Source of the DNA: Paraspadella gotoi
Lineage: Eukaryota; Animalia; Chaetognatha
Length of the DNA stretch: 64,000 nucleotides
Assembly: GCA_051294375.1 (NCBI GenBank)
Contig: CM119267.1
Coordinates: forward strand, 18,454,992-18,518,991
Direction of reading: 5' to 3'
Shown one piece after another: positions 1-64,000 of the stretch. Position 1 is the first letter of the stretch; each line of letters opens with the position of its first letter. Position numbers and translations under genes: made by a program. The notes below the pieces were generated by a model. The model saw only the letters and a program-made list of their open reading frames with translations, did not search any database and was not told where the DNA came from.

Positions 1-862
1 TCAAACTTTTCCTGGAATTCACAGCGGAATATTCAAAGCATGCTTTTTGTCATGCTAAATGATTCTATGTAGCCGAAAACCTTACAAATGCCAAGGAAAA
101 TATGGCAAGATTAATTTTGTTTCATAAAATTTTTTGGCACAAAACTCACTGCGTACAAAACAGTTTTATTTAAACTAAGTTACTACTGGACAGATTATAA
201 ACCGGCCACGTCCTAGGACTTTTGCAGTTATGAAAGACTGTTGATGGACGGTGAGTCATAATTAGAGTATGATCGGTTTGCTTTTTTTGGTATTATATGA
301 TGCGTGGCACTGTTTGAGGTTACCAGGCCATTGTTAATGGCATTATCATTATCAATACGACACTTAAAGCATATGACTAATTAGCATAGTTACGTCAAAA
401 CGCTTGTCAAGTGCACGCAGGTTGGCTTAATAATTAAAATGAATTGTTTAAGTAGAAAATTATCTACTACTTGCAAATATTTTTAAAAATTCATCTACCG
501 TAATAGGAGGTAATAAATAAAATCAACAAATAAAGTCATATACAGCAAAGCTAATTTGAGATCAAAGCAGTGATAGGTGTAAAAATAAAAGTACCGAGTG
601 GTTTGGTGAATGGGCTATTATAAAATAAAGAAAAATTCTCTTAGACATTTAGTATCCATTGGCCATACAAGCAATCCTACAGCTGGTATCATTTCGGTTC
701 ATCCGTTGATCTACAAATATAATTCAAAATAAAAAATCGTCTATTAGAACAAATTGACGTCATTTCGCCCTTACAAGCATGAAAAAAATTGAACTACGTA
801 AAAATATATAGTCGGGCATTGCCTAGGTACACCCCGCCTATAAGCATGACTCTTTCAGTTGT

Positions 863-1040
863 GACCCGGTGGCTCATTGAGTAAAGCCATCAGCTCATGA
901 CCACTAGGTACCGGGTTCAATCCCAACCTGGTACCTACCCTGCGGGAAGAGTGAGGACGGCCGTAAGCCGCCTTGAGGGCATGGCAAACCCTCAAGCCTG
1001 GTTCCAAGCCCAGGACCCGTTCCATGTCTGCTAGAGGGGG
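863..1040 (+). mobile_element. tRNA-headed short repeat (SINE-like), family 1, carrying a twister-like ribozyme
   Basis: A-box TGGCTCATTGAG (870-881) and B-box GGTTCAATCCC (914-924) precede the twister fold at 942-1020. A decayed relative is at 47572-47670 (-). Confidence 0.7.
942..1020 (+). ncRNA. type-P5 twister ribozyme-like motif (family 1)
   Basis: P5 GCGGG/CCCGT; AA-GAGT-GA-GGA; linker CGGCCG; UAA at 964-966; GCC-GC; P3 CTTGAGGG/CCCTCAAG; P4 CCTGG/CCAGG with loop TTCCAAGC. Pseudoknots are TCC/GGA and GC/GC. Confidence 0.65.
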
Positions 1041-1176
1041 TTATAGAAGTTACGGATAGTCATCTTCTGCCCACTTAGCGCCTTATCCACAAATATATTT
1101 TTAAAGCTCTTTCTACTAATTATAGTAAATCATAGGCTTTAACATCAATATGGTTTATTTTTATTTGGTAATTGAC

Positions 1177-2059
<883 letters not shown>

Positions 2060-3024
2060 GGTCAACAATTGTGCTTTTAAACCTAACTAAATGACAAAAT
2101 GAATTTGGTTATTATACGTATGAGCTTAATTAAACCAGAAGTGGTAGTTTTCCCTCCTAAAAATTACTATGGATTTTAATTTAATTCAAAAGAATAAATT
2201 ACTAGTTAAAACGTAATAAAATAAAAATTATAGCCAATTTTGTTACCAGTTATAACTGATAAATCGTATCCAGACTTTTTTTTTGGTCGAGAAGGATTAT
2301 AAAGATAAGTTAACGAAACAAACAACAGAAAAACAAATAAATTGAAATGATAATGGAAAAATGACAAAAACATTTTTCGAAATGTTCAAGATCAATTAGG
2401 GAATTGGCAATAGCCTTGTTTATTAATGAATAAAGTATCTTCCCTAATAGCCATTCAACAGTGCGTAACATAACTTGATGGATAAAGGAAAAAAAAAAGT
2501 AGGAAGAGAAAACAAAATCATTGGAGAAGGAGGCAGGACTGCAACGGTTCGGCTCGATTCGGTTAACGTTCAAAAACACTCGTAGATCCCTGCGCCGCCT
2601 TACGGACCTCTAGTCGGCATCTACCTCGATCAGTCGAGTTTAAAAAAGATAAAAGCGCATATGGCTTATATTCATAAACTTAAAAAAATTTAAAGTTACA
2701 AGCTAATGAAATTTGAAAACGAGGAATCAATGGAATAATAAACATTTTTTGAAGTCCCTAGCTTTAATTCAAAAATAAAAATTATAATTGAGGATTTATC
2801 CTCGCTCCTCAAAATATTATTCAAAATCATATCACGTTCTAACATCCTAATTAATAAATAAAATGAACTGTATCTTACCCCGATTTTAAGATTAACTCGT
2901 CTGACATTGGTTAATTATTTATTTACATAATTCTTTAATAAATTATAAGGAGTTTGAAATAAAAAAATTGGAACACTCATATGAGACGGAGGTCTTTATG
3001 AAAAAAGGCGTTTAAGTGAATTAT

Positions 3025-3299
3025 CTGAAGAGACAGTAATTATTGTTGTGTTAGTGACATAATCGTTCAATATAAGCAGTCACTGAGCTTCGGATCAGGC
3101 TGTAACACCGTGTTACAGGCGGGTTAAGCGCCCCGTCCCTCTTAACGGCTAGGCGACCACCGGGCAAGAACACCGGACCTTTGGGTTGGAAGGTGAATGA
3201 CTTGCCTCCGGCACCAATGGCCGCTGATGAACGGTTGGTGGATTTTAGTCCACCATACACCCTCTGTCCCGTAGGGAGAAGTCTGTTGCATCTCTTCAG
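3025..3299 (-). mobile_element. family 2 element: short TIRs (CTGAAGAGA..TCTCTTCAG) enclosing tRNA-like head plus twister
   Basis: Colinear with 29712-29988 (+) over ~275 bp, including both termini. Confidence 0.85.
3076..3149 (-). ncRNA. type-P5 twister ribozyme-like motif (family 2, copy A)
   Basis: Reverse complement GCCGTT-AA-GAGG-GA-CGG-GGCGCT-TAA-CCC-GC-CTGTAACA cgg TGTTACAG-CCTGA-TCCGAAGC-TCAGT-GACTGC. One mismatch each in P4 and P5. Confidence 0.68.
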
Positions 3300-3434
3300 T
3301 GAATTGTTGTTGGTGGAAAGTTCGTCACCAAGCTGAGGCATGTCGCCTGATGTGTTGTTGGTAGAAAGTGCATTGCCAGGTTTAGGCATTTTGAGTGTTG
3401 TTATTGCTGTTGTGTTTGGAAGTCAGGCTCACTA

Positions 3435-3652
3435 ATGAAGAGACAATAATTATTGTTATGTTCAATATAAGCAGTCCCTGAGCTTCAGATCAGGCTGTAA
3501 CAGTATTACATGCGGGTTAAGCGCCCCGTCCCTCTTAACTGCTAGGTGCCACTGGCTAGAACCCCGGACCTTTGTGTCGGAGGCGAATGACTTGCCTCCG
3601 GCAGCAATGACCGCTGATGAACGGTTGGTGGATTTTAGTGAACCATATATCC
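3435..3652 (-). mobile_element. family 2 element, copy B (one terminus missing)
   Basis: Begins TA-ATGAAGAGAC and is colinear with copy A through the twister and tRNA-like head. It ends near GATTTTAGTGAACCATA. Confidence 0.8.
3471..3542 (-). ncRNA. type-P5 twister ribozyme-like motif (family 2, copy B)
   Basis: P5 GCAGTT/GACTGC and P4 CCTGA/TCAGG are intact. Loop TCTGAAGC keeps the T1 pseudoknot with CGG via a U-G wobble. P3 is shortened. Confidence 0.65.
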
Positions 3653-4332
3653 ACAAAAGAAGAAATAACTAATAAGACCAAAAGACAAACTAAAAAAAAA
3701 AAATTATTTCGGTTAAAATAATTTCAAAATTATGACAGTTTTTGTTATTATTATTATTTCAGAACTTCTTTTCTCGCTGGCTATGCGATCTTAAATTAAA
3801 TCTTAATTATTGTGCCAATTGCAAAATATTATGATCTTTCTACAAGTATATATACATCACCTTTGCTATGGCTTAAAATATTTTTGTTTTGTCGATGTTA
3901 CAAATCAAACTATTTGGTTGCTCCTGCTTTAAAGCATACTATTTATTTATATTACTCTTCACAAGGCTAGTTAAATTACTCGATACGATTGTGACTGAAG
4001 ATTTTTTTAAAATACAGGGAAGATATTATAATAAATGAAAAAAAAGAGAAATAAAGAATAAATACACTATCCTGAAAGATTGGCGAGATAGAAATGTTAT
4101 GTATGTTTGAAAGAATGAAAAAATATAAGAATTATGGGAGCGGAAGGTTTGTGGGCTATAGAATTGTAGTTAACACTTTTTAAATCAAACCTAATCCTAA
4201 TATCTTAAGCTTCCACTGCAAATTTATATAATTTATAACAAGACATCTTATAAGATAAGGCTGTATGGGTTTCACAAGTTATTTTTATTGAATAAGTGCT
4301 CATCTATATTCTTCCTACTCTTAGCATTTTTC

Positions 4333-4435
4333 GTGGATTAAAATTCATCGATCGTGAATAGCGGTCCATTGGAGCCTCAGTTAATCGCTCGGACCTGATG
4401 ATCTACTTCTAGCCCGATAGCCGCTTCGCAGTTAA
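4333..4435 (+). mobile_element. decayed family 2 remnant (tRNA-like head only)
   Basis: GTGGATTAAAAT..GCGGTCCATTGGAGCC..TTCTAGCCCGATAGCCGC..GCAGTTAA matches the family 2 head and stops at the first twister strand. Confidence 0.6.
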
Positions 4436-5126
4436 CTGTTATTCTCATCACTCATATTGTAAAATAGATATGACATTTTTGTAATGTAATTTTTGCCCTG
4501 ACTAGAAAAAATATATTTCATAAGATCAATAATAAGCTAATAGTAAAATCTTTTATTAGGCGTATATAGGGCGGAAAACTATTACAAAACGAAACTGAAA
4601 ATAGAAAATAGAGTTAAAAGTATAACAATAATGATTGTGACGCTTTTCAGACAAAATTAACAAAACACTATAAAGGTGTAAAATCCAGTTTAACAGCAAA
4701 CGTGGTTCTTAGATATTAAACAATTATATCATATAATGGCACTTTTGGAGGAATGAAAAGATTCAGATAAAAGGTTAAAAAAGTTAAACCAACTTTAAGT
4801 CTCAATGCCAATTAAAATCTCGGGATGAGAAAAAATGTATTAATTGCTAAATCAAATGAGAGAAAGCGAAAGTGTGAAAACTGGAATCTTTATATACGTA
4901 GAGCATACCAAAATACCGAGCTCAAGAAACACTCAAAGAGACAGATATTCCAGTGAGGGGAATGCGTAAGATATATCATGAATTTCTAAAAATTGACCTC
5001 ATTTTAACGTAAAAATGATAAAAGCTCGTAGAAAAAACCGAAGAAGAAGGTAATATTAAAATAGAAGCTTTTCTGCAAAGGTTATAGTAATCTGGTTGCT
5101 GCTCCTACAGATGAAAACTACCCCTG

Positions 5127-8100
5127 TCAAAAATGATCGACAAGGACGGAAACGCTGTCGCGCCCCAAATGAGTGAAGTTGCGAAGGTGATGCCAGCGGG
5201 ATGGCTCATCGTTTGGGGACTGAGCTGCACGAAGGGAGAAGCTCCACCCACCCTCAGGTGTCACCGACGCGCAGTGGGGAAGGCGAAGTTCCACTGGCTG
5301 TTAGGAAGTTTTCTAATATAGTAATACGTCCTATTTTAAACACTTCATTAAAATAATCTTTTTTCCTTTAGTTAGTTGCGCCGAGAGCAACTGTTTGAGT
5401 TACTATTTGGTAGCTCTGTCTGACTGTTCGTCAGTATGTTTTTAATGCTCATTACTTGGGTAATAATGTATCAGTTTCAATAAGGTAAGTCACGGCAGAG
5501 CAACCGTTGAACTTGCCGGTTTTGTTAAACTTGTAAATTTTAAACGCTCACCTTGTTAAACGTAAGTCCTTGTGGACCGCACATGACGAGCGGGGAGAGG
5601 AGGGTTTCCCCGTTCTGCCTCTCTATTGTTGGAAGGGAAGGAATAGGACGACCACGACTGCATACTTTGAAATAGATCTCTTGATTTCGGTTCTCGGGAA
5701 TGGAACCAGGTGGTATAAGGATGCTTACACCTGGAAAAGATATTACGAAATAAATTAATGCATTAATTAGGTAATGTGTGTATTATGCTCAAAAAACGAA
5801 CGTGAATAAGCCAAAAAAGTGCTGCCACTTTTAAAAATTTAACACATACTACTAATGAAACACCCCACGATAAATTCAAATGTTTCAAATGCGTTCAGCA
5901 AATCCCCTCAACACACTTACTGAAAGGAGAATTATTGCGCTTTGGCGCTATTATCATTAGAGAAATACATCTAACAAGAGGTCGTTTAAAAAAAATAATG
6001 ATAGGCCTATGAAATTTAAAATAAGTTTCAAAACAAAAAAAAACAAAACAAATAAATTGTTTTTTCTCCTAAATTTTAAAACGCAACGAAATTGATAGTT
6101 TATACACAAAATAAGTTTCGAAAACCAAAGCAATTTATTTTTTTTTCAACCGCCCTCTTGTCCACTCAGAAAAATAGCGTCGAAGACTATCCCATAATAA
6201 AAAGAAGTAAGCAAAGAAATTTGCACCAAGATTGAATCGGAGCAAAGCGTCGCAGTCGAGCCAACTGAGCTCAGAGACGCCAGCGTTGTAGTTGAGCTGA
6301 AGTCTAATTTAAGACAAAAAGTAACCGCGGGGAAAAATAAAGAGAAGCAAGTGTGAGAAACAAGCAGCCGTGATGATGAACATATAAATACAGGTCTACG
6401 ATACATTGGGCGACCTCGATGTCCTTGTAAACAATATTTTTTCTCTTTTTTTTTCTCACAAATCTGAGTACAAAGCCACCAACAGTAAAAATACAAGTAA
6501 ACTACAGTTTCTGTTTGGCTCGAACCTACCATGGGGGAATCGAACGCTGATTTCCGGAGAGGCCGACGAAAAAACAAAGACGACGAAATTAAAGAAATGA
6601 CGATCTTAGACGTCTCAACGACAAAAACCCTTCGAAAAGCTAGCGAAACGATTCCGTACCAGTCTCTTCCGATTCCAGCGTTCCACCGCGGTAATCAAAA
6701 ATGCCTCGCGCCGTTGCGACGATCTGAGAGTCGACTGCCGTCGTCTCGCTTACGCCGTCGCCGAGACTCCTAAGATTAGCCAAGGTTAGCAAACAAGAAT
6801 TTATTTTTTTTAAAGAGGTATAAACCTGGGATTACGCCCGTAAGGATCCTCGATACCGTCGCCCGAGGCTTTGGTTCCGTAAGCAGCGAACGTGGACACC
6901 GAAGACGGATTCAAGTATTGGGATGAACCAGCCTATGAGGGAGGTAAATAAGATTTTTTTTCACTTAATTTGCATAGTGTTACTGCCTAATTATAATTTA
7001 ATTTGAACAAAAACACTCCTGAGAACATTCTTTTTGTAAAGCATTCACCAAATTCTGGTAGCTGGCGATCCTCCTGTCGCTAGAGCCATATCCTGAATCG
7101 ATCCTCATGATGCCGCTCCCGTAAGGATTTACTGAGTTGGCGAGAGACGATCGAGAGGCGTAATGCGGCGCCTGCGTCGCTGTAGCTGGCGGCGTCGTCA
7201 CTGCGTCGAGGTTCGTTTCGTAGGACGCGCCCAGGTTGTTGAATGTCGGCCCAGGGCCAGGTCCCGTGCGGTAAGGATTCGGCGGCGCGTAGGGACCATC
7301 ACCGCGTTTCCCAGCCGCGTAGGGAGACTCGGACAAATTGACCGTCGAGTGCGACGTATGGGATCGGAGCGCGGACTTGGGCGGCGGCGGCGGTGGCGGC
7401 TGGCGGGGAGCGCGCTTGGGAGCGTGGGTAGATGGCGCGTCTGGATGAGGGTACTGAGGCGGAGGAAAGGGAGTTGCTACAGACACAGGAGTGCTGGTGG
7501 ATGGGTATGCGGGTCCAGGCTGAGAAAACGAAGGGTCGCAATGCGGAAGGGGGGGCGGAGGAAAATGATGTGGAAGATGATCGGAAAAAGCCGGCGGCGG
7601 CGGAAAGTAGGGATTTTTGGCGAAGTGCGATTGAGACTCCGAAGACGAGGGTGACGATGGGTAGGAGGGAAGGTTGCTATTGGACCTTTGAACTTGTGGG
7701 TTAGGGCGCGAACGACCTTCTAGTTGTGAAAGGTTATGACTTGGATGGTGATCGAGCTCGTGATGTCTTTGATTTTGTTTGTTAAGGTCCTTACTCGGAG
7801 TCAACGTCTGATAGCCGGGTTCTGTGGGACTTTGACGGTAATGATGTAGAGGAGGATGATCGGAATTGAAATGTGGTATTGTTGGAAGTCGGCCGTACTC
7901 GGATTGTGACATTGGATTAGGAGGCGGGCCTAGAGAGAAGAGGTGGGGAAAGAGATCATCCCCGGTTCCGAACTAGTCTAACTCGGTCAAAGCTCGTCGC
8001 CAACCTTGATTCCTCGTTTCCTTAAACGAATAGCCCCGTGGTTTGGGAGGTACGTTGGGCCTTACTTTAAGACTCCCGCCGGTGTTACGCTCCCTATTAC

Positions 8101-11100
8101 CGACTGGAGGCGGAGGAGGTTCCCGCTGCCGATTTGGAGGCGGTTGAGGCGGAGGGTGAGGCGGAGGGGAAGGCGGCGAAGGAAGAAGATAAGGGGACTC
8201 GACGGGAGAGCGCGGTGATGTGGGCGACTCGGGAAGATCAAGAATCTTGTGACTCTTTTTAATCCTCATTCGGTCGATGCTATCGGTACTGAAGAAAAAA
8301 TTACAAAAGGCGATGATGAGAATCAGTGCGCCGGAACGAAAACCGATGACGCAAAAGTGACTTTGGGCTGGTATCTCACTTGTAAGGATAGGCCGTGCTA
8401 CGAGTGAATCGGTATGGATCATGATTTTTGAACGATTCCTTCTTCTGAGGGGTACCACCAGTCGATCCTGAAAAACAAAAACGATACAGGAAACTTATTG
8501 GTCAATCAATACTATTGTCAATAGTCAAGTCAACCAACGTGACAAACCCTGAGGCGATTGTCCGTTGCTATTAACTTCTGACGCGCTGTCGAAGCTCCCT
8601 CGATGCTGACTGTTCCCGCCATTCTGTTCGTTGAGGTCTCCACTCGAAACCGGCAGCTTAATGACGTGCTTCGTTGGGAGAGGAGAGACGCCGGGACGAA
8701 GGCGCTCCATCGCGGACATATTTCGTTCGATCTGCTCGTTTGGTGAGCCATGTTTTTTTGTCGACCGAATCGTGGCGATTGCGTTAACACCTACATGAAT
8801 TTCAACTATTTGTACGTATTACCTATTTTATATTTCAAAGTTCGTTTACCTTTGGGCAAATAATCCAGATCTCTCTGAGTCAAGGACCTCATTCTTCCGG
8901 AGGTTCCCAGGGCGATGCTGCCCCTCTGACCGGATGGCTCTGGGTTCTGCCGCTTCAGCCGCGCTTCCAATTCTTCTTTCAGCGGGTTGGAGAACGCGGG
9001 TTGGAACCCATTGGTCGTCGGAATATTCGTCATCGGCGTTGGCGTTTTCTCACGCTCCTCGTTCCCATCGGTGACGCTCGGTGACGAAAAGGAGCGACGC
9101 AGTTTCTTCTTTTCCTCCTCGGTGGCGCCGTCGCCGACGTAGCCGGCGCCGCGAGGCGTCACGTCTTCGGAAGGAGGAGGAGGAAGAAGATGAGGAGGCT
9201 GAAGGAGAGGACTTCCCGCTTCGTCTTCGGCGATTGAGCCTCGACGAGATTCCGCAGCGGCGAATTCTCCATCACTGAAAAGGGTATATATAAGTAAAGA
9301 AGGATTCATATTATAAAATATTACAAATAGAACTATCGAGGCGAATTTCAATATTTGATCCATGAGTCGAGTTGCATAGTCGTTTACTCTTCCTCAAAAA
9401 CGTATTTGTTACCACGAAAATATTAGTTTACCTTAATTTTCAGCTTCATGAACATCAGTGGTTCAAATCAGATTTGGAATGATTTGGGAAAATTGGAAGT
9501 AAAACGATGAACCATGCTATGCTTAATTATTGAAAAGTTATCAACTTTAGTTCTAAATTTTTTTAAAATATGTTTAAAACGTAAATGCACCTGATGCAAC
9601 AAAAAAAAATGAATAAAAATTTTTTAGCTTTTTTTTTGACCCTCAGGGGTCCACCCCAGGGTCCTGTATCTCTTGTCAGGGGTTGAATATCAAAATTGGC
9701 CTCGAAAGTTCCATTTATATTGTCATTTAAGTAAGTAGACAGAGATTTCAACAAACAAAGTGGATTTTATTCTCAGAAAAGTCTCAAGCAAAGACGGTTT
9801 CAGAATTTTAGGCAGAATGGATTCAATACAAAATGTAAATGTAAAATTTTAATGAAATTCGATTGGGCAGTTTGGTGTGAACAGATTCTGGTCACAAAAA
9901 AGGGGTACTGTCCACAGTACCTAATTTTATAATTTGAAGCCTTCTGTATATATAAGAAGTAGTATGTAAATATGGTAAATCGAGCCCAAATAAAAAATTG
10001 TTCACAAACCTCTCTGGTGAAGATGCATATGAAAGTCTGGTGCCCATAGGAAAAAGATATTCGTCGTTTAAATCGTCTGCGTCGAGTGCAGATTCCGAGA
10101 TCCAAACGGGATCGCGTTGCTGACGATCGATTACCTACCAAAATCAAGAATATTAAAATGTGAATAAAAAAAGGACAAGGACATTTCTCAGATTCTCAGT
10201 GATCACCTCTCTCAGCTTGAGGTACCAAGCTGTCGGATCCCCAGCCAGTGATACGGTGGCGGTAAAAAGGTGACCGTAGACCGATTCCAGTTTCGTCGCC
10301 GTCTCGAAGAGTTTCCTCGAGGACTTTCTGGATCCTTTGGCCAGGTGTGCTCTGATCGACTTGACTTGGTGCTTTGTCTCCGCGCGAAGGAAAATTGCAA
10401 TAGGGTGGAGTTGGGCGTAGTTGAGACGATCCACGGCTGCGGGGGTTACGTCGAGAAGGCTGTGATAAAAACAAAAAAAATGTTTGAATGCTATGTTGCT
10501 TGCCAACAACTTTCTGTTATTGCTTCTCACCAATGTTTGTCTTTCTCGACGATGTCCCTGATCTGTTTGATCTTAATGATTCCGCTTTTCGGAGTGTTGA
10601 CTTGGTTAAAGTCGTCCTCTTCTCTTTTGACCTCGCCCGCATCTCCGCCGGCGTCGACTTGCGGCGACTCGAATGCGTGCGGAGCGTCGCGTAGCAGCAT
10701 GTGACGAGCTACGTCAGCCACTGCACCGAAAAGAACGATCGGTCTCACCAAACCTGTAAAAAAATAGCGGAAACGGAAAATAAAACCTGTCTTTGAATTT
10801 TATGTGGTAATTATCATTAGCTCACCAGGATGCTTCAACGCCACCCTCTCGTACGCAGGCCGCGTCTCCTTGGCGTCGATGGGGGAGAAAATGACGTCGT
10901 CCCAGTGATCTTTGCCCAGAGACTTGGAACGCTTGCTGCGGCGTCGGAACCAGGAGGCGCGGCGCCCAACCGACGCCGTCCCTGACGTGATGTTGGCAGA
11001 CATAGCATTTAGCGCCGTCTGGGGAATAATAAAAATTACTTGGCCAGTAATATACATAACATGCTACCCCGTTAGAGGACTTTGCTACTTAATTTAACCC

Positions 11101-14100
11101 TAAGCTAATAATACTCGCCTCTCTGGCTTCCGCGGCTATTTGCTCGGCCCGAGTCTTATTGGGAATTATCCCCCTTTGAGTCTCTTTGTTGCCCCGTCCC
11201 ACTCGTGCCGCCTGCCACGACCCCACCACGCCATTGTGCAACGTGTTGGTAATGTGAAAGACGTCTCCACGCACGAAGCTCATCTCGCCTATAAAATAAA
11301 ATAAAATAATAAAAAACTGTAAAAAGAATATAACTATATAATATACATAATATACTATAAAATTATAGTATATTACGCTCACCTCCTTCGTTAGGCTTGT
11401 AATCAAAATGAGCGCGCATGAATATGGAATCTCCGATGGAATTAGTAACGATTTCATCAAACTCCTGACAGGAAAAATCATTTTAACGTGAATGGGATAG
11501 TCTTCATCCCCATCACTCCGACTGCCTCACCTCTCTTCTGTATTGTGTAATGAGCTCAATGCGCTCCTTCAGCCCCAGTAGCAGCAGCAATGCATCTTCT
11601 CTAGTCAAGCCAACGAGTTCGACGTTGTTCGCCTTCACGATCTTTTCCCCCGCCGTGAGGCCTGCCATCGCCGCCGCCGAGGTTGGCTGAACGTTGGAGA
11701 CGAAGACTCCCGTCTTATTGCCACCGGCCAGTCGGAAACCGACTCCAGAGCCACTCTTGCGGAAAGCCACCACGCGAGTTAAGGGCTCCGGGGAGGCGAC
11801 GGCAGACGCATTCTTCTTCCGACGTCCCACCGTGCCCGAGGGGAACGGGTCGCGAGGGACGAAGGGCCTGTAATCCTCGTCTACGGGAGACTTCGAAGCC
11901 GGCATAGAGGCAGTCCTAACCAGGCTCACGGAAGGTTTCGGTTTCGGCGCCGGGGGAGACTTACGGTCATCCTGGGCAGGCGGGAGGATGGGCGATCCCA
12001 GATCGGTCGCTGGTGATGTGGCGTTGGCGCTGGCGAAACCAGAGGTGGCGCAAGAGTCGGGAGATCCAGCGTCAGGATAGTCCATGCCATCTAAGGGAGA
12101 ATAGGAAATATAACAGAAATAAATACAAATAAGATACGAAAAGAACTCGATCAAACTTACCCGCGGCTCCGACCGGCGACGACGAATCAAATCCATTAAG
12201 TAAATTGGCGTTATGAGGTGGGCGGCGGTCCAGGTTGGACGGTTTCTCGTCCGGCGATCCGATACCGACCCCGCCTCCTCGAGGAGTGGTCAACGTATTC
12301 GCTTTCGAGTTCACGTCTTTCTCCGGCAAAAGACCGAGTTCCGAGAGTTGAGAAGCGTTGCGCGAGTGGCGTGCCGAGGAGGCGGGGTGATCGGGAAGCG
12401 CCATGCGGAGGACGGAGAGGCTGAGGCGGTCTTTGGCCTAAGAAATGGCGGAGAAAAATTAACGAAGGAAAACAAGACCAATAAAATTCAGTTATGAAAA
12501 GAAAAGAAATCTAAAACGGCACACCTTGTCGATTTGTTTCCTCGCTTCAACCAGCGATAACATGTCGGCGGCTGTCGAATTAATTTTGACCACGACGTCA
12601 CCTTCATGAAGACTTCCGTCCACCGCCGCAACACTGAAGCGAATGAGATTTTAGATGAACTGAAACCGAAGGAGCCAATAGTATTCGAATGAAGCCCAAA
12701 TAAACCTGTTGGGAACGATTTCGCGAACGTAAAGTTGGTAGCCTAAAACGACGCCAAAGTCTTCCTTCTTTTTTGATCGCGAAAGGTTTACAGCGACAGG
12801 GACCAGTTCTGGCGTTACCACTTTCCTAGAATTCAAAGTTTATTTAAACCTCAGTTAGATCATAGAATTCAATCAAACCGTAGTCAATCGATACAAACCT
12901 CTTGATGACGAGGTTAACGGTGTCGCCGCTGTCCTTAAGCAACTCGATGGCGCTGTGGTGATCGACGTTCTCCAGCGAGATGCCATTCACGCTGACGATG
13001 CGATCGTTGATGCGGAGCTTCGTCTCCGCGGGACCCGCTTTGATCACGTCGGAGATGGCGATGGAAGGGTCGCCGTCGTCAAAATGAGGATTGTCTCTGA
13101 AGATTTATTTTTCATTTATTTTTCAAAACTTACCGTAAAAACGGCATAAAAAATTCGGGAACCCTTTTCTCCTACCTACTCCCACAAGCGCACCTGCCGC
13201 CGGAAACGGCGATTCCGAAACCCAAAGGCGGAACCCGCGTCAAGGTGACCGAATGAACATCCCAAGAGATTCTTTCTCCGACGTCGATACCCTGCAATGC
13301 CGCATCAACCGAGTCGGTCCCAGCGCCGCCGGACACAAACGAAGCGGCACCGGCTTCTAGCGCGCGGAGCTTGTCCCAAAGAAGACGCCGGTTGGGGGAT
13401 CGAGACCGATTGGCTGACGAGTCGAACAGAGAATCGCGGGAGTTTGTCATGGAACCGTTGGGGGGAACCTGAGTCGGAGTAACACGAAAAGTGAGGACGC
13501 GATAATGTACAGTTGTATTTATTTCTAATCAGGTAATACCTGCAAATGCGGAGCAGGTCCCCTATTGAGATTCGGGGAGACGGAGGATCCTTTGGAGAAG
13601 TTGGAGCTAATAACGCCGGCCAACGAATCACGTTCTGCACGAAGCTCTTCAACCCGGCGTTGCGCTTCGTTTCGTTGACGCATCATCGCTGCTTGTTCAC
13701 GTAGCGCCATGTCACGCTCCTGGTAAAATAAAGGCAGGTAGTAGGTAGAATTGGGGCAAGAAAATTAAACGTCCTCGAGCTTCTCACCCTGAGAGCGATT
13801 TCGAGTCCGACTTGAGAAGATGGATCGTCGAGCGGCGTGGGTGAGGGGGAGGAGAACTCTGGACTGCACGAGTCGAGAAGAAATGAAGTGAGAAGATGAG
13901 GATGACGCTTCTCCAACGAGGAACAAAAGTCGTGAAAGGAGCCGATTCCCTTGCGGGACAGAATCTCCAAAAACTTGTTGACTCTGAGAAATCATGAGAA
14001 CAAATTACATGAAAAGAATTTGGCGGTACGACTTTCATCCGCCTCAACGCTGTCTGTCTGAGGGGGCTAAATCATCTCGTAACAACCAACCGTGCGCCCT

Positions 14101-14485
14101 GGGTTCAAACCCTGGGTATCCAAGTTCTGGCATAAATGTGACGGGACCGGCTTAAACATGCCAGTGACAAGAGGCGATAACTGAGATTCCGCATCCCCTA
14201 TTCCGATTGGTGAGATACCCCGCGCCACAAGTAACACCGTTACTATAAATTATTAATTTTTTACCTACCCATACCCAGTTTTACACACCTTAGCTCGTTG
14301 GTTGACTCGTTCAAAATATCGTGTTTCTCCCCTTCCTCGAAGATGCCCTTGTCCATGAGCAGGGGCAGCACCGACTCCAGATCCAACTCCCGCAAGATCG
14401 AATCGCGGTGCTTAGCGAGGAGACGCTCGACGTGGCCGACCGGCGGTCCAGAGGCCAGAGACGCCATGGACGAGACGGAAGTCAT
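5127..14485 (-). CDS. TJP1: ZO-1/Polychaetoid tight-junction MAGUK: CARD, coiled coil, 3 PDZ, SH3, GUK, Pro-rich region, ZU5 (multi-exon)
   Basis: PDZ1 [29 protein letters not shown]; PDZ3 [16 protein letters not shown]; SH3 [34 protein letters not shown]; [37 protein letters not shown]5 exons [14 protein letters not shown] (~6700), [25 protein letters not shown] (5553-5730) and [17 protein letters not shown] (5127-5297). Confidence 0.93.
9297..9946. mobile_element. TA-flanked MITE (Tc1/mariner-type ends) in a ZO-1 intron
   Basis: Ends AGAAGGATTCATATTATAAAAT / ATTTTATAATTTGAAGCCTTCTG with TA on both sides. The internal ~600 bp is colinear with 30066-30654. Confidence 0.8.
14095..14204 (+). 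ncRNA. decayed family 3: B-box plus type-P5 twister-like motif in ZO-1 intron 1
   Basis: B-box GGTTCAAACCC (14102-14112); GGCAT-AA-ATGT-GA-CGG-GACCGGCT-TAA-ACAT-GC-CAGT..ACTG-AGAT-TCCGCATC-CCCT-ATTCC. P2 ACAT/ATGT and pseudoknot CCG/CGG are perfect; P4 and loop AAGC are mutated. Confidence 0.5.
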
Positions 14486-16538
14486 TGCGAGAGGAATAGT
14501 AGAGGATAATAATTAGGGATGATATTTAAAATTGTAAACAAAAACAAAACAAACGATCGGCGACGTTAGGATGAGAAAGAAACTTGATCCACATTAAAAA
14601 CGAAAGGCACGTGAGGTGATTTGAAGGCGAGTCGAGATTTTTTTTTCTCATCTGCAGAAATCGCCTTCTGTATCACAGGTTTGTTTTTTTTTTTTTGTTT
14701 TTTTTTTCGTTTGCACGTTTACAGCTTTGGTTTTTGATCAGCGAGCATTAAAGTATTTTTAGAGTTAAATTTAATCCGTGCGAGGAGCGCGACGACGGCG
14801 CTTCGACGCCACTGTAGGCGGCGCCGACGAGCGTCGCCCGCTCGCCACGTCATTTTTTTATATTAACGCGGAAGTTTCATTAGCGTAAACAAATGACCTA
14901 AAGGTAATCATGAATAATCTTTTCAAAACATATCTAGACGATCTTTAACTACTAAAAAAAAAAATCACAAAAGAAGTTTCCTGATAATTCACTTAAGTAG
15001 GTATTGCAGCACTAATATAGTCAACAGAGAAGATAAAAAGATTTGCTTGACCGAAACAAACATTTTTAAATGAAAAAGGGCTATGAAAAATTTAGTACTG
15101 GACTTGGAAAACGAAAATTATTTTTTATCCCGTCAAGCAATTAATTAACATAATAAAAATTAACAAAGTCTTCAAGAATATCTTACAACCAGACAAAAAG
15201 GACAATATGTTGAAATCGAAACAAAACGTTTAGAATATCTATGCTAGTCATTGAAAAGCACCATCATTTCATAAACAATATTTTGCCTTGTTTGTCCGGA
15301 ATAAAGATACTAACCCAAAGACCACTGGAAGCATGAGAACAGTTCTTTTTAATCTTTTCTTTAAATTTTCTTTTCTCTTGTAATTGGCACGGATTCACTG
15401 CATAAAAAACTCATTTAGTCAAACTTGTGTAATTAAAAAATCACTAAATAACGAAATGCAGTGAAAAGAACATGAGACAACAAGGATAGCTGGTAAAATC
15501 TGGACATCGGTTATAAAGAGGTTTTTGACGTATTATGGTGTTGTATACTGTGGTTACACACATTTAAACAGAAGCTTGTTTGATACTATTTAATGTACAC
15601 ACATTATACCAGTTGTTTAATTTTAACTTTTTTTGTTTTGAGGCACTAAATTTAAAATCAATAAGTGGGGGAAAAAAATTTAATTTGCTTAACATGATTG
15701 TGGATATGAGGTTGACCCAGTGTATACAAAAAAAATTGCCATCTTATGTTTTGACGAGAGAAGGTAGCTCAAAAAATACTAGATTTAAAACATCAAGATA
15801 AATAAAAGTAAAGAAAAAATGTCGATAAAATATATGTAAAAATTTGACGGTTCGAAATTTTAAAAAATGTACGTTTCTTGAAGAAAAAAAAGGTGGAACA
15901 CTCATTTTTGAAGCAGTCGATAAAAGAGACAAAAATATGCGCCAAGCTAATTTTTATAAAACTTGATATAAAACATTCATTTCTTTCTTTAAAACCGCTC
16001 CTCGAAGCGAGTGCGAAATAAAATCGACCCAGTCGTTCTCGCAGATTACATTAAACGGACTGGTCGAACAACGTCAACGGGGGTTTGTGATTGTAAGTAA
16101 AACAAATAATTTTTTTCTACAGACTAGAATACGATTTTTTTTCTGCCAAACTAAACGCCGCGATTTGAACTGTCGAACACTGGAAATCCATTGCAAACTA
16201 TATACGTGTTGAAGTACGGGACCAAAGATTGGGCCAAGTTCAAATCGCTTTCAAACTACCTGAAGAAAACAGAGCGCGTGGGAAAAATAGCAAAAAACGT
16301 TGCTATGTGAAAAATGGACTCGATTGCTTAAATTACGCGCAGAAACAAACGGAGAAGAATTTTTTTTTCTAACCGCCAGTTTGCGTAACGAAATATTTTT
16401 AACGTTTTCAATCTTGAACTTAAAGAAAAGAAAACTGAAAAGCAACGGGAGCGAGAGAAAAAAAAGATGTTTAATTGAATTTCTTCCCTCATCTCACAGC
16501 TGCTTTTTTTTTTCTTCGGTGAGAAGCGAAGGGGTCAC

Positions 16539-19245
16539 TCACTTCTTGGCGGGTCGGACCCAGGTAGCAGCGGGTTTCTCATTCGGAACGGGACCGCCGT
16601 TACGGGCCCCAAAGCTGGGAAATTCCTTGTTGGAAGTTAAATCCAACGGTTTGCTGCTTTTCCCCGTTTTAGGCTTTGTTCCGACATCGTCCTGGGAGAG
16701 AAAAAAAAATTAGTATTGGCAAAAAATATAATTTTAGTCATTTTCATATCCGTTGTTGAAGAACGCTTACTAAAAAATACTAAAATATTCTTCAAAATTT
16801 TTGGTTATTATTTATGCTGATGAAGGCATGAAGTAAACAAGCCGAAACATGTCCAACTATAAATTAAAAATCGTTGTTACAAATTCAAAATTCTTTTCTT
16901 TCTCTAAGGTTATTATTTAATATTGAACCATTAGTAAAAAAAATAAAAAAATAATCAATTATCAATTACAGTATTTTCTTTGATTTTCTTATCAAAAAGC
17001 AAACTTTCTCAGACTTTTATTTTTCTTCGATCTTCATTATTTTAACCGTGCCCAGGGAGCAGCTGCCGTACAGCCTCTGCTGCGTTTCGTAACGCGAAAC
17101 AAAAGCAGCTTTAAGTCATTAACAATTCTCCAGGCCTCCGGTGCCTAATCCAACTAAGAAGAAATAATCGCAGGTCAGCGAAAACAGAATATTAATTAAC
17201 CAGGGAATTGGCGATTTAGAATAAGATTTTCTTCGAAAAGATGAATGCCGTTAGTTAAAAATATATACATAGTATGCACCTAAGCCCATTTGTAGATTAA
17301 TCGGAGTTCTCCAAGAGTTTTTTGGAAACTCTTGGACTTTGAGACTGAGTCTCTATAATTAGGGGGAGACTAACTCAATAAGGTGGTTAAGAAATTGAAT
17401 TAAGCACCTACTCAAACGAAAATTTAGACATTTAAAAAAAAATTTGAATAGACAAAATTTTTTTATATTACTCCATACTCCATATATTAATTTTTTAATA
17501 TTTATTTATAAATAGGAAAGGCTAAAAATTTTTTTTGGATTTTTTTATTTTTAAGATCAGGTTCAGGTAGCTTGCAAAAAGTTGTCTACACAAAGTATTC
17601 TTTTTTCGATATTTTGATCATAAGTAGGTGAAAAATATGAAAAACTATTTATAATCATCATCATCATCATTTTTTGATAATTTTATTATTTTTTCTTAAT
17701 TTTGACCAAGAAAACATAAATATTTTCGAAAGTTGTAGTTAAATTTTTTATTTAACTTTTTATGCTCTATCAGAATCCATCAAAAAAGTTAAGATTGATT
17801 AAAAATTTGTTTTATCATTATATAGTAATATTGTAATTTTAATAGCAACAATAAAAGCATTAAAATCGAACTTTTTTAAAAAATATTTTTTTACCTAAAA
17901 GTAGACTTCAAGACTAAAGTTTTGAACCCCCGCCCCTATTGAATTTAATTTCATAGTAGATTTCTACTATAATAGATTTTTTTTTTAGATGAAAAGTGTT
18001 CAAAAGCAGACTAAAAAAGTTTTTCTGATATAGCGTTTCTTCAATATAAAATCGTTTGCGGTTCAACTTTTTTTAAAACCTCACCCCATTCTTGGGCCGG
18101 CTTGGGACCTCCGATTCGGCGCCGGCGCCGGCGGACGGAGAGCCTTCGCGCTCCCACGGCGCGTTGCGGACACGATACTCCGGAGGAGCATCACGAGAGG
18201 ACCCGTCGGCTCCCTTGCGCGAGGGAGGCTGCAGGTACACCTAAAATTCGGAGGACAGAATATTTACGTAAATATTGGTTGTACCAATTTCTTAAATAAA
18301 AAATCTTAAAAGTATAGTGATCTCGCAAGACGTTACTATCAAAGATTGATGCAATAACGAATTATTGATGTAATAGTAATTGATTAATATAATAATAATT
18401 AATAAATTATTATTATAATAATAGTTGATTGATTTAATAATAATTAATTGATTTAATAATAATTGATTGATTTAATAATAATTGATTGATTTAATAATAA
18501 TTGATTGATGTAATAATAATTGCTTATTGTTGCGATGATAACTAATTATTAATGCGATGATAACCAATTATTGATGCAATGATAACCAATTATTGATGCG
18601 ATGATAACCAATTATTGATGCGATGATAACCAATTATTGATGCGATGATAACCAAATGATAGAAGCGATGATAACCAAATGATAGAAGCGATGATAACCA
18701 AATGATGGATGCAATAATAATCATTTGATGCGATGAGTCATTTATCGTAAAATAAAACAAATGCGTGTATGAATGTGAAAGAAAAATCTTAAAAGCATAA
18801 GGATCAAGCCATGATGATAGTCATTCATTGATGCGATGATAGTCACTTCGATGTTCATATCGTAAATAAAACAAACAAATGCGTGTATGAGTGAAAGAGA
18901 GAGAGAGAGAGAGAGAGGCTGGACAGTTTTCCCGCCAACGAAACGCAATCAGAATTTTTAGGGAAAATCTTAAAAGCAATAGGGATCGAGCCAGCTTTCG
19001 ATGTAACCAAATATTAATGCGATGATAACTAAATATGATGCGATGATAACAAATAATTGATGCGATGATAATATAAATAACTGATGTGATGATAATCAAA
19101 TGATTGATGCGATGATAGTCATTCATTGATGTAGATGATAATCATTCATTGATATGATGATAATCATTCATTGATGCGATGATAGTCATTCATTGACGCG
19201 ATGAGTCATTCATCGTAAATAAAACTAACAAATGCGTGTATGAAT

Positions 19246-19291
<46 letters not shown>

Positions 19292-20159
19292 AGAGAGGCT
19301 GGTCAGTTTTCACTCTCGTTTATATAAAGAATATCAAAATTTTTAGAAAAAAATTCACGAAAATCTCGGATGTAAATTTGGGATTTTGTATTGAGAAAAA
19401 AGCGCGGAATAAATAGAAAAAAAAAGAGAGAGAGAGAGAGGAGAGAAGAGAGAGAGAGAAAAGATGGAGAGAAGCTGGAGACGCCCTGCGAGCTGAACTC
19501 GTTTTTCGACGTATCTTAGTAGGGACGAACTCTTTTCCTTTCTAATATTTTTTTTACTATCAAAAAAACTTTATGTCCTCATCTAAAAAAAGTTTTAATC
19601 TTGAATGAAATTTTAGATTGTTCTTTTTTTTTTAAGAAGAAACCAGACCGAGGTCAAATTTCATATTTGCATATTTAACTAATTTATAAATATTTATCCC
19701 AACTCAAATAATTATTATTTTAAAAAAGAATAAAAATGATTAATATATACACTAAAAAAAATTTACAATTTTCAAATTTAAAAATTGTTAGAATAACAAA
19801 AAAAGTAATGTTTAATTTGACAATATCTCTCTTCTCAACTCCTATTTTAGATATAATTTTGCCAATAGTGGGCCGACCGGTCCAAAGTTACAGTAATAAA
19901 CAAAAACAAAAAAAATTTTTTTGTTAGAAAGTTATATATGCAATTAAATTAATCGCGGCAATTGCGGACATATAGCCTATATGTACAGCAGCAAGCTGAT
20001 GTACATGTGACATTGCCTGCATTTTTTTCTAAAATGAATCCATGAAAATCTCGGATGTAAATTTGGTATTTTGTATAGAGAAAAAAAAATAAATGGCGAT
20101 ATAAAAGTTTTTAGAAGGAAAAATATAATAATTTTTCAAAAAACGAAGGATCGTACATT

Positions 20160-20233
<74 letters not shown>

Positions 20234-20453
20234 ACTGAACAGAGCCGGAACTCGTTTACTCGTTTACTCTCGTCGCCTGGTGAAAAAAAAAGTGACTAAA
20301 AAAATTTTAAAAAAAAAAAAAAAAAAAAGAGGAGAGATAGAGAGAGGCCGGAACTCGTTTAATAGACGGAGGTGAAAAAAAAGGTGACTAAAAATTATTT
20401 TTTGTACAAAAAAAAGAGATAGAAAGAGGAGAAAGAGAGAGAGAGACAGATAG

Positions 20454-20488
<35 letters not shown>

Positions 20489-20542
20489 AGGCCGAACTCG
20501 TTTACTCGTTTACAAGTGAATAATTTTTTTTTTGTAAAAAAA

Positions 20543-20595
<53 letters not shown>

Positions 20596-20955
20596 AGTTT
20601 TCCGCCAACGATACGCAATATTAGGTCACTCTTGTTTATATCGGCGTGATCTCGGTCAAGTTGATTTTTTTTATACACGTAACGTTTCCGTTGCCATCAA
20701 AACGCGTTATTAGGTCATGTTCCTCGACATTGTTTACTCGTTGCCCCGCAACGGCCACGAAATCCAGGTCAAGTAAGTTATTCTTCACATTTTCTCAAAA
20801 AAATCCACGAAAATCTCAGATGTAAATTTGGGATTTTGTATTGAGAAAGAAGCGCGGAATAAATGGCGATAATAAAAGTTTTTAGAAGGAAAGAAATAAT
20901 AAGAATTTTTCAAAAACGGTGGTAAAACAAAGTGAATATTTTTTTTTTTTGTAAA

Positions 20956-20993
<38 letters not shown>

Positions 20994-21421
20994 GGAGGGA
21001 GACGGAGGGAGAGAGAGAGAGAGAGCCTGAACTCGTTTTTTTTAAACGATTCAGAAAAGGCCGCGCCTGATCAAATATATATGTTTTTTAGAAAGAAAAA
21101 AATAATCAGAATTTTTCAAAAAACGAACGATCAGGCAAGAGATCGCACACAAAGAGAGACAGAGAGAAACTGAACTCGTTTTTAAACGATTCAGAAAAGG
21201 CAGCGCCCTAAAAAAAATATATAATTAAAAAATAAATAAAAGAAAGGCAAAAATGTTACAATGGTTTACAATTAGAACTTTTCCAATTTTTTCCAATCGC
21301 AGCTTGTAAAAGATTTTATTTTTATTTGTATTAAAATTAAGATATAGCTTCTCATTAAAAAAAAGTGCACAGCCAAACTATAAAAGCGTAGTAGTTTTTT
21401 ATTTAAAAAACAGCGTGACGC

Positions 21422-21452
<31 letters not shown>

Positions 21453-23092
21453 TACGTCACAAAGAAGCTCACCCGAATCAATATCAAGCTGAACCGGCTT
21501 CGCCGGTCATGGCTTGATAAAAAGCTGCAGAGCTGGACTCATTTATATATAAAAATTATTTTATAAATAAAACAAACAAATGGGTGTAACAATATGAAAC
21601 ATGTGAATCTAAAAGATCTTGCTGATTAAAAGCTATATCTAAAATTTTAACTTCCTATAGTTACACACTTTTACAATTTCTAATAGTAAAAAACCGCGAT
21701 AAAAATAACGACGGTCTAAAAGAAGCAGAAGCGAACCAAATCACGCCAAGTTGGGCTTTAGCCCTTCTGGCGAGATAAAAAACAAACTTTAATCTCGGTA
21801 TACCGAAGATTGTAAAAAGAATGTCGTAATGAGAGAGGGGCTCTGATCTTTATTGACCTGATCAGCGATGTCCTGGAGGTACTCTTCTTCCAAATTGAGG
21901 AGGTGGTCTCGGCAATCGAGGGCGTCCTCTTCCTTGCCGGAGATGGCAACCTTGTTACGGTTCATCTGACCGGACTCATCCTGAACCCCGAAACGAATGT
22001 CCACCTGAAACGGAAAAATAAAATTTGACAATAAAATAGAATATCACGAAACAAATAACAATAACAATAACAATAACAATAACAACAGTAACATTGTTAC
22101 CTTAAAATCCTCCATGATTTTCTTGACGATCCTTCCCTTCCCGCCGATGATACGGGGATGAATCCTCGAGTCGACATCGACGGTGATTTCGGTCAATGAC
22201 TCCAACTCCGCGACTCGCTTCTCGATATCCGCCTTCGCCGCTTCCGCGTTCGCCGTATAGCCTGGACAATGTTTTGAAAATAAAAAAATCTTAAAAGCAT
22301 AATGATCATCGCAATCGGATAAGAAAAATCTGGATTGACGACAAATTTTGATACTAAAAAAAAATTAAATTTGAGAAAAGAAAATTAATTTATAAATAAA
22401 AAGAAGAAACGAATAAATATAAAGAAAGAATAGAAAGGAAAGAAAGAATAGAAAAGAAAGAAAAAATAGAAAGGAAAGAAAGAATAGAAAGGAAAGAAAG
22501 AATAAAAATGAAAGAAAGAATAGAAAGGAAAGAAAAAATAGAAAGGAAAGAAAGAAAAATAATAATAAAGAGAGAGTGACGAGAAGAAAGAACGAAATAA
22601 AAACCCGATATTGCGATAGCAAAATGATAACATGCGCAAATGTGATGCTTAATTTTACGAGTTCAATCCTAATTCAATTTTTTTTAAATAAAAACGCAGA
22701 GAGAGAAAGAATCAGCAAACGAATCAGCGGACGAATCAGCAAAGCAGCAGGAGAAAAGAGAGAAAAAGAAAGAAAGCCCCTGCAGAGCCCAAGGAATCAG
22801 CGACTGGAGAAAAGAGAGAGCTACATATAATTAAAAGAGAAAAGAGAGAAAGAAGGAGACATAAAAATAGAGGAAATTTGTTTGTTTTTATATATTTAAT
22901 AACTGCCCTCACCCAATTTCAAGGACCTCGATGATGAGAAGCTGTATATAAGTTTTCAGCTTCATACACCCAAATTTAATCATCAAAAAGGCGATCGATA
23001 AGTTGGAACGCCGACGATAACAACGACGACGACTACGCCACTTATGCGCAAAAGCGTTACGAGATCGTCGCAAACGCAAAGCGATTGTAACG

Positions 23093-23138
<46 letters not shown>

Positions 23139-26100
23139 TGAAAGAAGCTGAGCGAAAGAACGAAGGAATAAATATCTAGAAGCCCCCATTACCGGTAATG
23201 GTGATGATGTCTTGGTTTTCAGAGCCCTTGTGTGGGAACTGAATCATTACGTCGTGAATCTTTCTGATCTGATTGATGATGGTTCCTTGGCGCCCAATGA
23301 TTTTCGGGTGGTATTTTGGCGGCACCGAAAGGGTCACCTATCCCGAGAAATACAAAATTAAGCCATGCCATCAGTTTACATTCTCGTCGTCGCGAAACTC
23401 CTCACCTGTTGATTCCTGGCCTCCCTGTCTTCTTTCTCTTTGTTGAAATCCTCCACCCTTTCCAGCAGCCCGGTTTTGGCCCGCTCCACGTTGGCCGGGG
23501 GACCGGTGATGGTGATGAGGTCACTGTTCTCCCCGGGCGGCGGAACGGTGATGTTGACTCCGAAATCATTCATCAGATTGCGCACAGTTTCTCCCCGCTT
23601 GCCGATGATGTTTCGGTGGAACTCCATCGGAATCTGCAAGGAAAGGTTTTTTAGTTTTTTAATATGTATTATATGTATTATATAATATGTATAAACTATA
23701 AAGTGTAACAATCATATACTTAAAGAATCATCAACCTACCTGAACCTTATCCATTATCGGAACCAAAGCCATGAGAGCCGCGTGGGCGGCGTCACATTTT
23801 TCTTGTGGCCCTGAACAGTCAAGAATATGCAGAATTGCATAGCTGAATAGTGTAATTAACGATAGACGTCTGCAATATTGAGTTTTGAAAACGATCTACC
23901 AGTAATAGTGATGGCGGATTCCACAGGGCCTGTTCCCCCCTCGGCGTTTTTGTCGGCTTCGTTGTTATTCATCTTTCCGTTGGGCATCTGTCAAATAACT
24001 TAAAGATATAAACAAAAGTTTCGTTACGTCAATTTCCCTCGTTTGAAAACGCACCTCAGTCTCCGCCCGATCGGGAAACTTTATCTGCACTCCGTACTCT
24101 TCCGTGATCGACTGGACCCTGGAGCCTTTAGGACCCATAATGATGCGGTGGTATTTTTGCGGGATCACACAGTTAACGGTGACCTGAAAGCGAAAGTAAA
24201 TTAGATTTCGAATTATTGTTTATGAATAAAACTCAAAGCTCACCTGAGCATCTAACTCTGCGACCATGTCGAGGATTTTCGCTTTGGCTCCGTGTACACA
24301 CTCCTTGGGGCCCTTGATCGTGACCACGGGCGAATCGACGCCGGGGCGAGGAAAGCTCACCATCACCCCGCCAAACTCTTCCGCTAAATCCTGATTATTT
24401 GAAAATCAAAATTGTGGTAATTAGCTAGGATTTATCTGTACATGGTCAATATTTTAACAACCATCAATCGCAACTATAGACGCCCCGCACCTTAAGAATC
24501 TGCCCCCTTCGGGCGACGAAGTGACGGTGGTATTTAGGATTAACGTCGAAGCATATCTGATCGACGGCCATGAGCTCCTCGATGATGGCCTTCAACTCTC
24601 CCAAGGCCCGTTTCGTGTCATCCTTCTTTCCAATCAAAGTGATCGTTTCCTGCTCTTTGTCTTGTGGACCTTAAAAAAAAGAAGTCAATTGGAGTGGACG
24701 GAATCTAGCGACAGGCGTCTTCCTTAACGTTGGAACTTGAAAACTGTTGAAAGCACCTGGAAAGACGACCCTCACGTTGTGCTGCTCACGAATTTTAGCA
24801 ATGTTTCCACCCTTGCGTCCGATGAGAAACTTGTGGAACTTAATGTCGGCCTTGAGCTCTTCACAATGACTGAGAAAAAGTGTTGAGATGGTTAAATTAA
24901 AGAACTTACTTCTACAACCGACAGATTTTAATGAAAATTACCCATTAATTTGCCTTTCCGAGGCAAGATCCAGAAGCTGCTTTTTGGCCTTGGCGACGTC
25001 CTCGGCTGCCCCACGAATGGTCACTTTATCTGTCAGGAAAAAAAAATCATTACTCACAATTGCAAATCAAAAAGAAAAGAATTTCTCAGAAATAAATCCG
25101 TTTATATCGCGTTAGGTCGACCCACCCGAGTTCGATCCCTCCGGTGGGAAAGAGACGGTAACACCCCCGCAATCTTCCATAATGGAGCGAATGAGTTTCC
25201 CCTTGGCGCCGATGATGGAATTGTGAAACCGGGACGGAATCAGGATGATGTCCTCTTTCACGTTGACCAATTCTTTCTGGATGGCCAGGATCATTTGCTT
25301 AGCCTTTTCGACGTTGTCCTTTCTGATAAGAGAAATATAAAAATAATTATAAAAACGAACCAAATGTGAACTAGGGGAGAAGTCATTTTCCGACCTTCCG
25401 GTAATAATTATGAGTTCCGACTCGGTCGCTTCGGACGGAAGATCGATGCGCGTGTCCGTCTCGTCCTTGATCTTACGCACGTTCACGCCGCCCTTGCCGA
25501 TCACGTTCTTGTGAAACCTTTTCAAAATCGGCACCTTTTCCTAAAACAAGGAGTAGAAAATGTTATCAAAAATGCGAAGTAAATTATTTGAGTTAAAAAT
25601 CATACCTGATAGTTATTCTCTACGAGTTCTTTGTTAAGATTATTAAGGTACGCGGCGACGGCGTTGACGTCTTCGCGGGGACCGCGGACCGTCACCACAT
25701 TTGACTGCCTCGACGCTTCCGGGAAAGTGATTTGAACCTGAGTACAAAACAGTGCGATGCTATCTCTTAACTTCCCCTCCAATCAGCATAACTCGTTTCC
25801 ACTCACTTGGTTGTATTTTTCTCGGATCTCACGAATTCGGTCACCCTTGGTCCCGATGATCGTGCGATGGAATCGATGTTCGATGTTAATCTCTTTGGTA
25901 ATTTCATTCTCCATCGTTGCCACCATTTCCTTGGCAGGTAAAAAAAAAAGAAAAAAAAAGAAAAAAGAAAGGCTCAGAAAGGGAGAAAAATAACTGTATC
26001 CGCGCTTAAGTTAAGAAGCAAATTTCCCTCAGATCTCATAATGAATAGCGCTCTTCGGGTCGTCGCGTCAAGAGACGAGAAACCGAACTCCAGTCGAGTC

Positions 26101-28487
26101 GGTCGAACAAAAACTGAAATAATAGATTCGCCGACGGGGGACGACGCGATTTCGATAACTCCTCCCCGACACAACATCCAGGACCCTCGCGACAAAGAAT
26201 CTTCGTCATGGAGAAACCCTTGTCCCTTCACGATTCGGTCGCAGACGGCGGCCGGACTCACTTTAAGCATTTCCTGCGCACGCAGCACTCCCTCTTTGGG
26301 ACCCTCGATGCGAATCTTGGTGTTGTCTTTGGAATTTTCGTGCGGGATCTTGATGTCGACCATGGTTTCCTCCTTGATGCGACCGATCTTAGTGCCAGAT
26401 TTTCCTGAAATACGATTTTTATCAAATGAGCGAGATTCGTCGAAAAGGAATGGCCCGCTCAATATTGCCTTCACTCTTTTATTTTCTTGCCTATGATATG
26501 TCTGTGAAACTTTGGATCGCAATCGACGTCGACGGACGCGAGGTTGCCGGCGGTGTCTTTGTGAATGGCCTCGAGCCTGTCGATGGCCGGGCCGACTTCC
26601 TCCGGAGGTCCCTCTACGACGATCTTGTCTTCGCCGATCCGGAAGTCGATCTGCACCTTTGGAAGATCCGAAGAAATCGCTCGCACGTTGGCGCCCTTCT
26701 TGCCGATAATAAACCTGAGATTAAAAGCAAAACATTAAAAAACAAACAGCTGTGGCAAGTATTCATGAGCAAAGTTCAGCGTGACAAGATCATTAAAACC
26801 GACGCTGGACCTGTGCATCCAAGCGGGAACGTTGATCTCCTGAATGACGACGGAATTGGCCTTTTCATACACAAGAGTAAGCGCCGAGCCGAGGGCGAGG
26901 GTTTCCCCGCGAAGCGTGATCGTTTCGGAGGGCGATTCCAACTGGGGAACCTCCACGGAAACTCCAGTCTGTAGAAAATAATAAAATTGATTTTCTGATA
27001 GCAATTTTCTGCATTACTCATCAGTCAAGCACCAGATTAGCACCTTGTCTAGGATGTCGTGCAAGTTATGCGCCTGTGGACCAATCACGTATTTGTGCTG
27101 CGTTTTACGAACTTCAATCGACACTGTCTGGCACTTTTTCTTTTTTTCCTCGTAAATGGCTTGAATGTGCTGAATAAAGAAGAGAAAAATATATAAAAAA
27201 ATAAATAAAGAAAAAAAATAAAATAAAAAATAAATAAATTAAATAAATAAAATAAATAAATAAATATACACGTGGATTTGTGGGAGAAGAAAAAGGTTGA
27301 GCTAATTTTACGAAACCTTGACCGCCTGTTGGACGCCCTCCTTATCTCCGGCGACGGTAATTTCGTCTTTGCCGACAGTCGGCGGTGGAACGTTTATGCG
27401 GACCCCATGATCTTCGATCAACTTGTTCTTCGTTTGGTTGAAGGCTCCGCATACGAATGGGTGATAAACCTAACAATTAGACTTAATTAGAAGGAATTTA
27501 TTTAATTAAGCTTCGGATGTTCTCCTACTCACCTTCTCAATGTTAAGTCGTTCGAAAGCAAGTTTTGATTGTTCATCGGAAATAAGTTGAATTTCGTGTT
27601 TTGCCTTTTCTACGTTTTCTTTCGTACCGGAAATTGTGATATCGTTGCTATTTCGTTCCTTAATTTTAAAAAAAGTTTTAATTTTAAAAAAGGCGGAACA
27701 AACGAATTTACGACATCGATCTTTTTCTTTAATCATCATACTGGTCTAGGAAGCTGGATCTTGGTGCTGGTGAGGTTTTCCAAGTCGGCGAGCTTCTTTC
27801 CGCCCTTGCCCAAGATGTAACGATGGTGCTCCTGCGGGATGCTTAAAGTCAAGACGCACTGGGTCTGAAGAGTGGCCGTGATTTCTTTGCGAGCCTCTAG
27901 TACCCGCTCGATCTTGCCTATTGAAAAAATAAGTGTTCTCATTAAGACCTGTAATCGCACAAGGTTAGTAAAAGCATTTTCGGCACGGATTATTACCGGT
28001 GATCATGAGCGTTAAGCTCTGATCTTTGGCGGAATTAATCTCAATGGCGACCCCGCACTTCTTCATAATCTCTGTGCAGACTTTGGCCTGCTGATCGGCG
28101 TTATCGCCGAACCCACCGCTCGCGTACCGCTGCTCCTCGACCGGTAGATGGAACAATTGGGTCACCACGGTCGACCTAACCGCCATCTTCTTGATCCAGG
28201 ATGGAGCCCCGATGTCAGCGCCGTTAGTCGCCTCTACTCCGGTGGTGGACGCTGGCTTTAACTCTGGAAACTCCATGTCATATTCCGGTTCGTAAGCTAC
28301 AACAGTGGGAAAAAATATTAGTAAATTTTATCAAGAATGTATAACAGTATCTACATTCAGAGACATACAGAGACACAATACCTTCGCTACTAAGTGCATT
28401 GGGCTCAGATACAATCGCCGCCGGTGTACCAACTGGCGGCTGAACAGAGGAAGCATCTCCGTTCGAGTCTAACGCAACACCATCCAT
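16539..28487 (-). CDS. HDLBP: vigilin (multi-KH RNA-binding protein), many exons
   Basis: Serial KH GxxG motifs (HHRYILGKGG, FHKNVIGKGG, FHNSIIGAKG, YHRIIMGPKG, FHRNIIGKRG) and HLLNLEEEY. Terminal exons are YRVRNAPW (~18082-18238) and KEFPSFGA..WVRPAKK* (16539-16691). The start ATG is tentative. Confidence 0.93.
16814..16855 (+). ncRNA. minimal hammerhead ribozyme motif (Penelope-like type)
   Basis: CTGATGA-AGGC..GCC-GAAA-CATG-TC with palindromic helix III and a weak helix I. The downstream flank matches the 29392-29601 copies. Confidence 0.6.
18301..21782 (-). mobile_element. Helentron/HINE-like non-autonomous element (family A) with internal minisatellites and (GA)n, in a vigilin intron
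   Basis: Subterminal IRs ATCTCGCAAGACG (18320) / CTTCTGGCGAGATA (~21764-21777), a terminal stem-loop next to an A/T run, and GATGCGATGATAACCAA repeats. Homologous to 31981-33327. Confidence 0.6.
22288..23094 (-). mobile_element. HINE-like element family B in a vigilin intron
   Basis: Subterminal IRs ATCATCGCAATCG / CGATTGTAACGAT plus a nearby partial IR and long A run. About 500 bp is shared with 32361-32953; there is an internal 18-nt purine-rich array. Confidence 0.6.
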
Positions 28488-28926
28488 CGCCTCAGGGAGA
28501 CCGTTGTTACCTAAACAATAAGTGGCACGGCCAAACGCGGAAAGTTAAAATGAATACAATTTAAAAACATTCACAACACAAATGGTAATTACCGTCAAAA
28601 TTCATATTTCAAAGCGTTTCTTTCAACAGTCCAAAATAAAATTAAGTATTCTTTTGCTCACTACTTGAAGATAGTAACTCCGTGCTCGAGAAAAAATCTC
28701 TCTCCTTTATCACGACGCTAAAGCTGAAGCGAAAAGCAATTTAAATAAAACTAGAATTATTATTTTTAATATCAGAACATACTATTATTTTCCTTTCCAT
28801 TATTACTTTCATAATCGTCATCATAACTATTTAATGCTATTGTGTCATCATTGTGTTTTTTACCGCCATAAAAAAATAATATAATCATAATTCTTTGTAT
28901 TAATCCTTTCTTTTGTTGTTTGTTGA

Positions 28927-29019
28927 GATTAATTAAAAACAAAAATTTTCGTGGAACAACAATAAAGTTTTTTATTAACTTTATTGTTGTTCCACGAAAA
29001 TTTTCGTTTTTAATTAATC
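28927..29019. repeat. near-perfect ~43-bp-arm palindrome upstream of vigilin
   Basis: GATTAATTAAAAAC..TTCGTGGAACAACAATAAAGTT / AACTTTATTGTTGTTCCACGAA..GTTTTTAATTAATC with a 7-nt spacer. Confidence 0.85.
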
Positions 29020-29391
29020 ATAATTCTAAAACTACGATATATGCTTACCTTTCGTGACCTGATTAAGTAACTGGTTTCTAGTTTGCGATGTTGATTAGGT
29101 TTTGGATGATTAACGCTTGTCTCGTAATCAAAAGGTCGGTTCCGGTTCTGCGTAGTACGAAGTACCACGTCCGAGAAATCAGTCCTGAGGTTAGCTACCC
29201 CCGTCAAGAAGACATAGAAACGATGGCAATTCGCCTGAAAATTGAAAGGAACGAAGCGTCCCAAACATTTACAGCAATAATTTTTTTTCGTTTGTAACAT
29301 TTATTGACAGGATATCTAATATCTATGTAATAATAAGTTGTATGATAATTGATTTTGTGGTATAATCCTTTCTTTTCGTTGTGTAATAATT

Positions 29392-29601
29392 ATTAGAAAA
29401 GTTTGAAATGAATTTTCAACAACGATTTTATTTTTAATAAAAAAATGGACATGTTTCGGCTTAATTACAAGCCTTCATCAGCATTAAAAACTTTTTAATG
29501 CTGATGAAGTAATTAAGTAATTAAGTAATTAAGCCGAAACATGTCCATTTTTTTATTAAAAATAAAATCGTTGTTGAAAATTCATTTCAAACTTTTCTAA
29601 T
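29392..29601. repeat. ~100-bp-arm palindrome made of two divergent hammerhead-bearing units
   Basis: The arms are reverse complements around C29491. The right arm has a GTAATTAA expansion replacing one strand of helix II. Confidence 0.85.
29444..29485 (-). ncRNA. intact minimal hammerhead ribozyme (Penelope-like type I)
   Basis: Reverse complement AATG-CTGATGA-A-GGCTT gtaatt AAGCC-GAAA-CATG-TC-CATT: full core, helix I AATG/CATT, 5-bp helix II, palindromic helix III and a GUC triplet. Confidence 0.78.
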
Positions 29602-29711
29602 GATAATTGATTTTAAAAGTATTGGTTTTGCATTTACCATTATTTATAATAAAATATATTTGTAATGAGTCTTTGTCATCTACAGAAGGCTTCATATTAT
29701 AAAATGAGGTA

Positions 29712-29988
29712 CTGAAGAGACGCAACAGACTTCTCCCTACGGGAGGGGGGATGTATGGTGGACTAAAATCCACCAACCGTTCATCAGCGGCCATTGGTGC
29801 CGGAGGCAAGTCATTCGCCTCCCAACCCAAAGGTCCGGGGTTCTAGCCCGGTGGTCGTCTGGCAGTTAAGAGGGACGGGGCGCTTAACTCGCCTGTAACA
29901 CGGTGTTACAGCCTGATCCGAAGCTCAGGGACTGCTTATATTGAACGGTTCTGTCATTAACACTTATCAATTATCACTGTCTCTTCAG
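29712..29988 (+). mobile_element. family 2 element, full copy C: TA-CTGAAGAGAC..GTCTCTTCAG-TA with tRNA-like head plus twister
   Basis: Perfect 10-bp TIRs and TA on both sides. Acceptor-like stem GCGGCCA (29787)/TGGTCGT (29852), A-box-like TGGTGCCGGAGG and B-box-like GGTTCTAGCCC (29839-29849). Confidence 0.85.
29862..29935 (+). ncRNA. type-P5 twister ribozyme-like motif (family 2, best copy)
   Basis: P5 GCAGTT/GACTGC; AA-GAGG-GA-CGG; linker GGCGCT; UAA 29885-29887; CTC-GC; P3 CTGTAACA/TGTTACAG; P4 CCTGA/TCAGG; loop TCCGAAGC. Pseudoknots are CCG/CGG and GC/GC. Confidence 0.75.
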
Positions 29989-30664
29989 TACCCCTTTTTT
30001 GTGACCAAAACTCGTTCCGAGAAAACTACTGGACCAAATTTGGTATGAACGATCCCTATGTGAATACAAATAGAACTATCGAGGCGAATTTCAATATTTG
30101 ACCCCTGAGCCGAGATATGGGGCAAAAAATGGTCAAAAAGTTTTTTCAGATTTTTTTATTATTTTTGTTTTTAACAGTTGCATAGACGTTTACTCTTCCA
30201 CAAAAACGTATTTATTACTTCAAAAATATTAGTTTACCTTAATTTTCAGCTTCATGAACATCAGCAGTTCAAGTCAGATTTGGAATAATTTGGAAAAATT
30301 GGAAGTAAAACGATGAACCATGCATCTTCAAACAATGCTTAATTATTGAAAATTCATCAATTTTAGTTCTAAAATGTTTTTTTCATGTTTAAAACGTCAA
30401 TGCACCTGATGCTACTAAAAATTTTGAAAAATGAAAAAAAAATTTTTAGCCTTTTTTGGCCCTCCTTGGGTCCATTCCCAGGGCCCTGTATCTCTTGTCA
30501 GGGGTTCAATATCAAAATTCGCCTCGATAGTTACATTTATATAGTCATTAGTACTCTAAATGTAAAATTTCATTAAATTCAATCGGGTAGTTTGGTGGGA
30601 ATAGATTCTGGTCACAAAAAAGGGGTACCTCATTTTATAATATGAAGACTTCTGTAGCTATTAT

Positions 30665-31850
30665 TATTATTATAATTTGATACTTAGTCAATTCGATTTT
30701 CTATTTTCTTTCTGATAATTAAAAAAGTCGTTAAAATTATAGAAAAAACGAATATGAGGTAACTATTTTACAATTGCTTTTCTTTGCTATTAATACTTCA
30801 TTTGTCATTTTTTTCAAATTCAACTAAAATTAATTGATTGTGAATTATTAAAAGATAAGCAGTCGATGGAATTGAGGGAATTGAAGGACTTTTGGAGATT
30901 TTTTTAACATTGGCAATAATACAATTAATTAAAATTTTACATCAAGAATGCCAGACGCCGGGCTCAAAAGTGAATTACAATTTAAGTCTCTTTGTCTCTC
31001 TTTAAGTCTTTGCCTACCCAGGAAACAAAAGAAAAACTATGTAGTATTTATAAAAAACCACAAATAAAAGCACATTGATAGTAAATTCAAAAAAATAAAT
31101 CCCTTTTAAAGAAACATAAAATTTAATAGGGTACAAAATTTAAAATTAAAATTAATTGATTACAAAGTTGTAAGTCTAAATTTTATATTGTACAACGAAT
31201 TTAGGAACATTTGGGACATGTTTCGGTCTTTCATTCAAAATTAAAATTTAAAACCGTATATTATTATAATTTGATACTAAGTCGATTCGATTTTCTATTT
31301 TCTTTCTGATAATTAAAAAAGTCATTAAAATTATAGAAAAAACGAATATGAGGTAACTATTTTACATTTGCTTTTCTTTGCTCATTAATACTTCATTTGT
31401 CATTTTTTTCAAATTCAACTAAAATTTAATTGATTGTGAATTATTAAAAGATAAGCAGTCGATGGAATTGAGGGAATTGAAGGACTTTTGGAGATTTTTT
31501 TAACATTGGCAATAATACAATTAATTAAAATTTTACATCAAGAATGCCAGACGCCGGGCTCAAAAGTGAATTACAATTTAAGTCTCTTTGTCTCTCTTTA
31601 AGTCTTTGCCTCCCCAGGAAACAAAAGAAAAACCATGTAGTACTTATAAAAAACCACAAATAAAAGCACATTGATAGTAAATTCAAAAAAATAAATCCCT
31701 TTTAAAGAAAAATAAAATTAATCGGGTACAAAATTTAAAATTAATTGATTACAAAGTTGTAAGTCTAAATTTTGTATTGTACAACGAATTTAGGAACATT
31801 GGGACATGTTTCGGTCTTTCATTCAAAATTAAAATTTAAAACCGTGTATA
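30665..31850. repeat. tandem duplication of a ~590-bp unit
   Basis: ~30665-31258 and ~31260-31850 are nearly identical (e.g. GAATGCCAGACGCCGGGCTCAAAAGTG occurs twice). Confidence 0.9.
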
Positions 31851-31980
31851 GAACTGTTTTAATTCAAAACTTATTCAATGACAAATTTTAGCGCCAAACT
31901 TTGCCCCAACTTTTTAACAAAAAAGTTGTTACGACACGATAGCACTAACAAAGAGACATATGTAATAATAAACGAAAAAA

Positions 31981-33327
31981 ATCTTAAAATTATAGTGATC
32001 TCGCCAGACGTTACTATTAAAGAAAATTAATAATAAATTAAATTAAAAAAAAAAAAAACAAAAAAAAAACGAATGATTGATGCGATAACAAATTATTGAT
32101 GTAATAGTAGTTGATTGATGTAATAGTAATTGATTATTGATGGGATGATATCATGATAACCATATATTGATGCGATGATAACCAAATGATGGATGCGATG
32201 ATAGTCATTCATTGACGTGATGATAATCATTCATTGACGCGATGAAAGTCATTTATTGACGCGATGAAAGTCATTTATTGATGCGACAATAGTCATTCAT
32301 TTATTTATTGTAAATAAAAATAAACAAATACGTGTATGAGAAAGAGAGAGAGAAAAAAAAATCTTAAAAGCATAAGTATCGTCGCAATTGCAGAGAGAGA
32401 GAGAGAAATAAAAATGATGTTGCGATAGCAAAATGATAACATGCACGAATGCGATGCTTAATTTTACGAGTTCAATCCTAATTCAATTTTTTTTTAATAA
32501 AAACGCAGAGAGAGAGAGCGAGAGAGACCAAATCGTTTTCGGATGAAGCAACAGAGGAAGCCAGAAAAAAGAAATAAATAAAAAGGAAGCAGCAGGAGAA
32601 AAGAGAAAAAGAAAAAGCCCCTGCAGAGCCAGCTGCAGACTCGTTTTTTTCCCGATAAATCAACACTGGGGAAAAGAGAGAGAGATAGCTTCATATAATT
32701 AAAAAATAAAAGAGAGAGAGGAGACATAAAAATAAATAGAGGAAATTTGTTCGATAAAACGTAAACAAAACATTTAATAACTGTCCTTACCCAATTTCAA
32801 GGACCTCAATGATGAGAAGCTGTATATAAATTTTAAGATTCATACACCCAAATTTAATCATGAAAAAGGCGATCTATAAATTGGAACGCCGACGACGACG
32901 CCTACGTCACTTATGTGCAAAACCACGGCAAAATCGTCGCGATTGCGACGATAAAAAGAGAAGCTGGACAGCCGCTGCAGAGCTTAACTCGATTTTAGAT
33001 GAAGAGAGAGAGCGACATAAGAGAGAGAGAGACTGACATATATTTAAAAGAGAGAGAGAGAGAGAGCTGGACAGCTGAACTCTTGTATAAAATTATAAAA
33101 ACAAACAAACAAATGAGGGGAGGAATATGAAAATTTGAATCTAAAAAATCTTACTGATTAAAAGCTATATCTAAATTTTCAGCTTCATTTGGTTATACAC
33201 TCGAGCTATTTTCAATGTTAAAACGGCGGGATGATGATGACGACGACGCCGTCTACGGTCAAAAAGAGCAGAAATGAATTAATATCTCGCCCAAGTTGGG
33301 CAATCGCCCATCTGGCGAGATAAAAAA
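31981..33327 (-). mobile_element. HINE-like family A element
   Basis: Subterminal IRs ATCTCGCCAGACG (31998) / CATCTGGCGAGATA (33309-33322). The minus strand starts with a T-run, subTIR and adjacent IR hairpin, as in DINE-1-like elements. Confidence 0.62.
32361..32953 (-). mobile_element. HINE-like family B element nested in family A
   Basis: ATCGTCGCAATTG (32378) / terminal hairpin ATCGTCGC-GATT-GCGACGAT (32933-32952). Homologous to 22288-23094. Confidence 0.62.
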
Positions 33328-34021
33328 TGAACAAAGTAACATGTAAAAAAAAAGTTATTTTAAAATGGATCCATGTTCTAGTGGGTTTTTTTATTGTCTT
33401 TTTCAGGGGTTTTGGGTTGGTTTTTTTAATTCCTTAGTCATTAGAGTAGAGCACTCAAGAACAAATAATTATTTAGATATTTAGATATTTAGATATTTAG
33501 ATGTAAGATAGTATGATTAACTAGTACAAAAAAATTTTTTTTCATATTTTTCGAGAACAGACTAGTAAAATATAATATATTTGTAGTAATATTCTTATAA
33601 AATAATAAATTTTAAAAATAATTTTTTTTAAACTTTTAATAAAGATTCAGATTCTTCATAAAAAGTTGAATCAAAAATATACAACATGTTATCAAAAATT
33701 CTATCATCTTCAGCGTTTAAAACGGGGAAAAAAGAGAAAAATCTAACTTTTTTATTCTCTGTAGTATAAATTTATATATGTTAAAACTTTTTAGTCATTT
33801 TTTGTGATCCAAACATAAAAATATCATATAACTTATTTAATAAAAGTTTTTTAGTTTTTTACGGCGAATACAAATCTGTTCTTAAAAATAAAAAAACAAA
33901 TATTTAAAAATTTTACGATTTTATATGGATATTACTATATAAATATTTGAATTTACTATACTGTTATGCTAAAAAAAAATTTAAAAGGATTTAAAATTTA
34001 TTAATTACATGTCCATATTGG

Positions 34022-35785
34022 TCAGTCGACACCATAACTTCCAAAATGTTCGTCATCAGGATACGCCATTCGCGATCCATCGTTTAGTCGGTACTTTTGT
34101 CCAGGTAGAAAAAGGTCAAAATATTTCCAAATTCTAGGATGATCAAACTCGGTTGGAAAAATTTCAACCATTTCATCTTGAGGGCCGTAATACAATTGGC
34201 CATTATTAAACATCATGGTATAAAATGGTTGATCAGGTTTGCTCTTATATTCTTCCACCCTCCACTTTTCAATCCACCGACTGGATTCGTTGCATGCAAA
34301 ATCCCAACCAACGACAACGGAAGATTCATCCGTTTTTGTTAGACGGACTACTTGTCCGACCCAAAATTTTATATTAGGATGTTCAGATCGGCGTTTCGGT
34401 ACCGGAATTGACGATTCACTTAAGTTACGTTCGATCGCAACCTTTGCCTTATCAATTAATTGCTGCTTAAAAAGTATCGTGAACCGTTCATCGGTACCCG
34501 AATTCTCTAACAACTCCACTGCTGCATCAAGTTCCCAGTCCTTTTCGATATATACCCTTGCTAAATATATTTCATGTACATAAGAATTAGGATTTAATAT
34601 ACGAAGCAATCTAAATATTTGGATAAAGAATCTATAACTATCCTCAGTGCCTCTACGTAAGGATCTGAAATCGTTTATCTGACGACGGAGAAGTAAATGC
34701 GGGGAAGACGGTCTAGTTAATCCATCGATCGAAGCACCTGATAAATAATGGCGGGCTTCGAAGGCAGAAACTAGCCGTCCTTTTTTGAACGTGTCGATGT
34801 ACACTAGGTCATTTGGGGAACTGGAATGATTCGGACGCCAAAGAAGCAGAACATGACGATCGAGATCTATTGGTTCACATAAAACACCAAGTCTTCTAGC
34901 GATGGCGGCGTATATGATAGAAAGAATTAAGGGAATACCCTTTTTAGTTTCAATAACTACATCGATTAAATTATCAAAATTACAAAAATGTTCTGGGATT
35001 CCTTTAAAGTCGTCTTGAATGAACATTACCTCATTCAAACATTCCAAAATCTGCTGCCCTTTTTCGTCGAAAAAAACCGGGCAGTTAACAGTAGTAGTGC
35101 GGGTTATAGGATGAGTTGGATATTTTAAACCAACTAATGTCTTTACCCGTTTCGATGCTTCCTCTAAATACTCTAAAACTTCTCCTGGGAAAAAAACTTT
35201 TTCGGGTCGACACCATTGAGAAAGAACGAGCGAAAACAATTCGTGTGGAACATTTTCCTGTGGGTGTAGTCTTCCGAAAATCCGTTTTAGAATAACACGC
35301 TTTACGTGAATGAGAGTTTGGGAATAATAGTAATGCAGAGATAGGTTTTTTTCTGTCTGGAGAGCGTTATGGAGCTCTCCCAAAATAAAGCATTCACCAT
35401 TTGGTTCATTTTGCCACAAAGCGTCTATAGCTTCAAAATCGGCTTTCTCTAAATAAGGTTTGTTGTAGTAACGTATGACGAGCTTCGATATAATATTTCT
35501 GATTTTCACTCTTCGAATAGTGAAAATTTTGAAAAGTGAAAACCAATCGTTGGTGGAAATTGGTTTTCCATTTCCGAAGATTGGATCCAAGGAATATTTG
35601 TTTGAAAAATAAAATTCTCTATTAAAATAATTTTTCCACGTGGTAGAAGTTGAATCGAAGATCAAACATTTAAAAGATTTGCAAGTCGAAGAAAGCCGCA
35701 CAAGATCCTTATAGTCAAGGATGGCGTTATCGTAAATTTTTTTCAAAAGTTCATTAGGTAAATCCTGTAATCCAGTCCGAAACAT
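34022..35785 (-). CDS. FBXO21: F-box only protein 21-like (F-box, SirB1/transglutaminase-like core, YccV/HspQ), single exon
   Basis: F-box LQDLPNELLKKI..LSSTCK; KKGIPLILSIIYAAIARRLG..YIDTF; C-terminal KFWVGQVV..VVVGWD..QPFY..HPRIWKYFDLF..YRLN..YPDD. Confidence 0.85.
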   Translation of the reverse strand: MFRTGLQDLPNELLKKIYDNAILDYKDLVRLSSTCKSFKCLIFDSTSTTWKNYFNREFYFSNKYSLDPIFGNGKPISTNDWFSLFKIFTIRRVKIRNIISKLVIRYYNKPYLEKADFEAIDALWQNEPNGECFILGELHNALQTEKNLSLHYYYSQTLIHVKRVILKRIFGRLHPQENVPHELFSLVLSQWCRPEKVFFPGEVLEYLEEASKRVKTLVGLKYPTHPITRTTTVNCPVFFDEKGQQILECLNEVMFIQDDFKGIPEHFCNFDNLIDVVIETKKGIPLILSIIYAAIARRLGVLCEPIDLDRHVLLLWRPNHSSSPNDLVYIDTFKKGRLVSAFEARHYLSGASIDGLTRPSSPHLLLRRQINDFRSLRRGTEDSYRFFIQIFRLLRILNPNSYVHEIYLARVYIEKDWELDAAVELLENSGTDERFTILFKQQLIDKAKVAIERNLSESSIPVPKRRSEHPNIKFWVGQVVRLTKTDESSVVVGWDFACNESSRWIEKWRVEEYKSKPDQPFYTMMFNNGQLYYGPQDEMVEIFPTEFDHPRIWKYFDLFLPGQKYRLNDGSRMAYPDDEHFGSYGVD

Positions 35786-36235
35786 TCTGAAAGTTTTTTA
35801 TGTAATACTGTGTAAATTTAATGGCTAATACGAAATATTAAAAAAAGTAAATGTAAACAATCTTTATGGAGTTAAATCGAGGCCATTACTTTCAATAAAA
35901 AATTGAAAAAACAGAACAAAACAATATTTAAAGTCATCTAGAAAAGCGAACATCAAAAAGTCACTGCGTCACAGCACCTTGAAATTGGCGGTTCTTGTTA
36001 TTACAATAACGGCTATCGGGCTCAACCCGAAATGGCACAAACTGACAAAAAATTAGGTAAAAGTTCATCCGACAAATAAGCAGATGAATAATAAATGAAC
36101 GTATTGATCCACAGATGAATAAAAGTCTGATCATAAATGAATCCACTGATGAATAAAAGCCGATGAACGAATCCATGAAGGTTTCTTCCCGACAAGATCA
36201 AGATTTTAAGTCTTTACACCCGCCACACCAGCAAT

Positions 36236-38117
36236 TTAAAACTGTTTCGGCATTGCCGTGTCCGTTCTATTTTTGAGATGACTCTCAGCGACGACGGCGA
36301 AGTGGTCGCGACCTAGCAGCTTATACGCAAGCGGGAGAGTGTTTACCAATACGTCGTGAAATTTTTCGTGGCCGAAGGAGAAGGCGTCAAGAGCGAATTC
36401 GAGCCCCATCCCGTAGTCGCACTCGTCGTTGGCAAACTGCACGAAGGTTAGAATTTCCTGGATTGGGGCAAAGTTTTGTGTCTCCTCCACCGATCCGGCG
36501 GTCGCCGACGTCCACTTGGCGAAAAGTTTTTTCAGGTTCGTGTTTGTTTCTTTTTGTTTTGTTATAATTTTCATGGACAGTTGGCGGAAAAAGAAGAAAA
36601 GCGGAAACATGGTAAAAAAAGAAAAGACATTATTAAACAATGACTTGGAAATGAACAGAGGATGGAGAAAAAGATGATATAAAAGCAGAAAACACTTCGT
36701 GAACGGCATAAATCTCAGCCGGACAAAGTCTCAGCAACGACAACTGCATTCAAAAAAACTCACCGGGTAATTCCCTATAGCCCACTTGAGTCTTCTTATC
36801 GTAGGGCACGACCATTCCGAGTCCGTGCAAAGGTTTGGCCACGACCTTTTTTTCGCGCTGCTTCTCAGCCTCGGTTTTCATGGAGCTATCTACTTCGTGA
36901 CCCTTGACCCTGGCGCGATCCTCCACCGCTTTAGCGAGGGCTTTGATCTTTTGTTTTTTCGCTGCGCGTCGTTCCAGTTTAAAAATACGGTGGCAATGCG
37001 CGGCGACGGCAGAAAAGACATTAGATCCCGCGCGTGACATGACGCATCCTGTCGAGAAGTTGTTTTTATGTTTATCAGTTTCGTCAAATAAGAATAAGGC
37101 TCATGAACCATACCTTTCGACTTGCAAGAAGCCGCTACGAAAGCGGGCATTTCACTGGGATCATCTCGAAAATATCCGAAATGCAAACCTGGAAAGTAAA
37201 TCTTTGAAATAAATTATACATTATACCTTATACAAATCAATATAGTATGAAATAACACCGCGAACCTTCCAACTCTTCAAATTCGTCGGCTGTCTTTGGC
37301 GTGGCTGCGAGGATCGTCGTCATTTCCGGTGGATCGAGAAAGAATCTCCAGTGGAGCGTAAGGTCGGCGTCTGGGGGAATACTCTTTTTACTTCTTTTAA
37401 CGGCTAAAACGTCGAAAGGGCCAACGAGAAGGAGACCGGCGTCGTTGAGGGCGTTGACGGGGCTTAAGGGAGACGTTGAACAACAAAATTCCCAAAAGTC
37501 GTAGAGATCTTTGGGAAATTCCATCGAGTACTTGGCCTTAGATAAAGGCAGAGGGAGATATATCCTGAGGCAGAAACCAATCGAAGAATCTTCATTCGAC
37601 TCAGCTTCTTTCTCACCTTAAGAAAATCCCCGGTCTCGATCGGAGACTCGATTCTCGCATCGTCCCGCACACCGTCCCCGTCCGAAGTTTTTTCTTCGAG
37701 TTTTGTGGGCGAGACAAGCACGAGATAGTCGTCCTCGTCTTCCGAGTCTTTTTCATCTTCCAACGCTAATTTTTTGTCGACCGAATCGGCCCTCGTCTTT
37801 TGTTTCTCCTGGCAATTATCTTTCATTTTCAGCCGTTTAATTTCTTCCCCCGATTCTTCGATAGACGCTTTTCGCTTGCTTCCCGCCGCATGTTCATCTT
37901 TCCCCGGGGATGCGTCGATCATTGCCCCGGCGAGAAGGCTTGCAGACGCCGTAGCCTTCTCGGTATTTTGCTGTTCTTTCGTCATCGTCGGTCCTTTGGG
38001 AAAATCCCGAACCTCGTCTCGTTTATCTTCCTTTCGAGGCGGATGCGAGAACTGTTTCAAGTGCTCGGGATTTTTGCGATAACATTTATCCCAATATTTG
38101 CAGCGAGGTAAAGTCAT
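36236..38117 (-). CDS. HPF1: histone PARylation factor 1 with N-terminal PBZ zinc finger (multi-exon)
   Basis: PBZ CKYWDKCYRKNPEHLKQFSH; LLLVGPFDVL, LHWRFFLDPPE, HFGYFRDDP, HGLGMVVPYDKKTQVGYRELP, VQFANDECDYGMGLE. Confidence 0.92.
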
Positions 38118-38456
38118 TTTCGTTGTAAAAGCTGAAAACTAAACCAAAAATTATAAATAGAATCTTATTTACAAAAACAATAAATATGTTACGAATGTTA
38201 GAGCCAACGAGGTTATTTGCGACCAAAAAAGCGACAGAAGAAAAAAATTTCTGCAATGCTTTCAAATCTTGTACAAAAAATAAAAAAATATAACAAAAAA
38301 GTACGACTTATGGGCACCAACAATAACGTAATCTATGCTTGCCGCTATCAAGAAAATAAATCTCGACAGTTAACGAAAATTTCTAATCACAGTGGGGAGA
38401 GGGTCATTGCAGTAACAAGTATACCCTTATCACGAGCTCTTTTGTAAGCCTCCGAG

Positions 38457-41400
38457 TTATATGGGCAGATTTTCTTCGTGCGTGGAAGCTACAGCGGCCA
38501 ACAACGGTACGTCCGACATTTCAAATCCCAATAAATTCCTTAATTCTCGCTTATCCCGACACCTCCATTCCTGCAACGAGGGAAGAATCTTGTTAAAGAT
38601 CAAACTCTTGAAATAAATCTCCTGTAACTTGTCTTCGAGCTGCATGAGACACATTTCGGGCGCGGCGTTTGCAGCCGAGACGCGAAACAAGTCTCGCAAA
38701 GACTCTGTCATGCCAACGACGAGATTGGCTGGAGTAACTGGAACGGGTGTTTTGGGATCGGACGCCTGACTCGAGTAAAGATCAACGGTGTAGTTGTCGA
38801 GGTCGGCGACGATGCAGGATCCACTTAGGATTCTCTCGTCTAAAAATGAGTTTTCAACTTGTTGCGATAAGTGCTGAGGAAGTGTCTGTATGAACGTCCG
38901 GTCAGAAGTTCCTTGGAGAGCAAAATCAGGCCGAAACGCGACGTGGAAGTTACCCAAAAGTGAGTAGCCGAGATTTCCGGCCCACGGGTAATCGAGCATA
39001 AAAGGGTCATTGACCGAACATCCATCTCCTCCCGTTGCATCCTCCATTCGCACGCAAGGAAGTTCGGTGGCGTCGAGGTCGGTCAAACTCGACGCAAATC
39101 GATTTCTTAATTCCGGGGCGACATCACGCGCCGATGCAATCTTGCCGCGCTTCGACGCTTCGCAAAATGATTCTTCCTTCAACGTCGAAGCACGACGCTT
39201 GGGTTCTTCTTCTTCCAGGGTCAGAGGTGGAATGAGAAGGAGCTCCTTGGGCGCGGGGGAGACATCCTTGGAGGCGCCACCGCTCTGAATAGATTCGAAG
39301 CCCTCGTCCGACTGACAAGTGGAAGAAGCTTTTGAGCTGGATCCAGAGTCAACAGAGTTGGCATCGCCTCGAAACATCGATGGCGAGAGCTCCGATGTCT
39401 TTCTCGATATGGAAACATCGTCAACCACGAGAGCGTCCTTTTCGCGCTTATGATCACAATCAGCTCGGTCGATGACGTCTTCAACGTTCGGCAACAAACT
39501 CACCCCTACGGCGCCGCGGTTGATTGGAACAGTCTCAAAGCAACCAGAATCCTCAAACCGTCGGCTAGGCAGATCGGCGGGACGATTCGCCTGGTCCGGT
39601 GCGGTGGGAGAAACGGGCGCATCGATAGTTCTTGATTCATCGCCGAGTGTCTGTGGACGCCGTTCCAACACAGTGTTGGATCGAGGTCGACACATCGGAA
39701 GGCCATCGTCGCTTCGATCGTCGTCGCTGCTGTCGATGTCGTCAGTTTTTGTAGACTCGACAGTCTTATCGTCGAAATCTCGGGGCAGAGCAGCGACGAC
39801 GGTGTCGACGCTGCGAGTGGAGACGGTGCTCTCTTGAAACAACAATTGGTTTAAAGCTTGATCCCAAAAGTCCGTCGGAAACGAGGCTGAAGAAAAAGTT
39901 GAGCCAGTAATAATTAGCCAAGACGATATTCGTTTGTCAAAAATAAGAAAAAAAAATCATTTAATAAACTTACCGGGACATTCGGCGGTAAGGTCCGAAC
40001 ACCTAATGAAATAGCTGAGAACAAACAGCAGGTCCCGAACGACTTCTTTTTTCGATCCGACAAGGACGGTTTGAGTGACTTTTAGCGGAAAGGCGACGGC
40101 GCCGAAAAGGTCGCCCAGTTGACCCCAAAGGGGGTTGTAAGAACTGGTCTTGACAAGTTCATCCAGCCAAGGGGCAACGCGCTTCTGGAGATACTGTCGA
40201 GATTTCGCCGACGGCGGCGTGATCGAAGGTGAAACTGTGGTCACCCACGCCAGATGATGCGTGAGAACTGCGGTGAGCAAAGAGCTGAAGAAGAAATTGG
40301 AATGTTTCGTGTCCAACCGGTCGACGAGTTGAGATAGCTTCCACAAGAGGCTGTAACAGACGGCGCGTCGATCGGCCACGCCGCCGCTTTTGTTGGTAGC
40401 CGAGGGAAAATTCGAGGTCGCCGACGTAAGGCGAAGCCACGCCGGGTGAGGAAGGCGAGGCGAAGAGATGAGATCGTAAAGGTGGGCGCGAAAGGTTTCA
40501 AGCGCCGCGGTCAAGGCGTGAATGAAGTCTTTCTTGTTGCAGATGGCTGCTTCAACGGCGACGCGAAGCCGTCTGAGTCGAGCCTCAAGCAGCGCCGCGT
40601 GAGTAAAAAGGAAAGTTTTAATAGCGAGAACCGTTTGATGTGACGCGTCATCGTCGAGAGAAATGATGACTGACAGCGCAAGTTTGGATGGCGCGGGTTT
40701 CTGTAGACAAAAAAGGAAGGATTAACAAATTATTTATTTACGTATTTATATAATAACTTTTTTTAAATAAAAGGAATGCTCAGTTTTGCTCATTGATCAT
40801 GCTATCGACCCATAAACAAAAATACGTATCGTTAAGATTTTTCATGTAAACAAAGGAGCTTAAAAGGCGCTTTCGAGATAAGTTTAGTCACCGAAATTGA
40901 AATTAAATTTACCATGATGGAAAAAAAAATTGTCACGGTTTGGAAAAGTCGGTTAATTTCATTATTAAATATATTTTTTAGCTAATAAATAAGTTTTAAT
41001 ATATAATATGATCTTTTTAAGAATGAATAAAAATATTTTTTAATATCATTAAATTATTTAACACACCTATTTTTGAACAAAAGGATTATTTACATTATTA
41101 TTAATTACTATTAATCATCATTTGTTATTTTGTATTAACCTTTCTCTTTTCTTATACAGATCATGTGATATAATTATTGATCAGCCCATGTCGGGGTTTT
41201 ATATTATGATCTATTTTCTCAGTTCCTTATTCTAAACATTTCAAATGATTAATAATGCCTTTGGCCGTCCTTACCTTTTGCTGCAGATTGAGCATGATTT
41301 CACAAGAATCTTATTTGATCTCCAATAACCACCGAACTTACCCAAACCGTTTCAAGCTGAATCGAGGTGAGCTCTCTACCATAAATACCGCTCATCAATT

Positions 41401-43957
41401 ACAATTATACCTCAGATATAAAATTTTTTATAATAAATAATTAAAAAAATTAATCCCCTATAAAATAAACTAAGCTTGAATTATTACTGCATAATGAAAT
41501 GATTTATTGTCTTTAACTTCAATAAAATTTTTGATTTTTTTTTTAAACTCGTTTGATACTTGATTCTGATAATATATCTAAAAATAAATAAAAATAATAA
41601 CTTTGCTTACAAAAAAATAACCTGAAGCCTTATAACTTTTATTAATACTTTATAATATAAAAAATATTCTGAAATATTTACAATATTAATATATTTTTAA
41701 TATCATTTTTTATATATTAATTAAGATTCATCCCTGAATTTATCTTAATGGAAATGATACAATAACCATTTGATATGAGATAGAAAAAAAATATGCATAT
41801 GAAAAAGATAAAAAAGAATAACATTTTTTTAGACAACTCATTTTCTTTTGTATAGAACTCTTTTTTATCGTACATAAATAATATAAAACTAAAAAAAATT
41901 ACAAAAAAACAAAATTTATCAATATTTAAATTTTATTTTTCGAATCTTACTGCGACAATTTTTTTTCCATCACGGTATTATCATTCATCATCGCCTCTTG
42001 GATTATGTCACCGACCTTCCCACTCGAAGATATCGAACTTTTCGAGAACTTATTCTCCAAATTTTGTCGACTGCCAAACTTCTCGCCCGCATTGCCATCC
42101 GAATGATTGTTTCGACCCATAAGTTCCAAAGAAGTGACTTGATTGCGCATCCATCGTTTATGGACGGACGCGTAACTGCTGCTCAAAGCTGAGCTAACAT
42201 TGCTGCTGCAAGTGCTGCTAGACGGAGACAAGCTGCGAAAATGACGACAGGGAGATTTGTAGGAGTCACTCGTGGAGCTGGAGTAGCTTGAGGGGATTAA
42301 TTGTTCTTCGTCTGAAAAGGAAGTTAAGAAATAAATTAGGTTTATGACGTTGGGCTTGTTAATTTGTAAAATCGACGTTATCATACCATCAGGTCCGCGA
42401 AGCGACAGAAAAGGAACGTCAACGGGTTTAGACTTTGAAAGCATCCGCTGTTCGACTCCTCCATCGGGACCCAAGCTCGTCGAAGAGGCCGACTTTCCCA
42501 CCGGGACGCTCCTCTGGATCGAAGGACTAGGTCTGTCTTGATGTCTCTTCTGAGAATTCGCCAAGTTGCCGTGACTGCTGCAACCGCGGCGAATCGTCGG
42601 GGTCGATGCTGGAGAAGTCGACGACGGCAACTGATTCGGACTCAACGCGACTTCCGGCTCGAGACGCTGAGGGTCCGACTCGTGGGACGAGAGTTGAACG
42701 TAAAAGCGACTGTTGGACGAGAGCGGATGAGTCGGAGGAAGAAGAGCGGGTCCAGGATCGGATTCAATCGAGAGGCGATCCGACGACAGGCTCGACTACA
42801 GGAAACGAAGAAGGATGTTTATTTTTTGTCTCTCTGTCTCTCCCTCTCTGTCTCTCTTTCTCACCGTATTGTCTTTTGAATTATTAGCAGTTCCCGGCAA
42901 AAAGGTAAACACTTCCGATAACATGAGTTGATGCGGGGCCCGTATCTCGTGAATCTTCAAGTTTGATCCGGCAGATTTCATTGGAAGTGCGCCAAAGGCC
43001 ATCTCGCCTAGGTGAGTTGAAAAGTTAAAAATAAAAATAATCGCCACACTACACTTAAAAATTACTCAAATTCAAATTAACCCAGCATTTTGACGTCTGG
43101 CGATAACTTGCAGAGCTGGTACTTCACGTTGCCGGAAACCGTGAAATGTGGCGCCGACTGTGTTGGCGACGGTTTCGGCAGCGACTTGGCTCGCGCGTTC
43201 TCCGGCAATTCCAGAGGTAGAATTAGCGAGGAGCCGCAAGGTCGAACCCCGCGAGGCCATGATCTAGCGGGCATCGAAAAGTAAAAAAAACAAAAAAATG
43301 AACATATCGCGTCAGGAAGTCATTATTATATTATCTTAGATTCTAACATTTCCCTACCAAGAATGAGAAATGAGTTCGCGTTGAATTCTCATTAAATTTT
43401 AATTATGGACGTACTTGGTTAACGAACAGGATATTTAAAATCAAGAATATCTCGCTTTATTTTTAAATACAAAGTAAACATTAAAACTGAAAAATCGATT
43501 CCGGTTAACCGAAGACCGACGACGAGACGAAAAAAAAGTTGATAAAAATCATCGGAATTACCTCGAGGCCTCGCAGCGAAGTTTACATGACTGATTGGCC
43601 TGAGTCGGCGGGGTTTCCTCGACTCGACGAATCGCCTTCGAGTCATAAAGCGGAACTCGAGCCGATCCTCGCTCCTCCAAAACCACCAGCCTGAGAGATG
43701 ACAGAGGAGAAAAAGGGCGGATTGGTTTTGACGGGATAAGAAAAAAAACAAACAAGAAATGTAATTGCAGTGCAACTTAATACATATTCTGAAATAATTC
43801 TATGATATTTCGACAGTTGTATTTATATTTTTAGGTGTACTCACCGCACGGAAGACTTTTCAAAGGCCAACGGCAAAGGTGGGTCGTTGTTGACGACGTC
43901 GAATTCAGCCGAAGCCGTCGAAAATTTTCTGCCGAACAATTTGGCAAAGACGCTCAT
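38457..43957 (-). CDS. FNIP1: folliculin-interacting protein (multi-exon)
   Basis: MSVFAKLFG..R/LVVLEERG..LYDS; LGEMAFGALPM..LKIHEIR; LLTAVLTHHLAWVTTV; YNPLWGQLGDLFGA; VLSYFIRCS; CIVADLDNYTV; LEDKLQEIYFKS; SDVPLLAAVASTH. Orthology to FNIP1 versus FNIP2 is not resolvable. Confidence 0.92.
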
Positions 43958-44102
43958 CGTTTCCTCTCTGGTTGTTTTCGGAGATTGATTCACGTCGTCC
44001 GGTGCATCCTCCTATCGGTCGGCCCTCGGGCAGAGCAGCGCGGAGGACGAGTGTAACTCGAGCGCGAAGAGCTTTTTTATTACGATCGAAGCGTATCGAT
44101 GG

Positions 44103-44210
<108 letters not shown>

Positions 44211-45863
44211 AGTCCAACGGGCAGATAACGTTGGGAAACGACCTCGACGAAATCCCCTGAGAGCGGCTCCCCCCCCTCCAGAAAAATAAAAAGAAAAACG
44301 ACGACGACGGCAACGGTCGCTCGAAATAAAACGTCACGTGACTGGAAAAACCGGATTTGGCCGTTGGCCGTCGAAGAGAAAGAAAGACGAGCGAGAAAAT
44401 AATCCCTCGCGCTCGATCATCGTCGTTCGGCCGCCGATCGGGGAAAGAAAATTCGGACCGAGAACCGTTTCGATAACAGTTCGTCGCCGCGATTGTCTCT
44501 TCTTTTTCCGTTCGCAGTCCTCGTTGACAGAGATTCGGGTTTTTTTTTTTTCCTTTTTACTTCCTAGTAGGAATCCTACTCAAGGGAGACGAAAATCGGA
44601 AGCTCTCGCGGGAGGGATGATAAAACCGTTGGAGAGAAGGACAGGAGACTACATTTTGGAATTTGTTTTGGATTTGTACTAAGCGTTTTATATATCAGAC
44701 GGTATAACTAAGTCATTGGATTTCTTTCAAGAGGTCGATGACGAATCAGGATTGGTTGGGATTCGAAGCTCGACTTTGTCATTTTCAAGATTTCTGAATT
44801 CGAGCACATGATGACGAAAAATAAATGAGTTTTCGATTTCTGTCCGGATCGGAAATTGTATTCTTTTTTTTTTAATCGTCGAGGAAACACTAGGTCCTCA
44901 AGTTACTTATTTAGGCGTTTTTCTTTTTATTTTCCTTTTCTGGATCGAAGCTAAGGGAGCGACTGGAAGAAGAGAACCGCCACGCCGACACTCATTTTTT
45001 TTTAGAGTCAGATGATCATTGATCACGAGTTTGGAATTAGGACCGACGCAATAAACAGAAAATACAAAACTCCTACTCGTCAGATTGTGAAACATTTAAT
45101 CGAAAGATTTCTTATGGAAAAAAAAGGAGGTGGGTCCTAAAAATAAAAACGAAAGCATAAATGGGGTGTGTAAAGAGAAAAACGTAAAAAATAAATGTAT
45201 ATAGTACGCGAGGTAAAGGTAAATACAGTTTCACATGTACAAATAAATAATTTCATATTTTAAACAATTACAGAAAATAAATTTCGTTCTGAACATTTCA
45301 CCAAGGTTGTTAAATTTGAATATTTTTTAAAAATCGGTACAAAAATAACATTTCAAACCACAATATTATTAGCATAGATAAAGATTTTGCTAAAAAAAGT
45401 AAAATGGTGGTAAAGGACATCCACAATAACAGAAACCAAATAAATGGCGACCATAACTTTTTTTTATTATTAGACGAAAAAGGTTTTAAGACTTCAATCG
45501 GGTAACCATCAAAAAATAACTAAGAGAAACAATGATAATTGTAATCAATCATGTATTTTAGTAGTCGTTTTTTTTTTCTCGCATCTTGCGGTTTTGAGGA
45601 CTTTGGTGTCAGCTACTGTGGATGTCTGTGTACTTGACTAGATTAAAGTGGGATCTTTACCACAAAAGAAAAAAAAATCGGATTTTAAGTATTCGCAGGC
45701 ACTTGTTTTTCTCAGTTTAACCACGTACATACACGACGTGTTTTTTTTCAATTGAGCAAAGGCCGACGCCCTAAAACATAAAACAAAACAATTCAAGATA
45801 TTGCGAGATTCGGAAAAAGAAAAAGAAATATTGGCCGAAATCCCCTCCCGCTCCCAATCTCCA

Positions 45864-46979
45864 TCATACGACATCAAAGAAGTCCCTGCCGATTTCCTCG
45901 GATGCCACGCTGAGGGTGCGATTCCGCTCTATTTCGATCGAAGAAGCGTCCTTAGTTCGAGCTTCTCGCTCCACTTCAATCCCGTTTCCTCCAACATTTC
46001 GCTCAGCCTCGTCGATTTTCTCCTTCAACCGCAGGAGGCTGTTCACTGCCGCAGATTCTTCCTCCAGTCGCTCGTCAACCATCCGCTTGTAGAACTTAAA
46101 GGCGAAGGCGACGAGTAGGATGAGGAGTGGAATGACGACGGCGACGCCCACGTAGGAGGCGATCGGGGATAAGCGGACGAACTTGATCCAGCAAAGCAGA
46201 CCAACCTCTACGAGGAAGAGAAGGATGCCAATACCGGTGGAGAAGATCCAAGCGATCTCCACGAAAAACCGCAGGGATTCGTAGGGTATTTCGTCGAGGG
46301 CTGATAAGCTAAAACATGAAGGGTTGGGAAATCTCTGTTTCGTAAAGATAACCAGAAAACGCATCGACAATAGCAAGGCAAAAAAGAAAATTTCTAACCT
46401 TAAACCGCTTGGTTTCTTGAGAATTTTCCATCTGTTATTCACACCGCTTGTTAAGCGAGATGGAGGGTTGACGGTTTCGAGTGAGGGTAGAATGCAAGTC
46501 GAGATCAGCAGTGACAAAGTGTGAGTGGCGATGAGGAGCGTCGTCACCGCAGCAAAGATCGCGTACCACACTTTGTCATCCTCTGTCGGCGAATTGTTGA
46601 GTTGCAATTCCACCTAGATTAACAATAATTATCTTGTAAGAGTGATGGAGGCCTTAAACCACCAAAGCCTGTCCAAAGTCAGGGGCAAGATAGCTTATTT
46701 ATTAAATGAATGGATAACTTTTATATTGGTTGTACCGATTTCATAAAGGCTTAGACATAGCCGGGGAAACAGAAAAATAATTTTTTCCCCAAGTAAACTG
46801 TCAATTTTATAAATACGAACCATAGCGACCATGGCGAAGCCGCTGAGCAAGGCGGACGTTCTCGATGTGGCTTTGAGCTTGGCGCGGTCCAAGAGGAATC
46901 TCCGCCAACGCCTCGACGAAGGCGATCGGGAGTTGGCTAATGGATCTCTGTTTTCGCTGCGCTTTTCCAAGCCCTCCAT
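45864..46979 (-). CDS. ORAI1: ORAI calcium release-activated calcium channel (3 exons)
   Basis: [27 protein letters not shown] (selectivity Glu), [38 protein letters not shown]. Confidence 0.93.
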
Positions 46980-47571
46980 GACGTTGGCGAAAGTGTAGCG
47001 GAAACATTCTCATCACAGTCTTTTGATTTTCATGCTCTCTGAGAGATTAGCGTTTTTGACAGAGCGAGATTTATCTATCAATGGCCAAAATTAAAGTTTT
47101 TCTAGTTATATTAATTTAAAGGAAGGATATTTCCATATTAATGCTTTTAAAACAGCTATTCACGAATTAAAAAAAAAATATTTTTATAAACCATGTGCAT
47201 TGTGCAATTTTGTGAACAAATGCCCAACAAAAGCACTTAGGCAACTGCACAGGATCAGTTGGAAGTTGCCAATAGGGTGGGATAGCTTTTACTTTTATTT
47301 TGTTCACCTTATCTACCGTAGAAGAAATTTGTCACGTTTCGTAAATTTTTATTTTTTATAAAGACACGGGTAGTGGGTGAGCGGAAAAACAAGAATAGGT
47401 TAAGAATTGTAGGTTTGCTCAGTAAAGTTTATTGAAATATTCATTACGTAAGTAAATTCTGAAAATTTTCTCAAGACGATTTGAACGAATTAAATAAATT
47501 TTCTAGGTAAATATTGATATCAAAATGGACTAAAGGCGACTGTTCATTCCTTCTCAGCAGCATAGCCACAA

Positions 47572-47670
47572 ATGCAACGGGTCCTACCTTTGTAATAACC
47601 AGGTTTAGGCGGTTGCCACGCAGGAACGATACGGGATTGGTATCGAACTCGGGACCATGAGCCACCGGGA
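47572..47670 (-). mobile_element. decayed, internally deleted family 1 copy
   Basis: The reverse complement shares CCCGGTGGCTCAT, GGTCCCGAGTTCGATACC (B-box), CCTGCG, CCGCCT, CCTGGTT and AGGACCCGTT-CAT in the same order as 865-1025. Confidence 0.55.
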
Positions 47671-48250
47671 CATTGAAAAGGACAAGTTCAAAAGGCATAT
47701 TTTTCTATACCGCTTAAATTAAACCATAACAAAACACCGACCAAACGAAAAATATTTTTTATTTAATCAGCAAGTTAAGCGTTTTTTTAAAAAAATCTTG
47801 AATTGATTATATTTTAAGCTTATGTACTATTTGTATAAAAAATTAAGTCTGAGGTACTAAATAGTCAAATTAAATTTAAATCCAATTATATTAAAATGAA
47901 AGGAGGGGAATAGAATGCAGGTAATGAGATCAGACTGATGGCGAAATAAAAATGACAAACTATCGCTAAACCGACAAGGCATTAAAATTAGGAGTAAAAA
48001 TATCTAAGCCAACTCATATTTGCACCTCAAATTTTAATTTATTTAGAGGGCCCAAAAGACAAATTACAGTAAAACTCATTATGAGAAAAATAATAATAAT
48101 CGAATAAATCGTGACTTAGAATTTTATTTACAAAAAATGAGAAAAATTGCAAACCAAAACAAAGAATTTCAAAAAACAGGGTTAACTTCGGCCGACGAGT
48201 CCAAGGGATTCAAGTCCCAAAAAGAAGCGCTACTCTCGCTCCGCTCCATA

Positions 48251-49801
48251 TTAATTGGAGTAGAGATTCTGGAGTCTGTCGCAAGAGGGAGTCTTATAGT
48301 TTTTACCCTTTTCGAAAAGGTTGGGGTCGTTGAATTGTCTCGCCCGCCACAGGGTGTTCTCCTTCAAGGAGCGTTCTTGGAGGCATTTTCCCCGCAGTTG
48401 GCTAACCCAGTCATCCTCGACGCCGCGCTCGACCTGACGAAGGCTGCCCCGATAATCCTTAAGGAAGTCAGGCTTGACGTAGTAGGTGACGCCGAATCTT
48501 TGGGTGACCCGGCGGTTGCTGTACTTGTCCGTTTGGTGAAGGGAGTAGGGCGAGTCTTGAACAAAGAAACTCGAAGCCAAAGACAGGACGATGAGAAGCA
48601 GAATGGGCATCAGTTGAACAAAAAGCGTGTATGTTGACTCCTGAAGTTAAATAGTATGTAGATAAATAGTAATAAAAAAACCCAAAAAAATCACTTTATT
48701 ACAAACTGTTTTTATTCAAAAAGCGAAGAAAATATCTCGAAATATAATGTTAATAACAATAAACTAAAAGCCAAGGAAAAACTCATAAAAACAGTGAATA
48801 TTAATATTTGAAAAACCAGCAAGTCGGCTGTCTCCTTAGCATCAATAGAGATTGGGGATAAAGAAAAAAGACTGCTACCTTTAGTCAAGCTTCAGTAAGA
48901 CGGGCATCGCTTTTTAAAGCGCAGGTCATGAAAACAACTAACGTTTCTCACTTGTGGTTGGGATTGTTGACTATTGTGACTATGTTGATGACCGGATCTG
49001 AAGTTTCTCCGATGTACGTAAACGTTGTTGCTCGGCATTCCGCCGCCGAAGAACATGTTGAATAGCTCCTCGGCCGAAATATCAGCTTCGAAGCCCCGCG
49101 TGTAGTCGTCATGGTAGCGATGTCGCCGGCTCGTCCGCACCGTGGGTTCGTCTGCGCCGTACAAGTCGTACTTTTCCTTTTTCTCCGGATCACTGTTTCA
49201 ACGGAGGAAAAGGACAAAATTAAGAAAAGTCGTGATGACCTGCAAAAGATTATCTGTTGGACATAATAGATATATATATATATATATGTTCTTGCCTCAG
49301 AACGGCGAATGCGTTGCCAACGGCCTTGAATGCTTCCGTCGCCCCGGGGGCTTTGTTTTTGTCCGGGTGAAGCTGCAACGCTAGTTTGCGGTAGGCCTTC
49401 TTCAAAGTGTTCTCGTCGAAGTCCTTGGGCACGCCGAGGATTTCGTAGTAATCCTTACATTTCCGCACTTTCTTCACGGTCTCCATCTGATCGGGAGTAT
49501 AATCCTTCTCTGCGGAGGAACCGCAAGGTCTGGACGCCGACGGACTGGCGCCATTTTGGTAAGACGACGGCTTTGATCTCCTGGTGGCATCTCCGTCGCC
49601 CGTGGGAGGCGGCGACGGGGACGGCGACGATTGGGTGGGTCGGTTCTCCTTTATGATAGCCAGGAGCTCTTTGGCTTGACGGGTCGGGTAAAGTTTCTCC
49701 GCTTTCTCCAAAAACCGTTGAGCCTTCTCCGCGTTTCCTTCCGCAATGCAACGCCGGGCGATGTCGATGCAGCGCTGGCATTCGTCTTTGTTGCCTTCCA
49801 T
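48251..49801 (-). CDS. DNAJB12: DnaJ homolog subfamily B member 12/14 (3 exons)
   Basis: [20 protein letters not shown]; J domain [31 protein letters not shown]; [18 protein letters not shown]; TM segment plus DUF1977 (YYVKPDF..SCDRL). Confidence 0.93.
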
Positions 49802-50459
49802 TTCGGATGAGTGGCCGAAGCTCCTTTCTCCCGAGATATGTTTTTGTCTCAGAAAAAAGTTAGGACAAGGGAGCTTTGTACAGTGCCTCCGTATTACATC
49901 GATTTCATTTTTCTTTCCACGGTATGATTTTTATCAAAATTATTGAAAAATAAATTTAAAATTCTGCGTTATCAAAATATTTTTTCATAAAAAAGATCAA
50001 CCAGCGAAAAATTGACCTACATAGATCGATTTACAGGAAAACAATTTATTTTGTAAAAGGGCTTTCTTCGTCATGAAAAAGCATGAGAGATAAAGTAAAA
50101 AAAAGTTGTATACCATTTCATATCACAATTCATAAAACCAAATAGGGGGTAGAGAATCAGGCATAAGGAGCAATAATTGGCCTGCGGCATGCAATGAAAC
50201 GCTTGCGGCACAAGTTGTGCTCGACATTTTACAACAAATCGACTAGTTTCGGTATCAAATTATCTGTGATAATTAGAAATTCAAAGAATTTTTTTTTAAA
50301 ATCCCATAGAGCCTCTAGAAAGTATTTTCACCAGAATAATTTGTAGAGTCGGGTTAAATTAAATTACTTATTTCTAACAGAATCATATAATATTGATTGG
50401 AAAAGAAATTTACTAACCATAAAATTACACACTGACCAATATTTTTTTGGGGGGGAAGA

Positions 50460-51965
50460 TCACGTTCCGTCCGTACCAGTTTTTATCATCCTCCTGCAGG
50501 AGGCGAGAAACAGTAAGAAAGCGAAATAAATAACTATAAAATAGCATGAATTCATACCTCGGTCCTCTGCCACCAGGGCCCTTTGGTTTGCTGAATGTCT
50601 TCTTCGACTTCTCTTCCAGCGGATGAAGAACGTCATCGAGGGCTTCCCGGGACACTTCGCTTCCGTTGTCAATCTCTAGTTTTTTTGAGACGACGATGCC
50701 CAATTCACCGGAAATAACGCTTTCGAGTAACGGATTCTTGGCGGATGAATACATCATACGTTCTTTAATCGGTGCGCCATATCCTGCGAAGGTTTTAAAA
50801 ATGATAAATAAAATTCACAGAACAAGAATTGTTTTAAAATTCATTCGCATTACCGAAGGAAAAAAATAAAGAAACTATACACCCTTTTAAAATGCTTGAA
50901 CAAACAAGGAAATTTACCGTTTTGTCCTGAACCAGTCCCTGCGTAAATATAAACCCTTTCAAAATACTTAAATAAGGAATCACCTATCCAAAAACCTAGA
51001 ATAACTTGCCTGGCATGGAATAAATAAACACAATAGCTTCCAAATCCTCGTTCTGAAAACGATGCCGATAGTTGAATAAATGAAAACGACCGTGGTCTTG
51101 AGGCACTTTGCCCGACAGGCTTTCGACGTCGATCGTTCCGTGCTCAGCCACATGGAACGTCTCCGAGGATGTGTCCAGCATCAGCTGGAGGTAATTTATA
51201 GAACCGTTTTTCAACGAGAGCAGTTTGTCCATCGCGTCCGCCGTTGGAGGAAAGGAGATGCCACCGGCCGCCTGATGCTTAGTATTAACGCCTACGGATA
51301 ATGCAGGATGAGAACGCAAAATTTGTCTAAGCGAGGCGAAATGGACTGCCCCCTCTACCTCGACCCAACTCTTATCTCAAACACACCGATGTCCGGATTC
51401 GCTTCGGCCTTTTTTATCTCTAGTTTGTCCTCTTCGGCCTCCGTGAGCGGAGCCGGGGCCTTTTCCGCCTCCAGCCATTCGCGAAATCCCTTCAACGAGG
51501 CGTCGGCACGATCGGTTACGAAGAGCTCGTGCTTGATGAGTCCGCCGCCGCCAAATTCTTTTTTGACGGAAGCGCGAGTCGCCGAGTAGAGCATCTTGAG
51601 TCGGACGGGCGACGAATCGGGTGACCAAGCGATGAAGAGCCATTCGTAGCCGAGATTGTTCATAGAATCCAGCCGATAGAGGATGTAGCAAGGAATGTCA
51701 TCTGGTCGTGAAAATAGGAGTCATACGTTAATTTTTTCCCTCGCCATTTAAAAACAACACTGAAAATTCTGTCCTCACCCAGGAGGCACAGGGAGATCAT
51801 GGGGTCAAAATCATCTTCCCAGCTGTCGCGGACGGATTCAACGCGGTCGGCAGAGACGGCGTTTTCGTTGATGCTCAATTTTATCAGACGAGTCTTGCCT
51901 CCTTTGGCCACGGCAAAAATTTTCTGCAAGTCTTCGTCCGGCAGAATTCCAGTTTGATGCGACAT
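50460..51965 (-). CDS. TWF1: twinfilin (two ADF-H domains)
   Basis: MSHQTGI; [27 protein letters not shown]; APLTEAEE; FIYSMPG; [11 protein letters not shown]; KKLEID; [11 protein letters not shown]. Confidence 0.93.
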
Positions 51966-54009
51966 TGTGCACCGACGGGATCTCAAGTTTTTTAAATTTT
52001 TTTTTTATTGCAACCAATGCTCCCAAATTATTTCGACTATCTGTACTTTTTATAAGGGAAAAAATTCAAGCGTTGAATCTTACTGATTAATCTTATTATT
52101 CTTACTTATTATCATTTTCTTGTGAGAAAGCGTTTTAATTATAAAATTATGGTTCCAGTTAAACAAATTACAGTTGCGTCTGGAGGGAAATTAACGATAG
52201 CGATAGAAATTTAATTAGATTTACTACTAGCTCAAATCTACGTAGAGTTTATGAATTTTTAAGAGAATAAATTCCATTCGTGGTATAAGAATACAGAACT
52301 CTTGATAACTCACAATTAGTAATCATCTAGTAATCCCAAATAATAGAAGGATTTTAAGAAACAAAATACAAAGAAATGTAAAAGAAAGAAAAAGCACAGA
52401 AATACAAAAATCAACATAAGCTGATTGATTTTCTGGCAAAAAGAATGTAAATTCATTCGAGTCCTTCAGCAGGAAAAACTGAAATATATGAATTTAAACC
52501 GTAACAAGTAACATACACGCAATATGTTAAAACTTGACAGAGTGAACTATCACAGTCTGATAGTCTCGACTGGAACAAAACATCAGGAAATATAGCTTTT
52601 CGTATATGTAACAAACTTCACAAGAAAACGGTGAAGAAATAAAAGATGGTTTCCTTCAGAATTGTTACTAAAGAGACGAAAAGCTCGTAAAATGTAAATA
52701 GTAATTAACCCCAATGGGTGACTAGTAGAGAAATGGTAAAAGTCATGTGGAAGATACAACAGTTGAGAAAAATGATTAAAATAGTTCAGCATTTGTAAGG
52801 AAAAAAAATTCAAGGACTTTCATTCGGCTACTATTAGAAAATCGTTCGAAATGCATCATAGGCTTTTAAGATTTGAAAACTACACAGCCTAAACGACAAA
52901 TCACTTAGATGCATGTGAATGATTAAAATCAAACTTGACTAGTCTTGGTCAACAGATTTGAAACAATCCTAAAGCGGTACAATCAAGTTATTAAGAATGA
53001 TAGAATTTAAGCCTCATTGACCGGGATTGAATCAATAAGAAAAATATTCTTAAAATGTAGCAACAGGAGTGAAAAATTCCTCAGCTTCCACCTAAAGGAG
53101 AATTTAATAATAGCTGTTATCGCTACTCTAGTCTGGGTCACGTTTCGATTTTTAAAGCAGATCTTTTAAAGCAGAATCTAGAGCTACAGTCCCCTATCAA
53201 TCTAGAGATGCGCAGCTCAGGAATTCCCACGGATTAAAAACAAAAACAAAACAATTGCAATATTTTCCACTGATGATGCGTACGATTTGAAAAACGCATA
53301 CGTATATATATCATCTTATACGTACAAAACGATGTTTTCACTGTGCTATACCATCAACAAGTTGAAAGGAAGGCAGTGAACAGGCTATACAAAGGAACAA
53401 TGGTATGAGAGCGAATAACCTCGACAAAGCAGTTCAAAAGCATGTGCCTGAATCTGATTTCCATGTAGAGTGCAAAGAAAGTTCTTTAAAAAAAACTTGT
53501 TTTCATTGGTTTTAATCAAAGTTGAACTAATTTTAGATTAATTTAAAACTTTAATATTTTATTCTTAGAATGGTTCGCAACGTTCAACTTTATAGTCCCT
53601 TACCTAAATCAATGAAGCAAATTTTAAAAGCGAAGGATGAAAGGCGAAAAAAGCATAATAAAGAGTTATATCAGTTCTACTAAAGAATTAATAAAGCCAC
53701 AATTTTTGTTTCAGACAGATAATCTAGTAATTTATTAGCAAAACTGCTAATTGAGGATAAAGAAACAAGTACATATAATTATAAATGACGATGCAATCAA
53801 TAATAAAGATAGCAACGTTAAAATATACATGCATTTGACATTTTCTTATATGTAACTCGTTTGTTAATCTCCTCGTCTCCTATTATTGTTAACCGAAAAT
53901 TTGAGTTTCTCAAGGTTTCACTAATAAATTCGTTAAGAATAGAAATGAGAAAAGAAAAACGGGATGGGAAAAACAACAGGACAAAATATCACAGTGAATG
54001 TATTGCTCC

Positions 54010-55206
54010 CTACTTTGCAACGGACTGTTGTTGTTGTTGCTGCTCCTGCTGCTGATAACCATAACTTTGGGTCATAGGATAGGGGTATCCACGGCCGTAC
54101 TGCAGCCCGTATTGCGGACTGTATGAATCGTAGTAATAGTTGTGATAGTAGCCGGGATAGCCACCGCCGCCTCCATTAGCGACGTATGACCAATGCGGGT
54201 CGTAGTAATAGGAAGAGTACCCGCCCCAACCGCCCCTGCCGCGTCCACGCGACCCGCCCCGGAAGCCGCGCCAGTAACCCGGCTCTCCAGTCCAAGCGCG
54301 AGGGTCGTCTTTCGGAATCGCTTTCTTCACGTCGCACTTCTTTTCGGCCAACGTTTGCTTGGACTCTGCGGCGGCTTTGTCGCATGCTTCCGCATCGACG
54401 AAGGTCACGAAACAAAATCCTGAGGAAAGATCTTTCAATAGATAGGCAGGAGCGCAATTTCTGATCTGGCAAAATTCAAAAACCCAACTGGGGGTCTCTG
54501 GACGTTGCATTGGCAAAAGGTAACGGCATAAACAGTTGGAAAAAAAATGCTTCCCAACCTTTCCGCTCGTTCTTCAGTTTGTTGAAGGGAAACTCGATTT
54601 CGGCGACTTCGCCGAACTTTTCAAAGTGTGCCCGTATCTCCTCTTCGGGAACGTCAACGGCCACGCCGCCGACGAATACCTTCCGCACGGGTTCTTTACC
54701 CCCGCGAGCCTCGGCCCGTTTCGGGTCGATCTTCTTGTTATTGAGCGAATGAGTCGGGGCGAGCAGCACATCCTTCACCGAACCTTCATCCTCGAACAGT
54801 ACGAAGCTAAAAGAGGCAAAAATTTGGTTGATTAAACTTCAGCGCCCCTAAACTAGAGCCAACTCCATAATAAGCCAGACCCGAATCCTCTAGAACGGCC
54901 CATGAAATCGGTCTTGATGGTGACTTCTTTGATACCCCCGAATTTCTCGAAGTACTCCTGAAGTTCGGCGATGGTCGTTTCCCAACTCAACCCGCCGATG
55001 AACATTTTTCGTGCATCGTCTTCGTCCTTCGTGGAATCAATGGTGTCGCGACCTGAAAAATCGAACGGGGGCGTCTTACTATCGATGGCCTCATATAGTA
55101 GACCACATTGCTCAATCTTACCATCGTCGGCAGCTTTATTGCCGAGGTCCTCGACACCAGTCTCCGTGGGAGGCACTTCGTCGGAATTCGGGGAAGGCTT
55201 AGACAT
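54010..55206 (-). CDS. hnRNP A/B-D (squid-like): two RRMs plus Gly/Tyr-rich tail
   Basis: KMFIGGLSWETT..RSRGFG; H.LNNKKIDPKRA; KVFVGG..GFCFVTF..CDVKKA; RGG/Y-rich C-terminus. Confidence 0.9.
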
Positions 55207-55520
55207 AGTTTTAACCCTTTAACGTGCTACACTTAGGCTTTACAAATTTAAAAGTTTATACAAACTGCGAAGCGTTTTAACCTACAAGATATGAAAAAAA
55301 AAATCTGTCAATGTGATACAGAGGCGAAGGAAAATAATTTTAACGGCCTGTATGAAAAGACGGAAAAACTGGTTGCTTAAAAATGGAGATAATGTGGCTA
55401 CGTAGCCACAATAACAAATTAAAAGTTTCAAAATAATAATGCCTGCCCATTTGCTCAGTGTTTGTATTTTTTTTTTCCAAATTGATAATTTGCTGCTTAT
55501 CACGGAAATCGCTTCCAAGT

Positions 55521-56261
55521 TTATTGCTTTTTGGATTTAGACATGATCCCATCGTACTTAGACTTGGAGTTGTACCAGAGCGCGAAGGGTATCATTAACG
55601 ACGGGGTCGTCATAACGGCGAAAGCGATCCAGTCAAGAACGTGTGGAGAAAATTTTCGGTCAAACGCCTTGAACGACATTATCCCTCCCTCTCCGGGGCC
55701 GCTGGTGTACCCGACAGTGTGTTCGCTGGCGTCTTCGGAAGCTAAATAGCTGGACATCGCATAATAGTATAGTTTTAATTTTTTTTTTAAACAGAGGCCA
55801 CAAACCAACAAAAACAACATCCCAGTAATTAATGATCATAAAAATTACCTAACTTCCGCCGGGGTGAAATTGAAGTAGCCGCTCTTGATCGGCTTCAGCA
55901 CGGCCGCATGGGTGACGTTTGCTCCAGGAGCGATTCTCTCCCACTTCACGTCAAGTTTTCCGTGGTGAAGCTCGAAGTCCTCTTTCGGGAAGGAGGTGTC
56001 GACGAGCGAAACGTCCAGCGCCGCGCTGTCGCCCACATTGTAGAGACTGAGAATGAGAAAAAATGATGACAAGTCAATCAGATGTCAGAAAGAAAACTAG
56101 CAAACTCACCTGTATTCAACCGTAAGGTCCTTATTTTCTACGAGGTACAAGTTGACGATGCTCTTGACCGCGAGAATCCGAGCACCACCGGCCTCCAATT
56201 CGCCCGCTACCAACAAAAACCCCCCGATAAAAGTGAGGGCAAAGAAAAATTTTAAATTCAT
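55521..56261 (-). CDS. SSR2: translocon-associated protein beta (TRAP-beta)
   Basis: Signal peptide [11 protein letters not shown]; [49 protein letters not shown]; [32 protein letters not shown]. Confidence 0.94.
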
Positions 56262-56512
56262 TTTTGTCTAGAGTTAAGTTTGTCCCAAAAGTAAGTCCCA
56301 AAGTAGTTTTTGAGATCGTGAGTTCTAAATAAAAAAAAACCAAACTTAACAATTTTAAACAAAATTCCCCAGAAACGTATTCATTTGTCATGATTGAATA
56401 GGCGCAAATAATTTTTAAAAAATTCCATCATTTCCTCAAATCATTCATTCATTGACATTGATAAATTAAAAGAAATAGCACCGGCCAAAACTGATCAACA
56501 GGCAAAAACTGA

Positions 56513-58080
56513 TCAACCACCAATAAGAATCATTGGTCTGTTTTTCTGCTGAGCGATGTTGAACATGCCGGCGTGTCGAGCTTTCTTCCGCTTCACCGCT
56601 TCTCTCACAATCATCTCCAACTCCTCTTTCGAATTCCCACAACGAAGCGCGTCACGAAGGGAGACTTCGCTAGCGCCGAAGAGGCAGACTTTAAGATTTC
56701 CTGACAACAAAAAATCGAATAATAACATTTAATAATAATAATAATAACATTTAACGGTTAATAAAGAGAAATCGATGCGCTTACCGTCAGCGGTGAGCCG
56801 TAACCGGGAGCACGAACCGCAAAAATGTTCACTCATAGAGGTGATGAAGCCGACGCGACCTTTAAACCCGGGAACGCGCCATGCCTTTGAGGTAGCGTCG
56901 ATGGCGTCTTCTTTCGCGGCGCGATCAAACTCCGGATACTTGGAACGAATGGATGACACCGCTTCGACATATCTGAGAATGAAAAAAAGACCTTTTGATT
57001 TTTTTTTTTATTCAGCTACTATACTCTACGTTTCCAACGATTCGCTTACGAGATAAACTTGTTAAAGTTCCACTTGTTCCCATCGAACGGCATGTATTCG
57101 ATAAAACGGACGTCAATGTCCAAGTCTCGCGTCAACTCCACGAACTCTGACAATTCGTCGTCGTTCAAACCCCTCATCAAAACGCAGTTAATTTTCACCG
57201 GGGAAAAGCCGGCCTCTGGTTACAAAAGTTATCCACAATTTACTATTTAAGATTTGATGTTGGATAAATACAATAAATTCATTCAATTAGGGTTTTATAA
57301 GATTAAGTAAATATATTCAGATAAGATACTAACGAAACAAAATTCCCATGCCTTTAATAGAAATATTCACACAATTTTCAGCAATTTACCAAGGGAACGA
57401 TGAATGGCTGCCATTGCCTTGTGCCATCCAGGCCGTCGGGTAATAAACTCGAACTTCTTGGGTTGCAGAGTGTCAAGGCTAATGTTGATGGCGTTGAGTC
57501 CCGCATCTTGAAGGCGGGAAAGGCGTTTCGTCGAAAGTGCCATTCCATTTGTTGTGATGCCTAAAACGAGGACCTAAAAAAGATTAAAAGAAAACCAATC
57601 AAGACCCACGCTTGAACTTTGCTACGTGGTATGGAGAAAGCGCACCTTTCGCCCCAACTCGCTCACAATGACATCAATGTCGGGTCGAACCAAAGGTTCA
57701 CCACCCGTAAGGCGAATCTTATTGACGCCATTGTCCACGAAAAGTGAGCCTAGTTTGACGATCTCCTCCGTCGTCAAAAGATCTTGGCGTTTGGAAAGGT
57801 CGACGCCATCCTCGGGCATGCAGTATTGACATCGGAGATTGCATTTTTCCGTTAACGATATCCGCAGGTAATTGTGAACTCGGCCGTGGGTGTCGACGAG
57901 AGGATTCGCCAGGGGTTCGTGAAGACGGTTCAGAGAATGCCCTGCGGGGGCTGGGCGGTCGGCGAAATAACGGAGAGTGGGGACAGACAGTTTTCTCAAT
58001 GTTGGGTGCAGGAGATGGAGGGGAAAGATAGCCAGTCCGTTCGCCGACGGACGAGCGTATAAACGGGGATAAAGCGTCAT
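56513..58080 (-). CDS. MOCS1: molybdenum cofactor biosynthesis protein MOCS1A (MoaA-type radical SAM GTP 3',8-cyclase)
   Basis: [17 protein letters not shown]; KIRLTGGEP; GITTNG; [13 protein letters not shown]; [22 protein letters not shown]; C-terminal RPMILIGG*. Confidence 0.94.
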
Positions 58081-58718
58081 TGTTGAATTTCAGCATTTTG
58101 TTCTCCCCACTGCTCAGAGGAATGTGAGAGAAAAGACGGGAAAGTATTAAAAAAGGACGTAAATCGAAAAACAGCTTTTAAATAAATGATTTATCAACTT
58201 TAGAGATAGATGTGAAAACGTACGTAATGAGACCGAAAGTAAATTATTTTAAACTAAAATCAAAATTAAAAGATTTATTAATGCGTATGTAACTATGTAG
58301 AATTAGTTCACCTTATATTGTGTTTTGGACGAAGACAAATTAAAAGATAAAACATGCAAAATTGAGGCTTCCTTCACAGAAGCAATACTACGCAAAAGCG
58401 GACTTTAATCGGTGAATTGTTGGTACTTAAATAGAGCCTATAATAATGACAAAATAAAAAACACCTATGATAGCATATAAAATATTGACGCGACAATAAA
58501 TCGTCAATGTGTTCAGCATGGCCATTTGAACAATTCTTCGAAAGAGATCATCATAACACTGACTGGCTTCACGACTTTTTATGAGAGGAACCTACTTGAA
58601 AAAGGCACCGTCATCACGGTCAAACCTGCATCTGTCTATTAATTTTTGAACAAAATACTTCTACTATTGTTTAGTAAACAGTTTACATATTGTGTTGCAT
58701 CCAAAAATCTCGTGACGG

Positions 58719-61019
58719 CTACCACAAATGAGTCTCTCGAACTTCGCTAATAATATGACTGGCTTTTTGCAACGCTTGCAGCATTTCCGCGGCTTCTTTT
58801 CGCCTCTGCGCAATGTGCGACGACTCTTTCACAAGCGTTTCTATCTCCGTCTGTTTGTACAACTGACCAACGAGTTCGCTTTGAAGATTGTCTTTTATGA
58901 AGTTGACCAAGAAATGCATGATCGCTTTAGGCACCGAGTCCTGAATGCTTTTTCTGACGATGTTAAAATAGCATTTAATGAGACGCTCAATGACCTCGCA
59001 ATCCCGGGCTTCCCGAGGCGAAAGTCGACGCGTGGCGGCGATCGGCATTTCGTAGTTGAGGAAATTGACGGGCTTGTCGGCGGAAGACATTAGACTGCCG
59101 TGCGGCTTGAGATGACGAGGGGAATTGACCGGGGACAAGCCTCCAGCGGGAGTGGCGGATTGCGACGAAGCGACGGCGAGATTCTTGTTTTCAGCTTCAG
59201 TTTCCGCGGACTCGGGGGCGTCGCCAGATTTGCCTATCGGAGACGTGTCTTTGTTTTCTTTGCTTTCTTTAGGCGCATCCCCAGCGGGATTTTTCAGCCC
59301 GTTGGTCTTGACCCAGTTCGAAAGTTTCCAACTACCTTCGGTGGCGGCGTTCTTCGGATCGTTAAGGGTCTCGCGCGGCAGACCGTGATCGTTTGAGCTC
59401 TTGTGATGACGCCCGATGCTGGGGTCACGAGAACCTCCGTGCAAAGACAAACCTCCAAGTTGCATGCTCTCCGTCAATGACTTGTGGACCGTCGCTCCTT
59501 CGATGAAGTCCGGATGCTTGGTGTTGATGTACGACAGTTCGATGGACACAAGATTTTCGACCATGGAATTGGTCGGCGGCAATCTCCTTCGGAGCAGCGC
59601 GGTCACCACGTCGACGGTTCGCTCATGCAGCTTGGGAAAGCGCAGCATTTCCTGCGTCACCGTGGCGCCGCAGTGCTGAATGATGCGCTGCATCTCCTCG
59701 TGGACAAGTTCAACGCAGCGGAGACTCGGTTCTTCCAGCCTTCTGATTTGCCGTTTGACTAAGAGTTCAAAGGATACTTCGGGCACGAAAAGCGCCGGGC
59801 GCGGACCCGTGGCGTTGCGAATCGCCGTCAAGATGTCGAGTTGCGTCAGTCCGCCCAAGGGATCGATGGAGTCGAGGGCGCGGCCAAAGGTTTCGTGGAA
59901 GATGTAACAAATGCGGGCGCCGCCGCAGAGCTCCGTCGTTTCAATATTCTTCGCCGTGCCTTCGATGGTGGCGCAATAAGCGGCGGCAAACTTTGTGATT
60001 ATTTGGAGGAGCAGCTGCGCCGGGTCTTCCACGGGTTCGCCGAAGGAATTCAACAGAGACTGAAACTGACTGGCCATGAGGTTGACTCGCGTCTTCAACT
60101 CTGGCAGACAATCGCGAATGTGGTGCATCAAGAGGCGATTTAAAGTTTTCGACAAATAGGGCGTTCCATTTCTCGAGGCCAACGTCGGGTACTTCTTTTG
60201 CAGGTAATTTTGTTCAGCCCGGAGGGCATCCTCGATGGTTTTGCTTTGGTTGATGTCGAGCTGACTTCGGTTCACCACTCCGATGATTCCCAGCTTGACC
60301 GGAATCACGCGTCCCGTGAGGACGTCGACGGCGTCCGTCCCGGCGTCCATGAGATCCAGTTTGGTAATGACGGCCAGAGTGCGACGACCGTCTGGGTCCA
60401 CGTCCCGTGCCATCTTGATCGCTTCGCTGGTGGCCATGTCCGTGTTAGCCGCGGTGATGGCAAGAATGATGGAGTTTGGGTTAGAAATATATTGGAAGAG
60501 CAAATCGCGAATTTGCTTTTCGATGTCCTCCGGCTGATCACCGACGGGCACCTTCGTCATGCCCGGCAAGTCGACCAAGGTGAGATTGACGACTTTGTCG
60601 GAGTAGATTTTAAGGTGGATAGGCTCCGGCGAAATTCCCTTGTTGTCTCCGCCGAGGCGCGACGTTTCCGCCTCGATCTCCGCGCGAATCTCGTCGAAAT
60701 CGGTAAACAGTTTGTTCTTCGTGTGGAGAAATTTGCCCCATTCCGTCACGTGACCGGGCACTCCTTCCTCGGAGAACCGACTCTTGTCATCTCGATCCGA
60801 CGCGTTCTTCACGTAGAGCAACTGCAGGATGAGCGGTCTTCGAGTCACAATGCCGGATCCCCTGGGAAGGAAGTCTTTGCCCACGATGTTCTCCAGAACG
60901 GAGGATTTTCCGCAACTTTGCGAACCGATGACGACGATTTGTGGAAGATGAATGACGTCGGAGCCCACCGTTGCAAAAACCTCTTGCAGCTTGTTGATGA
61001 CTGGAATGAGGGCATCCAT
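58719..61019 (-). CDS. DNM1L: dynamin-related protein 1 (mitochondrial fission GTPase), single coding exon
   Basis: [29 protein letters not shown]; [10 protein letters not shown]; [17 protein letters not shown]; ends EVRETHLW. Confidence 0.96.
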
Positions 61020-63366
61020 TGCCGGTTTCGGGCTATTTGCTTTGTATATTCGATGCTTACGGGATTTATTAAATCTGCAAAACAAAATCTATTATTTTAA
61101 AGGAATACAAAGAGTTGATGAAATCGAACAAAAAATTTTTGAATGAATTCAATTGATAATCGACGTTGCAAATAAAAATAAATAGTTTTGATTTACAAAG
61201 TAAAATATAAGCTATGAAATTGCAATTTTATCTTAGAAGTAATTTTTAAACCGTCGGAAGAGAAAAGAACGCAGTGTAAATCGGCGTGCTAAGACTTCCA
61301 ACAATCATATGATCGTGGCCAACATGAAGTGCCATTTTGTTGACGTGTTGCTTACAGAGGAAACGATTGGGCCACTCCTAACCTGAAGGGGGAAATTTTG
61401 AATCGCCGCAAAATGTCACTTTTCAAAACTTACTTTGAACCAAATAAAAAAATAAAACAAAAAGGAGATAATTTTAATTTTTAGGGCTATAATTTCAGAA
61501 GCTAAATAGATGAATGAATAATGAATAATTTGTTAAAATTATAATTAGAGTGAGCATGGGAAAAGAATTGAATCAGAAACATGCTTCCGTTACTTTTAAA
61601 TCTTGTACCATGTTGTTTCTTCAGTTTCCAGTGAATCAGCTCTGACGATCGCTTAATATTAATTAATACAGGTTAATTACAATGTTAATTCCGAATTAAG
61701 GTTTGATTTGACAGTAGCTTTTGTTTTTCTTTGAATTTGAATGAAACTGCCATCTCATGAAGAACCTTTCAAAGCTGGCAGTTACTACTTTCAAAGTGCG
61801 AAAAACAAAAGATCTGCTGGGATGAAAACTAATTTTCATTCGCAGATGAAAGAAATTATTTCATTGGTTATTAAAAGTTTTTATAAGTTGCTTCATTAAT
61901 TGTATTTTAATTTAATTTTTCCAAAACAAAATACATCAAAACTTAAAACATTTATTTTAGTACCTGGCTCATTCTACAAAATATTTCATAAATTTCAAAA
62001 ATATAAAACAAAACGCATTACAAAACTATTATAATTAATAATTAAATAATTATCCCACCACTGAAGTACCCTCGGGCTCGCCAGGTCGATAAGATTCGAA
62101 AAACAACCTGTCACGATTTTATTTTAATAAAATTGGCGGCTAAATTTAGCACATGATGCGGCGATCTCCGCCAGAGTTAAGGCTTCACTTAAGAACTTGT
62201 TATTTCGGCAATCTCTTTATAGTTTATTTGCAGGTTCGTTTCTTTTACTTTTTACGATCATATTATTGGCGGTCGACATCCGGGAGGTAATCACTATTTT
62301 GCATATTTCTGGTAAATAATTGTTATGTTCGTTTTCCAAGAGCTACCTATTTTCAGTGTTGGTTTACATATAGCTGAGTGTGAGATACAGGGACTTCAAT
62401 CTGGGTCGATACGAAAAGACTTGATTAAACTCCTAATTTTTTTACAGTATATTATTTTTATATTTATTAATAAGAATACTATTTGATATTTATGTTGACC
62501 TAAAAAATGTTATAATTTCTTATTAGTATAATCAGTGCCTCTCAAGCGCGGAATCACTTTTTTCATTTTATCGTCCAAATTTTAATAGTTTTTAACAATT
62601 TAATAATTCTTAATATTGATTCTAAAGTTATCTGATATAAAAAAAAAAAATGGTGATAAAAAGTTAGTTTAGTGTTTGGTTATAATAAAAAATTTTTTAT
62701 GTAAAACCTAACTTATTTATTATGTTAACTATTATTTATTATTTTTTTCCCCAAACTGAAATTTTTATTTTTAATAAATTTTAAAGGGTAAACGTGATGA
62801 TTATTATCAAGTATTATTCATATTAAAATTTTTTCAGAAATGTACCCTCTGAGGAAAATGTTTATAATAGAGCAACTATCATAGCTAGAATGTTACGAAT
62901 TAGTAGGAAAAAAGTCAAATATTTTCTTATTAGTACGAAAAAATTTTATAACCTGATTGCTCCTTGTTTTAATTTTATTCAAAGTTTTTTCGTATCAGTC
63001 CAGATTGAAGTTCCTGTATATTCTTGACACATAAATGTACAGTAATTGTTGAATACAAAAGCTATTTCCATTTGCTAAATACACTCGTTGATTGAAGTTA
63101 TTACTGTAACTTTTTGCTTAACTGGATTTAAAAAAAAATAATTTTCAAAAAATAGATAAAACGACAAGAAAAGTACTGAAATTTAATACTATGAAAAAAA
63201 CAATTTGGCAAACTCCCACGTCATAGTTTTTAGTCATTCAAATATGCTTTCACGCAATGAACGAATGAGTTTCATCGACGTGACCAACTTTAAAATCGTG
63301 ACTGAAGCCTTCGGTGAAGGGTGAGTCTGAATCACTTCGGAAAAGATCACCCGGCCAAAAGATATC

Positions 63367-63376
63367 NNNNNNNNNN
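63367..63376. other. assembly gap (10 N)
   Basis: Run of n characters. Confidence 0.99.
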
Positions 63377-64000
63377 CTTGATAATAAAAGAAGAGATCTT
63401 GAGGTTTCCGTTTTCCTTGAACAATTTCCCCTTCTGGTTTTCAACGACGAAATCGATTTGTTTTGGCCGTCGAATACAAAGTTTTGAAGGTCGAATCTCT
63501 CTCTCTCTCTCTCTATCTCATTTTTTTGTTTCTTACACTCTTTGATGGATGGACTTTCGACGATTCGAAGGTTTTCCTCTCGAGATAGAGATTTTGCTGA
63601 TGTTGATGTAGACGTTTTTTTTTTCAAAACTTTCTTCCGGCGGAAGTGGCTATGATTCATTCTCGACAAGGAGTCTCATCATCATCTGGCCCTTCGATCC
63701 GTCCGCCCACGCGTCGGAAACCTTACATGTCCGAAAAAAAGTAAATAAATATGAAAAAAAAAAATCCAGAGATCCGCTTCCGGCGGACCGCAGCAGCCCC
63801 ACGATAAGATAGAAAAAACACGAACGCCTTCGCTTCATTTTCTATCCTTTTGCCGCTGCAAACCGCTGCAGACAGCCGTCGGACGCGGCAGAGCCTGACG
63901 TCACCTGTTTGAAAGTCGTGAAGCGGACTTGACGTCACGAATATCTAATTTCTAAATTTTATCAAGTATCAAGTGTAATTGTAACTCTGATTCTTGTCGC

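What the first reader, a model, noticed from the sequence alone, without database searches (positions are those of the whole stretch)
29787..29935. Candidate new system: tRNA-headed elements with a built-in type-P5 twister ribozyme (best copy; three families in window)
Seen: a tRNA-like unit (acceptor-like stem 29787-93/29852-58, A- and B-box-like motifs, T-arm) is followed after 3 nt by a complete permuted twister fold. It has a 6-bp P5, 8-bp P3, 5-bp P4, loop UCCGAAGC, GA, UAA and both pseudoknots. Across families the T1 pseudoknot covaries (CCG/CGG here and at 14142; TCC/GGA at 955; canonical CCC/GGG), and the stems differ in sequence but pair. Known: twisters cleave U/A leaving a 2',3'-cyclic phosphate and 5'-OH; P1-less mini-twisters can be active; animal twisters are known from non-LTR retroelement contexts; phage theta (HDV-like) ribozymes trim tRNA 3' trailers. 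I know of no tRNA-head plus P5-twister repeat class. Inference: Pol III transcripts self-cleave at 29885/29886, releasing a ~99-nt tRNA-like RNA and a 5'-OH body. This could serve end definition, RtcB ligation/circularisation or self-limitation. An alternative hairpin GTTAAG/CTTAAC would mask the site and could act as a switch.
Basis: partly seen in the sequence, partly recalled or inferred. Interest (0 to 1): 0.92.

Follow-up and report, generated by a model that had tools for sequence, protein, structure and literature searches.

The report
tRNA-headed repeats with palindromic twister ribozymes
Very abundant short repeats in this invertebrate genome join a tRNA-like start to a twister self-cutting RNA fold whose first helix is replaced by a six-base palindrome, so it is predicted to cut mainly when two copies pair, and the repeats likely ride on Penelope-type retrotransposon enzymes; cutting has not been tested.

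Summary
The type-P5 twister fold at 29862-29935 is real. A descriptor blind to the linker finds 4 hits in the window (3 families) against 9 in 60 shuffles, and both pseudoknots covary. It lies inside a dispersed, very high-copy repeat with fixed ends (29754-29987). Adjacent bases 3/4 covary, which only intermolecular pairing explains, so a domain-swapped double twister is predicted. P2 has 3 pairs plus a bulge. By eye the same variant sits near the 3' ends of 5 of 8 bivalve Naiad Penelope-like consensuses (0 of 10 arthropod ones) in a supplement whose paper never mentions twisters. Best reading: a Penelope/Naiad-borne SINE-like element with a dimer-gated twister. Cleavage, Pol III use and the partner element are untested.

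The parts
29754..29987 (+). Family A element, main form (copy A1)
   Evidence: Loose ends with unrelated flanks before 29754 (173 contigs, plus 47 at 29753) and behind 29987 (108 contigs) in run X1; same places in X5 and X9
29713..29753 (+). 5' extension of the long form; its first 9 nt are the reverse complement of the element's 3' end
   Evidence: Shared with copy A2; inverted repeat; depth about 10-20% of the core in X1
29709..29712 (+). Left copy of a 4-bp target duplication GTAC (right copy 29988-29991)
   Evidence: Empty-site contigs skip 279 nt, 29708 to 29988, with 4 letters fitting both sides, in X1, X5 and X9
29756..29775 (+). Leader hairpin at the fixed 5' end
   Evidence: Predicted fold
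29775..29950 (+). 9-bp sub-terminal inverted repeat (29775-83 / 29942-50) enclosing head and ribozyme
   Evidence: pair probabilities mostly above 0.9
29787..29858 (+). tRNA-like head: acceptor-like stem, A-box-like and B-box-like motifs, T-arm
   Evidence: Sequence, acceptor pair probability 0.98; not called by ARAGORN, Rfam or a tRNA model in register
29862..29935 (+). Type-P5 twister fold with 3-bp-plus-bulge P2; G29874 is the general-base position by analogy; predicted cut 29885/29886
29879..29884 (+). Self-complementary 6-mer GGCGCU in place of P1
   Evidence: 6 of 6 self-pairs, duplex -8.3 kcal/mol, no monomer hairpin; no variant listed at 5% or more
3025..3300 (-). Family A copy A2 (long form, 92% identical to A1)
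3436..3652 (-). Family A copy A3 (short form, more decayed)
809..1091 (+). Family B element: leader, tRNA(Met)-like head 863-937, twister 942-1020, palindrome CGGCCG 958-963, predicted cut 964/965
   Evidence: Ends; head; Rfam Twister-P5 16.3 bits, below gathering 37.6
46630..46692 (+). Family E: headless minimal twister, palindrome AGGCCU 46649-54, T1 UGG/CCA, T2 AC/GU; antisense in an intron of an Orai gene
   Evidence: Held-out hit 33.1 bits, E 2.8e-8; Rfam Twister-P5 25.8 bits, E 0.0012
14020..14305 (+). Family C, decayed (ends approximate): B box at 14103, 4-bp P2, linker GACCGGCU with a CCGG core, damaged P4, loop and T2
4327..4436 (+). Old A-like relic: leader and head up to the first P5 strand, no ribozyme
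   Evidence: nhmmer E 2.8e-5
47522..47657 (-). Old B-like relic with deletions
   Evidence: nhmmer E 1.8e-4

Best explanation
These are short, very high-copy dispersed repeats that join a tRNA-like head to a type-P5 twister fold whose P1 helix is replaced by a 6-nt palindrome; they are likely non-autonomous passengers of Naiad-type Penelope-like retrotransposons, and the ribozyme is predicted to cut mainly when two copies pair. Shown: the fold, its covariation, the palindrome, the fixed ends, the high abundance, and that the cut site is internal. Inferred steps: (1) The head acts as an internal Pol III promoter (about 0.5). (2) A lone transcript folds into an off-state hairpin that buries the U/A site, so it stays whole and is the template for target-primed reverse transcription by a Penelope-type RT-endonuclease (about 0.6). 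(3) When two units meet, in a multimeric transcript or as two RNAs held together, the palindromes form one shared 6-bp P1. The 5' strand of each RNA then completes the active site of the other and both are cut (active in some state about 0.75; dimer-dependent about 0.6). (4) The cut trims multimers or removes surplus transcripts; it does not set the ends of the inserted copy.
For: Fold and covariation. All 4 hits of a linker-blind descriptor (length 2-30 allowed) have a fully self-complementary 6-mer, against 0 of 9 shuffle hits and a background of 4.7% of 6-mers. Family E was found after the idea was noted (note; hit) and has a third palindrome. Adjacent positions 3/4 switch C-G to G-C, and adjacent bases cannot pair within one strand. 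In two-dimensional energies the swapped dimer narrows the gap to the off-state from 9.5 to 3.7 (A1), 9.3 to 1.2 (B) and 8.3 to 1.8 (E) kcal/mol per site. Listed family B variants in the ribozyme fall on the predicted bulge (950), in loop L3, or keep a pair (967, 976). The same P2 variant with palindromic linkers is seen by eye near the 3' ends of Naiad_Mgal, Bpla, Mphi, Scon and Mmer. Penelope hammerheads with palindromic stem III cleave as dimers (review PMC6765202). An Anolis PLE inserts unprocessed RNA into AT-rich DNA, and its protein is predicted to be a dimer (PMC11167929). Ends are fixed and flanks unrelated and AT-rich. Duplications differ in length: 4 bp at A1 (empty sites seen) and 6 bp at B (low complexity).
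Against: No cleavage data. P2 departs from the canonical 4 pairs, and a review reports the suggestion that changing P2 length may disrupt the active site (PMC5408937). The same review says P1-less twisters cut at near wild-type rate, so monomers may be active. The best cofolded structures are not the catalytic dimer (-62.3 vs -41.5 for A1; -74.8 vs -63.3 for B), and pseudoknots are not scored. No autonomous partner could be sought (no genome held), and none of 25 window ORFs scanned is an RT or GIY-YIG. 0 of 10 arthropod Naiad ends showed the motif, while one protein search leans to arthropods for this host. The bivalve motifs have two palindromic stretches, not one, and no tRNA head was seen there. 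The 33- and 54-nt leaders are not explained by an internal Pol III start. Family A's head fails the tRNA model in register, and family E has no head. The T1 guanine G29920 is mutated in 13% of X1 depth.
Confidence: 0.5

Rival explanations
1. One reading: a Pol III SINE whose monomer transcript self-cleaves as a P1-less mini-twister, releasing a ~99-nt tRNA-like RNA and a 5'-OH body.
For: P1-less twisters are active (PMC5408937). Positions 1 and 6 of the linker could close a tetraloop in one molecule. The head and ribozyme are 3-8 nt apart in A and B. Sm-alpha is a Pol III SINE-like element with a hammerhead (PMC6765202).
Against: It does not explain the full palindrome or the covariation of adjacent bases 3/4. 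The monomer is predicted to bury the site (P2 probability at most 0.02). Genomic copies keep both halves, with no depth step or listed end pile at the cut. Leaders lie upstream of the head.
Confidence: 0.2
2. The repeats are 3'-end fragments (pseudo-LTRs) of an autonomous Penelope-like element that itself carries the tRNA-like promoter. The fixed 5' end is a stop point of reverse transcription at the leader hairpin.
For: A longer form exists, and 35 X1 contigs share further upstream sequence at 29711 (agreement 0.73). A hairpin sits at the 5' end in A and B. Naiads are heavily 5'-truncated (PMC8557442).
Against: Most copies start at one base with unrelated flanks (220 vs 35 contigs). The upstream frame of A2 matches no Pfam family. 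A2's upstream sequence may be a host repeat: a 7-mer recurs 3 nt past its 3' end.
Confidence: 0.15
3. The fold is an inactive relic or a protein-binding structure: selected as an RT-recognition or dimerisation signal, no longer cutting.
For: Non-canonical P2, Rfam scores below gathering, a stable predicted off-state, and ribozyme activity was dispensable for PLE insertion in vitro.
Against: The catalytic G-A and U/AA and both pseudoknots are kept with compensation across 3 families, and by eye in 5 Naiads.
Confidence: 0.1
4. A DNA transposon (MITE or Helentron-like) that captured a tRNA-like piece and a ribozyme.
For: The long form has 9-10-bp terminal inverted repeats, and A1's flanks can be read as a TA duplication. 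There are sub-terminal inverted repeats and a terminal hairpin.
Against: The main form lacks the left repeat, A2 has no TA duplication, family B has no terminal repeats, and RNA-level structure is under selection.
Confidence: 0.05

Closest known systems
Type-P5 twister ribozyme (Rfam RF02684; review PMC5408937, passages read)
   Same: Order of strands, termini in P5, G-A, U/AA, P4 loop, pseudoknots T1 and T2; Rfam aligns families E and B in register
   Different: P1 hairpin replaced by a 6-nt palindrome; P2 of 3 pairs plus a bulge; long P3 in A and B; scores below gathering; animal repeat context
Minimal hammerheads of Penelope-like elements that cleave as dimers (via review PMC6765202, passages; the primary papers were not read)
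   Same: A palindrome replaces a hairpin so that two copies are needed; retroelement setting
   Different: Different ribozyme class; here the shared helix is twister P1; dimer cleavage is predicted only
Naiad Penelope-like elements (Craig et al. 2021, PMC8557442; passages, section 6, parts of the supplement)
   Same: By eye, 5 of 8 bivalve consensus 3' ends shown carry the same twister variant about 95-210 nt from the end; AT-rich or (TA)n targets
   Different: Naiads are 3-4 kb and encode EN-RT; the paper reports no twister (0 occurrences); two palindromic stretches; no tRNA head seen; 0 of 10 arthropod ends show it
Sm-alpha SINE-like elements of Schistosoma (via PMC6765202 and PMC8490949, passages; Ferbeyre 1998 not read)
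   Same: Short non-coding repeat with a Pol III promoter and a self-cleaving ribozyme
   Different: Hammerhead, often tandem, and the cut frees monomers; here dispersed copies with an internal cut site and a twister
Animal non-LTR retrozymes (PMC7229834 passages; bioRxiv 10.64898/2026.07.22.740005 parts 1-2 of 5)
   Same: 170-400-nt non-autonomous ribozyme elements linked to PLE pseudo-LTRs; some need dimers
   Different: Defined by type I hammerheads in tandem arrays; no tRNA head or twister in what I read
Twister T-variants of Schistosoma Perere-3 (PMC8501958; abstract, sections 17 and 19, passages)
   Same: Twister with a weak or variable P1 in an animal retroelement
   Different: Type P1 order, 4-bp P2, at the 5' end of a LINE where the cut defines the end

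Membership tests
Twister ribozyme, type P5 | Pseudoknots T1 and T2 and stem P4, termini in P5 | tested here: met
   All cells pair in T1 and T2 with double changes
Twister ribozyme, type P5 | Conserved core nucleotides (G-A, U/AA, loop U...AA) | tested here: met
   Invariant in A1, A2, A3, B and E; lost in C
Twister ribozyme, type P5 | Intramolecular stem P1 | tested here: not met
   6-nt linker cannot form a hairpin but is self-complementary; P1 is reported dispensable
Twister ribozyme, type P5 | P2 of four Watson-Crick pairs | tested here: not met
   3 pairs plus a bulge in A, B and E; 4 pairs only in decayed C
Twister ribozyme, type P5 | Rfam RF02684 gathering score 37.6 | tested here: not met
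   E 25.8 bits, B 16.3 bits, A1 no hit
Twister ribozyme, type P5 | Site-specific self-cleavage | not testable with these tools
   Only contigs were available; they cannot show RNA ends
tRNA-derived SINE | tRNA-derived head with A and B boxes | tested here: inconclusive
   B head is the top hit of a 13-sequence bacterial tRNA model (E 0.047); A head not matched in register; E has none
tRNA-derived SINE | Short, non-coding, dispersed, high copy, target duplication | tested here: met
   4-bp duplication at A1 with empty sites
tRNA-derived SINE | 5' end at the head (Pol III start) | tested here: not met
   Fixed 5' ends 33 and 54 nt upstream of the heads
tRNA-derived SINE | A-rich or simple-repeat tail, or 3' end shared with a LINE | tested here: inconclusive
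   No such tail in A or B by sequence; LINE partners could not be searched
tRNA-derived SINE | Pol III transcription | not testable with these tools
   Run X9 holds both families, but partly with host flanks
Non-autonomous Penelope-like (Naiad) element | 3' RNA motif shared with an autonomous clade | tested here: inconclusive
   Seen by eye in 5 of 18 Naiad 3' ends; not computed; other genomes
Non-autonomous Penelope-like (Naiad) element | Autonomous partner with the same 3' end in the same genome | not testable with these tools
   No genome held
Non-autonomous Penelope-like (Naiad) element | Partial tandem or inverted pseudo-LTR insertions, optional 30-40-bp tail, variable duplications in AT-rich DNA | tested here: inconclusive
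   Optional 41-nt extension, but at the 5' side; 9-nt inversion; duplications of 4 and about 6 bp; no go-back joint among the 15 of 80 and 15 of 95 shown
Non-LTR retrozyme | Type I hammerhead in each unit | tested here: not met
   No complete hammerhead pattern within A, B or E
Non-LTR retrozyme | Tandem arrays and circular RNA | tested here: inconclusive
   Window copies are dispersed; circles not testable
MITE | Terminal inverted repeats and a fixed-length duplication in the main form | tested here: not met
   Main A form and family B lack them

The most novel reading that the evidence does not exclude
A class of Penelope-borne, Pol III-driven short elements that use a natural obligate-dimer 'double twister' as a copy-counting switch. 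One RNA stays whole and is inserted; two RNAs share a 6-bp P1 and cut each other, giving 5'-OH and cyclic-phosphate ends that RtcB could join into circles. The same ribozyme would be the missing counterpart of the hammerhead in a branch of Naiad retrotransposons, showing convergence on palindrome-gated dimer cleavage in two ribozyme classes.
Probability: 0.35. Interest if true: 0.85.

Novelty: new variant of a known kind. Interest (0 to 1): 0.68.

Why it matters
The job of ribozymes in Penelope-like elements is an open question, and Naiads were reported to lack the canonical hammerhead. A second ribozyme class that also swapped a hairpin for a palindrome in the same setting would show that dimer-gated cleavage, not the hammerhead itself, is what is selected. 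The 63-nt family E motif makes this directly testable. It would be a natural dimeric twister with a non-canonical P2, invisible to Rfam at gathering score and so likely under-counted in animal genomes. It could also serve as a concentration-dependent RNA switch. It adds to the case for SINE-like elements carried by Penelope rather than LINE enzymes.

Tried and rejected
Whole genome: none held, so no genome-wide count, duplication survey or partner search. Rfam gathering scan: 0 hits; E-value scans of A1 gave no twister. Pattern scans: 1 hit in viral contigs, lying in coding-like DNA with no stems, and 48 in metagenome contigs. Of these 49, 3 had T1 intact and none had P4 with at most 1 mismatch; all 21 loci that I checked by ARAGORN hold tRNA genes. 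The best score of my model on them was 18.1 bits. So no relatives outside the host were found. Because real tRNA anticodon arms match the 5' half of that pattern, I considered a second tRNA head; rejected, since P3, P4, T1 and T2 covary and the tRNA model's hit there is out of register (E 0.9). Sequencing runs: no holder was listed as RNA on record. X9 skips four introns of a neighbouring gene, so it behaves as a transcriptome, but contigs cannot show ends, strand or level. A hammerhead from the CUGAAGA motifs at the element's ends: no GAAA partner found, left unexplained. CpG decay: 8 of 13 CpGs in A1 show a transition at 5% or more; those in T1', the palindrome and P2/T2 do not, but the loop-side T1 CpG does; too weak to use. 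Host group: Drp1 is 57-69% identical over its full length to the 120 listed hits, which span insects, chelicerates, molluscs and lancelets; unresolved invertebrate. Loop 8-mers in the Naiad supplement found no twister because those loops end differently. The genome-contig scan was not used. bioRxiv supplements are closed and could bear on the retrozyme preprint. Dfam and Repbase are not available, so prior cataloguing of these repeats as plain SINEs is not excluded.

Full report
Setting. The window is gene-dense animal DNA with short introns (PDZ/guanylate-kinase, vigilin, F-box 21, HPF1, FNIP, Orai, DnaJ, cofilin-type, RRM, radical-SAM and dynamin domains among 25 ORFs scanned; no RT or GIY-YIG). 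The host is an invertebrate of unresolved group. No genome is held.

Observation. A strict P5-order descriptor hits only 29874 in the window and once in 40 shuffles. A general descriptor that only requires pairing of P5, P2, P4, T1 and T2 and allows any linker of 2-30 nt gives 4 hits (953, 3137, 29874, 46644) against 9 in 60 shuffles. On an alignment of A1, A2, A3 and B, 97 of 100 cells pair and 10 of 25 pairs change on both sides. With E added, 97.7% of 132 cells pair and 15 of 28 pairs change on both sides, against 0-2 when partners are slid. That alignment was fitted to my model and holds only three independent families. T1 takes three forms (CGG/CCG, GGA/UCC, UGG/CCA) and T2 two (GC/GC, AC/GU). 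Rfam has no gathering hit; Twister-P5 scores 25.8 bits on E, 16.3 on B and nothing on A1, gathering being 37.6.

The head. A1 has a 7-bp acceptor-like stem, a B-box-like motif and a T-arm, but ARAGORN and Rfam do not call it, and its T-arm has a predicted probability of 0.04. A model from 13 bacterial tRNAs, a biased set, ranks family B's head first in 64 kb (863-937, 15.2 bits, E 0.047, CAU loop) and matches family A only out of register. So tRNA origin is fair for B and weaker for A. Family E has no head.

The element. At 80% likeness, 17,559 contigs of DNA run X1, 2,851 of X5 and 1,293 of X9 lie on 29640-30060; 7,393 of X1 and 564 of X9 lie on the family B stretch. Unique DNA in X1 has depth 208.6, against per-site sums of 2.5-4.3 million over A and 1.0-1.5 million over B. 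The tool warns that this is no copy number; it indicates thousands of copies each. Loose ends with unrelated AT-rich flanks pile up before 29754 (173 contigs, plus 47 at 29753) and behind 29987 (108) for A, and before 809 (105) and behind 1091 (63) for B. Only 19 of 675 and 16 of 557 loose-end rows were shown. Empty-site contigs skip 279 nt with 4 letters fitting both sides, giving a GTAC duplication for A1. A1 is a long form (from 29713) inserted into another repeat. The predicted cut lies 132 nt from the 5' end and 102 from the 3' end in A, and 156 and 127 in B. X1 depth runs 3.7, 3.3, 3.3 million across it. The cut therefore does not appear to set the ends of inserted copies. X9 skips four introns of a neighbouring gene and holds both families, partly with host flanks, which shows presence in transcripts only. 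The consensus has C at 29889 (96-100%), so A1's U-G pair in P2 is copy-specific. In B the predicted bulge (950) is the listed core position with the most states (C 73-81%, T 10%), 967 turns G-U into A-U, 976 turns A-U into G-U, and other listed changes are in loop L3 (14 rows not shown).

The palindrome. In a type-P5 twister both P1 strands are on one chain, closed by a loop. Here only 6 nt join T1' to U/AA, too few for a hairpin, and they are self-complementary: GGCGCU, CGGCCG and AGGCCU. I noted the idea. Family E turned up later as a held-out hit of a model built from A and B (33.1 bits, E 2.8e-8). All 4 descriptor hits have a perfect 6-mer, 0 of 9 shuffle hits do, and 4.7% of 6-mers in GC-rich context do. 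Positions 1/6 take three pair types, and adjacent positions 3/4 switch C-G to G-C, which one strand cannot use. I infer a domain-swapped dimer in which one 6-bp P1 serves two active sites. Without pseudoknot terms the monomer twister lies 9.5, 9.3 and 8.3 kcal/mol above the best monomer fold for A1, B and E, and the swapped dimer 3.7, 1.2 and 1.8 per site above two monomers. Against this, the best cofolds are other, non-catalytic dimers. The predicted off-state is a hairpin that puts U/AA in a loop (probability 0.66-0.74 in A1's ribozyme and whole element, 0.05 in a transcript starting at 29787 where P5 is also lost; 0.9-0.96 in B).

The likely carrier. Earlier scan notes pointed to P1-less or palindrome-armed twisters in Naiad tails and to tRNA-headed Penelope-type short elements with hammerheads; these are unchecked leads. 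I checked the first in the supplement of Craig et al. 2021 (PMC8557442), reading about 500-600 nt at the 3' end of 18 of the 54 Naiad consensuses by eye. Five of 8 bivalve ends (Mgal, Bpla, Mphi, Scon, Mmer) show the same order: AAG-N-G-N, G-A, T1', palindromic stretches, (U/C)AA, a 3-nt P2 strand, T2 with a matching loop end, P3, P4 and P5. The first P2 pair is kept in all. None of 10 arthropod ends shows it. The paper's main text has no 'twister' and reports that Naiads lack canonical hammerheads, favour (TA)n and make 5'-truncated, tandem or inverted insertions. For an Anolis PLE, reverse transcription starts inside the RNA, targets are AT-rich, unprocessed RNA is the main substrate and the hammerhead needs the protein (PMC11167929, parts 1-2 of 4). 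That fits intact internal ribozymes in genomic copies. No partner was found in this host, so the link rests on a shared motif.

What is unexplained. The fixed 5' ends lie 33 and 54 nt before the heads, each at a hairpin, which an internal Pol III start does not explain. It may reflect a multimeric or circular template, an upstream start, or an RT stop. The 41-nt extension with a 9-nt inversion of the 3' end is also open.

Literature. Ten full-text searches listed no paper whose title or abstract start describes a tRNA-headed twister element, a palindromic or dimeric natural twister, or a twister in Penelope-like elements. The library lacks most subscription papers, Roth et al. 2014 was not read, and Dfam and Repbase were not available. 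Precedents read: Sm-alpha and dimeric PLE hammerheads (PMC6765202, passages; PMC8490949, passages), retrozymes (PMC7229834, passages; bioRxiv 10.64898/2026.07.22.740005, parts 1-2 of 5), Perere-3 T-variants (PMC8501958), twister anatomy (PMC5408937, passages) and permutations (PMC10085705, passages). The role of G29874 as general base is by analogy with solved twisters (recalled numbering).

Verdict. A real, selected twister-like fold in abundant short repeats. It works like a twister but fails two canonical features (intramolecular P1, 4-bp P2), so I file it as a variant, not a member of RF02684. Each ingredient has a precedent, while the combination and the palindrome-gated twister were not found in print. 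Interest 0.68.

Noticed in passing
window 29385-29608: A 224-bp palindromic element with two head-to-head Penelope-type minimal hammerheads (CUGAUGA...GAAA, self-complementary ACAUGU in stem III); the + arm has an expanded stem II repeat.
   Followed up: partly
window 16808-16887 (+): A single related Penelope-type hammerhead.
   Followed up: no
window 46620-46632 (+) and 3446-3458 (-): One AT-rich 13-mer occurs only just before family E's twister and in copy A3's 3' tail, so E may derive from a permuted or tandem A-like unit, or it is chance.
   Followed up: partly
window 46630-46692: Family E lies antisense inside an intron of the Orai gene, 17 nt from an exon boundary; its copy number is unknown.
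   Followed up: partly
window 29681-29708 and 29992-30656; 9322-9948: A1 is inserted in the end of another multi-copy repeat, with Helentron-like look by recall only; a second copy lies at 9322-9948.
   Followed up: no
window 3300-3436 (-): A3 and A2 lie in the same orientation 136 nt apart but are only 84% identical; sequence upstream of A2 recurs in 35 contigs, and an open frame of 123 codons with no Pfam match runs through A2.
   Followed up: partly
run X10 on window 899-1056: One contig of a second organism label (B) matches family B with 3 differences in 159 nt: a relative, transfer or contamination.
   Followed up: no
PMC8557442 supplement, 3' ends of Naiad_CGi and Naiad_Tgra: These oyster and ark-shell ends hold a different GC-rich structured tail that I did not resolve.
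   Followed up: no
window 30665-31849: A 595-bp tandem duplication, 96% identical.
   Followed up: no
window 28927-29019 and 62385-63019: A 93-bp AT-rich palindrome, and a pair of 45-bp inverted repeats about 630 bp apart.
   Followed up: no
window 58722-61019 and 34025-35776 (-): Drp1 and F-box 21 are uninterrupted reading frames in an otherwise intron-rich region.
   Followed up: no
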